64,000 nucleotides of DNA. Source: Patellaria atrata CBS 101060. Lineage: Eukaryota. How positions within the stretch are numbered: position 1 is the stretch's first letter; every line of letters starts with the position of its first letter. The translations under genes and the position numbers were made by a program. Location: NCBI GenBank assembly GCA_010093705.1, contig MU006109.1, positions 1-64,000 on the forward strand. The letters are read 5' to 3'. The notes under the pieces are model-generated. The model ran no database searches and was not told where the DNA came from. It saw nothing but the letters and a program-made list of their open reading frames with translations. Shown here piece after piece: positions 1-64,000 of this stretch.

Positions 1-740
1 TAGCATGGAATATGAATAAAAAGGGTATTAAATTGATCCATTAATATTGATAAGCCTAATGAAAAGGGAGTTACAACAAAGGAGAGGGAGAATAGAGAGA
101 GGGAGATATTCCATTTCTTCTATTCGGACTTTCTTCGCTTCTTCTCCTTCTTCTTCTTTTAATTGGTTGGAGGGATAGCGCCAGTAGGGACGCATAGATA
201 GAAAGTGACCCCATTAACATTCCTGACCAGCGATTTATATCGCAGGCTGCATTAAAGGAACTAGAAGCGATATAAAAAATCTAATTTGACCGGCTGATTG
301 CGTAAGGTTGATTTTACCTTTCTATCGAATTATATCTGCATTTACTTGAAGATTTACCCTTTACTGATTTGCAGCAAGTTTTTTAAATCAGTAATACCCC
401 TGCTCTTCAGGTGCGCACGGTCCACATTTAAATCAGTTATACATTTACTGATTTAAGCATTGCAGTTAGGTAGGTTTGGCAAAGTGATAGGATACGTATA
501 ACAAAAGGCACTTCAAGTTGACGATACAACTTGCTGACTCCTTGACTTCGGGTAACGCTCACAAAGAGACAAGACGTACTGTATGGAAACAGTGTAACAA
601 GTGAAGTCAAGTTCAAAACCGTAACATCCAAATCTATGGGTAAGATTGATGGTAAGAATAACTACGAAGAATCTAAATACATGAGGGAAAGACCGTCCTT
701 AAATATTCCTATTCTCCATAGTCAATTTGGTTGCCTATAC

Positions 741-1240
741 TCTGGTCGTTCTGGTCGTTGGTCGTTCTACGCGACCAGCACGACCGGCGACCACTGTCTG
801 GTCGTTTTGGTCGTTGGTCGTTCTCTGCGACCAGTACGACCAACGACCAACGTCTGGGTCACGTGATTCTCTATCACTCGTTTCATCCGCAGTTCTCCCG
901 AGTGGTGTTCCTTTCTTCCCCTCACTCTGTGACGACGTGTCACGATGCTGATCCCGTATTTCCTATGCTGAGTGTTTGGTTTATTTGCAAGAGATCTTTG
1001 CCGGGTCGGACGCGGAAAAGATCTCTAAGCGCTGATTGGTTAAACGGAAGATAGTCGGGCCGAGGCTTGGCAAGGCGGGACTGTTATATGCGGACATTCG
1101 GCCCACGATATTATTGTTCCTTAACTTAATCTCCACACTTAGTAGTTAGTAATAGAGATAGTCAAAATACGATTACTACAGCTATACTACATTGTCACAC
1201 ACTCGTCGTCTGCACGTTCCTACAACTTGTGGCCGTAACA
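741..1240. repeat. LTR-like repeat, copy 1 (interrupted by the solo LTR); paralog at about 2660-2840
   Basis: Both copies share GGTCGTT arrays, GTCACGTGA, CCGCAGTTC.CCCGAGTGGT and an end in GTTCCTACAACTT.TGGCCGTAACA (1240 and 2840). The left boundary is uncertain. Confidence 0.65.
928..1199. mobile_element. Solo LTR (272 bp) with 5-bp target-site duplication
   Basis: Begins TGTGAC (928) and ends GTCACA (1199), i.e. TG...CA with 6-bp terminal inverted repeats. Flanked by CACTC at 923-927 and 1200-1204. The empty site is visible in the paralogous copy near 2790-2840. Confidence 0.85.
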
Positions 1241-1760
1241 CTTTCCTAGCTTACCGGCTCCTATAAACTTTTAGTAGTATATACTTTAAATCTATAACTT
1301 TTCTCTATCTAGCTATAGACCGTTAGCTAGTCGTCCTCTATATTTACTAATCTATCTATATTCCTTATAATAGTGGCTTTTTATATTTCTTATATCCCTA
1401 TTAATATATCCGCACTTCTTTAGTCCCTCTATTATTACTTTTACTATATATCTAAGCTTATTCTTATAGATTGCTAATTCTAGAATCGGATTTAAACTTA
1501 ATACTAGCTAGATCACCTAATCTTCTATTATCGTAAATTCTTTAATACCGGCTGTAAATTAGACTATCTCTCTCCTACTTTTTACGGTTAAGTGCGTATA
1601 CCTTACTACTAGATATATACTACACTACGTTAGTAAATAGCTAATCCGACACTCTTTATAGATTATAATACCGTATCTTAATATATAGTCGAAAAGCTAG
1701 TTAAACTAATCTATAATAATAATAACTCTAACTAATTTTCTTATTAACTACTCCGTAAAG

Positions 1761-2469
1761 GTATAATCGCTAGGAGAGAATACTTCTAGAGAGGCTTACT
1801 CTCTCCTTAGATTAGGAGATAGAGGCCCTTAGTAGTGTGTATAGATGGAAATTTGCCTTATCTAAAGAATTCTAACCTAATATATTAATATAATAGTCTA
1901 GTATTAAAAAACTAGTTAATAAACGAATCTAACTTTATTAAAATATTTATCTAAGTTAATTATACCCTTCTATCGATTTATATCGTAATATATCTAAAGA
2001 TTTTAACCTTAAAACACTTTTAAAAGTAAGAAAGTGTTTTAAGCCCCCGGTTTTCAGAATCTTAGCGCTAAAAAAAAGTGTTTTAGACCTTAAAACACTT
2101 AAGTATTATAGTTAGATATAATCGCTAGGAGAGAATACTTTTAGAGAGGCTTACTCTTCCCTTAGACTAGAAGATAGAGGCCCTTAATAGTGCGTATAGA
2201 TAGAAATTTACCTTATCTAAAGAATTCTAACCTAATATATTAATATAATAGTCTAGTATTAAAAAACTAACTAATAAATAAATCTAATTTTATTAGAATA
2301 TTTATTTAGGTTAATTATACCCTTTTATTAGTTTATATCGTAATATATCTAAAGATTTTAACCTTAAAACACTTTTAAAAGTAAGAAAGTATTTTAAGCC
2401 CCCAGTTTTTAGAATTTTAACGCTAAAAAAAAGTGTTTTAGACCTTAAAATATTTAAGTATTATAATTA
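1761..2469. repeat. Tandem duplication, ~355-bp period (1761-2115 / 2116-2469), RIP-mutated
   Basis: The copies align along their length. The differences inspected are C/T and G/A transitions (e.g. tacttctaga vs tacttttaga; agatggaaatttgcc vs agatagaaatttacc). Confidence 0.9.
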
Positions 2470-3416
2470 AAGAATAGATAAAATATTATAGATCTATATT
2501 CTCGTTAGAGATTTATTTTAATACGGTTTAATATACTATCTTAAGTTACCGTTTTATACTATTGTTTTCACCACTATTTTGAATTAGTAAATATCCATTT
2601 ACCCGGTAGCGAGCCTCACCATCTAATAATACATCTAAACGTTTAAGTCACGTGGTACCTTTTGGTCGTTCTAGTCGTTCGGTCGTTTGGTCATTTCTCT
2701 CACGACCGAAACGTCCGCGCGTCCAAACATCCAAGTCACGTGACTCGTTGTTACTCGTTTCACCCGCAGTTCCCCCGAGTGGTCTTCCTTCCTTCCCCTC
2801 ACTCGTTGTCTACATGTTCCTACAACTTATGGCCGTAACATATAATGGAATTAAAAAAAAAAAAAATTAATATTAATAAATTAAGCTATTAGAGACTTTA
2901 TTAAGTATATAAGGGCCCTGAAAAGGGATTTATATATATAGGAAGTTACGCTATAGCTTAAAGGCTACATGCGTAATATTGTAGGTAATACAATATAATG
3001 GAATTAAAAAAAAAAAAAAACCACTATTTTAAACTAGTAAGTATCCATTTACCCGGTAGCGAGCCTCACCATCTAACACTATCACTAGGCCTTCCATCTC
3101 ATCACTTTGGTCATCAATTGCTCCACCATCTTGAGGCTGCATTGTCTACAGCAATCAGAAATGGTTTTGCGACGACTTCTTGATTTGAATGATATGCATT
3201 TCAACTGTAAGGCAAATGATAAGATTTCTTTAAAGAAATCCTAGCACTATTTTTTAGTTCTTACTGTTGGTACTATTTTCGTTATTTTCTAAGATATAGA
3301 TTTCATACTGTTCCGTCCTTTTTGGTACACACCTGCAGTATATAACAACTAGATAGAACCACTCTTTAAGAATCAAGAATGCATCTTTTCAGGTACCGCA
3401 GCAATCCGACAACCCC

Positions 3417-4813
3417 CTAAGTCCGATGGCGGCGGCACTCTTCGCACGCTCTAATATGACAACGACGACATTGTAGTATATACTTCCAATGATGGGCGTA
3501 ACATATTTCACATCTAAAACCTCTCCGTGGCGCATCAAAGATACGTTCAAATCGTCCAGGATGATTACACTCATGAGTCTCAAGAATTTCTTGTCTCATT
3601 GCCTCAACTGTACGATTTCGTTCGTGGACGGGTAATGGTTGGTGAGCCTCGCGTTGAACTAATTCATCCACACGTTCCATCAGGTTTTGCTCATCCCATC
3701 TGTCGCAAGTGCAGTTCTTCCACTCTACGCCGCAGTGATAGCAGAATTCCGCTTTGCATAAGCAACTGGTAGAAGATTAGCGACAAACGATACAACGGTT
3801 GGAAATGAGTCATACGTCATGTGGTAACAGCCGCGGTCGAGAGAGACGAGCATCCGACATTGATAGCAACGCTGCCATCCTAAATCCCTACCAAGCTGAA
3901 GCGTGGCCTGAGTGAAAACATCATCGGGACATTCACCATCGTGAACCTGTCCTTTACACTGGATACACGTTTGTGTATAGCAATGCTGGCATTCTGCAAT
4001 CTCAACTTTATACTGTTCTGGGAGAATGAATTTCCCGCATTGGTTGTTGCTGCAATAAGTCCTGTTCCCTGAAGTAAACTCAATCTTGGCTGATGTAAAC
4101 GTTTCTTTCTCTTCATCCGACATCGATCCCTCTATCGCGTCTATAGAGATTGTTTCTTTGCAGCATCTAGGCGGAAATAGGGATTGATCTTTCGTCGACC
4201 TCATGAATAGGTCTTTCAGACAGTTTCGACAATATATATGGCCACACTGAAGACGAATGATTTCCGCGAACGGATAATCTGAAACGCAGACAACACATTG
4301 ATGCGTGGTTTGGAATTTCTGTGCTTGGCGCCTTAAGTAAGGGACGGAAGGTCCTGGATTGTTTTCCTCATCATCAGACAGATCGTAACCCACGGGAAGA
4401 AAATTAGCTCCTTCGATATGACGACCGAAGGGGTATCTAGGCACATCTGCAACATATACGGGAGGTGAGTCGATTTCCTCTTGGAACTTATCGAATTGAA
4501 GCGCAAAATGCCTGTCTTGCTGAGCTTGCGTTTCTTCGTGGATAGTGATTATCTTCCCGTCTGCATCCACGGCTGATGCAATGCTATGAGCCAATATATT
4601 ATCCTTTAGAACGCATATCTGACTCTGAATCTCGGCTTGGTATAGAGTACGAGCAACCTCGAAGTCCGAGGGATCGTCGATGGCACGTTTTCCCTTTGAT
4701 TTGTGAACACTGATTTCTACTTCCTGTAGCTCAAGAGTAAGGATAGTAATACAATCATGAAGAGATGCTGGATCTATAGGTTGAGATGTGGTGGTGGTCT
4801 CCATGCCGGCCAT
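3417..4813 (-). CDS. RBR (RING-IBR-RING) E3 ubiquitin ligase, 2 exons (4813-3816, 3765-3417)
   Basis: RING1 CVVC...CGHIYCRNC, IBR TYCSNNQC...CQHC...CIQCK, RING2 WQRCYQC...GCYHMT/CLCKAEFCYHCG. A 50-bp GT-AG intron with CTAAT branch site restores the frame. Confidence 0.9.
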
Positions 4814-5179
4814 TCTGGCGTTAAGGGTGAATCTTATTCAAGGTCGGGTCTCGATTCAAATCTCCAATTTGAAAAATGTATCGTGGTCGAAAAAACTGCG
4901 AATCGAGTTTAACTAAAAAGAGAGTTAATAATGTCATTCGGCATTATGGTTTACGTCGGTTGATGGTGTGTCTCCACTTTTTTTCCAACTCTTTTGCGGT
5001 ACCTTTGACCCTTTGATACTTTTTTTATTGATAATGGCAGCGTATTTGTGTGCGTTTTAAAGTCAGGATTTTACAAAGATTGCTCTAGTAATAACTGTGG
5101 AAGTAGTACTTGACTATATTTATATATTTAATGATAATATACGGTCGCAATAATTACCTAGAAAGCTAAAAAAGATAAC

Positions 5180-6787
5180 TTACGGAGTAAGATCTATAGG
5201 GTAACGTTTACTGATAATAAGCCGACAGTCACGATCAGGATGCGTTGGAGCAAAGACAATATGACATTTAGAAGGCATAACCAGCGGGTTTCCATATTCA
5301 TCCACATTTGTCGGTGAATATATGGCGTCCTTAGGTAGAGAGAATTCGTAGTCTTTCAGTAGGTTTGCTAGGATGGTCATCATTTCAGCCCATGCCAAGT
5401 TACGACCAATACAGCTCCGAGCGCCGTAGGAGAATGCGAAGAGGTTGCGCTTGGAAGCTTCGTTATTCAAAAATCGATCCGGAAGGAATTTCTCGGGCTT
5501 TTCCCAGGTATCTGCGCGGTAATTCATTGCTATGAGGTTGAAGGCAATATCCGTCTGCGGCGGAAGATAATGACCTTGCAGGGTGATACTCTTTGTAGAC
5601 GAAAATCTGGGCATGAATCCTGAAGTTATAGGGGAGTACCTGAGCATCTCATATAGGAATGACTCGAGGAACGGGAGACTACGGCGACATTCGGCAAACG
5701 TAACGAGGTGCTCGAGAGAAAATTGGCTGCGCACCTCATCCTGAGCCCGCTTCAAATATTCCGGATATAGCGTCAATAGGTGGAGAGACCAGGTGAGCGA
5801 GGCAGATGTTGTTTCACTGCCAGCTAGTTGCATTCCAACGCTCTCAGCTTGCACTTCGACTGATGACATCTTTATCTTTGACTCTGGGTCTTCAGCGTCT
5901 ATGAATGCTTGGAGCATGTCAGCTGGCTTTTCGACAAGGTCAGTGCCAACAAGTAAGTCCTTGCGCTTAGCCACTGAGTCTCGACTGTATCGGACAAACT
6001 CATCGTATAAACGGATCCAGCGTCGAATCAACATGGAAAAGGGGAAAACTAGTAGCAAGTTAAAGTGGATCCGGACGCCAACATAGACAGCAGTGGCAGC
6101 TATCCAGTCGACGACTGTTAGGTCATTTGTAGCTAAGGAGCCACTTTCTTTACCAATTTCCCTTCCGAACGCGAGCGCACTCATTATGTCGAAGGTGGCC
6201 AGTTGAGTATCATGACGGTAATTGATTACGATAGGCTTATCACTATTCTGTTTTATCAACTTATCCCATTTCTCTTTGATCGCTAGGATGCCGTTACGAA
6301 GGATAAGTGGTTCCATTTTTGCGATGTAATTCAGGTTAAAATATGGATTGATCTGGCGGCGCCGACGGCTGGCAAGTGAAACGTCGTTGAAGGTAACAAT
6401 ATTGGCCATAACAGGGTCATTCAAACCATGGTAAACATCGATCTTCTGGAACTCGTGAGATCCTAGTACAGCTCGAACATCTTGAGGATGACTGATGCAG
6501 ACAGTATTAGGCTTAGATACGTAGATATCGCCATATGTGCGGTAGTCAGCCAGAGCAGCTGCAAAGACTCTTGCCGGAGTCCGATTAAATATTGCCCGGA
6601 GTGATGTTATACGCGCGAAAAATGGACCCCGAATGTGACGCAACGGCGAGAAGAAGTAAGCCTTAATGATTCGCCACAATAATATGAGCAAGAATATGTA
6701 CACTAAAAGTCGTGGATGTCCAATGTCGCGGACTTTTGTGTAGGCGTCGGCAAGACGGTCCAGCCAGTCGTTACTTATGATACCCAT
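5180..6787 (-). CDS. Cytochrome P450, CYP5081/HelB-like fusidane tailoring enzyme (intronless, 535 aa)
   Basis: N-terminal TM helix, I-helix AGSETT, EMLR, heme motif FSYGARSCIG. Shares [11 protein letters not shown] and C-terminal RDCRL with the two other intronless cluster P450s. Confidence 0.9.
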   Translation of the reverse strand: MGIISNDWLDRLADAYTKVRDIGHPRLLVYIFLLILLWRIIKAYFFSPLRHIRGPFFARITSLRAIFNRTPARVFAAALADYRTYGDIYVSKPNTVCISHPQDVRAVLGSHEFQKIDVYHGLNDPVMANIVTFNDVSLASRRRRQINPYFNLNYIAKMEPLILRNGILAIKEKWDKLIKQNSDKPIVINYRHDTQLATFDIMSALAFGREIGKESGSLATNDLTVVDWIAATAVYVGVRIHFNLLLVFPFSMLIRRWIRLYDEFVRYSRDSVAKRKDLLVGTDLVEKPADMLQAFIDAEDPESKIKMSSVEVQAESVGMQLAGSETTSASLTWSLHLLTLYPEYLKRAQDEVRSQFSLEHLVTFAECRRSLPFLESFLYEMLRYSPITSGFMPRFSSTKSITLQGHYLPPQTDIAFNLIAMNYRADTWEKPEKFLPDRFLNNEASKRNLFAFSYGARSCIGRNLAWAEMMTILANLLKDYEFSLPKDAIYSPTNVDEYGNPLVMPSKCHIVFAPTHPDRDCRLIISKRYPIDLTP

Positions 6788-7784
6788 CAGTGATTGTAGG
6801 TGGATTGTAGAGCAAAGGACGAAAACAAGCAGACCATATCTAGCAGTTAGGTCATAAAATCTAGTAGAACACGGTCGGTGAATATATAGCTCTGTCTAAA
6901 TTTCTACGACGAATACATATATTACCATATCTGTGCCGCGTCTAAAGCAAGTGGCATGGTTTCCTTTGCAGGAGATCGACACGATCAAGCTTATATTCGC
7001 CGCTGCAGCTAATATACCGCGAAAGTCCTTACCACCGACAGGAGGAAGTACTGTACAACCGGTTGTTGTGGGGCGTCGCCACCTGATGAAACGGCACGAA
7101 GTAACATTCTGTAGTCGGTGTAAGCTTGTACGGTCGTACAGTAGACGAGTACTGTAACAAGGGATCATCAACAGATAAGTGAAACCGTATTGTATATCAA
7201 GTTGACAACAGTGTGGGATGAGTTACGGTATGTTTGTCGCGTCCACTTGTTTCTAGTTTGTCAACGCTGGGAGCTCTATCTAATCTACCTAAGATCTCAT
7301 CTCCGGTGATTGACCGTTAACACGTAACTTCATCACCACCAGATCTCCGTTCTATAAAACACGCTCTGTAAGAGACCACCCTAATATTTCCTGGCTAACC
7401 TTGAGCTGTAGATTAGATGTCTCCTCTACTTTCTCCTTGCTCTCATCACTTCGCACATTGCGGCAGTGAAGAGCTCGATCGGCAATGGTTATGAATCTTT
7501 GGCCTTCTCAAACGGAACGTTGCATGTATAACGACAAATACTCGAGATGGTACCTCGTCGTGCGCGCACTTTGAAATGGGAACTCGAGATGGGCACCCAC
7601 CCAATGTTAGGAGTGCGTGTCAATCGTGTCGAAACAGACCTAAGAGGAATGGGATATGTCCGCAGAATATACAACAGGCATTTTTCTCACCAAAGCATGA
7701 TTTTGAAAGGTAAGTACCGTTTGAAGGCTCGATTAATCATACTTTAGATTTGAAATAGGGGAGCCTTGGTCCTTTATTCTACGC

Positions 7785-9520
7785 CTACACTTTCCGTTCG
7801 CGCTTCTTGAATAACACCTTTCCTGTTGGGTCAGTGGAAATCCCTAATCCATTTATCCTATTCTCGGGCCTCAATCCCGATTCTATCTTGACGTGGTAAT
7901 GTAATAAGATGTGGGAGAGCAGAATCTTGATCTCGTTACCGGCAAAGAATCTTCCAGGGCAAGCGTGTACGCCGTGACCAAAACTTAGCGAGTCCGGACC
8001 TGTCATGGCGAATTGATGCTTGTTTTCGGAGCCGGGGACTGCGCGCAGCTTTGCAAAGCGGAAACCGTCGAACGTTTCTGGATCATTCCAAAGTGTGCCA
8101 TCTCGCGTGACGCCCCAGGAGGGAACTGCGATGGAAGTGCCTTTTGGAAGGACGGTACCATCTGACAATGTGATATGAGACATTACTAGGCGCCTCATAG
8201 CGACTGTTTGGTAGGACTATTAGTACTGTCTCCGAAGCGAGTTATTGGGTTGTCAAACCTAGCCCTGGGGGACTCAGCCTCTGGGATTCCTTAATAAAGC
8301 TGTCGAGTTTTCGTAATTTTATCATTGATACTTTGGTCATTTTCTCTCCTGTCTCCGCTAGGACGCTCTCGATCTCTTCACACAGTGGCTCAAGATACTC
8401 TGGGTGTGCACACAGGTCGTAGAGGCAATGACACACCTTCACCATCTTATTGTTAGCCAAATATCGCACTCTGTAAGACATAATTTCTTAGCTCTTGTTG
8501 ACAGCGGTTCACATACAGTCGTACTCGTGGTATCTGAATTTCATTTAGCTTGCATTTGATTAAACAGTCACTGATTGGAGTAAATTTACGAATTGCAGCC
8601 ATGCTCAGAGTCAACTGAATATCAGCTTGCCTATCTACTGAGCTTTCTCGTGTTCCTGTCGCGTTCTCTAAGGCCCATTGAATCATATCATCTGGCCGCT
8701 TAAAGTTTGGGTCTTTCATATCCTTCACGCGTCGCTGTATGATTGGCGTCAAAAGACGCACTGCCTCAGCCCTGTGCCTTTTTATCGCTCGGGTTTCTGG
8801 GCTAAACGGAACAACAAAGGGCCGTTTCCACGCTGGGATCGATGCAAACTTCTGAGAGGCCATGAAGCTTACAATGGTGAAATTGATCGAGATTCTGATC
8901 CAATCTTCATTGCGATTCAGCGGCAAGCCAACAAACACACGACCTGATATCAATGCCACTATACGAAGAAGAGCAGGATAGAGGTAAACTGGAGTCCATT
9001 CCTCGCAGGCGCCGATGTTGCGATCAGCTGCAAATTCCATCTCATCCTGCAGTGCCTCTAGAGTTTTGCTAATGTAACGCGTTAGATCCACTTTCACGGT
9101 ACTGACCATGGTTTTACTATTATGGCCGATGCCAGTGTAACGGCCTTGAAAGAGATTGCGAATCTCCTGCTTGCTGCTCAGTTGCCATTCTGGCAGAGAT
9201 TTGATTTCATTGATGAACTTGAGCGGGATCAGGGTAAGGAGACGACCTTGGACTTGAAGCTGAAAAGGCTGATCGGGATACTGTGTTTACTTAGCGGCGG
9301 TTTACCTAATACATTGAAGAACTTTGAGTACCTTTTCGTACCCAGCCTTGACCACAGGTCGAAAGTCTGAAGACCCTTCGGGAAGAGTCATAATGGGTAG
9401 ATCCAGCAGCTTCTTTTGCCATGGAATGAAGCTTTTTCCAAGATAAAGAACAACCAGGATTGAGAATACAACCAAGATTACTGGAGAGGACATAAATGGA
9501 AAAAACATGACCCTATCCAT
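7785..9520 (-). CDS. Cytochrome P450 of a different clan (CYP68/CYP512/ent-kaurene-oxidase-like), 5 exons: 9520-9332, 9280-8590, 8533-8517, 8436-8259, 8203-7785 (~497 aa)
   Basis: Manual splicing at GT-AG sites gives an open 1494-nt CDS. It has I-helix MAAIHTTS, KLDSFIKESQR, PETFDGFRF and heme motif FGHGVHACPGRFFA. Confidence 0.88.
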
Positions 9521-10309
9521 AATTTTGATATTCTTTATAGAGATCTTGGTGATAAATTTCGAAATTGATGTCGAAGAAGAGAGCAATTTGAACCCGTCTT
9601 TACTATCTTACAACTTACAAGACAAAAATATAAGTTAACTTTTCTACTCGGAACATACCTAGACGAGGTGCAAACGGTAAATACATTCATATAGTGGAAG
9701 GGGAGAGCTGATTTCTATATGCGGTAGGTTACATTTTGTTGCAGAATATTCCATTCGCCAATGCAAGAGGGACAGGGTCCCCTGGGGATGATTACGTCGG
9801 ACGGCCCTAGTTTAGAATTTCCTCCTTTCCGGAAAGCAAAAGCTCTCTAATTGCTTAGCTCTCTATCCACTTATACTTTGTGCAGGTAAGAGTTCATAAT
9901 TGACGATCTATCTCCATCAGCGGGACAAATTTGTGTACAGAGCTAGCCGAGAATTTTAAGTTACTTGCAGGGCTCATGTTAATGTTGAGGTCGTCCATTA
10001 CCCTTGAACAAACTTTTTTCGGAGCATAAATTAACAAATCAGAATTCTCGCCGTCTCCACTGTGGGCTACTGTCGAAATGCTTGAACGATGCTTGAAAGA
10101 CGGATAGATGGAGACCTTGTGGCGTGGAGTATTTGGATCGAAGCTACCGGGACGTAGATAACGGAAGCATTCAATGGAAATACGATATGAACTGTTATGA
10201 ACCGGGTAGATCTAAGCAAATTTGGCGTAAAAGCTTCTTCGGTTAAAGGTTGGAACCTATATCGAAACCGTGACCATTAGCAGCCTTCCCGCCAACAACT
10301 ACATCAAAA
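9521..10309. promoter_or_regulatory. Putative bidirectional promoter between the accessory P450 and the extended SDR
   Basis: Head-to-head genes about 790 bp apart. Confidence 0.5.
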
Positions 10310-11523
10310 ATGGTAGCAGCGAAGAATCAGATGTCTCAGCCAAGTAACAACGATGTTCTAGTAATTACAGGAATCAACGGTTACATAGCAAGTGTTCTCG
10401 GCTACGCACTCCTCAAGAAAGGATATCATATACGTGGTACCGTAAGAAGCTTGGAAAAGGCGAAACCGTTGCTTGAAGGAGTCTATGCCCCGTATAAAGA
10501 CCGCGTGCAGATCTATCAGGTGCCAGATATCACAGCAGATGGGGCCTTTGACGAGGTTGTAAAAGGTGAGAAGTGAATCCAGTATGGAAACTTACTGCTT
10601 GGAACAAGAAGTTTTGAGCATGTAGATTAACCATTGTTCTACCTATATGGAAGAGTTCTTGACTCACATAACATCTTGTAGGTGCCCATGGGATTTTTCA
10701 TATTGCTTCCCCTGTCGGTATGTCACTCAAAACGTATGACGAAGCCATCAAACCTGCAATTCGCGGCTCTACTGGTATCCTTTCCTCTACCTTAGCCCAC
10801 GCCGGTCCTCAGCTAAGGGCAGTCGTCGTAACCTCTTCGATCGCTTCCCTCTTTTCTGGCCGGCCAGGACCGGGAGAAATCATTACTGAAGCATCTCGAC
10901 CAAACCTCGACCTGTTAACTCTACGCGTTCGGCTCGAAGCGGGTGAGATCAAAGCACCAGTTTATGCCCTCTCAAAGATTGCCGCCGATGTCGCTGTCTG
11001 GAAGTGGTATGAAACGAAGAAGCCCCCATTTTCCTTATGCTCTATTCACCCGTCCTTGGTAATTGGGCCACCTGTAACTATCCCCTGCTCCGGTGACGCA
11101 CTCTGTGAGACGCTTCACCCACTGTGGGAGATATTTTCCGGAAAATCCTTGACGCGACTTCCGACTTTGGGTAGTGGCCTTTACGTCGACATCCGTGATG
11201 TGGTTGATATGCATTGCTTTGGATATGAGCATCCCGAAGTTGTTGATGGGCATAGGTTCATCGCTTCCGGTGGATTCGGACCGGCTCAAGCTATCGCGGA
11301 TATTTTGCACGCGGCGTATCCTATGCGAGAGGGAAAGATGCCGAAAGGGAAACCGGGGGAGGGTTATATTGGTTTTCAGGATGGAAAGGTAGGAAAGGTT
11401 CAACCGATAGAAGGTGCCGTAACAATCAGTAGCAAAAAAGCAGAGAAAATGATGGGAATTAATTGGGTTGACTTTAGGGATAGTGTAAGAGATACCGCCA
11501 AAGCTCTTGAAGTTCTCCTATAA
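10310..11523 (+). CDS. Extended SDR / NAD(P)-dependent epimerase-dehydratase (aldehyde reductase II/Gre2-like), 2 exons (10310-10565, 10682-11523; ~365 aa); candidate 3-ketoreductase
   Basis: TGINGYIA Rossmann motif, GIFHIASP after splicing, VVVTSS catalytic Ser, YALSK (YxxxK), YVDIRDV. Confidence 0.87.
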
Positions 11524-11876
11524 AACCTTTCCCTCTGCTAGCACAAGTGTTTTATTAATAGGAGTCACTTAGCATAGAGAGTTTCTTCGGTTACAAAAGA
11601 CAATTGGGTTCCAAGTTTGTGCATTATGTACAGTTCAAGTGTTCTACGACTTTGCCGCATTCGGACCATCCTTTCGTCTATTCTAGATCCCTTGAGTAGA
11701 CCTTCGCTGCCATCGAAAAACATGACTAAATCCAAGAAAGTATTTTAGAGATGAAGAACCAAATAAATGAGTTGAATATATATCACATGTCCAAGTATTT
11801 TCCATTGACATGGTATAGCTTCCATCGCATACATAAACAAGTTCTTCAGGGAAGTTGAAACCCCTTTAAGTGGTAT

Positions 11877-13334
11877 TTAGTAAACAAGTTTGGTAAAAGC
11901 ACGAAGTTGGACATTTTTGAGCAATGAAGTCATGACATTTGGTCTTAAGGTAAGAAAGACATAAACATCGTTTTGCTGGGATGCTGAGGGCATGATCACC
12001 GCAACCGTGTTGGAGTATGCCATAGGAACAACGAAAGCAGGTCGACCGAATCCAAAATCAACATCGTAAAAGGAGAGCCGTGACTGATTGGAGAATGCTT
12101 GACAAACGATCATAGAGTAGAGTACATTGGCCTTACGACCAACCAAATTGATGACTCTCAGTGCCCGGCGTATGAATTGCTCTACTGTCTTCTTGTCCAC
12201 ACAATCCACAGTTTCTCTGGAGATGGACGCAACTTGCGCGAGCGATTTTAGAGTGATTGAACTGAGGAGAGCGTCTCGCGGAGCCGTAACATACAGCCCG
12301 ATTGCGCAATTGCCGGCATAATGGTCAGGCATACCGATTCGACGGCGAAAGTCGCAAGGAACAATAGCACTTGCACTTTTACTACCAGAACCAAATAACT
12401 TCTTTGCAGTTTTGGCAAGAAGACTGGCTTTTGAATCTACCTCAGCACTTACCTTCTCAGTACTTTGGGAAAATGCCATGAGGAATAGTGCGGTGATGAC
12501 GTCGTTGTCTGAAACACGAAGACCATCTGGTCGAAGTCGAAATGCCTCTTCGCGTACATCGCTGAGTGTAGATCGTGGAATACGGAACATGTGACTCTCT
12601 ATGTAATCTGGTGCAGATTGTTTGGTAGAGAATAGAACATAGAGCCTCAGCAGCAGCCGTATTAACAGTGATAGAAGGACCGAGAGCCAAGTACGAGGGT
12701 CCACCGGGTTTCTATTAGGCCTAACGTCTTTCGGGAGGTATTCGTACATGACTCTACGATCGAGGATCGGTTCCACTACCATGTTAGGCATGCCTTGTCC
12801 AAGGCTTTCACGGCAATGCTCAGCCCAACAATTCATAAACGCGACGCAACCTTTCGCATCAAAAACGCTATGCGAGATACGTACTACTATGACCACGCCG
12901 CTATTCTCAGCTAGCCGGTGGACACGTACGTGAATAAGCTTTAAGACTCCCCGATAGTCCACCTGTGAGCGTGGATCGCGAATATTCATTCCCTTCGGCC
13001 ATTGTTCGCGATGAAATTGCGCCTGTTTGATGTCTTGGAAATAGACATTCTCATTCAACTCCTCATAGACGGGCATGTTCGGGTTGTTGCGGTCGACAAC
13101 AACACTCATTGCGTTCAAACCCTCCTGCGACAAAATTCCGACAAGAATTGGAAACTTTTGCAGCGCGTGATAAAATGATGTGCTGAGAGCTTCACCGGTC
13201 ATGAATGGTGGACATTTCGCTGACGGCTCGTTCTCAAAAAAGTACGCATTGGTGATATACAAATGGCTCGGAATGATGTCCAGCGGTGAAAGCATGTATC
13301 TCTTACTACTTAGGCTGCGTAAAAAATCCTCCAT
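11877..13334 (-). CDS. BAHD/transferase-family O-acetyltransferase (HelD2/FusD-like; intronless, ~485 aa)
   Basis: HSVFD (HxxxD) and DFGFG motifs. First ATG at 13334 (the ORF track starts at a TTG). Adjacent to the cyclase. Confidence 0.88.
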   Translation of the reverse strand: MEDFLRSLSSKRYMLSPLDIIPSHLYITNAYFFENEPSAKCPPFMTGEALSTSFYHALQKFPILVGILSQEGLNAMSVVVDRNNPNMPVYEELNENVYFQDIKQAQFHREQWPKGMNIRDPRSQVDYRGVLKLIHVRVHRLAENSGVVIVVRISHSVFDAKGCVAFMNCWAEHCRESLGQGMPNMVVEPILDRRVMYEYLPKDVRPNRNPVDPRTWLSVLLSLLIRLLLRLYVLFSTKQSAPDYIESHMFRIPRSTLSDVREEAFRLRPDGLRVSDNDVITALFLMAFSQSTEKVSAEVDSKASLLAKTAKKLFGSGSKSASAIVPCDFRRRIGMPDHYAGNCAIGLYVTAPRDALLSSITLKSLAQVASISRETVDCVDKKTVEQFIRRALRVINLVGRKANVLYSMIVCQAFSNQSRLSFYDVDFGFGRPAFVVPMAYSNTVAVIMPSASQQNDVYVFLTLRPNVMTSLLKNVQLRAFTKLVY

Positions 13335-13967
13335 GTTTTCGGACAATCTGAAAATGAAATGAGTGAGAAATTGGAGAACTGAAGTCGGCTATTCAGAGAT
13401 ACTGTAAGTGGTCTAAGTATTTCATATTTCCGATCATGTGATACGTATGGTAAGGAACGCATTAAACGTCGAGGTCGAGCATGGCCAAAAGTTAAGGCTA
13501 CAGCTCCATTAGCGGGATGTCAAGGTTTGGAAGCTCGGTCAGAATAAATAACAGTTGTACTAGTACTGTTTAGCTGACAAGGTATTTCGGGCGATATGAT
13601 TGTGTAATAGCTTACTAACTGGAAGGGAAAGTTTCGCGTAGCACCTTCTACAGCCTAGGTATCACAAAGCTAACACATTGGATGGAACCGCAATGTAGTT
13701 GATTGCCCACGGGATATGTGGGACCGCTTTCATCGAATAGATTTATTCTGGAACGATGATTGCAATGTATACAAATCTACGCGAATTCCAAACTCTGACT
13801 GCTTTAGATGTGTATGTATCCCATGAAAACTACACTGTTGAAAGCGTCGGCAACTTCGACAGCGACAACACAACCGAAGACAGTAGGAATGAAAGAATGA
13901 CCCGCAGGTTATAAGAAAGGAATGCAGATCGGTTAGAGAACTCTGGGTATAGAAAGCCATTTTTGGC

Positions 13968-16163
13968 TCAGTAGAGAAGCTGCTCGTTACCATACAGCTT
14001 TGCGAAACGCCCAAGAGCCGAAAGGGTAAAGTGAAACTTGTAATTAGGATATCGCATGCCGCCTGGAGGAGCAAACACTCCCTCAAGTGCACCAGGTAAC
14101 CAATCACCAGTTTGCTGCTGCTGTTCCATGAGGTACGCTATACCACGCTTTATGGCCATATGGTTGGTGCAGTTTGCCGCCATCAGACCGATGACGGCAT
14201 AAGAGGTATTTGTGACTTGACTACCAGCTGGATCTTGCACATATTGCTTCGTCCTTGCACTTTCGAGGGACTCCCCCCAACCGCCATCCGGGTTTTGATG
14301 ACTGAGTAGAAAGTTGCAGGCACTTTTGCACGCAACAGAGATTCTCTCAGAAACGTCAACACTCGCCAGTCCTTGTAGTGCAAACATTGTAGCATATGTG
14401 AAGCAGACACCCCAACTTGCAAACCAGCCGCCATTCGGGTACTGCGCGCTTAAAAGGTAGTTTACGCAGCGGTCAATACAGTTTTGAATATCATTAGTGC
14501 GATAGTCGGGGTACGCCTTGGCAAATGTCGTCAGACTTGTCATGACCGAACCGGTACACTCGGGATATAGTTGGTCTGTCATGACGTTCTCATATAATTC
14601 CGTAATATTCATGAGCTCTAGGCATAGGGGTCCACGAATCGGCTCATACGCGGAATATCCTCCGCCATTATTTTCCATCTTCAAGACAAGGTCAACCGCT
14701 TGTTTGAGCCGCTCGTCCGAGATCAGTTTGGGAACAAGTTGTGCTTGCTGAAGAAGAACAACAACCTTCACTGCTTCAGCTGTAGTGTCGGAGACGACGT
14801 ATGACTGATCACGCGTACTGAAAGGCCAGCCGCCCTTAGTAGCTTGCCTATAAACCCGGTTTAGACCGAGGGGGTTCTCGCGGATCTGCGTGTTGTCGAT
14901 GAATTCAAGTGCAGTTCGTAGAATTTCGCTGTTTTCTGGGTGAATCGCTATTTCTGAATCGATTGTGGCCTGGAGTGTGAATACGGTATCCCAAAGTGAT
15001 GTACCATTAGTACCTGATGCTGCCAGACCTTCGCGGCACATCCACATTGGATCAATGATACGCTCGCGCATGCCGCGAACCCAATGGCTGTCAGGACCGT
15101 GGGCGTGAAACATGGCAAGCATGTTAGATGCGAAGCTCACAGGTGCAATACACAAGTAGTTCGTATTGCGTACCTCGGCTTCGATCTGGAACAGAGCTTC
15201 CTCAAGTGCCCATCGACGCAGAAAAGGTAGCCTCAATCGTTCATGTATCTGAAGCATAGTTGCAACAGTACGCTGGGTAAATGTAATTGGTGCGAGGCGA
15301 TCAAATTTGCTGATATTGTTCCGTTGAGCAGGCCAGTCAATATGTTCGTAGGGTCGGTCGTAAAGTTCCCGGCGTAAGTCTCTTGTCAGATCGTTAAGTT
15401 GCATTACGAATTTATGACCATAGAAATAGCTCATGCTGATGAAAACGTTACGAGTGTGAACCCACCATTGACCTGGACTTAATGGTAACATGCTTGGTGT
15501 AAGCAACAGCTCTGGAGGTAGTGGAGTCATACCATCCCACTCGTATACTCCAAGAACGCATAGCCAGAATTTCCCCCATGTAGGAGTTGTCAGTATACCG
15601 CCCATTCTGGTCAGAGCACTGCGTGCCTTAGTCAGTACTGAATGCTTGGGTGACACTCCTAATATGCGTAGTGTGATGTAATTCATGACTGTACCAAAAA
15701 CTGTAGATGGACTTTGAATGAATAAGCCCCAGCCACCATCTTCATTAGAGACGTTCATCAGGTAACGACACATCTCTCTTCTCATGTGAGGTTCGAATGA
15801 ATTTCCCATGATAAAGTTGACAATGACAATTGCGCTCGTTACAAAGAGAGGACCGTCGTCGTTACATCCCCAATGACCATCTTGTGCCTGTAGACGTTTG
15901 AAGAATTCCCATCCGTTCTCAATAGCCTGCAATGGTCGTTGGGCCCGCGGAAGCGTAGGCATTTCAAAGGGTAAACCAAGCCAATATTTCTCGAGGAAGC
16001 TCTGAGGCTCTTCCGAGGCCTCGTCATCAGACAAATAGGTCCACATATGACGTCCATTCTCAACCCTGAGCCGCCAACGCGTAAGATCAGTTTTATACTC
16101 TCTCGCCTCCGTGGTATCAGAGAAATCGGCTCGGCCAATCGTGGAACCGTCACCTTTTATCAT
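13968..16163 (-). CDS. helA: Oxidosqualene cyclase, protostadienol synthase type (intronless, ~731 aa)
   Basis: QW repeats (QAQDGHW, QYPNGGW, QNPDGGW, QQQTGDW). Catalytic DTTAE (14775-14789) instead of DCTAE. C-terminal GVFAPPGGMRYPNY (14052-14072), the protostadienol synthase signature of HelA/AfuOSC3. First ATG at 16163. Confidence 0.93.
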   Translation of the reverse strand: MIKGDGSTIGRADFSDTTEAREYKTDLTRWRLRVENGRHMWTYLSDDEASEEPQSFLEKYWLGLPFEMPTLPRAQRPLQAIENGWEFFKRLQAQDGHWGCNDDGPLFVTSAIVIVNFIMGNSFEPHMRREMCRYLMNVSNEDGGWGLFIQSPSTVFGTVMNYITLRILGVSPKHSVLTKARSALTRMGGILTTPTWGKFWLCVLGVYEWDGMTPLPPELLLTPSMLPLSPGQWWVHTRNVFISMSYFYGHKFVMQLNDLTRDLRRELYDRPYEHIDWPAQRNNISKFDRLAPITFTQRTVATMLQIHERLRLPFLRRWALEEALFQIEAEVRNTNYLCIAPVSFASNMLAMFHAHGPDSHWVRGMRERIIDPMWMCREGLAASGTNGTSLWDTVFTLQATIDSEIAIHPENSEILRTALEFIDNTQIRENPLGLNRVYRQATKGGWPFSTRDQSYVVSDTTAEAVKVVVLLQQAQLVPKLISDERLKQAVDLVLKMENNGGGYSAYEPIRGPLCLELMNITELYENVMTDQLYPECTGSVMTSLTTFAKAYPDYRTNDIQNCIDRCVNYLLSAQYPNGGWFASWGVCFTYATMFALQGLASVDVSERISVACKSACNFLLSHQNPDGGWGESLESARTKQYVQDPAGSQVTNTSYAVIGLMAANCTNHMAIKRGIAYLMEQQQQTGDWLPGALEGVFAPPGGMRYPNYKFHFTLSALGRFAKLYGNEQLLY

Positions 16164-16660
16164 GGTCGTGATGTGATGACTCCAGTCGTTGAGATGCAAC
16201 AGAGGTAAAGGCGGCGTAGAAGAATCTACTAAATTGATATTACCGTGAGTATTAAGATGAAGGATGCGAGTAGTGATATCTTTGTACAGATAGAGGGTTA
16301 GAGGAGGATTATAGTACTGAAATGGACGACTCTAAACTTGAAAAGTAGCTATCCAGTTTAGGAATCCACCTACCCTAACATCGAATGAGATATATCATTT
16401 AGTCATCTAATGAATGAGAGCAAATGTATTTGATAGTACTAATACCACGTTTTACGCTCGGGCACGGCGCATCAGATAGAGCCGAATGAAGCATGTCAGC
16501 CTACTGATACATGGTATATCCGCCGCTATATATGTGTCCTCGAATTTCTCGCGAACCCTCGTCATACTTTTGCTATTTGATTTTATCTTTTCCGTATCGG
16601 CTTTCCCCGCCCTTATTTTCCCACTTCGTACTTTTCAAGCTCATCCGAGTATAACGTATT
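16164..16660. promoter_or_regulatory. Putative bidirectional promoter between the cyclase and the SDR
   Basis: Head-to-head genes about 500 bp apart. No specific binding site identified. Confidence 0.5.
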
Positions 16661-17440
16661 ATGCTCTCTTCCGTCAAGACTGCCATCATAACGGGCTCTG
16701 CTCAGGGCGTTGGATTTTGTATAGCTAAGGATTTAGCTAAGCGTGGATACAAGGTGGTCATCAGCGACATTGACACAGAGAAGGGATCGCAAGCTGCCAC
16801 AGAGGTCAACAAAAACCATGGTGATGGAACGGCGGTCTTCATTCCTTGCGATCTCACGCGCACCGAGGACATTGACAATTTGTTGAACAGTACGGTTGAG
16901 AAATTAGGCGGTTTTTCGGTATTGGTTAACAACGCTGGATTTTTACGGGCACCATTCTTAGCGATCTCTCCCAAGGATATTCAGGATACGATTGGAATTA
17001 ATCTTACTGCACCCATATACGCGACACAACAATGCATCAAATTGTGGAACGAGAATCCGGAACAGAATGGGCAGGTGGTCACAGTTACATCGTCATCTTC
17101 GTTTAAGACGTATGCTAGTATCTCAGCATACGGTGCTGCAAAAGCTGGTGCTGCACAGTTTACGTTCGCATCGCGCGCATTTGGACCCAGAATTCGCATC
17201 AACGCAGTTGCTCCCACCGCTATAGCGACCAATTTCGAGAACAACAAGATGCGTGTTCAAACGGACAAGGTGGGAGCGGGTTACACTCCTGAACCTGAAA
17301 TGCGGGCCATGGGTCTTAACAGGTTACAACCCGAGGATGTTGCCAACGGAGTTGTTCGGTGCATTGAGGATGATTCGATGTATGGCCAGGTCCTTTATCT
17401 TGATGCAATTGAGGGAATGAAGATCCACAGCAGCTTTTAG
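16661..17440 (+). CDS. helC: Classical short-chain dehydrogenase/reductase (HelC-like C3 dehydrogenase/C4 decarboxylase; intronless, 259 aa)
   Basis: TGSAQGVG, NNAG, catalytic Ser, YGAAK and INAVAP motifs. The helC assignment rests on context next to the protostadienol synthase. Confidence 0.8.
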   Translation: MLSSVKTAIITGSAQGVGFCIAKDLAKRGYKVVISDIDTEKGSQAATEVNKNHGDGTAVFIPCDLTRTEDIDNLLNSTVEKLGGFSVLVNNAGFLRAPFLAISPKDIQDTIGINLTAPIYATQQCIKLWNENPEQNGQVVTVTSSSSFKTYASISAYGAAKAGAAQFTFASRAFGPRIRINAVAPTAIATNFENNKMRVQTDKVGAGYTPEPEMRAMGLNRLQPEDVANGVVRCIEDDSMYGQVLYLDAIEGMKIHSSF

Positions 17441-18243
17441 TCCAGGATGTGGACACATATGGAGACACATATGGAGACACAGGATTGAGACATGATGGAA
17501 CGCAATCTTCGCTTTTCAGTGAGGGGTCGTATGTCATAAAACCAGAAAAAGAAGGTGTCATCCGTCTGGCAGAGTGAAGTGGCAAGTTCTGATATGAATT
17601 TTCGATCGCTAATAGTAGGTAGAAAGTAGATTAACTTGAAGATTTTGGAAAATGGATGTTGAGGTTGTGATAAGATTCTACTATGCTTTCCCCCATTGTG
17701 ACTAGTTCCAATCTCTTCTTTTTCAGCCGTGTACATATCAACCGACAAAATGCACCGTTGCTCTCAAGGTAACATAACTAGAGCTATTTCAATGCAATGC
17801 AGGCTATCTTACTCCCCTCGCTTTCCCTTGACTATTGCAGCTTGATTTCATTACCTATAGCAACTCTTTGCAAGGGTAAAGAGGCGAATTCAAGGTTGCA
17901 ATATCCGGTTAAGAAGACAGTGCTGTGAGATGTTCTCAAATACTCTCTAATCAATGAGATGAGATTCATAGGCATTGATATCATATAGTCAGCGGTACAA
18001 ATACATAGAATGTAAGTAAACGGTATGGTCATATTGGTCAGTTATTAGAACACACAACGATGACTGCGGCCTTGCGAACTCTTGATCCGACACAGAAGTT
18101 TCCTCACAACAATACAATTACGTGTGAACCCCCACAAGCGCAGTGATTGAGACGAGAGCCTAACTATAGAAAGAAGAATATATCGTAAGTTTTCCTATTT
18201 GCAATTCCGTGGATCTCAGCCAACCTTTACAGCGCAATCCACA

Positions 18244-19824
18244 ATGGTGGCCCTTGATGTCGACTGGTTTAACATCTTGACCGAAACTTATTCCTCTCTC
18301 AGAGACTTCGGCATCGCACGCCTTCTCACGATAATCATTGGAGTGTTGTTGGCTTTCCGCCTCGTTCATGCCTTCTTTCTCTCACCATTACGCAATGTCC
18401 CTGGGCCACTAGTTGCTCGTCTGACAGCGAAGCGCGGTGATTTGGACAACTTCTCTGGCAGAGTGGCCCAGAATGTACAGGCCGATTATGAGCGATACGG
18501 TGATATCTATGTGTACAAACCAAATGCTGTATGCATCAGTCACCCTGATGATATACGGGCTGTGTTGGGGTCACAATCGCAAGAGTTTCGGAAGGCCAAG
18601 TTTTTTGATATCTTTGACGATGGTGGTACCCCCAACATTGTGTCTCTGAGGGAACCGGAACTTGTCAGTCGTCGACGTCGTCAAATTGGTCCATTCTTCA
18701 ATTATAGCTATCTAGACAAAATGGAAAACATCATCTTGAGCAGAGGATACGAAGCCATGAAGGCGAAGTGGGATAAACTAGTCCACGACAATGACGGTCA
18801 ACCAACAGAGGTCAATTATCGTATCGACACTCAGCTAGTCACGTTTGATATCATGAGTGCCCTAGCCTTCGGTCGCGAGTTCAATTCCATAGCCAAAGGC
18901 AGTTCATCCATTACCAAGTGGACAGGAACTATAATGTCTCTTCTGGATTCCCCTTTCGTTCTCGGCCTATTATCACTACTTCCCTTCTCGCTCGTTATGC
19001 GCCCTTGGAAATATATGTATCGCGATCTTGCTGTATACAGCAAAGAGTCCATAGCCCAACGGAAAGCTGTCCTTGCTAGTAGGAGCGCAAAAAAACCTGT
19101 CGACATATTACAAGCCTTTATTGACGCAGAAGATCCTGAGTCCAAAGCGAAGATGACTCCACCGGAAGTACAAGCGGAAAGCATAATGATGATGCTCGCG
19201 GGAAGTGAAACCACTTCGTCTGCTATCATGTGGTCGTTCCATTTGCTACTACTATATCCTAAAATCCTTCAACGCGCGGTTGCCGAGGTTCGTAGTGTGT
19301 TCCCTCTAGAGCATCTTATCACTTACAAGGAAGTGCGTGATCACTTGCCTTATGTCGAAGCTTGTGTTTATGAAGCACTACGTCAATCACCTACCACGGC
19401 TGGATTGACACCACGTATCTCTTACAGTAGGGGTATATCTATACAAGGCCACTATATTCCACCAAACACTGAAATCTACGTTAACCTACGGTCTCCCAAC
19501 ATGCATAATAGTCTTTGGGAGGATCCGAATCGATTCAATCCGGAACGTTTTCTCAACGATACTGCTAAGCATGCGTTGTTTACATTCTCATACGGTCCTC
19601 GCATCTGCATCGGCCGAAATCTTGCCTGGGTCGAGATGCTAACAATTATTGCCAACACCCTCAAGGATTACGACATAGCATTACCTGAAAATAGCCTATT
19701 TAATCCAGAAAATGTTGATGCTCAAGGTCTTCCGAAGCTATTACCTTGTCGGTGTTTCATTGCATCTTTCCCAGAAAATCCAGACCGCGACTGTCGTCTA
19801 TTGATTACCAAGCGTACCGAATGA
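18244..19824 (+). CDS. Cytochrome P450, CYP5081/HelB-like (intronless, ~526 aa)
   Basis: TM helix, PLRNVPGP, AGSETT, EALR, PERF, FSYGPRICIG. First ATG at 18244. Confidence 0.9.
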   Translation: MVALDVDWFNILTETYSSLRDFGIARLLTIIIGVLLAFRLVHAFFLSPLRNVPGPLVARLTAKRGDLDNFSGRVAQNVQADYERYGDIYVYKPNAVCISHPDDIRAVLGSQSQEFRKAKFFDIFDDGGTPNIVSLREPELVSRRRRQIGPFFNYSYLDKMENIILSRGYEAMKAKWDKLVHDNDGQPTEVNYRIDTQLVTFDIMSALAFGREFNSIAKGSSSITKWTGTIMSLLDSPFVLGLLSLLPFSLVMRPWKYMYRDLAVYSKESIAQRKAVLASRSAKKPVDILQAFIDAEDPESKAKMTPPEVQAESIMMMLAGSETTSSAIMWSFHLLLLYPKILQRAVAEVRSVFPLEHLITYKEVRDHLPYVEACVYEALRQSPTTAGLTPRISYSRGISIQGHYIPPNTEIYVNLRSPNMHNSLWEDPNRFNPERFLNDTAKHALFTFSYGPRICIGRNLAWVEMLTIIANTLKDYDIALPENSLFNPENVDAQGLPKLLPCRCFIASFPENPDRDCRLLITKRTE

Positions 19825-20487
19825 GTTCCAAGTAAACTTATCTCCAACCTTTGCAGATTCATGAACAACTGACAGTTCCGAAAGTGCACCTTAAGTAATG
19901 TTAGGAGGATATAAGGTAGAGTTGAATATCATGATCTGATAGTGAGCTAGATTTTGGTGTCAAGGGTTAGAATACTTCAGTGTTCGTTATAAGAACCTTC
20001 ATCTTTAGTCGCATTGAGCTCATAATTTCGTTTTGAATAATATAATACCGCTATAGGTAATAACGCAATACCGAGGCGTTCTGACGCTGAATAAAACAGG
20101 GCGCATATGCAGGTCAAAGTCTAAGCTTGATATGCAACAACTTCCACTCTACGAGGCTGGTACAACATTTCCTTATGTAGAAATCCCCTCGAGTATCTAC
20201 CATTATATGGTGTAGAGAGTTTTTGTAATATATCTAAGCTATCCCTTTGTTTTCTTTCTTTCATTCTAAATGGTATGTAATTTTCCCCCAAACCTGGTAG
20301 TCTATGTTCTTCCATCAATTCCTTATAAGATTTCCACAACTCTATATCGACGCAATCCAATAAGTGGTAAAATGAAAAATATACTTCCGATTGTGTGATA
20401 AACTTTCAGCATTCAAGTTCCAAATTCTATTAATATCTTTATCTTTCAACTTCGTTGATCTCCAGAAAGAATTCATTATTCCAAAAA

Positions 20488-22074
20488 ATGTCGACCCCAA
20501 GCATCAATCTAGACATTTATTTTACCAAGGTCCACCATCTTATTCAAGAGTTTGGGTACATCAAATTTTTCATATCCTTGGTTTGCCTGCGGTTGATTTG
20601 GTGTATCACATACGAACTATTACTTTCTCCGTTGCGTAATATACCAGGCTCGCTTCTCGCACGTCTCTCCGCAAAACATTCGATCCTCAAACGTGTATTT
20701 GGTAATGGACCGAAATTAGTTCAGGCCGACTACGAAGCATATGGTGACATATATGTTCATAAGCCTAACGGCGTGAGCATCAGCGACCCAAAGGATATAC
20801 GAGCGATACTCGGCTCGCAAGAGTTTAGGAAGACGGCAATCTATAAGACGCTCGACATTCTCGAGAGACCTAGCGTCTTTACAAATACGGATCCCTTGCA
20901 GGCCAGTCGAAGGCGCCGACAGATAAATCCGTATCTGAATCATGGGTACTTGGGTCGGATGGAACCAACGATAATCCGTTACAGTATCATTGCAATCAAA
21001 GCGAAATGGGAAAGACTTCTCCAACAGAGTAGTAGTGAATCTGTAATTATCAACTACCGAAACGATACGCAGTACGCTACTTTTGATACCATTGGTGCAC
21101 TAGCATTTGGAAGAGAATTTAATTCACTCGTCAACGACGATCCCTTAATTATAAGGTGGATCGAGGCTACTGGTCTTTATCTAGGCCTAACTAAGAATTT
21201 CTCTATACTTAATATTTACCCCTTCTCGCTGCTAATTTCTCGGCACAAGAAGCTGTTTGAAGAATTTATCAACTATAGTAAAGAGTCGGTAAATCAACGT
21301 AAGGAGGCACTTGCTCGTAAGGGTAGTGGTGAAGTTCAAGAAGAGAAACCCATCGACTTATTGCAAGCTTTTATCGATGCTGAAGACCCAGAGTCAAAAA
21401 TTAAGATGAATCATCACGAGGTCCAGACGGAAAGTATAGCCATGCAGCTGGCGGGCAGCGAGTCAACGTCCTTTGTGACATCCTGGGTTATCCACCTACT
21501 TACCCTCTATCCACAGCATTTGAACCTAGCGGTTCAAGAGGCCCGTCAATTCCCATCTGACCAGCTTATTTGCTTTCGTCACCGAACGGAGCTACCTTAT
21601 TTGGAAGCCTGCATCTACGAGACATTACGCTATTCACCAATCACATCGGGATTCATGCCCAGGGTCTCCCACAGCAAAGGGATTAATATTCAGGGATATT
21701 ACATCCCAAGCGGTGTGGAGGTCGCGATAAATTTGATCGGTGTCCACGCAAATCCTAAGATATGGAGATCTCCACACCTCTTCGACCCAAGCCGTTTTCT
21801 TGAGGATGAAGAAGCTAAAAGGAACGTTTTTGCTTTCTCTTACGGGCACCGCAACTGTATCGGCCGGAATCTTGCCTGGGTCGAGATGCTGATTATCATT
21901 GCTAACATCCTCAAAGACTTTGATATCAGTCTCCCAGAGGATAGTGTTTACGGGCCACATAACGTAGACGAGCTTGGACGTCCTAGGATCATGGCCACGA
22001 GAAGCTCACTATTCACGACACCCAAGTACCCGGAACGCGACTGTCGTTTAGTTATTAAAAAACGCGCAGTGTAG
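20488..22074 (+). CDS. Cytochrome P450, CYP5081/HelB-like (intronless, ~528 aa)
   Basis: [34 protein letters not shown]. First ATG at 20488. Confidence 0.9.
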
Positions 22075-23566
22075 ATACTTCGTAGGATTCCTTTTAGTGC
22101 TGTAGTTTTGTCAGATCACGCTAGCTTGCAGAATTTACTCAATTCAGCTGTCAATGGTCACCCTCGCTCATAGGTCGAAGAAAACTCCAGGCTGGTGGAT
22201 CCTATATATAACTAATTCTCCATGTGTACATGAACCTGTACTAGCCAGGGGATTTTCATTGGTCGTAATTAGTGTGTCAAGTCCAGTGAAGGGGTAGTGA
22301 CAGATGTAAAAGTCATTATAACTTGAGCTTAGTACAGTGTTCTGAGTTAACGGGATTGTTCTAGATGGTGCGAAACTGGTGTTGTACCCTGCATGTATTA
22401 AGAGTATACGCTCCTTTCATGTGAAAACCATCAAGAGGCAGCTTCATACCATATTGCGATCATCCTACTGATTATTGACTTTTTCTTCCTTTTTTTCGTG
22501 TCCCGGCTCCCGTTGCCACGTTGCACACCACCCTTTGCCGCTCCACGCTATAACACGATATTTCTCTCTGCGTTCTTTCCATACTTGGCCGACGGTGATT
22601 GAGTCCCTAATGATCTCTATCCGACCAGACGACCATCGGTGGCGATGTCGACGATAGTAATCGTAGTGAGTTCGGATTCAGAAACTTAGCACAGTGCGAC
22701 AGTATGGTAAGGGTACCTGGCTTGCGAGGTTCGAGATGATTGTAAGCTCATTACTGTCAATGGTCAACTCAATCCTATCGCGCCCTTACGGTGGTAAGAC
22801 CAATGTTAACCTAGATTCTCGTGAAGTGAATGACACTCCGGTACCTAGCTATGTTAGCTCCTTTGCTCTCAGATTGACTTGGCTGAGATATCGGATGGAG
22901 TGGAAGGCGATGATTCTAGGATCCTAGATAGGTATATCTCTCATCTACGGGAGCATCTGGCTTGAGAAAGTCACCGGATACGGATCGCGCATACCTTGCG
23001 AAGGACAACAGCATATAGGAGGTGCTTACGGCCGTGAAATCGGTTCAAACGGACTATCGGTGTCTTCTACACAAAGTAGTCTTCGAAGAAAATCCATCTT
23101 TAGCATGAAACTTTACAGAATTTGATAGGAGGTTTGGCGATATAAGTACGGCTCGTTGTCTCTTCTGCCGCAACCGTAGTCTACTGTTAATGAGATTCCG
23201 TCGCCACCCACGGAGTATCTTCAGCAATACTTTGCACTTCCCAACTACATCAGCGGACGAGCATAACATGTTGCTATGTCTCACCACGTTTTGCTTTACC
23301 GGTCCTCGAGCACCGAAGGCGTCCTCCGCAGGGTAACTGACAAGCGCAAACAGTGAGGAAAGTAAAGTCCAATGCAGCTCGTCATTTAGCTCTGACGTAT
23401 CCTTTGTTCACTCAAGAACCGTAACCTCGCCGTATTTCTGCCCCACAATCTGCACGGTTCACTTGCACATATCTTCAGTCAGTGTGAAAAGCACTCTCGT
23501 TGTGGCCATTTTCCGCAGTCTGAACACTTTCCACGTACCAACAATGGTCGACTCCAATGCCACAGA

Positions 23567-24843
23567 GTGGTATCCATTCGAACGCTCATGCGGATGAACA
23601 CTGCTTATTTCGGATCCGAGACGTTCAATATGTTGCCGTGCCGATACCAATCGTCAGTCCAGCCTCGCCAATTATCAAGTTACATGGCGCTAATGAGAGA
23701 AAAGTTGCCTAGGAGTAACTATCCCGCAAATAAGATCGTACCTGTGACTGTCATAGCAGAAACCCTTCATGAACACTTGAACGAGACTCGGGTGAAAAAT
23801 CTAATTGACAGATGGTTGCGCGCGGACGATGCTTTCTGTCCTGAGTTCCTTCAAAACGTCGTCTTTATCATGCCTGTGGGCCAAACTTCGGACCTAGGAG
23901 GTATCCAAAGCAGTCTACAATCTCTCTGGGGTACTGAATGGTCTTCAACTATTTCGTTAGCTACAGTCAGCGGTAGCATCACTTCAGGGCCATTTGTTTT
24001 GTGGAAGGGGGAATTGTACAAAGCTTTCAGGCTATATGACGATATACAATAAGCATTTATCATTGCGATAAAACCTCAAATAGAGAAAGGGTAAGTATTG
24101 TGCACTCTTAAACCTTTCAAAAACTCACTCCAGCTAGACCATTCGAGAGGTTTACCAGGAATTGCATCAATTTCGAGAAGACTACCGAGCGAAGTACTCG
24201 AAAGAACCTTACGTAAATCCAGTTACGCGCTGTAGATACTTCGTTTCCTTTGGTCCAGTCAGAATACCATACTAATGTCCTTTAGGGAGGCGGCAAAAAC
24301 GTTAACGAAGAGCAGCACAAGGATGCTTTAGAGCGCTTAGCTGTCTATAAAGAGTTTCTTCTTAAGGAGGTGCTCCAGGGAAACCTGCGTGAAGCTCTTG
24401 TAGTCCTTTCCATCACGAGTCAAGCGGTAGACTACCGGAACGCAACTGTCGAGTCTGTTACACCCTATCAGCTATACGACATTCTCTAACATAGAATTAG
24501 TCCTCCTTCCGCGCCGAATGCGTTAGATGGAATATGGCTTGCGCCAATATTGAGCGCACCAGAACTCTCAGTCCCAAGTAAGTTTGCTACCCACCAAGGC
24601 AGTAACGCTACTACGCGTAGCATCTGATAGGTTACAGTCGAAGAGATGGAGTATGTCTCAGATCTGAGCAAGCGAAAAGAGCATTTACTGATTGTGGTGT
24701 CGCTTCTTGGGAGACCTGGCTCGGACATGAAACTTCTAGATACTGCTTGTCGAACCTTGGACCGCTCTGGACGCACCAGTCTCGTTAGTACAGGAAGCAA
24801 GATGAACATCGGAGGCAAATTTGTGAAGGAGGATCCGGCTTGA
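23567..24843 (+). pseudogene. Amidase-signature family pseudogene with catalytic core missing
   Basis: N-terminal-like segment (WLRADDAFCPEFL...GPFVLWKGELYKAFRLYDD) ends at TAA 24050-24052. C-terminal-like fragments follow (LAPILSAPELSVP; VSLLGRPGSDMKLL...VSTG). No GGSS/SDTxGS core is seen between them. Confidence 0.6.
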
Positions 24844-25388
24844 CCTTCCTTGAAACTGACTACTCGCTCTGGTACTGACGATATGGAAGAAGAGAGGAGG
24901 CCCGAATGAGCGATGGCAGGGCTATAGTCCGGTGGTGGTATACTATTTCCGGCGGTTTTGGTATTCACGATGTCAATATGTACATCTCCATCGCCCAAGT
25001 CCTTAACTTGCTCTCCGTACAGACTGTGACGCGTTGTGCTACTGTAGACTAAGTAGCGGCGAAGTGGTGGACGAGAGTCTGACTTTGTACCGTGTTTTCG
25101 TTTGCCAAGTCTTGATGATGAAGTCGACGAGCGAGGATTGCTCGGTACAGGAGGAGGGAGCATAGGGTATTTGTTGGTGATAACCGTGGAAAGGTCTGCG
25201 TCTCTGCTACTGTGCTGTATTGTTGGCCATGGTGCAGTTACGGTACGATGGTGTTGTGAAGCGGCGGGGTGAAAATCAAACCAGCACGACCAGCTTACCT
25301 GTGAGCCCCGGCAAGCGTTTCTGCCATCACGATTTAGATTGAAAGCATCGATGCGCACCAAGGGTTGTATAAGCTCCATTCTGTTCCC

Positions 25389-26047
25389 ATGCTCGACACG
25401 CGACAACTGGCTGCTTTCCTACTGCAGAACCGATTCCGCTTCTTGTGCCTCGCGCAGGCGGCGATAGAGAGAGCTGACCAGCATAGAAGCATTACACCGA
25501 ACAAGCTGACCCCGAACAAAACCGCTAATCACCATAGCGATTCCATCACAACGATACCATACCCCAATTCGCTCCTGTTTCGCCCACCAAGAGTGCCTCA
25601 AGCGCAGCAGTATCCGAAGCATCAGAAGTCGAGTCACACCAGTATGGACATCCGAGTCCCGTGAAGCAACTCCAGACGCTCGAAGATTTCGAAGAATAAC
25701 CTGTATTCCTTTGCAACTTCGATAATGTCGAGCACGGGGTGGAGTCGGAAGACGTCAATGAGATGCATAAAGCTGCTCAACGCTTTGTAGACGGTGTTGG
25801 AGCTTTAGGATATGATAATATAGATACGGCTGTTTCTGCTCTCGCGCCGATATACATAGTACGACTCCACTATCCCTGGGCAAACGACGTGGAATACCGC
25901 CGTCTCTTCGGCTCAATGTCCTGGGTAATAGACTCACAGGTTGCGTACACGCGATTGAAGACGACAGTAGCGTCCAGTAGAACTATAATCAGGCTCCAGA
26001 GCAATGTACATGAGGTCGAGTACAATTGGGACTCATGTGGACATTAG
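25389..26047 (+). pseudogene. Degraded gene fragment resembling the N-terminal part of fungal PD-(D/E)XK nuclease-like proteins
   Basis: One frame reads SPVKQLQTLEDFEE*PVFLCNFD...AQRFVDGVGALG...YPWAND with an in-frame TAA at 25697-25699. The family resemblance is from memory only. Confidence 0.3.
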
Positions 26048-27159
26048 GTAAATGCCTTCTCTCCCGTCGAACCGTTCAGAAGCATTAACAACGAAAACGA
26101 CCTCGACAATGCGCGACGAGCATACTATTTCGCGGGTCCTCTCCCCACTCCATAACATGGCCCTTAACCCAATCTCCAGTGAAAGATTCATTTCGTTGCG
26201 GAATATAAGAAACACTAAGCTTATCATTCCATGCCTAATCCGCGATTGCACATAGGTGAAAGGCATGGATTGAGAACAGAAGAGGTGCTTAGAGACCTAA
26301 TGGTACCAGCATGGTCAATCTTATATATCGTACAGAAGTATGAAACGCGCGGCTTATGCCTCAGGGAGTTCTCCAGCCTTTTCTAACGCAATAACATCTT
26401 GATCAACTCTGTGAAAGAGCATGAGATGAATTGTGAATAGAAATCACGTTGGAGTAGAATGTACCGAATCGACTTGAGCCGGTTTGATTCAAGCAACGGA
26501 TGAGACGCATGAAGTTCACCTTTAAGAACCAGACCCGGTACTTGGATTCATAGTGGACAGATCTGATATACTTCGGTTTCCTTGCTTCCCTCACTTTTAT
26601 CTGCCAGAATTCCGGTGTGCATTGAGCTACATTAGCAAACCACCCCGACCTCCTGGAATCTCTCTTCCACGCTCTTGCATTTTCTCTTCTAACTTTTCTA
26701 GATTTCCCCTTTTCGCACTCTTGTAGTTCCACCACCACACCGACGAAGAAGAACTTTTAGAAATTAAGTCGACATACCTCCAAGCATTTCCCTTGATTCC
26801 TTGTTTCCAATAATCATGTTCCCTCCTAATCCACCATCTTTATGACACGTTTAGAATCCGACTTACGCCACACTCCTTTCTCCAATATTGGCTTTGTCCC
26901 ACTTTTTCTGTTGTAGCAGTCGTAGATATCGCTGAAGAACAAGTTGAGCCACTTTCTCGATCGTTATACAAGAGAACAGAAAGGTGGGGACGGAAGAATA
27001 CCACTTTTGCCACGACGCATTGATTTCAACTTTATTATGTTTAAACGGATAATGAGCCAGATCAAGTTAATTCTCTTCAGACTGCTTCGGATATACCTCG
27101 TACGGCGATTTATGATTTGTCATTTATACGCCTAAATAATCTCTGTACATACAACAAGT

Positions 27160-28224
27160 CTAGCAAATGTTCTTCGCGGCGTTACCCGTGAGTGTCCAAT
27201 TGGTGTTATCACCGCAAGGGGACTCACGAACGGAATTGTTGTCCACCCTAAGAGTGATCGAAATGTCACGGTTGTTTGGAAACTCGGAGCGAGCTGCGAG
27301 ACGAACCTCTCCTCCTCCATTGACGGTACCACCCTGAATCGAAACGTTGTAGCAGTTCTCGATGAGAATTGCATTGTTACCATTGTTCGCGAGATCGATG
27401 CTGGTGATAACGACACCTCCGGATTGTGAGACGCAAAAGATACCACGACCTCCACCACGAGAGACGACTTTATCGATATAGACGTTAGTATTGTAGTTGC
27501 CATTGGAATTCTGGCCATTGTTGTTTGCCATGCGAAAGGTCGCGTACCCGGTCCCTGCAGCGACGTTATTGCCGTCGACGAGTCCAACCCGAGCGTTTGT
27601 AGTCTTCTGCAGTAGCAAGCCGGACTCGCCGACGTTTCGAGCGATGACCTGGTTGATGGTAAGACCGTCGATGTTCCATGTTTCAACGGCGTGGCTTCCA
27701 GCACCGGTAACGTTAATGACATCCATTTTCACATTAGAGTTCGCCGCCGCATCACGATCGAAACGGATACCTAACCCACCACTGAGATTCATGGTAATTT
27801 TGCCGAGGACCAAGTCTCGAGTCCCGTAAAAGCGCAAGCCAAAATACGGGTTCCCGGTCATGGTGAGGTATGGGATTTGAACGCCCGAGGTGTTCAGTGA
27901 CTCGATGGCACCCCGTCCGGATTTGTTACCAACATTGATGGTACCACATCCCTCGAAAATCTTACCACTACTGATGGTGATGCTGTTGGCACCGATGGAA
28001 CCTGATGCGATGACTGAGACGCGCTGACCGCTGCTGATGGAGTCGAGCGCAGACTGGATCGCAGCGCGGTAGTCGGAGCCGGAATACACCGTCCTTGAAC
28101 CTGTCGTGGCCGTGAAGGAGCTGCCGGACCCAGTCACCCTGGAGTCAGGTGTTCCCGAACCACACTGGCCATGAACGGTTGTGAGAAGTGCGAACACTGC
28201 CGTGAGGATCGAGAATCGGGCCAT
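27160..28224 (-). CDS. Secreted parallel beta-helix (pectin-lyase-like fold) protein, 354 aa, intronless
   Basis: Signal peptide MARFSILTAVFALLTTVHG. Gly/Asn/Ile/Val-rich repeating beta-strand pattern (e.g. HAVETWNIDGLTI, NAILIENCYNVSI). Confidence 0.75.
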   Translation of the reverse strand: MARFSILTAVFALLTTVHGQCGSGTPDSRVTGSGSSFTATTGSRTVYSGSDYRAAIQSALDSISSGQRVSVIASGSIGANSITISSGKIFEGCGTINVGNKSGRGAIESLNTSGVQIPYLTMTGNPYFGLRFYGTRDLVLGKITMNLSGGLGIRFDRDAAANSNVKMDVINVTGAGSHAVETWNIDGLTINQVIARNVGESGLLLQKTTNARVGLVDGNNVAAGTGYATFRMANNNGQNSNGNYNTNVYIDKVVSRGGGRGIFCVSQSGGVVITSIDLANNGNNAILIENCYNVSIQGGTVNGGGEVRLAARSEFPNNRDISITLRVDNNSVRESPCGDNTNWTLTGNAAKNIC

Positions 28225-29237
28225 GGTAGCTGTTTCTCTTTGCGCTTGCGAGGACGAAGAGTGGAGTTGTGGCTATATTTCCATTGTCCATCAAGGAACC
28301 TAACGCATCATTTATACCTGTTTTTCTTCAGATGCGCACTGCTCTAGTACATGCTTCCATCCAAGCATGATATATTAGGTGAAGCCGTTTAAATCGTCAG
28401 TTCGTCTTCATAACTGGTATTTTGACAAAGGTTTGGAAATAATCCGTTACCCCCGCAAAATGAAAATGCATCAATGCAATTCCCGGATTCAATTGAGATC
28501 CTGGAGCGCCAACACCTGTACATTGAAATACGCAATCTATTCGAATCTTCGACTCCGCACTTTTCTTGGTGGGACGTAAACCTTACATGGTTTACCCGCG
28601 CGAGTTGAAGCGAGTTTCAGGGGACGGCTACTCGGTTACATCTTCGACCTTCCGATCCGACCGCAACCGTTCTTGGTCTGCTCCCGTTACCAAGCACTTC
28701 CCATGAGATGTTGTCATAAGGTATACGGAGTAATTTGGATGATTCGCGGAACTATTACTCCTGGAGAACGTCTACTACCTACTTCCTAGTCAATTGAGTA
28801 TTATCCCAAGGTACTACAACAGTCTTATAATAAAACTACCAAGTTGGAACTAAGATGTAAGGAGGGGGGAAAAAATGCAAAAAGAATTTTGTCCAATATC
28901 CTTCAAAATAAATATCGAATATCAACCCATAGGTGGAGTATCTCTCCTGTTGGGTAAACGGGGGCGAGGAGACTACGACCTCCCTTCGAACCCTAAAGTT
29001 CGACCACCGGACAAGTTGTAGATTGCCATGTAACGTCTGTTTTGACGGCGAGGGGAACTGGAAATTTTCCGGTTGGAGACTTGACAGTCGTAGGAGAGCA
29101 TCAGAGTGTGAAAAGTCTCTTCGCAATATAAATACATGTCGTGGCTACGTTAGAGGTTTGCGCAGTAAGGCGCGCTCCAGACGAACAAAGAATTTATTTA
29201 ACCGTACTTTTAGTCTTTTACACCATTCCTCGTTAGA

Positions 29238-30312
29238 ATGATTCGCATTCTTTTTCTATCCGCTACTGCTCTCCTATTATGGCAAACTCACGGTCAAGCC
29301 GATCCTCTACCCTGCTCTGGAGTTTGTACCAATTCCCACGACCCTTCCATTATTCGTCGTGATTCTGATGGAAGATACTTCCGATTTTCAACGGGAGGTA
29401 AAGTTGCGATTCACACTGCGCCGAGTCTGGACGGTCCTTGGACATATCAATGTGCTATGCTCCCTAGTGGTTCGGTAATCAATAATCCTGGGAGGAATGA
29501 TATTTGGGTGATGATTTCCGAGTACTGAATGAATATAGATGACTAACTAAGAGATATCAGGCTCCTGATGCGGCCAAAGTTGGAGATACGTATTACATCT
29601 ACTACAGTGTCAGCACATTTGGGTCTCAGAATTCTGCTATTGGATTCGCTACATCTCCTACTATGGACTGCAACTCCTTCAACGATCATGGAAGTGTCGT
29701 AACCTCGTACTCTGGCTCGCGCTTCAATACCATCGACGGGAACCTTTTCTTTGCGGGTGGCAAGTATTATCTGAACTTTGGTAGTTTCTGGGATGGTCTT
29801 TACCAAGTCGAGATGGCGAACCCACCAACAGCTGCCGTCTCAGCACCCCGTCAGATCACATACGAGCCCAGTGGTTCTAGGGCCATTGAAGCGCCGTTCA
29901 TGATCTTCAACAATAATTATTACTACCTGTTCTTCTCTAATGGTGTTTGTTGCGGCTATGACTCTAAGAGGCCACCTCCTGGGGAAGAATATAAGGTGAA
30001 AGTCTGTCGATCACCTTCGGCAACAGCCGGATTTGTATGTCCTACCTTCTCTAATATCCAAGACGAAATTCTCACTAACGCTACCCCCAGGTTGATAAAA
30101 ATGGGAGATCTTGTACTTCTGGCGGAGGTACTGTTATCCTCGGGTCACACGGGAATATCTACGGACCTGGCGGTCAGGGCATATACAATGATCCTATAAA
30201 CTCTTGGATCATCTACTACCACTATGTCGATACTAGAATTGGTTTCTCCGACGGTGCTAAGCGCTTCGGCTGGAATAAGATCAACTGGGTCGATGGATGG
30301 CCAAGTGTCTAA
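29238..30312 (+). CDS. GH43 endo-1,5-alpha-L-arabinanase, 3 exons (29238-29507, 29561-30034, 30091-30312; ~321 aa)
   Basis: Signal peptide, HDPSI, WAPD formed across intron 1, NTIDG, FGSFW, IEAP, YGPGGQG and terminal GWP. Confidence 0.92.
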
Positions 30313-30681
30313 GGTAGGATGGATTGATGATGTATACCCATAAGAGTATACTGATTCATACTGGCTCACAAAAAAATTGAGAGGGTTGAGGAGCATAAAT
30401 ACAAAGAGGTAATGGGACCTGGTGGACTTGTGGGAAAGAGGAACGTAGGCCTAAATGAGTAATGGTCCAACAGGAAGAAGAGGGCGGGGGTTCTCGAGAG
30501 GTAGTAGAGATTCTATCATGATACCCACACAATTATGCGTTCTGCGGCTCTTGATTCGTTCTTTTCGACATATAAAGCTTCCTACTTCCTGACTTGATCC
30601 AGTAGTTTAGTACTGTACATGCGTCTACATTCGCATGAAGTTGTCCTTCGATGCTTCTTCAGGTCATCTAGATATGATGTT

Positions 30682-31254
30682 CTATTTTAATAAGAACTCA
30701 TTTTCAATTAGCCTTTCTATGGTACTATAGAATGACTGCACTTCTTTGACAAGTTCGTTCAATGTTTGGGTTGCATCCCTCATCTCTTTCCCCTTGTTCT
30801 CCGCATTCCGTTCCTTAACGCACTTCAAAGCATTCAGTTCTCCATTCAACCTCACGATCTCTTCATGTTTCCGTTGTTTTTCATCGGTCAAAATCTGTGG
30901 GATCCAATCCTCCGGATATTTCACGCCGTCTGGCAATGGCGGGCTCTTCATAAGCTTCTTCATGACTTCCATACGATTTCGGAACAAATGCTCGAAGTTT
31001 TTAAGTTTTGCAATCTGTTCTTGAAATTATGCCTGCGCATCTACTGGATAAGCATGTGCGCTTTTCAGCTCTTTGTAAAGGTCTTTCTTCACTCTAACAT
31101 ATTCCTGGATCTCTTTTTCCATCGTCTTATTGTTGATGTTCCGGTGCAGGAACCAGAACTTGTGGTGCTCTAGAATAGAATTCGTACGGAAGTCCCTCGC
31201 GTTCGCGGACATCGGTTTGTTCAGATCGGTAACAGGTGTGGATATAGATTCCAT
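30682..31254 (-). pseudogene. Coiled-coil orphan ORF interrupted by one in-frame stop
   Basis: ORFs 31027-31254 and 30682-30987 are in the same frame, separated by TAA at 31027-31029. Confidence 0.45.
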
Positions 31255-31963
31255 TGTTGTAGCGGTGCGTTCTGTTGGCGAGAAGTCTTACAGGGAGGCG
31301 CGATTTAAAGAAGGAAGTAGATATGCTTGATGTAGGTAGGTATAAAAGAGATTGGGGTCGTGGGTCGCAATTGCTCAGGTTCGAAGTATGAGGGAGATGG
31401 GTCTGAAGGTTGCGATTTCTCGATTCGATGTATGGGGGGATATAGAGTCGAGGATAGTAATTGTTAGGAAATCGAATGAGTTCGGATGTCGTGCAGGTGG
31501 ATAGAAAGACTGCGTTGATACTGGAGCGAAAGGAACGAGAGTTCGTATGGGAAAGCAGCAAGGGAAAGACTTCAGCAGGAGTGCAAGGCGTGACTTCCAC
31601 TTTCGGATCAGGTGGAACATACCTTACGCCCGATCAACCTCAGTATGATGCATTCGGAACGTCCGATACAGATAGGTTAGCTCCTTCTATTTACTGTATC
31701 TCCATACCTACTCCACACATCCTTCTGCAAGTTCAGCTCCATATCTCACACACCCCTTCAGCTCTACACTCCCGTCTAGATATACCTATCCACTCAACTG
31801 TAGACACGAGTGTAGAGTGAGAAGGTCGGGAAAGAAACAAGGGCGAAAAGGGTTAGTTGGTGTGGTGAGGTGAGGTCGTTGATACAACCTGACAAAGATC
31901 ACGCGTACACGGCGGGTTTGCAGTATATATAGACAAACTCAGTATTGACAAACAAACCATAAG

Positions 31964-32700
31964 GTGTTATTGATGTCATGTCGAGTGACTCATAACTCCT
32001 TGAGGTGGTATTCAATCGAACAGCATTATGGCCAACGACCTCCCACCATTTACTCCCTTGACAAATCAAAACACCACACTTCTCAATACCGCAAGGATGG
32101 CGGAAACCAAAGAAGAGCAAGTCGCAAAATGTTCGAACCCTACAAGAAGCTTTTGGCCGAAAATCGAGGCAAAGGTATAGTCTTTTGTCAGTAAAGGAAT
32201 TTCAGGACTGATTACAATCAACAGAAATCGACGACTTGTTCAAACGCGATGCTGCCATAGACCAGGACTACAAAAGGCTCCTCGAAATGCGCGAGGCAGT
32301 CGCCCGAGCGGAAGAGAAGCTCGAAGCAATCAAACAACAACCTCGTCAACTTGCTATTGAAAAACGGATAGGGAAGATCCGAGAGATGTACACAAAGGTC
32401 AAGAACGAGTCTGAAGACATGTCAGAGCTGAATGTGAAAAGATATGGGTGAGTCAGATTTATATCCATCTATCATCAAACTTCCTCATAGAATACTGATC
32501 CTTTTTCAGGCGGAAAATAAGCCCAGGTCGAATGAAGCTAGCGCTGCCTTCTAGGAAAGGTTCATACAATAAATAATTGTGAACTTCAAAGAGCGCCTTG
32601 TACGCTTCGAAGAGATCTTCGCCAGCGTTCCCCAGCTGAAGAACCGTCTTCACCTTGAAAGATAAAGTGAGCAGAAGACGCACAGCCCCAATGTCGGTCC
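31964..32700 (+). CDS. Small hypothetical coiled-coil gene or gene relic with introns
   Basis: Charged helical ORF pieces joined by plausible introns (GTATAG..AACAG near 32176-32224; GTGAGT near 32448). Boundaries uncertain. Confidence 0.3.
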
Positions 32701-33806
32701 TACTGGCTCTGAAGAGCGTATAGGGGGACAGCTGGGCGTCTGATACTGACGGCTACGAATGGATCGAGTTCGGAGATGATGGCCACTAAAGGGTCAATAT
32801 TCTTTTATAGTTCTTCTAACTATTATGATAAACCTGTCTACGCAATACAGACGTTGACTGTAAAACTGGTATAATAATGCAATGTGGTGACAAGTAACTG
32901 AAAGATCCAATCAATAGGTGAAATATGTAGATTTGGTCGGTGTTTTGATCTCACCGCCATTCAATCCATCTGACCACTTTGCTAGAAGTTAATTCTATAC
33001 ATTAAGTCCAACCATTTTACCGTGAGCCATCTAATGACTTTGCTATGACCCATTTGATGACCTTTCTGCGAGTCATACTTCTACCTATTCATGCTCAACC
33101 ATCTTCCTATTTCTGATCACTGCGCCGCGAAGTCATTTGACGCATTTGATACAAGCACACGACGTTTTAGATATTCGACTCTATTTGAGCAGCAATTGTG
33201 TTCTGTTAAAAAGCAAAGTGGAATAGAACGAAGTTATTTTAAGGTAACGGAGGTGGCTACCAAAAGTCCTCTCTCACCGCCCTGGTTTGAATAAAACCGG
33301 CAAAATATCAGCCTACACAAGAAGCGGCTCAACTACGCCAAATATCTTATTAGGCACCCGACACCCACACCCTCCATTCTCTGGGGGCTTTATATTCAAC
33401 CGGTTCTATTTGGACTAAGGCAATGAGAAAGAACTTTTCGTAGCTAAGGTTCCTCCGTATGGTGGATGACAGATCATAGGATAGTTCTACAGAAACTATC
33501 GCCAAGTGTAAGATGATAACACTACGGCAAAAGGCTGACCTTAATGCCGAGTTTAGCAGTAAGGCTACCGTAATATCTGCCACCAAGCTTCGTCGGAAAA
33601 AGACCAAAATGTTCAACTCCGCTCCGTTTTGAGCCTGTCCGGTAACTCCGGTTACCTGTATATCCCAATATAAGGACTGTTCAAGTATAAATAGTCCTAC
33701 GAGTCAGCTCTTCGATAATGATTTCAACCATCGCAAATCTCTATAGCCAGTTGTTCAAATCAGAGAGTGCTGGTTCCCTTCAACAATCTCACAATATTGA
33801 ATCGTC

Positions 33807-34274
33807 ATGTCTCACTTACAGTACTTCGATTACGAGGGCTTTGGACAGAGAGTGAAGAAGGACACCCACTATAGTCAGGCGGTCCGAATAGGAGATAAGA
33901 TTCACTGTTCAGGTCAAGGTACGTTTATCGTAACCCTAGAATGCTATACCCCTAGATAATATACCAACCTAACCAAATCAGGTGGATGGGACAGAATCAC
34001 CGAGGAAATTCCCAGTAACTTGCAAAAGGAAATTGACCAGGCATTTGCGAATGTCGAGTTCGCGCTGAAGGAAGCCGGCGGAAAAGGGTGGGAGCAAGTC
34101 TATAAAGTACGCGGTTACTTCGCACCTATCGACATGGAAGCTGCCGGCTATGTCATAGAAAACCTCCGAAAGTACTGCCCAAACCACCAGCCACTCTTCA
34201 CTGGGATCGGCGTCCAGGGCTTGGCTTTCAACATGCGTATCGAGCTGGAAGTTGAAGCCCATCTTGGTGCTTGA
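33807..34274 (+). CDS. RidA/YjgF/UK114 family protein, 2 exons (33807-33918, 33982-34274; ~134 aa)
   Basis: YSQAVRIGD..CSGQGG, IDQAFANVE..L..AG, HQPLFTGIGV..LA..MRIELEV. Confidence 0.88.
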
Positions 34275-35196
34275 GGAATTGCTCGAAATCAAACGAGACG
34301 TTGGAGATGAAACGGGGTCTTGACATTTTCACCCTCTCAAAAGCTTTACAACTTCCCCCTAGCTATTGTAACCTTGGTCTTTTATTCACCATTTGGAGTC
34401 TCTCACTTTCTGAGCCCTTCTAGTCCTCTAGTTACCAAATTTTCACCATATCGAAGCAACATTTTGTTATGATCCTGATCAATAGCGATCTATGGCAACC
34501 GCCTTTTTCCTTTTGATGACGGTTTAAGTAAAGAGTTATCGACCAGTCTAACAATGCTAACCCGCCTTCTACTAAGATCAACCCGACTCATACGAGTCCA
34601 TCAAAGCAAAATACTAAACATATTTATCGCAGCACCTGCATTTTGAAACAATTGTCGGTATCATTATCCATATGCATGATTTCAGTACCAAAACTAAGTA
34701 AAGAAGAATGACACCAGTAAAGAACGGCACTTCATTCAAAGTTAAAGCGTTATCTACTTCTACACTCATAAGTCCAGGAATTGATTTCGTTGAAGTCGAT
34801 TGCGGCGCATTCATGGTCGATTGAACTGTCAGTTCTAATTGTGAAGACTGAAGTGGATGGGTAAAGAATCTCATATTCGACCCTTTCTAAACTGAGTAGG
34901 TAACACAACCGACCATTTGACCCATTATCAACACTTTCGGAATGATGACGAGGCGATATTCCCAACACAATCCATATATGCTATCTTTTCCGGGGCGTTT
35001 TTGCTATATGCCCCATATGATGGGATAACGGGAGCACTTCAGACAAAAGGAAATCTCATATAGAAATTGTCCGCAACCGCATTGGCTACAACGAAGCACT
35101 TGGAAATGATTCAATCCAGAGGACTACAAGCGGATGTATAAAATTTTCCTCAAGTGGATCTACTTGTTTCTGGAGAGTACTACAGGATGATAATCT

Positions 35197-37259
35197 TCAC
35201 ACAATACTGACCCTTTGAATTCTATGGCGATTCATCAGCGTTTTCAATGAGATGCTGTTGAGGCAAAGTGTGGCAGTTCCAATCCTCTCATATTCCTCTA
35301 GGTTTCTCGTAGACCTGATAATCAATCCCTGGAAAGCAGAGCTTTGGGACATGACATTAAGATATCGAATCTTATTTTCATATAGCCCCGATAGGTGTAT
35401 GTCGGGCCAGAAAGGAATGGATTCGCCCTCAATCAGTACCACCCATACGGTATGATGCTCTGTCTCGGTTCCGGAGTCCTTACGTATTACAACCGGGATA
35501 TTTTGCGATTCTATGACTAGTCTTCCAGAAGGGACTTGTCCAAATGGATTCTGGCCTCCGAAAACGCATGACGCTTCTATGACAGATGCACCCTTCGCAT
35601 CTTTCTCAAAATATGAGTAAGATGGGAAACCCGCAGTAGAGTGATCTAGTTCAGGGGAGTCCGGTCAGGAGATACCACAATCAACAGAAGACCAAGACCA
35701 CGTTGGTCTACGTGATTTGAATAACGCAAGCTCCCCAGTCTGATCGCAGCGCCAGAGGAGATCGAATGGGAGAGCATTTCTCCACAGTCCAGAGAGATAT
35801 TCGCCTTTAGTAGCATCAGCAAACAGTTTCGAAATCCCAGAAAGCGCAGGAAGCCTGTCTTCAGTGACCGTCAAGCTCTGGCGAGAATAGCTCTTGACGA
35901 TCTCCCTCCACATGAGTCTCATCGAACGCACTGAGAATGGATTGGAGAGGCAAAACTGTATAGCTGACTGCATATTGTTGAGTGAGGCTCTTATGTCGCC
36001 ACATTCACACCATGTGGATTCTTGACATTCCCATATGAGCTCTGTTCGCGTGAAATGGACAATACGTGTTGGAAGGTTTCGCTCCTGGAAGGCCCACCCA
36101 CGAGAAAGAGGTCTATATTTGGTACTGATATCATATTTCCATCTAATATCAGTCATTCCTCGGCAGAATGTCAAGTCTGGTGGTCTATACTTCTACGAGT
36201 GTAGACTCCGCACTCTTTTCCAGTGCGATCCGGCAAGGTCAGTTCATCCCTCGACTCGTCAATATCTCGTAACTTTAGAAACCATGCATGAGAATACGTT
36301 GATGATGTCGCAGCAAGGACTAAGTAAGCGTTTCCGTATATGAAACCCATTTTTGAAGATTCCCGGTCGAAGTCAGCCTGATCCTTCTGAATTATGCACA
36401 GTGCATCTATCCAGATGTATTTGATTCCAAGTTTAAGGTCACTTCAATAGCATCGAACAGCGTCTGAAGAAGTTCTTGCTTGGTAATTCCATCTTCTCTC
36501 ATTTTCAGTGTACTCATCTCTGTTGTGAAACCAGAACAATTGTCTCCCCAGCAATAACTCAGTGCTGTATAGGATACATTGTGGTCGTTCGGTGTGTGAA
36601 TGACTCGTCCTATAAATCTTTCATTTCCTTCCAGATGAATTAAGCGGGTAGGTAAGATCCGGCTACGATTGCTGTTTCCGCTTGTTGTGCTCGTAAGAGC
36701 CTGCTCGAAAAAAACATGTGCATTGCATTTCGTATGGGTACTACATATACTAGGCCAAGCCCGGAGAATAGTCTCTGCAATTTCTGAAGTCATCTCCTCC
36801 CGCAGTACTTGAGGCGAAGGAATCTCGGGGCGCTGATTTGGCCGAGCTAAAGTTGACATGGTAAGTATTCGAATCGTGACGTCAAATTCTTTGACGGGAT
36901 ATTGTTGTAATTACAACATATTCTTACTATTATCATATGACATGATGCAATTGTGAAGAAAGTGCCCACGTACAAGGATCAGTATATATCTCAATGGTCT
37001 GCGCATTGGCCCAGTTTCCTTTCACTACAAGTGTATTGTTTAATCTAATATTGAGTGCATTTTCGGAGTTCATGCACCTCCAATTTTCCAATCCAACATT
37101 GTCATGTTTGATTATTATTTCCTGGAGGAGTGAGCAGAAGGAACACCGATCTTTTGCCCGACTAAGGCTGCCCAAAGTAGTGTTCTTCTGGATGGTTTGT
37201 GGGAGTTGATTGGACAATGTTGACGGAATCTTTACCCATCCACAGTGCTTACAAGACAT
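35197..37259 (-). pseudogene. HET-domain (heterokaryon incompatibility) pseudogene
   Basis: LPTRLI and YTALSYCWG, then a frameshift near 36435 before GIKYIWIDALCIIQ..MGFIYGNAYLVLAA. Also RGWAFQER, DRLPALSGI, YLSGLW and PTWSWSSV, followed by a premature TGA at 35665. Confidence 0.85.
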
Positions 37260-38388
37260 ACTGAAATGATTTGATATCCACGATTTGAAGGACGAATTCG
37301 TAGTGGAAATTGTGGTTTATATGAGTGTCCATACACTTTCGTGACCGACAGACAAGGCTGACTTCTGGTGTAGCGAGGAAGTTTTGATAGGTTCCTGGTG
37401 AACAGGCTACAAGCAAGGTTGAAGATAAGGAACGCATAATTCTCCTTTACTGACTGCGCGGGACGACCAATCAGTACAGCAACACGATATTTTCTTTGCG
37501 AGCGCGCCTACACTAATCTCTTTACCCACGTATGAAGCGGAAGTGGACGTATATACATTGTACCAGGGATCTAGGGCCGCTCTGGTACTGACCAACCGAT
37601 GATACTTCCGCACTTCGTTGTAGGGTGAATAGGTACAGCTATATGATAATTCTTTTGCTCGCGCGGATGGGCCGAGTCTTTTGTGTTCCTAGGCGTCGGA
37701 AACCTACGTGTATGCTTCGCGCTGAGTATCCGAAACCGTTCTTTTAACGAACAACCCACAATTTCTCGCTGCCCCACAGCGCCGTTTCACAGTGCAGTTG
37801 AGCCAAATTTTCTTTGCAGCCCGTGAAGGTTATACTCTTTACCGTCCCCAGAAGCGGAAGTATACATATATACCTTAAGTTCGGTATATGAAATACATCT
37901 CGCACCGGCCAAACAATGATCTTTTCTCACTCCGTGGTACAATGAATCGGTATAGACAGGTGAGATCCCTTTTTTACGCTTGTGAAAGGTAAACTCTACC
38001 TTGCAAGAAAGCGGAAACGTATGTGTATACTTTGACTGAGTATCTAAGACTTATAATTTAGCGCATATATGTCGGCAGCGGTCAAACAGAGAAAAGTCCT
38101 ACAGGATAGGATATAGATAGCGAATGCATGTTCTATGTCTAAGAACGGGGTCGTCGTCGTGAAAATAGGGTTTGATTAAGTAATGCTAAGCACGTATTGC
38201 GAGTTAGTAAGACCCTGTTAACCTTATTTTCCCTAGGCTCGACTTGAAAAAGTGCAACCTCCAGCAACAAACCCAAACTCCTGTTGCGATGTCTTCCACC
38301 TCCACATTTCTAGATACAGAGAATACCCATGACATTTCAGGATTCTACGTCACAGTCAATTTGAGAAACTGGAGGACCTATTTCCATC

Positions 38389-39426
38389 ATGCCCAATTTC
38401 AACCACCGTGAACCCACATTCCCGCTCTCCAACAGCTCGCGTCATAAACCCCGAAGGCTCCCACTCGTGCTTCGATTTGTCAAAGGCGCCGTACATGGAG
38501 TCATTGTCATTCCTGTTATCCTCCATGCTATATTCACCGCGCTGATAGTCGCTCTGGACTTCTATGTCGGTAATCTTGGTCTACCTAATAATTTCGTCCC
38601 GTCACTTTCAATTGTCGTGGGTCTCATGCTCGTATTTCGCAATGGAACGAGCTACGATCGGTTTTGGCAAGGCCGTAATCACTTTACGGCCATCATAACT
38701 TCTTCTCGAAACCTTTGTCGATCTTTCTTAACCAATTGCTCAAAACCGGGGGAAGAACCGAGTGAATCTGAACGTGCCGATACGGAGAAGATAGTGAGGA
38801 CTATGATAGCCATACTACATGCGGTCAAAAGCAACCTCCGGGCCGAGTGGACCACGTCACCTACCACATCACTCAATGGATCGTCTCTTACAGCAGATGC
38901 CTCAATCATGCAAGCAGTCGGACCAGGGTTACGGCCAGAGTTTAGTGGATTGCTTGACCCATCTATCGAAAGCTTAGAGGACCGAGGAATTGGGCTACCA
39001 TTGCAGCTAACCGTCTACGTCGAGGCGTACATCCGTCGTGCTCTACATCGGGAATGGATATCTGCTCCATACGGTGCGGGATTGACCGCCCAGCTCAACA
39101 CCTTGGTTCAGTCTTATGGTGCAATGGAGACTATCCGTACGACGCCCATACCTGTCGCTCACCTTATCCATCAGAAACAGGTTCTAGCTCTTTACACCTG
39201 TGTACTTCCATTTGCTATGGTAGATGAGCTAGGTTGGTGGAGCATTCCAATCGTTAGTCTTGTTGCATTTACGCTCTATGGCATTGAAGGGATCGGAAGT
39301 CAGTTGGAAGATCCGTTTGGGTATGATAGGAATGATATAAAGATGGACGCTATTGTGGAAGATGCGCGTACGGAAATTGGAGTCCTTCTTGATGAATGGA
39401 GAGGGGGAAGTGACCTGTTCATGTAA
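38389..39426 (+). CDS. Bestrophin-like / UPF0187 (YneE) membrane channel
   Basis: LMLVFRNGTSYDRFWQGR, ETIRTTPIP, GIEGIGSQLEDPFGYDRND. Confidence 0.9.
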   Translation: MPNFNHREPTFPLSNSSRHKPRRLPLVLRFVKGAVHGVIVIPVILHAIFTALIVALDFYVGNLGLPNNFVPSLSIVVGLMLVFRNGTSYDRFWQGRNHFTAIITSSRNLCRSFLTNCSKPGEEPSESERADTEKIVRTMIAILHAVKSNLRAEWTTSPTTSLNGSSLTADASIMQAVGPGLRPEFSGLLDPSIESLEDRGIGLPLQLTVYVEAYIRRALHREWISAPYGAGLTAQLNTLVQSYGAMETIRTTPIPVAHLIHQKQVLALYTCVLPFAMVDELGWWSIPIVSLVAFTLYGIEGIGSQLEDPFGYDRNDIKMDAIVEDARTEIGVLLDEWRGGSDLFM

Positions 39427-39762
39427 AAGTCGAAATGCGTGATGGTTTTAAAAGATACCCATTTCCTTTTATCTCGGATTCCATTCCCTCAGTAAAGGAA
39501 CTTTCTTTGAATCTATCTCCTTCATTCCATTAAGATATTATGTAGTGGTGGAAATACAAGTGTATTGCTGCGTAGCAATTCCAAATAAAAGTTTCATTTA
39601 CCATATTGTCAACCTAAACGCAGACCGGGAACCTGGACTTCTACATGATAAAATTATCTACTGAAAGAGCACCCACCGGCCCTGAATGATTTTGTATCAC
39701 ATGGACGTGTCCCTCGAACGCCTTTATGGTACAGGTGACCTTTGTCAGACAAAATGATCATT

Positions 39763-41587
39763 TCACCTCCTTCCTAATTTCCATCTGCTGATTCGCTCTT
39801 GAATCTCAGCCCAACCGAGATCTTTGGTCTCAACACCTTCCTCCTCACCCTCCTGTAATACAACTGTCGGTGCTCCAGATCCCTTACCCCGGTTCTCAAC
39901 TAAACCTCCAAAAACCTGTCTTGCAACCCGCTTCAAGTCCGCTGCCGTAACATTATCGATATCACTACACATGCGCTTGACACCAAATCTCTTGCCGTGA
40001 ACCTGTACCTGTCTACCGAGATCCTCTAACTCAACCATCCTACTCTCCAGGTTCATGAGAAGTGACGATTTGAGTTGATTTTTTGCTCGTTGAACCTCTG
40101 CACCCCTGAGTGCGTGGAGACCAGAGTCTAATGTCAAGGCCTGTAGTTCACGGCACATGACCTCTAACATTTGGCTGACACGATTCGGGGTGCAAGAGGC
40201 GGCGATACCGAACAGTCCGCTGTCCGAGTAACTATTGTTGAAGGAGACGCAAGATTCAACCCACCCATATTGGTTGAGAACGTTGGTGTAAAGGCGGCTA
40301 TACATTCCTTTACCAGGGCCACCAGCACTGAAGGAACCACCGCCACCTAGAAGAGTCTGAAGGATTGCAAGGGCATAAATGTCGGGAGAAGAAACGGGAA
40401 GTGCTTCAAATGCGAGATGAATATGGGATAGTGTACGAACGACAGGATTACGAGGAGGTGGTAGACGTGGGAGAGAGAGGAATCCACCTGTGTAGTGTGA
40501 GGAGGCGTTAAGATCAGGAGGGAAAAGGTCTATAAAATTATCGGCTGAAGTTTGAACGGATGCGTTGGTTGTAGCAGAAGTAGAGAGGTTTTTAAAAAAG
40601 GGGACCTTAGCAAAAAGTTTCGAAGGTTCTTGTAGCGGCGTTGCTGCACCCTGACCAGTTGATGATTGCTGGTTATGCGAGGGTTCGACTACGGCAGAAT
40701 TTCCACTTATGGAAGCTGAATTACCATACTGTGCAAGGACAGGACCACTATTCTTTTCCATGCTACCAAAATATTTCTTTGCAAGCTCAACGGCAGATTG
40801 ATGGTCAACTCCAGCAAAGGCAACCACCATTCTTTCAGGAGTGTAGAGAAGCTTCCGATATTGATTGACTACATTAGAGTCTATTTCGTTCAAACGTTCG
40901 GCGGGACATAGGAGTGGATTTCCCAGGGTGTTGTCTTTATATGCAGCCATGTGGACTAACTCCGGAAGGATAAGCTCGGGTTTTGACCAAATTTCTCCTA
41001 TTTCATAACTTGCAGTCTCGAGCTGCTGATGAACTTCATCTTCCGTGATAAGAGGCTCTCGAACAGTCTCAGCCAATACTGCGACAGCATCGGGAACAGA
41101 GGAGTTGAATGTTGCCGCTTGGTACATGATTGTCTCTCTTGAGGAGGCGCATTGTATGTTTCCCCCCAGCGTTTCCAAGGCTTCGAACATCTGATCTGCT
41201 GTCCTAGATGCTGTCGACTTGAAAGCTAAGCGGTCCATAATGTGGCTCACGCCTTGTAAGGTTTTGCCTTCGTATCTTGAGCCGGCATCAACATAGACTC
41301 CAACTCCGGAGAAAGGACCAGGTAGTGCCTCGGTTGCGACGCGAACGCCATTGGGTAGAGTAGTAATTTTATCTAATTCGACTGGATCCTGTAACGAAAT
41401 ATAGTCAGAAGGATGAGCGCAGCCTAGATTATGCGAGACATTAGATAGAAGGGAAACATACCTTTTCCTCGGCTCTTGCGGTTGCTAAACCTCTTTGCTG
41501 ACATGCTGTGGGTATGAGATGAGAAAGCGAGGTAGGGGAAAATCTCAACACATGCGCAATGGAACTTATACCAGATAATCGTTGCAT
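39763..41587 (-). CDS. MAS2: Mitochondrial processing peptidase alpha subunit, 2 exons (41587-41462, 41388-39763)
   Basis: Presequence, TTLPNGVRVATE..DAGSRYE..GVSHIMDRLAFKST, glycine-rich loop GGGGSFSAGGPGKGMYSRLY. Confidence 0.95.
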
Positions 41588-42655
41588 ATCAGGATGATTT
41601 CCAGATAGAGATTGAAACGTAGAAGTGATGAAATATCAAAAAAGTTCGTTCGGGGGTCGCGCACTTTGCCGCAATCGACTTGTCGGGAAGTTTGCACTGT
41701 TTGGTTCTGATGCATCGTTTGATTTTGATCCTTGCCGTTTTAGCCACTTTAGTCCTTGCAAAGTAGAAATGAGGTAAGGTAAGCAGCACGTAAACAAAAG
41801 TAACGGTTGTAAGTTAAGGTACCTATACTTTGATAACCTATTAGGTCGCTGTGAACTGAAATACTACGGCACGTACGGATATCCGTCCATAAGGTATCCG
41901 TCATAAGTACGGAGTACCTTAACAGGATTCCAGTTACATCAATGGATCACAGAAGACTCTGACCTTACCGAGCAACCTTCTTTTGCCACGCAAAATAAAA
42001 AGCTAGGCAAGGCTAGAGGGTACTGTGCCGTACCATACCATGATAATGACAAGTTTATACTGTACAGGATCATTCCGCTATAACTCAGTATATCGATGTA
42101 ATTGAGGTCTTGGGGAGAGAACTTCATCCATAGCGGATGCATCTTGCTCTTCCGTTGTGCGATATACGGTACCTATCGCACCTGACTAAGCACTCAGTTA
42201 GGTATATATGCTGTCCTCCTTCAGTCTCCTCTGGATCAGACACTTCAATCTACATTTTTTCTTCACTTTACATGCCATTACCACCTTACAGTACCACTGA
42301 ACCGTTTGCAATCTATGGATATCTTGCGGTACGAATATATATCACTTAACCTACCGTAACTTAAGGTTGTGTTGTATCTTAGTAAGGTTTCCGTTATAAG
42401 TTAGCAACTATAAAATACAAAGTAAAGTAAAGTAAGGACTATCTACTCCGTACCACGGCTTATCCCTCATGTTCCCCCTCTCTCTGCCGACAACACCTCC
42501 TACAATGCATTCCTAATACCAACTGTACTGTACTCTAGCTTGATTCATAGAAGCTCCGTAAGGGAACATCTCTCGTATACCGGTGAACGTTCTGTGGTGA
42601 AGGAACTGTAGTTACAAATCCACGTTGTGAGGTGCGAGGAGCGAGGGTGCGCAGC

Positions 42656-44536
42656 ATGTTCACAACACCTACTACCCCTTCAGCCCCCACACTGTCCACC
42701 ACCACTTCTCCCGCTTCGCCGACTTCTCCACGTTCAGGCGGATTTCGTTCTCTGAGCTCCCTCAGAAGCTATACTCACAGTAGACTTCTCACTCATTCGC
42801 ATTCGAGGGAGAACCATTCATTCACCTCTCGGCCACCCCCGAATACCACCAACACCCCTCTACCTACTCCCGAGGCGCATGTGAGCACTTCCTCCACACC
42901 TGTTTTACAATCCGCCGCGGCCAGTCAGTTAGTTGATACAACACAGAGCGAAGCTCGCTATATCACAACTAACGACTGTACTGCACACGAATCCCTCCGT
43001 TTGTGTCCCAGTCCTTCTTCGGGATAAAACGCTTTATCGCTAACATAACCTCCTTGCGCAACAGATCAGGTATCTCCTGAATCAACACTTACATATACCA
43101 TGACGAGAAGTCGAGCCCAAACTACAGGTACACAGCCGAATGGACAACCGAATGGGCAATCATCTCAAGGTGGCGAAAACTCGCTCGCAGCGCATTTACC
43201 CTCCATACGATTCACGCCACATCAAGATTCAAGAACATCGCGACCTTCCCTAGTCTTCCCCCCTATATCCCGCATTCTTCCTCATTCAAGCTCTGTAATC
43301 CGGGTAGGGCGCTACTCAGAAAGAGATAACACTCCAGATGTCGCTCCCAACCAACCGTCCGATGCCGCAGTAGGTTTTAAGTCCAAAGTTGTTAGCAGAA
43401 GGCACTGCGAGTTCTGGTGGTCCGATAATCAATGGTGGATCAAGGATGTCAAGAGCTCGTCTGGTACTTTCTTGAACCATATACGATTGAGCCAACCGGG
43501 TCAAGAGTCCAAACCGTACGCTTTGAAAGATGGTGACGTGGTACAGCTCGGCATTGACTTTAAAGGTGGTGAAGAAATGATCTTTCGATGTGTTAAGATT
43601 AGGATCGAGTGTAATAGGGGCTGGCAGAATCAGGTGAACACCTTCAAGTAAGCCATCATGCCAACCGCTATGTTTGTTAAAATACTGATCTCACACGGCA
43701 ATAGCACCGAGGCTTATAAACGTTTACTTGGAAAAGCAAAGAAGGGGAATGATACAGATTGCGCAATATGCTTGATGGCCATAGCCGTAAGCTTCCTCCG
43801 CTCCTCCGAGCTTTTATTCGGCGTTAGTTGACTCAAACTCTAGCCTTGCCAAGCACTCTTTGTAGCTCCTTGTTCTCACGTTTGGCACTACAAATGCATT
43901 CGTCGCATTCTTAATGGTTCCACCTGGCCTAATTTTCTTTGCCCCAACTGTCGCGCGGTTGCCTACCTTGAAGCAGATATTGATGATCCTAGCGATTTCG
44001 AGATTCCCAAAGATGAGGAGGACGTCGAAGTAACCGCCGCTGCTCCTAACCCAGAGGTAGAAGAACCGAATCGTCGTCAACCGCATAATGCGGCAACAGT
44101 TAACCTTGGTGGAAGCAACGGTCAGACTGATGATGGATATATCAATCATGCAGATCTTGCCGCAGCCATGAATGGAATATCTGTACATGAATCAGGGCCA
44201 GGCTTTCTCACTCCCCCCTCTGATCAACATCATTCCAATGAAACGTCAGCAGATGAGCTGCCCCCAATCTCTTCAAGAGCAACCGTTCAACCACTAGCGA
44301 TATCGGGTGTTTCTCCAAGACCTTCAAGTCGTTCCACGTCCAACATTGTGCTAGGCTCATCAAATAGTCCAAGGAGAAACCTAAGTCCCGAAATCGCTTC
44401 ATCGGACTGTCCAATGACACCCAGAAACAATGCGGGTCCCTTCATCCTAGATGGAAGCGCTGGACGAGGCCGATCTGCTGAAGGTTTAAGAGACAGTGCG
44501 AATGATACTACAGAAGGAGCTCACAGGTCGATGTAG
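42656..44536 (+). CDS. DMA1: FHA + RING-H2 E3 ubiquitin ligase (Dma1-like), multi-exon
   Basis: FHA motifs VGRYSE..FKSKVVSRRH..DVKSSSGTFLN. Spliced RING CAICL..PCQALFVAPCSHVWHYKC..CPNCR. The first exon boundary is uncertain. Confidence 0.88.
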
Positions 44537-45301
44537 TATATACCCATTAAGTATTACCGTGTATTAAGATACCCCCACTCCCTTTGACACACGCGCTCCC
44601 CAGTAACCCATCCTATCTCCTAGAAATTAGGCGAGTAAGAACAAGCTCCCGAGGACAAATCACGATATAATGTCATTCTTGTCTCCTCTCCCATATCCAG
44701 CGTCTTCCTCCATTACAAACAATCCGCTGTCTACAATTATCCTCGATGTTCATCACAAACTCCTGAACCTAAATTTCCTATTGTCATTTGCATCTATGTT
44801 CGTTCTTTCTCAAGGTCAAACGTTGTAACTTAGCGAACTTCCGCAGGGTTAATTAGGACAGGGTGCATATGAGGCGTCTGGGTGGTCTCTAGGTAATGCA
44901 TATTTCACTAATCGTGGAAACGCGTAAAATTATAATTGTACTTATGAGGATGGGACCATAACTTAATTGCCCCAATTCAGGTTTCATGCATCAATGGCTA
45001 TTTACCTGTGAGGTCTACTAGTTGTCAGTGCTCTTTCACGCGAGATTCTATATATCGACTAACCATTTATTATTATTGGCTCTATTTCCTCACTATTATC
45101 AGTTTCAATTCACTTTTACAGCCCGATGGAAACATGACTTCACTTCATCTTCCCTTATAGGCATTCACTATCCCCTATGTACTAGGCAACGGAACCTCTA
45201 GAATTTTCGTATCTCACAGTGAGAGATGGGTTATTGGACATCTAACTAATTGTGACAGATTTTTGTACAGAGTTATCATGCAAAACAGTTTCCCTTTCTA
45301 C

Positions 45302-46582
45302 TTATTGCACTCTTCTCGGTGGTTCCCTAATTCCCATATGAGGTTTATGCCATTCCGGAACAAAAGCTTTGACTCTAACTGTCTTCTCTTGTCCTCCATT
45401 CTCGATCCACTTCATCCCAAACTCTGTTCCCGGTTTCCACATTGTGGAAATACTATCTACTGTCAGCTTGACATCCGTCATCATCTCCAGACGACACATG
45501 GCTAGTCCTATATTTCCTATCCCAGCAATCCATCTACCTGGAGAATTACGCGATTTGACGTCCGCGTCTGTACGCTTGATAACGGTGTTTACGGGGGGAT
45601 TTATTACATTATCCCATGATGGATCGTAAGATTGAAAATTAGGCGGTGACGCTTGTTTCTCTGGAGAACCCGGTTCGGGATATAATTGGACGGGTAGGAC
45701 ACGTTCAGCAGAAACACCTTTGAATTTCGTCATGTGTGTTTTCTCTTGACCGACATAACAACCTTTTCGAAAGTGGATGCCAGACATATAGTCCATATTT
45801 AACTTTAGCGGCAGAGTAGTCGCTGGGGGGATCTCGCTCTGCCCCTCTGGGATGCCTGTTAAGTACCGCCTTATGGTATAGGAATCTATGGTTGTCTGAT
45901 CTAACTCCTCAAATGGGGCCAAAGACTTTGGTGACATATCTGCGGGTAAGACTAATCGATCACCAAATCCAGGGACTCGCGGGTCGGGAAGTATTATATC
46001 GTCCTGAGGTGACGGCGCAAGCTGCTGCTCCAATTCTGGACTTGTCCCAGTAGAAGCTGCTGCTGCGGCGTCTACTATGGGAGCTTGCTCTTTTACATTT
46101 TTCCTCCATGCTGCCCAAATAGCCCATTCATCATTCTCTATAACTCTAATATCTATCTTACTCCTGAGTTTATACCTCTTGAGATGTTTTGATAAACCCG
46201 CTACTTCTTTCGCATCCACCTCGATAAAATATGCGTATTCTTCCTGCCCAGCATTATTCGCACCTAGCCATTCCTTCCATTTTTTCGACCATCCCACTCT
46301 GTAAACGAATGTATCGTACAACACTTTCCCATCCGCCGTGAAAAACCCAGAATACCATCCTCGGGGTGGATTTGCAGCGGTAACGTTGTTGCTCGTCAGG
46401 CCTTGAAGGAACTTGCCTGCATCAATTCCGGATAGTGATATTAGGCGGCGGTCGCTGAGCTGTGCGATTCCCGAAGCTGGCGGCGCGGGAGGGAGATTTA
46501 CGGCGGTGCTGTAGGTGCGTCTGTACTTACATCGGGCGCAGATGAACACATCAGGTCTCCTTATGGTCCTTGAAACTCGCAT
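45302..46582 (-). CDS. IBA57: Mitochondrial Fe-S assembly factor Iba57/Caf17 (GcvT/YgfZ family)
   Basis: Presequence, GIDAGKFLQGL, KGCYVGQE signature. Confidence 0.93.
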   Translation of the reverse strand: MRVSRTIRRPDVFICARCKYRRTYSTAVNLPPAPPASGIAQLSDRRLISLSGIDAGKFLQGLTSNNVTAANPPRGWYSGFFTADGKVLYDTFVYRVGWSKKWKEWLGANNAGQEEYAYFIEVDAKEVAGLSKHLKRYKLRSKIDIRVIENDEWAIWAAWRKNVKEQAPIVDAAAAASTGTSPELEQQLAPSPQDDIILPDPRVPGFGDRLVLPADMSPKSLAPFEELDQTTIDSYTIRRYLTGIPEGQSEIPPATTLPLKLNMDYMSGIHFRKGCYVGQEKTHMTKFKGVSAERVLPVQLYPEPGSPEKQASPPNFQSYDPSWDNVINPPVNTVIKRTDADVKSRNSPGRWIAGIGNIGLAMCRLEMMTDVKLTVDSISTMWKPGTEFGMKWIENGGQEKTVRVKAFVPEWHKPHMGIREPPRRVQ

Positions 46583-46999
46583 TGGGATGAGGTAAAAAGT
46601 ATATCAGTCGTTCCCACAGTATATGCGTAAGATAGTTGTACTGAAGGTAACTAACTGTATGTCGAGTTTCGTCATTCTCCCTTGCAGTAGAACTACTTGT
46701 TCTACGGCATAATCCCGGCAACCCGCCTAGAACCCGAACTATCAACCACCAAGGCACCATTTTCGAACAGTAGTAGATATACTACGCCTGAAAAGAGACT
46801 TCTGTTAAGCAAGAACACGATAAATTTCACATGGTGATATGTTTCTGCATTCATCTAAGAATAAGTATACCAACATTGAGAGTTCGTTGAACCGTAACAC
46901 CCTTGCCGTGAGGTATCATGATTTCCACCGCGAAACCTTGCAACATGTGTCATGCCCATAATCCTAGAAATAATAGCAATACAAGAATTGCGAGCACGT

Positions 47000-49693
47000 T
47001 TAACCTCGCTTGATTACCCCCTCTAAATATCCTCGTATCGAGGCCTCATGCTTCAACATAACCGAAGATTTTGTCGTTTGCGACTGTACCCTACCATCTC
47101 TGCTGGACGTCACACTACCTACCCTGGATCTTGCCGAATCTTCTACCAGAGGTTCTACTGGTACACCCTTTTCAGGAAACGAAAGCAAAGGGCTAATGAT
47201 AGTTTGTGATTTCTTCTGGGCCGGGTTAGGGGTGTGAACAGATAGAGGAAGGACACGGCTCGGCTGGTTGAATGGGGATGACCTAGTTCGCTTCGAGACA
47301 ATTGGAGGATATTCCATGGGTCTCGATTCGAAAGGAGGCGACACCACATTGGTCAGTTGCTCGGGGTGTAGAGGGTATATTGGCCTAGGATCTTGAAGAC
47401 CGATATTTGGGAATGCGACATGCAATGGGACAGATCGGGCGTCTAGAGTTGCCCCATGGTGAACCTTTACAGGTTGTACACGGTTTACACCAGAACGAGG
47501 GTCAGACGGGTGGTTTATCCCGTTAAACGCCCCCAACCGTTTGCTTTCTTCTTGAACGGTTTCGAAGTCTGGATTGTTCAATGGGCCCGTAACAGTTGCA
47601 GAGGTAAGGTCTCTCTCCCTCGATGTTTGGTTTGAACCTACAATCGGTAAGATCTGTTCAAAACGCCTTGCAACGTCCTTCGCAGGGTCGGGCGGCCCGA
47701 ACTGTGCCGCCGTTGAAGGTTTGACCAAACCTTGACTAGGATTTGCTGCTAACTCCGCTGGTTCTACGCGCGACGTTGTGCTTGGCTGTGGGACCGGTGG
47801 ATGCGACGATGAGCTAAATAGGCTAAGAAGATGCTCCTGACGAGCATTCATTCGTTTATCTGTCGTTGAAACAGATGTCGTTGCTTTTGTCACTCCATCG
47901 TCACGCGACGCATTTGACGCGCCAAATACATGTGCTACGGGAGGGTGCATTGAAGATTGTAATTGCTTACTGGAAGCTGAAGGCTGGGACAAATTTGCGG
48001 AAAGAGTCAGACTAGGCTGAACTGGTGAGGCTTTGACTGAAGGTACATTAACAGTATTGAAGTTACCGAGCAATTTCAATTGATGTTCGGTGAGCTGTGG
48101 AGATTTGGACGGCGCCGGGGCTGCCGTAATAGAGGCGTTACGGGGTTGAAGTACTGCAGATGTATAACCACCTGTCTTGCGATATTGGTCTAAGGTCTCC
48201 TGCGTGGTTTGTGATACCATGCGACTATGTGACTGGGGATTGGGGATACTGGAATTTAGTCTAAGTGAGGGAACAATCCCGCGTAGTGGTAGGTCTGCAG
48301 TAGATGTATTGATGTATCCGGAATGCATAAGTGATATAGAACTCTTGGGCTCAAGTGCGGGTGGCGGTATACTTGACTGCGGTTGCTGTCTCAAATATTT
48401 TAGATGTGATGCTCCAAGTTGGACGGTGGTTGAATCTATTGGGGCGGGAAGGTTTCGGGGAATTTGTTCACCGGTTGGTGTAGTTTCAATACCCAAGCTG
48501 CGTTTTAGTCCCGCCTCCATCTCCAGATTCCCATTCAATGGTTCTGGAAGATGGGCTGGGATTTGTGTTTTTCTCATCTTCGCAATCAAATCATCGAGAT
48601 GCCCACTAGAGAGACCAGTGACCCGCGGAACATCAAGGCTCGGCTCGAGGGCAGGGACAGTTTCTGATGCAAGAGCAGCATCATCAGTAAGGTCCTCATT
48701 TTCGTGAGCCGCCACAGGAATGACAAGAGAAGCGCGGTGAGCATTCAGGCGATCCTGCTTCCGTTGTTGCTTGATCCACTGTCTCAAAGGAGCTAGGAAA
48801 GGAGCGACCATATAGAACATAGTAGCTTTCAAAGAGTCATCTACGTACCCTTGTTGCTGTTGTTTTTCCTTTTTCCAAGTTGGAAGATCGGACAGTTTGT
48901 ACCATTGAATTTTCTGTTTCTTATTAGCAACGTCATAGTTCAAATTCGTCCGTACTTACACTGATCTCCTTCCTTGTCCTTGGTTCAAAGTAGGTATCCA
49001 TATCGACGCCCCGGATAGGATACAGCCTCATGTTTTGCTGACGTAAAGTAACTTGGATAAACTTCATTTCATCGTCATTCTTTACTAGGCCCGCCTCCCT
49101 GATATTGAACCCTGTCTCTTCATAGACTTCTCTTATGGCGCAATCCAAGTCTGCTTCATCCTTGTTGATCTTTCCACGTGGGAAGCTCCATCTCGAACCC
49201 TTCTTCCAGCCTTTCACGAGAACAACTTCATCCATATCATCGTTAAGCATGATTGCGCCTCGAACGGGAACTTTAGTCTTATAATCCAGAAACTCGGCGA
49301 ATGCGCGGTCTCGTTGGTGAGAAAATCCCGAGGTGAGAGGACAATGATCAAAGATTTTAGAGTAGAATTCTTTAAGGTTCATGGAGGGAAGTGAGGGATC
49401 GAGGGGACGGATGAAATCTTCGTAAAACCATTGCGCTTCCTCGATTTGGAAACATATTCGTTCGACTGATTGAAGCTCTTCTTTGGGTAGATTTAGGATG
49501 AACCGTACGCATAGATCATCTAACCCTATAGATAGATGCGTGTTAGAGCTTACTCGAGTGGAAGATATGAGCAAAGTAGGGTCCTGATAGTACTTTGCAG
49601 ACAGTTACAAAAGGTGGAAGTTGGTAGGATAGTCAAATTCGGTGAACATAAAGCATACTTACAATCAACTAGCTGCATCTTCTGTTTTGTCAT
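47000..49693 (-). CDS. DCP2: mRNA decapping enzyme Dcp2, 3 exons
   Basis: MTKQKMQLVD/WLDDLCVRFILNLP (BoxA), Nudix box FPRGKINKDEADLDCAIREVYEETG, RTRKEIS/KIQWY, long disordered C-terminus. Confidence 0.93.
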
Positions 49694-50631
49694 GCTGGTC
49701 AGTGTCTTTCTTCATAATAACGCCTGGCTAGCTGAGTGAGAAGCTAATGGGGTGACCGGGCTTGCACTGTACTAGACTTTGCGCGCCAACCGGTGGACCG
49801 TGAAGAAGAGAGATGGCCACGTTTGACCTTGCAGTATTAAGAGAATTTGTAACAATCGTTCAAGTTGAATAAGTGAGTTTCTTAGCCATAAGGTATAGGA
49901 GAGTTGAATATTGGATGGGATCACCTATGAGGTGGAAACGCAGCGGGTGAGAGTTACCGTATCTTAGACGTTGGGGTCAAGCCACGGAAGCCTTTACCTC
50001 GATCTAGCCTAAAGTAGTTAAATTGTGGCGTTCCAAAAAATGTGGCTATGTAGATAATCAGACCCTTACCTTACCTTACCATTCTACGTGCTTACCTTTC
50101 CAGGTTAGGTTTGACTCCTTTCAGGTTTTGCTCCCACCTCAAGATTCCTAAACCATCTATGGCTAGCCCCTCCGGAACAAGCGAAGCCTGATCAAACTTA
50201 GACTGTAACTTTACAGCTCATCCTGCACTTCGGCGTCACTCCAAGTTCCGTCTTGTGACAACTGACCACAAGCAAGAATAAAGTCATTCTGAGATGAAAG
50301 GGTCAAAGACGAATATAAAAACACCTTCTACCAGAAACCTTTTAACACTTTGAATTGATTTAATCCTTTCGCTTACACCTCGTTTCATCCTCCTCATCTC
50401 TGTACACCCTTCTCTCCCGTCATTGGACCTTTGACGCGCGCGAAACGCCTTCTCTTGACCTTATCAGTCAGAACATCTCCACGCACATCATCTGTTCGCC
50501 CTTTCAACAATATTTATACTCGCCACAGACTCTCTTTATTCCTTTGCTTTCCCTTATACTCCCTTTCTCTTTAACCAATTCCGCGAAGATCCCCCTTCCA
50601 AACAACACCTAAAAGACTCATCAAAGACGCA

Positions 50632-51435
50632 ATGGCGCAATTCGTGGCGCAGTATGTCGCCAAAAAATATCTGCACGACTATGCTAAGAAGTTCAAGGGC
50701 AAGAAAGTCACAGCATATGTATGTCATCTCTCTATAATCATCCCTAAATGACCTAACAGTTCTCAGGATCCCCTCTTCGTCGAGGTTGTAGATGAACAAG
50801 GCAGGACCAAAAAAGTGATTAGAGAGCTTCCACCCTATGTCCCTCAAGGAGATTCCCTAATTCTGTCCAAAATGCGCACTCGCGCTTACAACCTCGACTG
50901 CTCCCTGTTCAATCTCTTTGGCGTGAGGTTCGGATGGTCATCCGTACTGGGCATAATTCCCGCCGCTGGCGACGCTATCGACGCGGCTATGGCTCTATTG
51001 CTTGTTTGGCGCTGCAGTAAAGTCGAATGCGGGCTCGGTTCAGTGGCGCTCGTTTCCATGCTTCTCAACGTCCTGCTAGACTTCGTCGTCGGCCTGATAC
51101 CACTGGTTGGCGATCTTGCTGACGCCGGGTTCAAAGCTAACTCGCGTAATGTGCGAGTCCTTGAGAAGCGGCTAGACGAAGTTTATAAACCTAAAGGATG
51201 GCAAAAGAGCTCAACAGCAGGAAACACTTCCTCACAGGCACCCATAACCCCACATACCAAGGAGCGGCCAGATGGAAACGTAAGCCCACGGGGAGACAAC
51301 CTAAGTCCGCCGCCGGATGCGCATCTACCCGAAGCTCGCCATAGCGATCCTTCCCCGAAGACAAAACCCCCACGGTCTCATAGCTTCTTTGGCAAACGCA
51401 AGAAGGAAAGAGATGAAGAGCGGGGAAAGGCCTAG
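50632..51435 (+). CDS. DUF4112 family membrane protein, 2 exons
   Basis: RAYNLD..FGVRFGWSSVLGIIPAAGD..MLLNVLLDFVVGLIPLVGDLADAGFKANSRN. Upstream exon from ATG 50632. Confidence 0.85.
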
Positions 51436-51798
51436 AAATGAACTATTACCTGTGATTTCCGACATCAAGGTTGAATATGGGAAGGAAGGGGAGCTGTTTG
51501 GGCATGTTATGTTCTATTTGCGACGGCTTTTGTGCGTTCTGAAACGATTATCTATCAGCGGGCGTTGGCAGTTCTTTCAATTCCCCAGGGTACGACTGAT
51601 CGTTGTTCAAGTTGGTGTTGTTTATGATAAGTACTACGAGAACCCATTCTCATAAACACGGCCATAATCTGCGGCCTCTTTCCGTGGTAAAGCGCCATTT
51701 TATGATGCTCAGAACTTTACCGTCAAGTGCATGTTGCCATGTTCTTTATACGATTCAGTGGTCTCTTGCAAGTACAATGAAGCATTCGACGCACATTC

Positions 51799-54700
51799 TC
51801 AATATCCCCCGTAATATAAGTATAACTTATCGGAATGGCAGTATAGCACCTGCCATGCATGATCCATTATGAGATTCTGGTATTCTTTTATGACATTTGG
51901 CCTAATAACGTACTCGAGCAGCTCAGTTCCCATCTCAATGTCTCTGCTAGACTGATACGCAATAGGAAGAGCGTACTGAGAGAGCAACAACCTCTGGTCG
52001 GTTTCGGGTAAGGTAGTCTTTCGGAGCTTAACAACATGTTCGAATAAATCTACTGCTCTATTCGTGTTCCCCATTTTGCTGTAGCAGAGTGCTAGGCTGC
52101 GCTCGCAGCTCAGACGAGTGGTACTGGTTTCCGGTGGCGTCTACTCTCGAATATCATCAAGGTTTTCCAATTGTTTTACAGCCCCTTGACTGTTGCCGCA
52201 CCCCATATAACACATTGCGAGATCGTGTTTTACCACTAGTAGAATTTCATTCGTGTCAGATAATCTATCGGCTTCTACTTCGACCAACCCCTCGAGTAAA
52301 TTGGCGGCCCTAGGCAGCATCCCCTTGATCTTTACAACAAAGTGTAAGATTATGCTGCGCTGTTAATCGAATGGAAGACGGTTTGGGGAGTAATGTCTCT
52401 GTTTCTTAACTAAATCCTCTAGGAGCCGTATTGCTTGAGCCAACTTGCCAGCCCGTATACAAGCATCCGGATGCTGTCGTATGGCTGTCCATTGAAATCT
52501 GTTAGTCTCGGGTAGGTTATTTGCTTCGGTCTCAATAATACTGTTGAGAAGTGATAACGCAAGGTCAACCTCTCCATTTACTATATAGGTAGCAGCGAGC
52601 ATATTCTGCGCCGTCCGTAGATCATAACTCGCATCTTCTGTCTGTGCTGACTTTGACGTATTTCTACGATCTTCTCGCGTAAAGTTACTCGCTCTTGGTG
52701 GTCTTTAGAAAGAAAGTTGCCGCAGCGAGTAGGTATAGTTCAACGGTCTTCTTCGAAGGCATCAATATGCAGAGTTCGCACAGAATGAATTTATATGGCT
52801 ATTGAGTCTGAGAGAATCTCCCCCTTATTTATCAGAATGATACCATAACGAATAAGGAGCGAGATTGATAATCTTCTTTTCTTGTGATACAAGGGGGAGA
52901 GAGTCCAAAAATCCGCAGGGAGGAAATTCTCAAGGTGAGGCAGGAGTTCCTCTTGATATTCTGCTGTACTGCTTGATCTCAGTTGGGCAAAAATAATGAT
53001 ATATCCCGCACTCAGCCATGCCTTTTGTGTCCAGTATGCTCTGTGGCGTTCTTTTATTATTGCGTGGAGAAGAGGATGCATTGATAATCTCATATTGCTA
53101 TCTTGTCCATCTTTCTCAATCATAGATAATGACACAAGTCGGGCGATAGCATCCATTAACATTTTATTCGAGCAACCTGGTACCAGATTCCTTATGAAAC
53201 TGGGCACGCAGTATGTTTGGGATCTGTGAAATGTCCCCCCTAGATCATTCAATCTTTTCGGATATTCTGCTACTTTCGTAGCACCAGCGGCCGCAACTTG
53301 AAACAGTTGGAAAGGGACAGGACTTAAGTGTAGCGCTGATAATATTTTGAGAAAGTGTCAGGTATACATCAGAGCAGAAAAAGGAAATTGCCATCTTGCA
53401 GTGAATAAGCCGCCTTCCAAGATAATCATTAATGCATCTAGCATTGCAACAACGTTGCCATATCTTGATTTGGCCTTTGTCGCGTCGTATCTAAGAAAAG
53501 TCAAAGAATCTTCTCGAAATATCTTCGGGAATTGTTCTAGCGTGTACAGACCTTTTGAAATCAACTCGCCTGTTTGAACCAGGCCAACTGGGTGATGCCC
53601 TAGAATTTTAGCCACTTCAGCAGCTCTTCTCGTATAAGTTGACCAGAAGTGCTCAGGAACTTCGCTTGTTCTCATCAAAGTTAGATAGATTCCTCACAAT
53701 CCAGACCACGAAGAGCTTCATCACCGACTATATTATACTGTTCGGAGTTCGTAAGACGAGACGTCATCAATACCGAACCGTACGTCCCAGTCGGAATGTA
53801 GATCTGGTAGTCAAAATCTAGATCATCTGCATTATCCAGGATAAGGAGCAGGTATTCTCTGACTACTGAAAGGGTGCACATAACGTCCTCGATACATTGA
53901 GCTCCAGACCCGAGCGCCGTTGATATAGAGAGCAGTTGAGCCACTTGAAACTGAAGAGCTGCTGAGATCTACCCAAAAGTTACCCCAATATCTAGTTCAC
54001 AGGTTAGCAAAGTGTGTGAAGTAAAAAACGCAGCTTTTACGCACTCTTCTTGTACCATATTTGCAAATTCCAGGCAGAGTTCACTTTTTCCTATTCCACC
54101 AATTCCTTTAATTACAAATCTTTTCTGGCTTGGGTGACAAGGTTCGCATCCCTCATTCAAAGCATGTTTATCCGATCAAGAAGTACGCAACGTCCGGTGA
54201 ACAGGTTGTTGAGCCGGTGAGGGACAGTCCAGTGCATGGTTCTTGGTTGGACGGTGGATGTGTTTCCTGGAGTTTCCAGTGGCGACAAAATATGTAATCG
54301 CTCCATGTCCATTGGTAAATGTTACGCTCCATTCACTATAGCTGTAGTTATCTGCCGATAACGATCGCCCACAACGGAAGGCCCTTCCCTCACCATTCTT
54401 TGAATCTCGGGCAGTAGTAGTTTGAAGTTCTCGTCATTAACCCCACTGAATTTATTGAGCCCGGAGTGATCTGTGCTCATGAATATCGCCCGTTTCCCAA
54501 GCACGGAGGCTGATTATTTCGTAACAATCTATTCCCAATGGTCTTAGTTTGACGGATGAGTGGAATAGAAACATATAATTACACCATTTCTTCTGTTTCA
54601 GCGGGCCATACGAGGCTTCCTTACTTTCGTAAAAGCACACTACATCCCAATTCTCATAGTTGTACCAGAAATTCGTCGATAACTGGAAGAGGTCTTCGCT

Positions 54701-55479
54701 CTTTGTTTTCAAGGATTGCAATATTGTCGAATCGAGGCGCAGAATATTTGCAAGCCATATGCGATACACTGCAGCGTCGCTGCATTGGAATGGAGTTCCG
54801 AGAAATATTATAACCGCGAGAGAGTTTCGCAGGTCGGTAAACTTTACCCGATAATAGACTATGACAAGAGCCTTTGCAATGTTAGCCTTGGAACATATGA
54901 ATAAGGAGCAAGGGAAGATGAACTTGTTGGATAACAATCCCATCAGGACTATGCCCGATTAATACCAATGCCCTTTGACGTTCCTGTAACCAGTATTGGT
55001 TAATAGAGTTCGTTTGGTAGGTGAGTATATACGAACACATACTTTTTACTGTTGCATGTGCTAGAGTGGAACGTTCAGAAACTGTTCACCACATTCGTAC
55101 AAGTTCGTCTTAATGGTACGATCTTTTCAATCCGAGGGATAGCTATACGTAGTAACACGGGCAGAGGGGAATAAAGGTACCAACAAATCCCTTGGCCACA
55201 TCACTTCCTTTATAGTATTTATCTTTTCAGGCTCATCATTGTTCCAAAACGTAACATTCCCGTTACATTGTCCGACGGGGAACCATCCTCAACCGAACAT
55301 TTTCGGACCTAGGTGTAGTAAGGATGAGATCTTAGTCCCTGTACTGCAACGATACTATATAATGTTAGAGCACTGTAGAACTTCCTCTGAATAAACAGCC
55401 TAACTTACTCAACGTCCGCATTTATATTAGTCGCGGAAGACCATATATTGAGACCGTTGCTCAGAACGGTAGTTACCAT
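51799..55479 (-). pseudogene. Decayed NLR-like gene: alpha/beta-hydrolase (SesB-like) + NB-ARC + TPR
   Basis: Fragments in shifting frames: IVAVQGL..HPYYT*, MWPRDLL, LIGHS, IIFLGTPF, TDHSGLNKF. P-loop GIGGIGKSE, Walker B LLILDNADD, VLMTSR, MHPLLH, then TPR-like helices. Many stops and frameshifts. Confidence 0.85.
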
Positions 55480-56851
55480 GTTGCTTTAATGCTCCCTCTA
55501 CAGCGAGGATGCGTCCAAACGGGTGGAATGATAAACGAGTTATATTGATTATATAGGTGCGGTTCCAGATACACTTGATCATACAATCCCTTTAATTGCA
55601 GGGCGGAGAATACAATTCAAACAATAAATTTAGGATCGAAATAAGAGGATCAGGCGAGGGAATTTTGCTGAGAATCTGGGAAAGCTGAAGTGAAGAACGA
55701 AAAAAAAAGCAACCCTTATCCGAAGGGTAAGGCTGAAATAACAGCACATCTTTCCCGTGCAACGGTTTCATGGTGGTGACGTTGGAACAGCGCTTTACCT
55801 CGAAGCAACCCTTTGGTCTTTCGACATAGCCATCATGTCCTCATCCCAAACAATAGGAATGGGTTTTGAAAACACCGTGGGTTGTAGGACACCAAACAGA
55901 GCGTCTAATGACACAAGACTGATTGAAGACTGTCAGCCATGATTCTTTTCGTCAAGTCTCTATTTGTTAAGTCCATAGGAAATTCAGAATTGGCTACACT
56001 GAAAAGACTCGCAGACTTCCAGCGTCAGTGCTCGATAGTGTAAGTGGCTTGTACGGAGTACAGCCTTTTCAGCTTTCCTTCATGTCCACTCAGACTCAGA
56101 GTACACTTTGGCTTCGCGTCTAAAGGCACCTCACACAAAACTGAGAATAGCGCCCAACGGGGCTCTGGATCGTTTGTGGAATGGCAGCGCTAAAGCACCT
56201 CTGCGTACAAACAAGTATATTTTTGTAAAGGCCCTGCGTCTGTTGTGGGTTGAACCCCTTTCTCATAGGAGTGAGATGCTTCAAAAAATTTAGATATGTT
56301 GAGCGGAAACACGGATGTGAAAGACTCATTCTATAGGAAAAGTATTGAAGAATTTAAGAGGAAAGAAATAGAACCGATGAAGAACTGAGGAAGACTCTTA
56401 CCAGGTATAATACCACGAGTAGAAGTCTCGAAAATCGTACGCACGTGATGCGAAAGAAATCTGAAATGCACTAGTTCTAATCCGAAAAAGGTACCTTAAA
56501 GCCGAAAGGGGTTTTTGCGCCTTAGTCAGCGACCAAGGACGAAGCGACGGGAAGATCTCGGCTTGAATAACTTAACTTAAGCTCCAAATTTTTGAGCTAC
56601 AACCTCGCTTGAAATATCATGAATCTTAATAACGACCTCAAGTCTAACATCTTGAAACACTCAAGCTGAGTTTCTAGTTATACCAAGGGTAGGTGCACAA
56701 TCGCTACACAATTGACTCTCAAATGCTCCCTGAGGCTAACTTGATTGCACAGATTACTTGCGCAACGTAATATTTTACGCTTCGCAAGGTGCACGTCAGT
56801 CACTTTACCTGAACTTCGCGTACGCACATTCTACTTGCATCGCCTGATAGG

Positions 56852-57743
56852 ATGGCAAAAGAACGGTCGGACAAATCGGAGCGCAAAGAGCGCAAGAAGG
56901 AAAAATCCGCTAAGGTAGATGGCGTTCTGAAGAGCTCCAGGAAAGAAGATAAGGTCAAGGAAGGAAGAGTGGAAAAGGAAGCTAAGAAGGACAAGAAATC
57001 GCACAAGAAAGACGCCAAATCAACGCGTCAGCTCAAGGCTGAGGAGGAAGCTCTGAAAGCAGTTGAGCTTGAGGAAGAAGAGCCGGAGGGTCATATAAAC
57101 GGAGAAGCCGAGGATGATATCTCAGACGCTGAAGCTGGTGCTCGCAACGGCGACATGGAGCATCCTGAAGATGACGATGTATCAGTCGCATCAGACTTTG
57201 AATATGCGCCGGGAAGAAATGTCTTCTTTGCGCATCCTCTGGCGGACAAGGAAATGAGCAGTATGATATACCAGGTTGTCCAGTCCGGTAAGTTATGCTG
57301 TCCTCGAATATTTGAGTGCTGCTTTTCTCTCTCTGCATTTTGCTTACTTTCTATCTTCTCCCCTAGCTTGCAAACAAAAGACGCTCCGCCGCGGTGTCAA
57401 GGAGGTCGAGAAAGCGCTAAAAAGGTTACCGCGCTTTGAGGGACCACCTGGTTCTTTTACTGGAATTTCCGATCATATCTGCATCTTAGCAGGGGACGTT
57501 TCTCCTGCAGACGTCATATCCTATCTTCCTGTCGTGTGTGAGGACCACGAAGTCCCTTACATTTACGTACCAAACCGTCGTAAGCTCGGATCCGCTGGGG
57601 CAACAAAGCGGCCTACCAGTGTCGTGTTAATTGGAAGGAACCGGATTTCGGGCCAAGACACATCGGTCAGCGCGGAATATGAGAAAGCTTACGTCGAGCT
57701 TCACGCAGCCGTCAAGCTAGAAAGGTCATACTACAGTATATGA
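56852..57743 (+). CDS. NHP2: H/ACA snoRNP subunit Nhp2 (L7Ae family), 2 exons (56852-57287, 57367-57743)
   Basis: Lys/Glu-rich N-terminus, FAHPLA, LRRGVKEVEKAL..ILAGDVSPADVISYLPVVCEDHEVPY..LGSAGATKRPTS. Confidence 0.92.
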
Positions 57744-59092
57744 GTCCGTTTCCAGAACATTTGTTAGATGTCCTTGGTGATTAGAACTGCACATCTTGTA
57801 TGATCACTGCACCGGTTGGTTCTTAGCATTGGATAGGGGCGTTCGGCGTATGAGGGATGTCATCATTCGCATGGTATCCACCGTGCTTGTCGATTTGGTC
57901 TTAGCTGTAGGGTTGGTTCGGTTGATGAATTTTACGTTCGATTTTCTCACTCTAGTAAGTTACGCTGTTTGCGGTGAAGCAAGCCTATCGGTTCTTGGAA
58001 TATCTCCAGGAGATGTTCCTAGTTGTTCCTAGTTCCAAATTTACATGGTTTAATTAACATGGCTCAATTATTGCAGAATGGCGCCAGAATGATCACCATA
58101 CTATTTACACTCACAACTTTACAGTTTGTCTATTTTAAAACCGAAGAATACGATCATTTGGAGAAAGTTTGACAAAGGAGATTAATGAGAGATCCGCGGA
58201 CAGCTTACTCGAACGCCACTCCATCATGGCGTTCTTTGACCTCCGGCGCAATAGTCTCACCCAACGGCGAATCCAATCTAGATTGAGATGACACGTATTT
58301 AAAGCTTATTACCTTAGTATTCTAAACCTTTAGGGTTGGATCTTACACCATATATTTCCTTCAAAGCGCATAAATCTCTGAGCAGTAACACCAAATCGAG
58401 CCTAAGTTACCCCGTACATAAAATCTCATACATGCGTATATCCAGCTGGCTAATCGTTTCCAAAATCCAAAACATGAGTGTCATCAAAGGATAGGTGTCT
58501 TATGGGTGAGTGGTGAAGCGAAATACGTAATCAATCTGGAGAAATTGCTTACCGCACAGCGTTAGTAGGAATAAGATATAGGGGATGGGGAAGTGGGCAT
58601 GGACGTGGACGGCAGTTTCAATGTGAAAGAGAGGTATAACTGGTCACGGCTTCTGTTGGAGCAGCATCGGTATAGTGGAAAATGAGCGGATGAGGATAAA
58701 TTTGGTGAGGATATGGAATACACTGAAATATCAAATGAGGAAGACCGCCGATCGAGGAAATAACTGAAGGGCTATATGTCAAACGACGAAGGAGGAAAGA
58801 AAGATATAAAGGTGGAGGTTCGAGCACGGAGATAATGAAATACATGAAGACCCCTTATGGGGACCACGTTATTAAATCAATCATTCTACTGGTAGAAACC
58901 TTAACCCAGGTGAAACTAAATGATGGATTGAACCCTACTCCCACATTAGCCGATGCGACCGCTAATAAATCTAACCAAACTCCTAGCTATGCAGAAATAC
59001 AGTAACATCCAAACCTCCCCAATCATTTAAGAAAGAAATTCGGCCCAAGTTCGAGTTACAAACAAACTGTTGTACAAGGAGAGATTGAGTTG

Positions 59093-60126
59093 CTAAATTG
59101 GGGAATTCTCCCTCAGATCCGCCACAAGGTCATCAACATTGCTCATGTATCGGCCTAGTAGCCTTTGCTTGTCCTCTGTGGTAAGAGTCTCATCTTCATC
59201 CCCTCCACCTCCTCCAAACTCTGGACCATTTATACTCCTGCGCTCAAAAGCTCCGAGGAGTTTACTAGGACTCCGTTGAAGAATTGCGGTAGATGGTGCA
59301 CTAGCTGAAGCGATACTTGGCGTTTCCGGCATGAGATAGAAGTATAGGAACTCCATCACCTTCAACTTAACACTCTGAGAAGTGCTGCGAGACTTGAAAA
59401 GTGATGTTACGGTGAGCAAACCGTCGATGGATTCGAAAGTTCGTATATTTCGAGGTGTGGAGAGAAGGGCACTGACTAAAACGAGGAGGGTGTGCGACTG
59501 GATGGCGGGACAGTTGAGTTCATCGAGGAGATCGAGTAACAGCTGTTAGAGATTAGTGACAACGGGCGACTGATCTCATATCTATTTTCCACTCACGTTC
59601 ATATGGATTTCTCGGCTGAAGAGAACTCTTGAGGGTGGATGTAGGAGAAGGATTCCTTGAAGCAGATCCAGCGTTGAGAGTATCATTAAGTCATTTTGAC
59701 CGCCTGACAATAGATGGATCAGACATGAAAGCTTCAAAAGTTCTGCACTCAAACGTACTGCTACTACCCATACCCATCAAGCGCTCCAAACAGGCAATCA
59801 ATCGAGTCGCCACTAGACGAGGTGTTGCATTAGCTCCAATGCGCAATCAACACCCTTGAAATATACCAACCGTTCCATTCAAATCCATCCTGTACTCTGA
59901 AGAATTCGCGGAAGGCTGGATCATCAGCTAGGGCGGCTAGATTCTTGGGCGATGATGTGTCGGTGGTGGAAACAGCTGATGCTCTCCGCTTACTGGGAGA
60001 TGACGATGTGGACTTGGATAAACAGATCTGCGCAAGTAGGCCCTCAATCTGTCTGAGTCCCTTTCTGATTTTGGAGAAGTCTTTTGAAGAGATGCTGTCG
60101 AAGGAAAGTGACAGTAATGCCTCCAT
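59093..60126 (-). CDS. cdc14: Septation initiation network subunit Cdc14 (S. pombe type, not the phosphatase), multi-exon
   Basis: MEALLSLSFD..KIRKGLRQIEGLLAQICL, DPAFREFFRVQDGFEWN, VKLKVMEFLYFYLMPE, KQRLLGRYMSNVDDLVADL. Confidence 0.85.
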
Positions 60127-61097
60127 TGCTGGAGATTGACGACGGTACCGGTGAAGTCAACAAGGTGGAGGAAAACAGTGGTTGTAGGAGGTCGTTGGAG
60201 TGCGGAGAAGGCAGACAAAATTCATGCAGCTAAAGTAGATAGCGCATCTGGGACGAGTTGAAGAATTGAGAATTCAATGTGAAATCTCCGGCGCGAATTT
60301 TGAATCTCTGATTATCGTGGGTTTTCGCATGTGGTGATGGTGAAATTTCCCGCTTGTGAGGTTGGCGGAGCAACAATCGACAAACCCTTCGAGAAAGATA
60401 GCAAACGAAGCAAACATGTGACAGGGGTTAGGGTTGATACAAGTACTGTAAAATTGATCTTACCCATATACGGCAATCAGCTCTATTTCGGGAATCGCGC
60501 TTCTGTTCTAGGCCGAAAGTGGGAAAGTGGTAAAGTGACAAGGGACTAGGACCCCTGCGATTTTGACACCCGCATCTCAGCCCTGCTGTTCCATCACCTC
60601 GATCGAGTAATTTGTATGCTCGAGCTATCAAACACTACGTTATTGTTCTTGATTTTCAAAACCTTGATACATATGGATACGATGTACTTCCACATCTATT
60701 TGACTGCTGTTGTCTCCTTTTTTGCTGCATCAGTAAACCTCCTGTGAACTTGTTATAGGCATACGACGCCGTTGCATGTGAAAAAAAAGGGAACCTAGAG
60801 AAATATCGTCATACGTTTTTAGACTGGGGCTCTCATCTGATCTACACCTGACCAGAACCTTTTTTGTCTTCAACTTGTAGCCTAATCTCATCATTCTCTT
60901 CTATACCATCTCCCACTCGGCCACTTTCCTTAAAGCTAAAACCGCAACCCTCATATTACCCGGGTGCTGAAACTTTGCCGTTCCGACTCTACATACATCT
61001 CACCGCGCCCGCAACAGAAGTCCTTTCCTTCGCGGAAACCGGCAAAGAGCTATTTTTCTAGAGCTTGATTTCAGATGGTATATTGATAAAGTTCGAG

Positions 61098-62349
61098 ATG
61101 AGCCTACATCCGCCCAAGCCTGTTCCAGTACGTGACAGCTCCAGAGGATTCGGGATCGGGAGAGGCCTGCAACAAGATCACATCGCACCATTCAACCCCA
61201 GTGTCCTTGCTAAACCTCTGCCTGAAGGAAGGTGGATGGCTATTAGCAGAAACGACACTGCGACCCCTCCATCACCTTCTCCTCCGGGACCACCGCGCGA
61301 CTTTGGAGACGTCGTGATCGGTCAACGAGAAGCCATGTGGTCGCCCGAGAAAGAGAAGATACTACTAGGGCCTTTCGATCATTTATTTGGTCATCCAGGA
61401 AAGAATATAAGATCACAACTCATCGCAGCGTTCAATGTGTGGTTAGATGTAAGACCAGATAGCCTATCCATCATAACGAAGGCTGTAGGCATGTTGCATA
61501 CTGCCTCATTATTGTAAGCTTGACTATGTTGTCCATGAGTTGATCTCTCACTGATCTGTACATAGAATTGACGATGTAGAGGACTCTTCACTTCTTCGTC
61601 GCGGTGTACCCGTCTCACATAGCATTTTTGGTATCCCCCAAACCATTAACTCCGCAAACTACGTCTACTTTCTTGCACTGCAAGAGATTTTGCGACTCGA
61701 AAATGCCCGAGCCGTCCAAATATATACGGAAGAACTACTACATTTACACCGTGGGCAAGGGATGGATCTCTTCTGGAGAGACACGCTTACTTGTCCTTCT
61801 GAGCCCGAATATCTTGAAATGGTTTCTAACAAGACAGGGGGACTCTTTCGACTCGCTATCAAGCTTATGCACGCTGAGAGTATGTCACCACTCACCAAAA
61901 CAGATGATAACGCCGAAAATTTTGATAGAGCCAATGAGTTCCTCAGTGCCTGCACTACTCTCGTAGACACTATTGGTCTACTTTTTCAAATTCTCGACGA
62001 CTACAAGAATCTGCATTCGCAAACATACACCGCACAAAAAGGATTCTGCGAGGATTTGACAGAGGGGAAGTTCTCTTTCCCGGTCATACACTCCATCCGC
62101 ACGGATCCACAGAACCAAGTCCTCATCAACATCTTAAAGCAAAAGACTGAAGATATTGAAGTCAAAAAGTATGCAATAAGTTATATGGAAAAGACAGAGA
62201 GCTTCGACTATACCAAGAAGGTATTAGTACAGCTGAGAACGAAAGCATTGGAACAAGTAGCAACCCTAGAGGAAGCAGTTGGCGGAGAGCGAGGTGCCAA
62301 AGGTGCTCAAGCTTTGAGGGCATACCTAGAGGAGATGAAAGTTGCTTGA
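61098..62349 (+). CDS. BTS1: Geranylgeranyl diphosphate synthase, 2 exons (61098-61513, 61566-62349)
   Basis: [24 protein letters not shown] (FARM), [36 protein letters not shown]. Confidence 0.93.
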
Positions 62350-62708
62350 GTATGAGATGTTGCTTTGGAAGTAGTACTTGCATTTCCGAGGGGATATCAG
62401 CGTGACACGATTGAATTTAGCGTGTGCCTTACCTTGGGTTGTATAATACCAGAGCTGTACAATCGATCAAATGGTTCATTTTCTGATTATATCACTTTTA
62501 GAGTACTATGCTGTTTTAGCGCTGATAATGTCTATTACTCTGCCAGTCGTGCCCTGACCAGAACATATTACTCGTACAAGCTGTACAAGCCACATGTTCA
62601 TATTTGACATTCATTGTACAGAATATGTACAGTATTTGAAGAGGAGAGGTTTGAGGATAGGGTCCTACTGTGGCTGCGTTTGGGATAAAGTATTTCATCA
62701 ACTGAAAA

Positions 62709-63758
62709 TCACAGTTTACTCCTACCTTTCTCTTCTGCGTTTTGCTGCCGCTTATCCCTATTCTCTTGGGCCATGCGCAAGAGAGCATATAAAGTTTGCA
62801 ACCTCGGCATCTCAATCCCCTTTTCCCTTGCCATTCGAATTGGATTCCCCATAATTACTTCCAACTCCATCCGCGCCCCCTTTTCCCAGTCAAACCACAT
62901 GCTTGGCCGACTGCCGCTCGTGTTCTTCCGTGTAGACGCGAGAATCCTCTCTGGGGTTGCAAATTCGGCTGGAAGCGGTTGCCCTAGTACTTTCGGCGCT
63001 GTAGCCAAAACTTCTTCCATGACACCATTCAGGTGTATGGCCAATTCTGTGTCTAAAGACATTGCGTTATTAGACGATCCGCCACTAAGTACAGATGAGG
63101 GGTTCATAGATGCATTGATGGCTATCTTATGCCACCTCACCATCTGTAGCTTCCCGTGGGTGTACGCTTCCGCATCCTTAACACCCCCTTCTTGTAACAA
63201 TGCAACAAATTCCGCGTTTTGTTTCTCCGCCTCTCTATCACTGTCTTTCGTTCCCTCTTCCCCGCTATCTAAATGTGGTAAATACGGTCCTATGCTTATC
63301 CTCGTCCAGCGATTATGTGCAATCTTTCCATGCTCCGGTTGCGCCGCGCTCACGACCGTTACCGCGCTTAAAACTAATGTATCGGGAAACCGAACAACGT
63401 ACGGTGCTTCGATCCCCAGCCCGTTTTGGATCAGGACCACCACCGTCCGCGACCTGACCAACCCAGCCAAGATTGCGGAGTCATCACTCACGTCCGGCAG
63501 GGCCTTCGTCGACACGACGATGTAGTCCCACTCGATGTTCGCACCTCTCGCTTCATCTGGATTCGCAAAGACACGTGCGGGTTTGAAGATGTAGGAGCCG
63601 TATTGGGGAGATGTGACGTGGAAGCCAGATGCTTTGACAGCAGAGTAGTTGGAGCGGCAGATGACAGAGACAGAGGTGAAGGCGGCGAGGGCGAGACGAG
63701 AGGCGTAAAATGCACCTACGGCGCCAGCGCCGACGATGAGGATGTTAGTTCTGGACAT
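62709..63758 (-). CDS. Ketopantoate reductase (ApbA/PanE family)
   Basis: GAGAVG, VVSTKAL, LIQNGLGIE, RWHKIAINASMNP, PSMWFDW...MELEVIMGNP. Confidence 0.9.
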   Translation of the reverse strand: MSRTNILIVGAGAVGAFYASRLALAAFTSVSVICRSNYSAVKASGFHVTSPQYGSYIFKPARVFANPDEARGANIEWDYIVVSTKALPDVSDDSAILAGLVRSRTVVVLIQNGLGIEAPYVVRFPDTLVLSAVTVVSAAQPEHGKIAHNRWTRISIGPYLPHLDSGEEGTKDSDREAEKQNAEFVALLQEGGVKDAEAYTHGKLQMVRWHKIAINASMNPSSVLSGGSSNNAMSLDTELAIHLNGVMEEVLATAPKVLGQPLPAEFATPERILASTRKNTSGSRPSMWFDWEKGARMELEVIMGNPIRMAREKGIEMPRLQTLYALLRMAQENRDKRQQNAEEKGRSKL

Positions 63759-64000
63759 TGGGGGTGTAAATGGGGGAGCATGATGATGGCGGGTTGTTGG
63801 GTTAAAGTGAAGATCTGTTGCGGGATGCCGAATGGCGTCACACCGAGTGGAGGTCCGCGTTCGCTGACTAATCAGATGATACTGTTCTGGTTGCTCAAGG
63901 GAGTTGGGTATGCCACTTCAACTACTTCTCTACTAAGAATATCGGCTTTCTTCTATCTATGACATTAGAACTCCTGGCGGGGTTTTTACTCTCTATCGTA

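Follow-up and report, generated by a model that had tools for sequence, protein, structure and literature searches.

A putative fusidic acid-type gene cluster in the Dothideomycete Patellaria atrata CBS 101060

Examination of the window, by which we mean the entire 64,000-nucleotide stretch of Patellaria atrata CBS 101060 DNA analyzed here, revealed eight intact genes at 5180-22074 that encode one oxidosqualene cyclase (OSC), four P450s, one PF02458 acyltransferase, and two SDRs, one classical and one extended (Table 1). Judged from sequence, this appears to be a fus-type fusidane cluster and thus a further example of a known pathway, neither a new mechanism nor a new class. The best explanation, which we hold with somewhat more than even confidence, is that the eight genes together would make fusidic acid itself or a compound very close to it. 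Patellaria atrata would be expected to produce a fusidane, and is likely to be a newly recognized natural producer of fusidic acid or a closely related compound.

Table 1. Genes of the Patellaria atrata cluster, with positions in the window, proposed assignments, and Pfam matches.
Feature	Positions	Strand	Structure	Assignment	Pfam match (span; E value)
P450a	5180..6787	-	intronless, 535 aa	CYP5081, HelB2/FusB2-type; predicted C-16 beta-hydroxylase	p450 (5180-6895(-); 1.2e-59)
P450b	7785..9520	-	5 exons, 500 aa	non-CYP5081; candidate FusB1 counterpart (C-11 alpha-hydroxylase)	p450, C-terminal part (7785-8216(-); 1.9e-22)
P450b exons	9520-9332, 9280-8590, 8533-8517, 8445-8259, 8203-7785	-			
Extended SDR	10310..11523	+	2 exons, 365 aa	GRE2-like; candidate FusC1 counterpart (NADPH-dependent 3-ketoreductase)	weak: Epimerase/GDP_Man_Dehyd (exon 1), NAD_binding_4 (exon 2)
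Extended SDR exons	10310-10565, 10682-11523	+			
Acyltransferase	11877..13334	-	intronless as read, 485 aa	PF02458 (BAHD-like); candidate HelD2/FusD counterpart, 16-O-acetyltransferase	Transferase PF02458 (11877-13388(-); 1e-23)
OSC	13968..16163	-	intronless, 731 aa	HelA/FusA protostadienol-synthase type	SQHop_cyclase_N/C (13968-16331(-); 5.7e-49 and 5.9e-53)
Classical SDR	16661..17440	+	intronless, 259 aa	candidate HelC/FusC2 counterpart	adh_short (16655-17440(+); 5e-44)
P450c	18244..19824	+	intronless, 526 aa	CYP5081, HelB1/FusB4-type; predicted C-4 beta-methyl oxidase	p450 (18151-19824(+); 3.9e-67)
P450d	20488..22074	+	intronless, 528 aa	CYP5081, HelB4/FusB3-type; predicted C-21 oxidation to carboxylic acid	p450 (20434-22074(+); 1.6e-68)

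The eight-gene inventory given in a preliminary description of this DNA was found in full, each gene in place and with an open frame. A motif and frame check detected no internal stop in any of the eight coding sequences, and the catalytic motifs were intact in every one. Six of the genes are intronless, the exceptions being P450b and the extended SDR, whose gene models were assembled by hand and then checked for open frames. Four of the six intronless translations matched entries in a public protein collection exactly. P450d is annotated as 517 aa, versus the length read here, and is identical to the P. atrata CBS 101060 protein P0124 at 508 of 508 residues. Two runs were found whose contigs carry the whole stretch in unspliced, identical form; these are probably where the DNA came from. 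Cluster genes had GC3 values of 0.45-0.50 and their neighbors of 0.42-0.55, and this comparison of composition gave no sign of recent transfer.

The OSC had been described as protostadienol-synthase-type, and its placement in the tree bears this out: the enzyme fell in a 44-row HelA clade (support 100), separate from the ERG7 clade. It is 73% identical to a JGI protein named 'protostadienol synthase', 70% identical to the cyclases of the A. fumigatus cluster and A. lucknowensis helA, and 62% identical to 'Protostadienol synthase A' of N. gypsea, as opposed to only 43-47% for lanosterol synthases. In the window OSC, DTTAE replaces DCTAE.

The three intronless P450s were likewise assigned as had been proposed, to HelB1, HelB2, and HelB4, by both the tree groups and the identity pattern. 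The P450 tree took in all 120 rows, and the three groups, each with a support of 100, received one window P450 apiece: P450c joined the HelB1 group (23 rows), P450a the HelB2 group (28 rows), and P450d the HelB4 group (27 rows). No window P450 fell in the HelB3 group of the same tree. Identities follow a one-to-one orthologue pattern, with 65-70% to HelB1/HelB2/HelB4 against 42-56% to other paralogues. P450a is 65% identical to helB2 of A. fumigatus and A. lucknowensis (other paralogues, 42-56%), while P450c reaches 70% with A. lucknowensis helB1 and 68% with Arthroderma helB1 (other paralogues, 44-54%), and P450d 69% with A. lucknowensis helB4, a partial sequence, and 63% with M. canis helB4. 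The heme motif of P450a is FSYGARSCIG, and the activity predicted for this enzyme follows the function of HelB2 given in the available part of the hel report (Lv 2017, PMC5696383).

Both genes flanking the OSC encode enzymes whose roles we assign from family, motifs, and position. The acyltransferase carries the motifs HSVFD and DFGFG and was the sole acyltransferase that Pfam scans found in or near the cluster; an Atlas look-up returned PF02458 clusters only, an assignment at the family level. It is a candidate for acetylation of the 16-hydroxyl group. In the fus cluster, fusD adjoins fusA in the Table 1 listing, and FusD and HelD2 share just 37% identity (Cao 2019, PMC6437595). The classical SDR, an exact entry in the public protein collection, has the motifs TGSAQGVG, NNAG, and YGAAK and is a candidate 3-beta-OH dehydrogenase that would trigger C-4 decarboxylation.

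The flanks were scanned with Pfam for ORFs of at least 75 aa in 1-5200 and 22000-38500, and for ORFs of at least 180 aa out to 64000. A second acyltransferase of the HelD1 or CepD2 kind was found neither in these scans nor in the cluster, and the flank scans detected no KstD (HelE) or FAD-type dehydrogenase and no further P450. The preliminary description had reported the second acyltransferase and KstD as absent, in agreement with these results. The ORFs at 23396-24049 and 24489-25418 were considered as cluster genes and rejected; they match no Pfam family and appear to be non-coding.

We then examined the two genes with introns. The introns of P450b are all GT-AG (51, 56, 71, and 55 nt), and across 491 columns our model matches P0242, a P. 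atrata protein annotated at 488 aa, at 99.4%. The heme motif is FGHGVHACPG. The nearest relatives of P450b are a JGI protein (P0243, 67%) and proteins of Arthroderma sp. PD_2 (58.7%) and Microsporum canis (56.5%), so that, among named proteins, it comes closest to dermatophyte P450s (57-59%), which here stand in for FusB1. The closest homologue of FusB1 is N. gypsea MGYG_08623 (78%), whose neighbor MGYG_08624 is FusC1-like (63%) (Cao 2019, PMC6437595). Since fus and hel core proteins keep their function at 37-65% identity (Cao 2019, PMC6437595), the 57-59% of P450b lies within the function-keeping range. The fusidane review counts a dermatophyte, Epidermophyton floccosum, among the producers of fusidic acid.

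The extended SDR is adjacent to P450b and transcribed divergently from it. It carries the motifs TGINGYIA and YALSK, and the top matches of a PDB search included GRE2 (4pvc) as well as 5gmo/5ywl, with E values of about 1e-18 to 1e-19. FusC1 is termed an 'extended' and FusC2 a 'classical' SDR, and FusC1 groups with 4PVC and 5GMO in Fig. S6, as read from the text layout of the supplement (Cao 2019, PMC6437595). By its PDB matches the window protein clearly belongs to this GRE2-like subfamily of extended SDRs, which it shares with FusC1, a likeness at the subfamily level only. A full-library search returned 1914 matches at E up to 0.001, the best of which is 63% identical; the next, at 44-46%, come from Xylogone, Cladophialophora, and lichen fungi. 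When 20 of the best 33 were looked up, none of the eight named relatives came from a dermatophyte, W. fusidioides, or Hapsidospora. The source fungi that were named are not known for fusidanes. That the extra P450 and SDR are of the fusidic acid kind, as first described, is supported by their FusB1-like and FusC1-like kinds and their adjacency, with dermatophyte proxies standing behind the P450 and subfamily membership behind the SDR. The same relatives and adjacency suggest where P450b would act and which stereochemistry the extended SDR would give.

In the route that we propose, the OSC would convert 2,3-oxidosqualene to protosta-17(20)Z,24-dien-3beta-ol. P450c would oxidize the C-4 beta methyl group, P450a would hydroxylate C-16, the acyltransferase would acetylate the resulting 16-hydroxyl, and P450d would take C-21 to the acid. 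Dehydrogenation of the 3beta-hydroxyl by the classical SDR would trigger decarboxylation, giving the common 3-keto 29-nor fusidane intermediate. P450b would then add the 11alpha-hydroxyl and the extended SDR would turn the 3-ketone into a 3alpha-hydroxyl, in either order, to arrive at fusidic acid or a congener very near to it.

The tailoring steps are where a different outcome deserves the most weight. The same six-gene core might be followed by other tailoring, with P450b acting elsewhere (for example at C-6, C-7, or C-12) or with the extended SDR giving a different stereochemistry or reducing a different ketone, in which case an undescribed fusidane would result; we consider this a tangible possibility, though not the probable one. 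The regiochemistry of P450s can shift at about 57% identity, which counts against a fusidic acid product, as does a gene order unlike that of fus, and P450b has just 57-59% to the dermatophyte proteins that represent FusB1. The extended SDR is without a relative from a fusidane host among the eight named of the 20 representatives, and the core lineage is hel-like and not fus-like. Natural fusidanes bear oxygen at C-6, C-7, C-11, or C-12 according to the fusidane review, and the available part of a report on the pathway's tailoring enzymes describes activities that change with the substrate (Song 2020, PMC8245791). Against other tailoring stand the adjacency of P450b and the extended SDR, as in fusB1/fusC1 and MGYG_08623/MGYG_08624, the dermatophyte identity of the nearest named P450b relatives, and the membership of the SDR in the GRE2-like subfamily of FusC1. 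A related idea, which we put forward tentatively, is that of a natural hybrid, in which an Aspergillus-like hel core is joined to a P450/SDR pair whose SDR came in by a recruitment separate from that of FusC1, again with an undescribed fusidane as product. As the core lineage is hel-like, the history of the tailoring pair may differ from that of the fus cluster. Were the hybrid real, the hydroxylation site or the stereochemistry at C-3 would be expected to differ, and tailoring modules would have been swapped between core lineages.

It is doubtful that the six core genes cooperate alone, with P450b and the extended SDR unrelated to them, or that the cluster is silent, which would leave at most the common 3-keto intermediate, or no product at all under normal conditions. 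Pfam scans of the cluster found neither a pathway regulator nor a transporter, as such a reading would have it, but the gene tables of the hel and fus reports likewise name no regulator (Cao 2019, PMC6437595; Lv 2017, PMC5696383). Within the cluster, P450b and the extended SDR moreover have the HelB2-type P450 on one side and the acyltransferase on the other, and frames and motifs are intact throughout. We consider it very improbable that the cyclase forms a skeleton other than protostadienol and that the product is a non-fusidane triterpenoid. This idea draws on a divergent 21-row subclade, without an assigned product, within the 44-row OSC clade. The window OSC lies outside that subclade, in a polytomy where the shortest paths lead to the JGI protein and to the Aspergillus helA group, and its gene stands beside those of one-to-one orthologues of HelB1, HelB2, and HelB4. 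We prefer the explanation of an intact fus-type cluster whose product would be fusidic acid or a fusidane very close to it.

Patellaria atrata is a wood saprobe of the Dothideomycetes. The producers named in the fusidane review are Hypocreales-type moulds, a dermatophyte, and a Mucor. The preliminary description had suggested a lineage not known for production, and Patellaria atrata is indeed missing from that list; no link between this fungus and fusidanes was found in the literature searched. With an intact fus-type cluster, this Dothideomycete saprobe would extend the candidate producers to a taxonomically distant fungus. Its diverged versions of the two tailoring enzymes, a candidate 11-hydroxylase and a candidate 3-ketoreductase, would provide a second set for combinatorial experiments such as those in which hel, fus, and cep genes have already been used (Song 2020, PMC8245791). 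A first metagenome scan for related clusters found no relative, and a second, based on a 14-sequence OSC alignment, returned three loci (L001-L003) at just 38-39% identity.

Among the known systems, the fus cluster of Acremonium (now Waltergamsia) fusidioides ATCC 14700 (GenBank MK044769; Cao 2019, PMC6437595) has the same inventory as the window: one OSC, three CYP5081 P450s and one other P450, one acyltransferase, and a classical and an extended SDR. The two share the adjacencies of acyltransferase and OSC, of extended SDR and odd P450, and of HelB4-type and HelB1-type P450s, but they differ in overall gene order and in the class of the host, which is Sordariomycetes for fus. Trees and identities place the window core genes nearer the Aspergillus hel lineage than the lineage of W. 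fusidioides and the dermatophytes; P450a, for instance, reaches 57.5% identity with the HelB2-type P450 of W. fusidioides (A0A411G455) versus 65% with Aspergillus HelB2. The dermatophyte locus (Nannizzia gypsea MGYG_08623-08626; also Microsporum and Arthroderma), which holds the closest named relatives of P450b (57-59%), belongs to fungi that also carry HelB1-, HelB2-, and HelB4-type P450s and a protostadienol synthase. Their core proteins are 58-68% identical to those of the window and form a separate subclade.

The closest named relatives of the core are those of the hel cluster of Aspergillus fumigatus (Lv 2017, PMC5696383), at 70% for the OSC and 65-70% for HelB1/HelB2/HelB4. Where hel has HelB3, HelD1, and HelE, the window has the non-CYP5081 P450 and the extended SDR instead. 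The cep cluster of Acremonium/Hapsidospora chrysogenum, in the available part of its description, has the same core and an extra SDR, CepC2, with the function of FusC1; it needs CepB4, a dual C-6/C-7 hydroxylase, and the acetyltransferase CepD2, whereas the window is without a second acyltransferase (Song 2020, PMC8245791). The preliminary description of these clusters had left out HelB3 of hel and CepB4 and CepC2 of cep. A hel-like core combined with fus-like tailoring genes, as seen in Patellaria atrata, bears on the divergence of the three fusidane pathways.

Reading frames were taken from stop to stop and scanned against Pfam, ATG-started frames were also derived, and spliced models were read by hand from the DNA. 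The eight genes that a preliminary description, made from the sequence alone, had claimed at 5180-22074 were confirmed there, with all frames open and motifs intact. None of the eight coding sequences contains an internal stop. The P450s carry the haem Cys motif and ExxR, the classical SDR TGxxxGxG, NNAG, and YxxxK, the extended SDR TGxxGxxA and YxxxK, the transferase HxxxD and DFGFG, and the cyclase DTTAE, motifs whose meaning is well established for these families. The hand model of P450b has four GT-AG introns of 51-71 nt and encodes the I-helix on a 17-nt micro-exon (8533-8517). It matches an annotated 488-aa protein of the public collection, P0242, at 99.4% over 491 columns, with exon 2 being 100% identical; the public model starts later than our 500-aa model and differs from it by 3 residues. 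Exact public-collection entries were obtained for four of the six intronless translations, each a singleton at 90% identity, and one protein, P0124, was identical to window 20488-22074 (P450d) over 508/508 residues. The public P450d model is 517 aa versus 528 aa counted from the first ATG, and the 485-aa acyltransferase translation (11877-13334) was without an exact entry in the collection.

Coordinates of the cluster genes and of named flanking genes
Feature	Position	Strand	Basis
P450 (P450a)	5180-6895	-	stop-to-stop ORF + Pfam
Second P450 (P450b), C-terminal part	7785-8216	-	stop-to-stop ORF + Pfam
P450b, spliced	9520-9332, 9280-8590, 8533-8517, 8445-8259, 8203-7785	-	hand model, 500 aa, open
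Extended SDR, spliced	10310-10565 + 10682-11523	+	hand model, 365 aa, open
PF02458 transferase	11877-13388	-	stop-to-stop ORF + Pfam
Squalene/oxidosqualene cyclase (OSC)	13968-16331	-	stop-to-stop ORF + Pfam
Classical SDR	16655-17440	+	stop-to-stop ORF + Pfam
P450 (P450c)	18151-19824	+	stop-to-stop ORF + Pfam
P450 (P450d)	20434-22074	+	stop-to-stop ORF + Pfam
M16 mitochondrial processing peptidase	39763-41484		
CAF17/IBA57-like gene	45302-46603		
DCP2	48933-49604		

The cyclase search retrieved 1089 proteins at E up to 1e-50, and the best matches among the 120 listed were a JGI "protostadienol synthase" (73% identity), an A. fumigatus cluster of 132 members, A. lucknowensis "helA", and a Calcarisporiella thermophila protein (70% each), and N. 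gypsea "Protostadienol synthase A" (62%), versus 43-47% for proteins named lanosterol synthase. A FastTree phylogeny was built from 116 of these 120 rows, after removal of the long or fused rows P0058, P0061, and P0064 and of the plant protein P0069. The window OSC joined the helA, PdsA, and Metarhizium proteins in a 44-row clade (support 100), where its sister was the JGI protein (support 97), and the lanosterol synthases lay on the opposite side of the tree. This placement argues for the protostadienol-synthase type that had been proposed for the enzyme. Residues 459-463 (window about 14775-14789) read DTTAE, versus DCTAE, DCTSE, or DCTGE in the lanosterol synthases checked; SDTTAE was common to four other HelA-type proteins, and a simple pattern search matched nothing in 4 of the 14 checked.

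The three intronless P450s were combined into a profile, which matched 164 proteins (E up to 1e-60); all 120 of those listed were placed in a tree whose group labels follow the source names given to proteins of A. lucknowensis, A. fumigatus, M. canis, and Arthroderma. Four groups each had support of 100: HelB1 (23 rows), with P450c; HelB4 (27 rows), with P450d; HelB2 (28 rows), with P450a; and HelB3 (8 rows), with no window member. P450c was 70% identical to HelB1, P450d 69% to HelB4, and P450a 65% to HelB2, versus 42-56% across paralogues. Because tree groups and identities agree, the earlier proposal is not refuted on the orthology of these P450s, which are one orthologue each of HelB1, HelB2, and HelB4. 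In the available text of Lv 2017 (PMC5696383), HelB1 oxidizes C-4, HelB2 performs 16-hydroxylation and HelD2 16-O-acetylation, HelB4 converts C-21 into the acid, HelC carries out the oxidative decarboxylation, HelB3 acts in C-6/C-7 oxidation, and HelE in delta-1 dehydrogenation.

According to the accessible part of Cao 2019 (PMC6437595), the eight-gene fus cluster adds two genes to the six of the core: fusB1, an 11alpha-hydroxylase, and fusC1, whose product is termed an "extended" SDR (FusC2 being "classical") and reduces the 3-ketone to the 3alpha-OH with a preference for NADPH. The closest counterpart of fusB1 is N. gypsea MGYG_08623 (78%), and that of fusC1 is MGYG_08624 (63%). Relatives of P450b were sought with exon 2 among longer proteins, yielding 17 matches. 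At full length, P450b was 67% identical to a JGI protein, 58.7% to one from Arthroderma sp. PD_2, 56.5% to an M. canis protein, and below 50% to those of other fungi. The longest contigs of the M. canis relative and of M. canis "helB4" are equal in size. FusB1 and MGYG_08623 were absent from the 17 exon 2 matches, and the link of P450b to FusB1 therefore rests on proxies.

The extended SDR is GRE2-like, with 4pvc and 5gmo/5ywl among its top PDB matches (E about 1e-18 to 1e-19). The stretch following its glycine-rich loop resembles what we take to be the NADPH-type signature of the GRE2/DFR group. FusC1 is placed with 5GMO and 4PVC among extended SDRs in Fig. S6 of Cao 2019 (PMC6437595), as far as its text layout, with uncertain branching, conveys. 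The extended SDR can thus be assigned to the same GRE2-like subfamily as FusC1, as a candidate FusC1 counterpart. A full-library search gave one relative at 63%, then others at 44-46%. Twenty representatives were looked up, and none of the eight named by organism (Xylogone, Cladophialophora, Phylliscum, Piccolia, Karstenula, Clonostachys, Cercophora, and Apodospora) is from a known fusidane host. P450b and the extended SDR are direct neighbors, transcribed away from each other across a gap of 790 bp; in Table 1 of Cao 2019 (PMC6437595), as available, fusC1 and fusB1 occupy neighboring rows and MGYG_08624 and MGYG_08623 are consecutive locus numbers.

The flanks were scanned against Pfam using 66 ORFs of at least 75 aa in 1-5200 and 22000-38500 and, as far as 64000, the larger ORFs. 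These scans revealed no second transferase or KstD-type FAD enzyme, in keeping with the claim that a second acetyltransferase and a 3-ketosteroid dehydrogenase are missing, and no further P450, transporter, or regulator. With no further pathway genes in the flanks, the cluster comprises the eight genes. The nearest neighbors are an RBR-type RING/IBR gene (3725-4837) on one side and, starting at about 27 kb, a beta-helix/GH43 region on the other. Window 1-3400, on the far side of the RING/IBR gene and about 1.8 kb to the left of the cluster, is AT-rich (GC 0.31-0.39), and its dinucleotide indices are RIP-like, TpA/ApT being 1.25-1.38 versus 0.69-0.91 in the rest of the window and (CpA+TpG)/(ApC+GpT) 0.58-0.75 versus 1.04-1.18; no ORF of at least 75 aa there matched Pfam. 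A HET (heterokaryon incompatibility) domain at 36174-36910(-) spreads across two neighboring ORFs that lie in different frames, which could reflect an intron or a frameshift. A housekeeping-type block at 38365-51435 encodes bestrophin, M16, FHA/RING, CAF17/IBA57-like, DCP2, and DUF4112 proteins, domains that fit the earlier labels MAS2, DCP2, and IBA57. The window's right end holds a polyprenyl synthetase gene (PF00348, E 1.7e-54) adjoining a ketopantoate-reductase-family gene (61555-62349(+), 62709-63917(-)); lying some 40 kb away, the two were not assigned to the cluster.

Judged from its sequence, the fusidane cluster is genuine and intact, probably belongs to the fus type, and is an addition to a known kind of pathway. 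We consider fusidic acid the most likely product, with somewhat better than even confidence. The main alternative, an undescribed close analogue, is possible but less likely.

P. atrata belongs to the Patellariales, an order of Dothideomycetes. Among the literature matches listed, none paired it with helvolic acid, fusidic acid, fusidane, or protostadienol, and the listed papers that name the species concern, judged by title and abstract opening, taxonomy, phylogeny, comparative genomics surveys, or plant-health lists. In the literature searched, the species is thus not tied to fusidanes, as the suggestion of a lineage possibly not known as a producer had it. A fus-type cluster in Patellariales was not in print within reach of our searches, supplements of other genome papers aside. 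The combination of "fusidane" and "Dothideomycetes" returned, in the record portions available, a P450 classification and a review. Table 2 of PMC3901436, in the part accessible, gives as fusidic acid producers Acremonium/Fusidium, Calcarisporium, Cephalosporium, Epidermophyton, Gabarnaudia, Mucor ramannianus, and Paecilomyces, and the same source reports helvolic acid from Alternaria and cephalosporin P1 with viridominic acids from Cladosporium. Since these two genera make fusidanes, such compounds are not new to Dothideomycetes.

Proteins of the Dothideomycetes Pseudovirgaria and Lepidopterella were not the nearest relatives in the OSC search or in the P450 and OSC trees, and Calcarisporiella (Mucoromycota) was among the nearest relatives of the core proteins, which together indicate a patchy distribution (handles P0010, P0125, P0128, P0148, and P0202-P0241). 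Codon GC3 gave no sign of recent transfer of the cluster. In Calcarisporiella thermophila, the OSC locus 4066 lies between HelB4-type (4065) and HelB1-type (4067) P450s, with a HelB3-side P450 at locus number 4070, and these proteins are about 70% identical to those of the window. A 70,532-bp JGI contig carrying P0005, P0130, and P0133 is likewise among the nearest relatives. In the 120-row tree, Kickxellomycotina (Martensiomyces, Coemansia, Linderina, and Dipsacomyces) account for a sizeable expansion of their own, with 34 CYP5081-like P450s.

Compared with the known systems, the gene inventory of the window cluster equals that of fus, whereas its core proteins are nearer to the hel lineage of Aspergillus and a JGI fungus. 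Within the HelB2 group, the proteins of the fus host W. fusidioides and of the dermatophytes make up a subclade separate from P450a, and in the OSC tree the dermatophyte proteins are set apart from the window OSC in the same way.

What the first reader, a model, noticed from the sequence alone, without database searches (positions are those of the whole stretch)
7785..11523. Intron-containing P450 + extended SDR pair inside the intronless core: the probable product-defining tailoring module
Seen: these two head-to-head genes are the only cluster members with introns (4 and 1). The P450 is from a different clan (AAIHTTS, KESQR, FGHGVHACPG) than the three paralogous core P450s. The SDR is an extended Gre2-like type, not a classical one. 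The pair splits the core between the 5180 P450 and the acetyltransferase. Known: fungal steroid 11-alpha-hydroxylases occur among CYP68-type enzymes, and fusidic acid needs C11-alpha hydroxylation plus C3 keto reduction to 3-alpha-OH. Inference: the pair was recruited later. It is either orthologous to FusB1/FusC1, a convergent solution, or gives new regio/stereochemistry and so a new fusidane. It may also be useful as a steroid biocatalyst.
Basis: partly seen in the sequence, partly recalled or inferred. Interest (0 to 1): 0.82.

Follow-up and report, generated by a model that had tools for sequence, protein, structure and literature searches.

The report
Fusidic-acid cluster with a swapped reductase
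These two fungal genes most likely carry out the last two steps of making the antibiotic fusidic acid; the oxidase is a relative of the known enzyme, but the reductase comes from a different branch of its family than the known one, so the same step may have been invented twice.

Summary
Observation confirmed: a 4-intron P450 (497 aa) and a 1-intron extended SDR (365 aa) sit head-to-head inside a six-gene intronless fusidane core (cyclase with the protostadienol motif). The two genes give different answers. The P450 is in the FusB1 lineage: 57% identical to Nannizzia MGYG_08623 (published as 78% identical to FusB1), in a 97/100 clade with it, I-helix 20 of 21 residues shared; FusB1 itself was not retrieved. 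The SDR is not a FusC1/CepC2 orthologue: about 38% identical over the readable N-terminal 130 residues (counted by eye), against about 62% between FusC1 and CepC2 and 54-63% to Leotiomycete relatives, among which it nests on a long stem. No helvolic- or cephalosporin-P1-type tailoring genes are in the cluster. Best reading: a fusidic-acid-type cluster in which C11-alpha hydroxylation is inherited and C3 reduction is done by an independently recruited enzyme. Product, stereochemistry and co-expression are inferred, not shown. The database labels the identical proteins as from a Dothideomycete. The scan noted the whole cluster on this same DNA, and on no other genome in my look-ups. New variant of a known kind; moderate interest.

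The parts
7785..9520 (-). FusB1-lineage cytochrome P450, 497 aa (488 aa from Met10), 5 exons; probable fusidane C11-alpha hydroxylase
   Evidence: Gene model; 57.4% to MGYG_08623; clade 97/100; I-helix 20/21 and post-ExxR segment 10/11 shared with it
9281..9331 (-). P450 intron 1 (51 nt, phase 0)
   Evidence: two M. canis models have a 19-residue insert at this site
8534..8589 (-). P450 intron 2 (56 nt, phase 1, inside the His codon of AAIHTTS)
8437..8516 (-). P450 intron 3 (80 nt, phase 0)
   Evidence: acceptor choice matches the database model and homologue alignment
8204..8258 (-). P450 intron 4 (55 nt, phase 1)
9521..10309 (.). 789-bp divergent intergenic region, presumed shared promoter
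   Evidence: sequence; no shared k-mer enrichment with the other five cluster promoters
10310..11523 (+). Extended SDR, 365 aa, 2 exons; glycine motif at 20-27, Arg46, Ser137/138, Tyr180, Lys184; probable C3 ketoreductase; not a FusC1 orthologue
   Evidence: class, residues; ancestry
10566..10681 (+). SDR intron (116 nt, after codon 85, phase 1), ancestral to its subfamily
   Evidence: same site and phase in 8 of 8 related loci examined (two pairs of these look like duplicates)
5180..6787 (-). Core P450 (535 aa, intronless)
11877..13334 (-). Acyltransferase (485 aa, intronless), HelD2/FusD type
   Evidence: Pfam Transferase; about 45 of 77 N-terminal residues match HelD2, counted by eye; single copy in genome
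13968..16163 (-). Oxidosqualene cyclase (731 aa, intronless), protostadienol synthase type
   Evidence: APPGGMR at 698-704 (motif as in PMC8227516); a second cyclase at 38-41% lies on contig C3
16661..17440 (+). Classical SDR (259 aa, intronless), HelC/FusC2 type
   Evidence: Pfam adh_short; about 82 of 123 N-terminal residues match HelC, counted by eye
18244..19824 (+). Core P450 (526 aa, intronless)
20488..22074 (+). Core P450 (528 aa, intronless)

Best explanation
The pair finishes a fusidic-acid-type pathway. The six intronless genes make the common 3-keto, 16-acetoxy, C21-acid fusidane intermediate (from the published hel/fus chemistry). The intron-bearing P450, inherited from the same ancestor as FusB1, hydroxylates C11 on the alpha face. 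The extended SDR uses NADPH and a Ser-Tyr-Lys site to reduce the C3 ketone to 3-alpha-OH, doing FusC1's job, but it was recruited independently from another Gre2/aldehyde-reductase-II-like subfamily, close to Leotiomycete genes of unknown function. The end product would be fusidic acid. Shown: gene structures, gene inventory, ancestry of both genes (FusB1 by proxy, FusC1 by its first 133 residues). Inferred: both reactions, the stereochemistry at C3, expression and the product.
For: Inventory equals the published fus cluster: one cyclase, four P450s, one acyltransferase, two SDRs (PMC6437595; window). No fourth core-type P450 in the genome (three matches at 50% or more, next best about 28-32% on partial matches), no second acyltransferase (1 match), no PF00890 match in the window (0 of 13 on this contig). 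P450: 57-59% to five dermatophyte proteins incl. MGYG_08623, which is 78% identical to FusB1; window + P0002 + dermatophytes form a 97/100 clade among 23 rows; 13 columns are invariant in that clade and absent from 13 of 13 other relatives, 0 in a control grouping. Core P450 orthologues with the same function in hel and fus are 59-65% identical. SDR: intact catalytic residues, same fold class as the structures FusC1 groups with in the paper's Fig. S6 (5GMO, 4PVC); lies inside the core beside the FusB1-type gene, as MGYG_08624 has the locus number next to MGYG_08623; long stem of 0.49-0.61 changes per column, as expected after a change of function. Non-orthology: about 48 of 128 N-terminal residues match FusC1 and about 48 of 128 match CepC2, while FusC1 and CepC2 share about 83 of 133 (by eye); Leotiomycete relatives match 54-63% over the same stretch and GRE2-type proteins 35-36%; a clade of the window SDR group with the two stored FusC1-like proteins is rejected (AU p 2.7e-6); FusC1 is 335 aa and was cloned from genomic DNA for E. 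coli, whereas this subfamily is 359-373 aa in 17 Leotiomycete rows with a conserved intron.
Against: No activity, metabolite or RNA data. FusB1 itself was not retrieved; orthology rests on one published identity figure. The P450's B-C loop and F-G region are only about 52% identical to MGYG_08623 (16/31, 24/46) and the C-terminal segment 5/16, and related CYP68 enzymes can hydroxylate more than one position (PMC11673057). The face of hydride delivery cannot be read from an SDR sequence; because this SDR is not FusC1's orthologue, 3-alpha specificity is an inference from gene inventory alone. Only the first 400 nt of fusC1 and cepC2 were visible and the counts are by eye; the tree test used proxies (P0150 about 72 of 133 to FusC1), not FusC1. 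No promoter motif is shared beyond chance. None of the closest SDR relatives (62-70%) could be placed next to a fusidane gene.
Confidence: 0.55

Rival explanations
1. The P450 is a C11-alpha hydroxylase, but the SDR has another outcome: it reduces C3 to 3-beta-OH, or works on another carbonyl (for example a C11 ketone), so the cluster's main product is a fusidic acid isomer or congener.
For: The SDR is unrelated by descent to both known 3-alpha reductases. 3-epi-, 11-epi-, 3-keto- and 11-keto-fusidic acids are known natural congeners (PMC3901436).
Against: 3-beta reduction is already available from the HelC/FusC2-type enzyme, so a second gene for it would be redundant; 3-epi (MIC 8) and 3-keto (0.25) products are far weaker than fusidic acid (0.004 ug/mL), which favours selection for 3-alpha.
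Confidence: 0.17
2. The SDR is a bystander or a detoxifying passenger that moved in with flanking DNA; the cluster ends at 3-ketofusidic acid, or an unlinked GRE2-type enzyme does the reduction.
For: Three long related loci (L006, L007, L009, about 21 kb each, 41-46% identity) hold no match to any other cluster gene. The genome has an unlinked GRE2-type gene on C1, 70% identical to a FusC1-like protein. No shared promoter motif.
Against: The gene is intact, lies between core genes, shares a 789-bp divergent region with the P450, fills exactly the slot of FusC1 in the inventory, and is not the host's own copy of its subfamily (AU p 0.007).
Confidence: 0.15
3. The P450 has drifted to another position (for example C12 or C7) or to further oxidation at C11, giving a new fusidane.
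For: Only 57% identity to the proxy; substrate-entry regions about 52%; CYP68-type steroid hydroxylases vary in position.
Against: I-helix and post-ExxR segments are almost identical to the FusB1 proxy (20/21, 10/11) but not to other relatives (7-13/21, 4-7/11); equal divergence among core P450 orthologues keeps function.
Confidence: 0.09
4. Both genes are plain orthologues of FusB1 and FusC1 and the SDR has merely diverged fast.
For: Same neighbour relation and same SDR class as in the published cluster; only part of FusC1 was seen.
Against: The SDR is far closer to Leotiomycete relatives than to FusC1 in the most conserved part (54-63% against about 38%), nests among them (99/97, 96/94), shares their intron and length; no row named as a dermatophyte or Acremonium among the 120 listed of 608 hits.
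Confidence: 0.04

Closest known systems
fus cluster of Acremonium fusidioides (MK044769; Cao et al., PMC6437595)
   Same: Eight genes of the same types; a P450 outside the core clade plus an extended SDR as the only tailoring genes; P450 in the same lineage as FusB1 (via MGYG_08623).
   Different: The extended SDR is from another subfamily than FusC1 (about 38% N-terminal identity, 365 against 335 aa, has an intron). The pair lies inside the core here; the paper's table lists fusC1 and fusB1 first, but I could not see the map. Product not shown here.
FusB1 / Nannizzia gypsea MGYG_08623 and Microsporum, Arthroderma homologues
   Same: 57-59% identity, strongly supported clade, near-identical I-helix and post-ExxR segments, apparent shared intron-1 site.
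   Different: Window protein is on a sister branch (weakly, 83/71, with an unnamed JGI protein at 67%); substrate-entry regions diverge; activity untested.
FusC1 and CepC2 (3-keto to 3-alpha-OH reductases)
   Same: Extended SDR fold, Ser-Tyr-Lys site, position in the pathway inventory.
   Different: Not orthologous: FusC1 and CepC2 resemble each other (about 62%) and GRE2-type ketoreductases; the window enzyme nests among Leotiomycete proteins of a sister subfamily.
hel (helvolic acid) and cep (cephalosporin P1) clusters
   Same: Six-gene core; HelC- and HelD2-like genes recognisable at about 67% and 58% N-terminal identity (by eye).
   Different: No fourth core-type P450, no second acyltransferase, no ketosteroid dehydrogenase in the cluster.
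Gre2 / SsCR / CpKR / aldehyde reductase II family (PDB 4PVC, 5GMO, 8H61, 1UJM)
   Same: Fold (TM 0.75-0.82) and catalytic motifs.
   Different: Only 23-27% identical; substrates are small carbonyls, so they say nothing on the stereochemistry at a fusidane C3.

Membership tests
Fusidane gene cluster (six-gene core) | Protostadienol synthase distinct from lanosterol synthase, with the C-terminal xxPGGMR motif | tested here: met
   APPGGMR at 698-704; second cyclase elsewhere lacks it; motif from PMC8227516
Fusidane gene cluster (six-gene core) | Three paralogous intronless core P450s | tested here: met
   Three ORFs at 48-50% identity; intronless CYP5081 clan per PMC3505482
Fusidane gene cluster (six-gene core) | One-to-one orthology of the three P450s to HelB1, HelB2, HelB4 | not tested
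   No reference sequences were retrieved
Fusidane gene cluster (six-gene core) | HelC/FusC2-type classical SDR and HelD2/FusD-type acyltransferase | tested here: met
   About 82/123 and 45/77 N-terminal identities, by eye, against supplement rows of PMC12234687
fus-type (fusidic acid) cluster | FusB1-lineage P450 | tested here: met
   Clade with MGYG_08623; by proxy, FusB1 itself not in hand
fus-type (fusidic acid) cluster | FusC1 orthologue | tested here: not met
   About 38% over residues 16-145; different subfamily
fus-type (fusidic acid) cluster | An extended SDR with intact catalytic site in the cluster | tested here: met
fus-type (fusidic acid) cluster | Makes fusidic acid (11-alpha-OH, 3-alpha-OH) | not testable with these tools
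   Needs heterologous expression or culture extracts
hel- or cep-type cluster | C6/C7 P450, second acyltransferase, (hel) ketosteroid dehydrogenase | tested here: not met
CYP68-type steroid 11-alpha-hydroxylases | More than 40% identity to a named CYP68 (nomenclature threshold recalled) | not tested
   No named CYP68 sequence retrieved; Fig. S5 text of PMC6437595 groups FusB1 with the A. ochraceus 11-alpha hydroxylase
Co-regulated tailoring module | Co-expression of the pair with the core | tested here: inconclusive
   No shared promoter k-mers above chance; no RNA data could be laid

The most novel reading that the evidence does not exclude
A second, so far undescribed lineage of fusidane clusters exists (this genome plus unsampled fungi seen only as unnamed environmental proteins, 67% for the P450 and 62-70% for the SDR) in which a FusB1-type P450 is paired with a reductase taken from a Leotiomycete-related source, and that reductase sets a different C3 or C11 outcome, so that the lineage makes a fusidane other than fusidic acid as its main product.
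Probability: 0.17. Interest if true: 0.62.

Novelty: new variant of a known kind. Interest (0 to 1): 0.42.

Why it matters
Fusidic acid owes most of its potency to 3-alpha-OH and 11-alpha-OH (PMC6437595). If the reading holds, the 3-alpha step was solved twice by different branches of one SDR family next to the same P450: a clean, testable case of non-orthologous replacement in an antibiotic pathway, and a matched pair of enzymes for asking what sets hydride face on a steroid-like ketone, which the fus paper left open. It also offers a new 3-ketoreductase and a divergent 11-alpha hydroxylase for combinatorial fusidane or triterpenoid work (FusC1 has already been used on ganoderic acids), and a candidate producer in a fungal class where I found no such cluster in the held literature. 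It is not a new kind of system; the likeliest product is a known drug.

Tried and rejected
Expression: no RNA holder listed; the two runs laid were probably DNA and near-identical to the window, with no joints; this is no evidence either way. Shared promoter motifs: 5, 1 and 1 shared 6-, 7- and 8-mers against null means of 3.7, 1.2 and 1.4; nothing. Finding genomic context for the closest SDR relatives: the metagenome scan returned 41 loci but none of the 62-70% group. Finding FusC1 or MGYG_08624 in the protein collections: not among 10 hits, the 120 listed of 608, or 19 of the 150 representatives that I looked up by name; the primer table of the fus paper was not held. FusB1 itself was not among the 17 hits. 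Atlas searches gave only generic family names. PDB holds no close P450 (best E 5e-22, plant enzymes). Li et al. 2020 (Genome Biol Evol, fusidane cluster survey) is not held, so whether this cluster is in that survey is open. Right flank 23396-26047 gave no Pfam or PDB match for the four frames tried; I did not count it as part of the cluster. Rejected: that the P450 is a CepB4/HelB3-type C6/C7 oxidase (HelB3 groups with the core clade in Fig. S5; no second acyltransferase); that the SDR is a duplicate of the host's own copy.
Full report
Observation. The two genes are as described. Database proteins match both models exactly (P450 from Met10 on). Their starts face apart across 789 bp. The other six genes between 5180 and 22074 are uninterrupted ORFs. 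The three core P450s are 48-50% identical to each other and 22-27% to the intron-bearing one. The database labels the identical proteins as Patellaria atrata, a Dothideomycete by the paper titles; I use this as the tool's label.

The cluster is a fusidane cluster. The cyclase carries APPGGMR at 698-704, the motif tied to protostadienol formation in PMC8227516; a second cyclase at 38-41% identity lies on another contig and lacks it. Read by eye against the first 400 nt of codon-optimised genes in a supplement of PMC12234687, the classical SDR matches HelC at about 82 of 123 residues and the acyltransferase matches HelD2 at about 45 of 77. The genome has no fourth core-type P450 and no second such acyltransferase, and none of 13 PF00890 matches is on this contig, so the late genes of the helvolic acid and cephalosporin P1 routes (PMC8902786) are missing. 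The inventory is that of the fus cluster: one cyclase, four P450s, one acyltransferase, two SDRs. I did not assign the three core P450s to HelB1, B2 and B4.

The P450 is in the FusB1 lineage. Its second exon found 17 longer proteins; a cluster look-up showed MGYG_08623 of Nannizzia gypsea among them, the protein that the fus paper lists as 78% identical to FusB1. The window model is 57.4% identical to it, 57-59% to five other dermatophyte proteins, 67% to an unnamed JGI protein, and 38-54% to the other 13. In a 23-row tree the window protein, the JGI protein and the dermatophyte proteins form a 97/100 clade (P0033, a near copy of P0005, and P0001, the database copy of the window protein, were left out). 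Thirteen columns are invariant in that clade and absent from all 13 other relatives, against none for a control grouping; the I-helix matches MGYG_08623 at 20 of 21 and the segment after ExxR at 10 of 11, but the B-C loop and F-G region only at 16 of 31 and 24 of 46 (segment limits set by me from landmarks). Core P450 orthologues that keep their function across hel and fus are 59-65% identical. C11-alpha hydroxylation is therefore likely (my estimate about 0.8) but inferred, and FusB1 itself was not in hand. Its introns are probably shared history, not a local oddity: fusB1 was cloned from cDNA, and two M. canis models carry a 19-residue insert at the site of intron 1, which reads like a retained intron.

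The SDR is not FusC1's orthologue. It is an extended SDR with a glycine motif at 20-27, Arg46, Ser137/138, Tyr180 and Lys184 and a Gre2/SsCR-like fold, the class given for FusC1. But its named nearest relatives are Leotiomycete proteins at about 44-53%, and no row named as a dermatophyte or Acremonium is among the 120 listed of 608 hits. The supplement rows show the first 133 codons of fusC1 (1008 nt) and cepC2 (1017 nt). Counted by eye, they share about 83 of 133 residues with each other, and each about 48 of 128 with window residues 16-145. Over that stretch seven Leotiomycete relatives match 54-63% and GRE2-type proteins 35-36%. FusC1 matches the stored GRE2-type protein P0150 at about 72 of 133 by eye; forcing the window group together with P0150 and P0195 is rejected (AU p 2.7e-6; proxies, not FusC1). 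Length and gene structure agree: FusC1 is 335 residues and was amplified from genomic DNA for E. coli expression, while 17 Leotiomycete relatives are 359-373 residues and 8 of 8 related loci examined have an intron after codon 85 in phase 1, like the window (L006/L007 and L004/L005 look like duplicates).

Where the SDR came from. In a 33-row tree chosen by me from the hits, it sits with four unnamed environmental proteins (62-70%) on a stem of 0.61 changes per column, inside a clade of Leotiomycete sequences (99/97 and 96/94; 95/98 and 89/90 in the 25-row tree; same shape in the 62-row tree). The genome's own member of the subfamily (contig C8, 42% identical) groups with other Dothideomycete and Sordariomycete sequences, and joining it to the window group is rejected (AU p 0.007). 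So the cluster SDR is not a local duplicate; transfer from a Leotiomycete-related lineage or old hidden paralogy would both fit. Three long loci with 41-46% relatives hold no other cluster gene within about 10 kb. The closest relatives could not be placed in context, so a second cluster lineage is a lead, not a result. Whether FusC1 was lost and replaced, or the two lineages each recruited a reductase, is not decided.

Mechanism. From the published pathway (PMC5696383; PMC6437595): cyclisation to protostadienol, oxidation at C4, C16 and C21, 16-O-acetylation and oxidative decarboxylation give the 3-keto common intermediate; FusB1 and FusC1 then act in either order. Here the P450 would take FusB1's place and the SDR FusC1's. 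NADPH use is inferred from Arg46 and the family (established SDR knowledge, recalled). The 3-alpha outcome is inferred from inventory and from selection: a 3-beta reductase is already present in the HelC/FusC2 type, and 3-epi and 3-keto products are much weaker antibiotics (MIC 8 and 0.25 against 0.004 ug/mL). Results against: no shared promoter motif, an unlinked GRE2-type gene on C1 that could act instead, and no context for the nearest relatives.

Novelty. The system is a known kind and the likeliest product a known drug. What appears undescribed is the replacement of FusC1 by a non-orthologous SDR, and the host class. Searches: species name with fusidane terms (0 occurrences of the species in the 30 listed of 181), species name alone (26 papers, none on fusidanes by title), fusidane + Dothideomycetes + gene cluster (2 papers), FusC1/FusB1/CepC2 (17 papers). 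The library lacks most subscription papers and lacks Li et al. 2020, the survey most likely to list this cluster; my memory that it covered only Eurotiomycete and Sordariomycete clusters is unverified. A Cladosporium sp. is listed as a producer of cephalosporin P1 and viridominic acids, so fusidanes from a Dothideomycete (class recalled) are not unheard of.

What I saw of each paper. PMC6437595: parts 1-4 of 5 of the text and part 1 of 2 of a cut supplement (primer table not held). PMC12234687: passages and supplement rows cut at 400 characters; the unseen remainder of fusC1 and cepC2 bears on the orthology claim. PMC8245791: passages and one supplement search. PMC8227516, PMC3505482, PMC8902786, PMC3901436, PMC5696383, PMC11673057, PMC9729932, PMC9602595, PMC10342363, PMC8403587 and bioRxiv 2020.09.21.307157: passages. 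Li et al. 2020: nothing but citing sentences.

Verdict. Observation confirmed; interpretation partly supported. New variant of a known kind, interest 0.42.

Noticed in passing
window 1-3100: AT-rich (30-33% GC at 1001-3000), repeat-rich stretch at the start of contig C21, with 300-nt copies at 92% identity; looks like decayed, RIP-like mobile DNA about 2 kb from the cluster's left end.
   Followed up: partly
window 3725-4813 (-): Intronless 362-aa RING/IBR (RBR-type E3 ligase-like) gene directly left of the cluster; no evidence that it belongs to it.
   Followed up: no
window 23396-26047: Fragmented frames right of the cluster with no Pfam or PDB match in the four frames tried, followed by a beta-helix protein (27160-28224) and a GH43 hydrolase (29663-30199); probable right border.
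   Followed up: partly
G000:C8:688661-689765 (L053): The genome's own member of the same SDR subfamily, 42% identical, same intron site, grouping with Dothideomycete sequences.
   Followed up: yes
G000:C1:3238659-3239336 (L055): Unlinked GRE2-type reductase, 70% identical to a FusC1-like stored protein; could in principle reduce the C3 ketone in trans.
   Followed up: partly
P0002, P0019, P0020, P0021, P0022, P0048: Unnamed environmental proteins are the closest relatives of both genes (P450 67%, SDR 62-70%); P0002 is full length on a 1.7-kb contig, as a spliced transcript would be; P0020 lies on a 70-kb contig that was not retrieved.
   Followed up: partly
P0005, P0033 (Microsporum canis models): Both carry a 19-residue insert at the site of the window's intron 1, probably a retained intron in the annotation; one is named GliF by its source, which looks like a transferred misnomer.
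   Followed up: partly
window 61762-63758: A polyprenyl synthetase fragment and a ketopantoate reductase 40 kb from the cluster; no link established.
   Followed up: no
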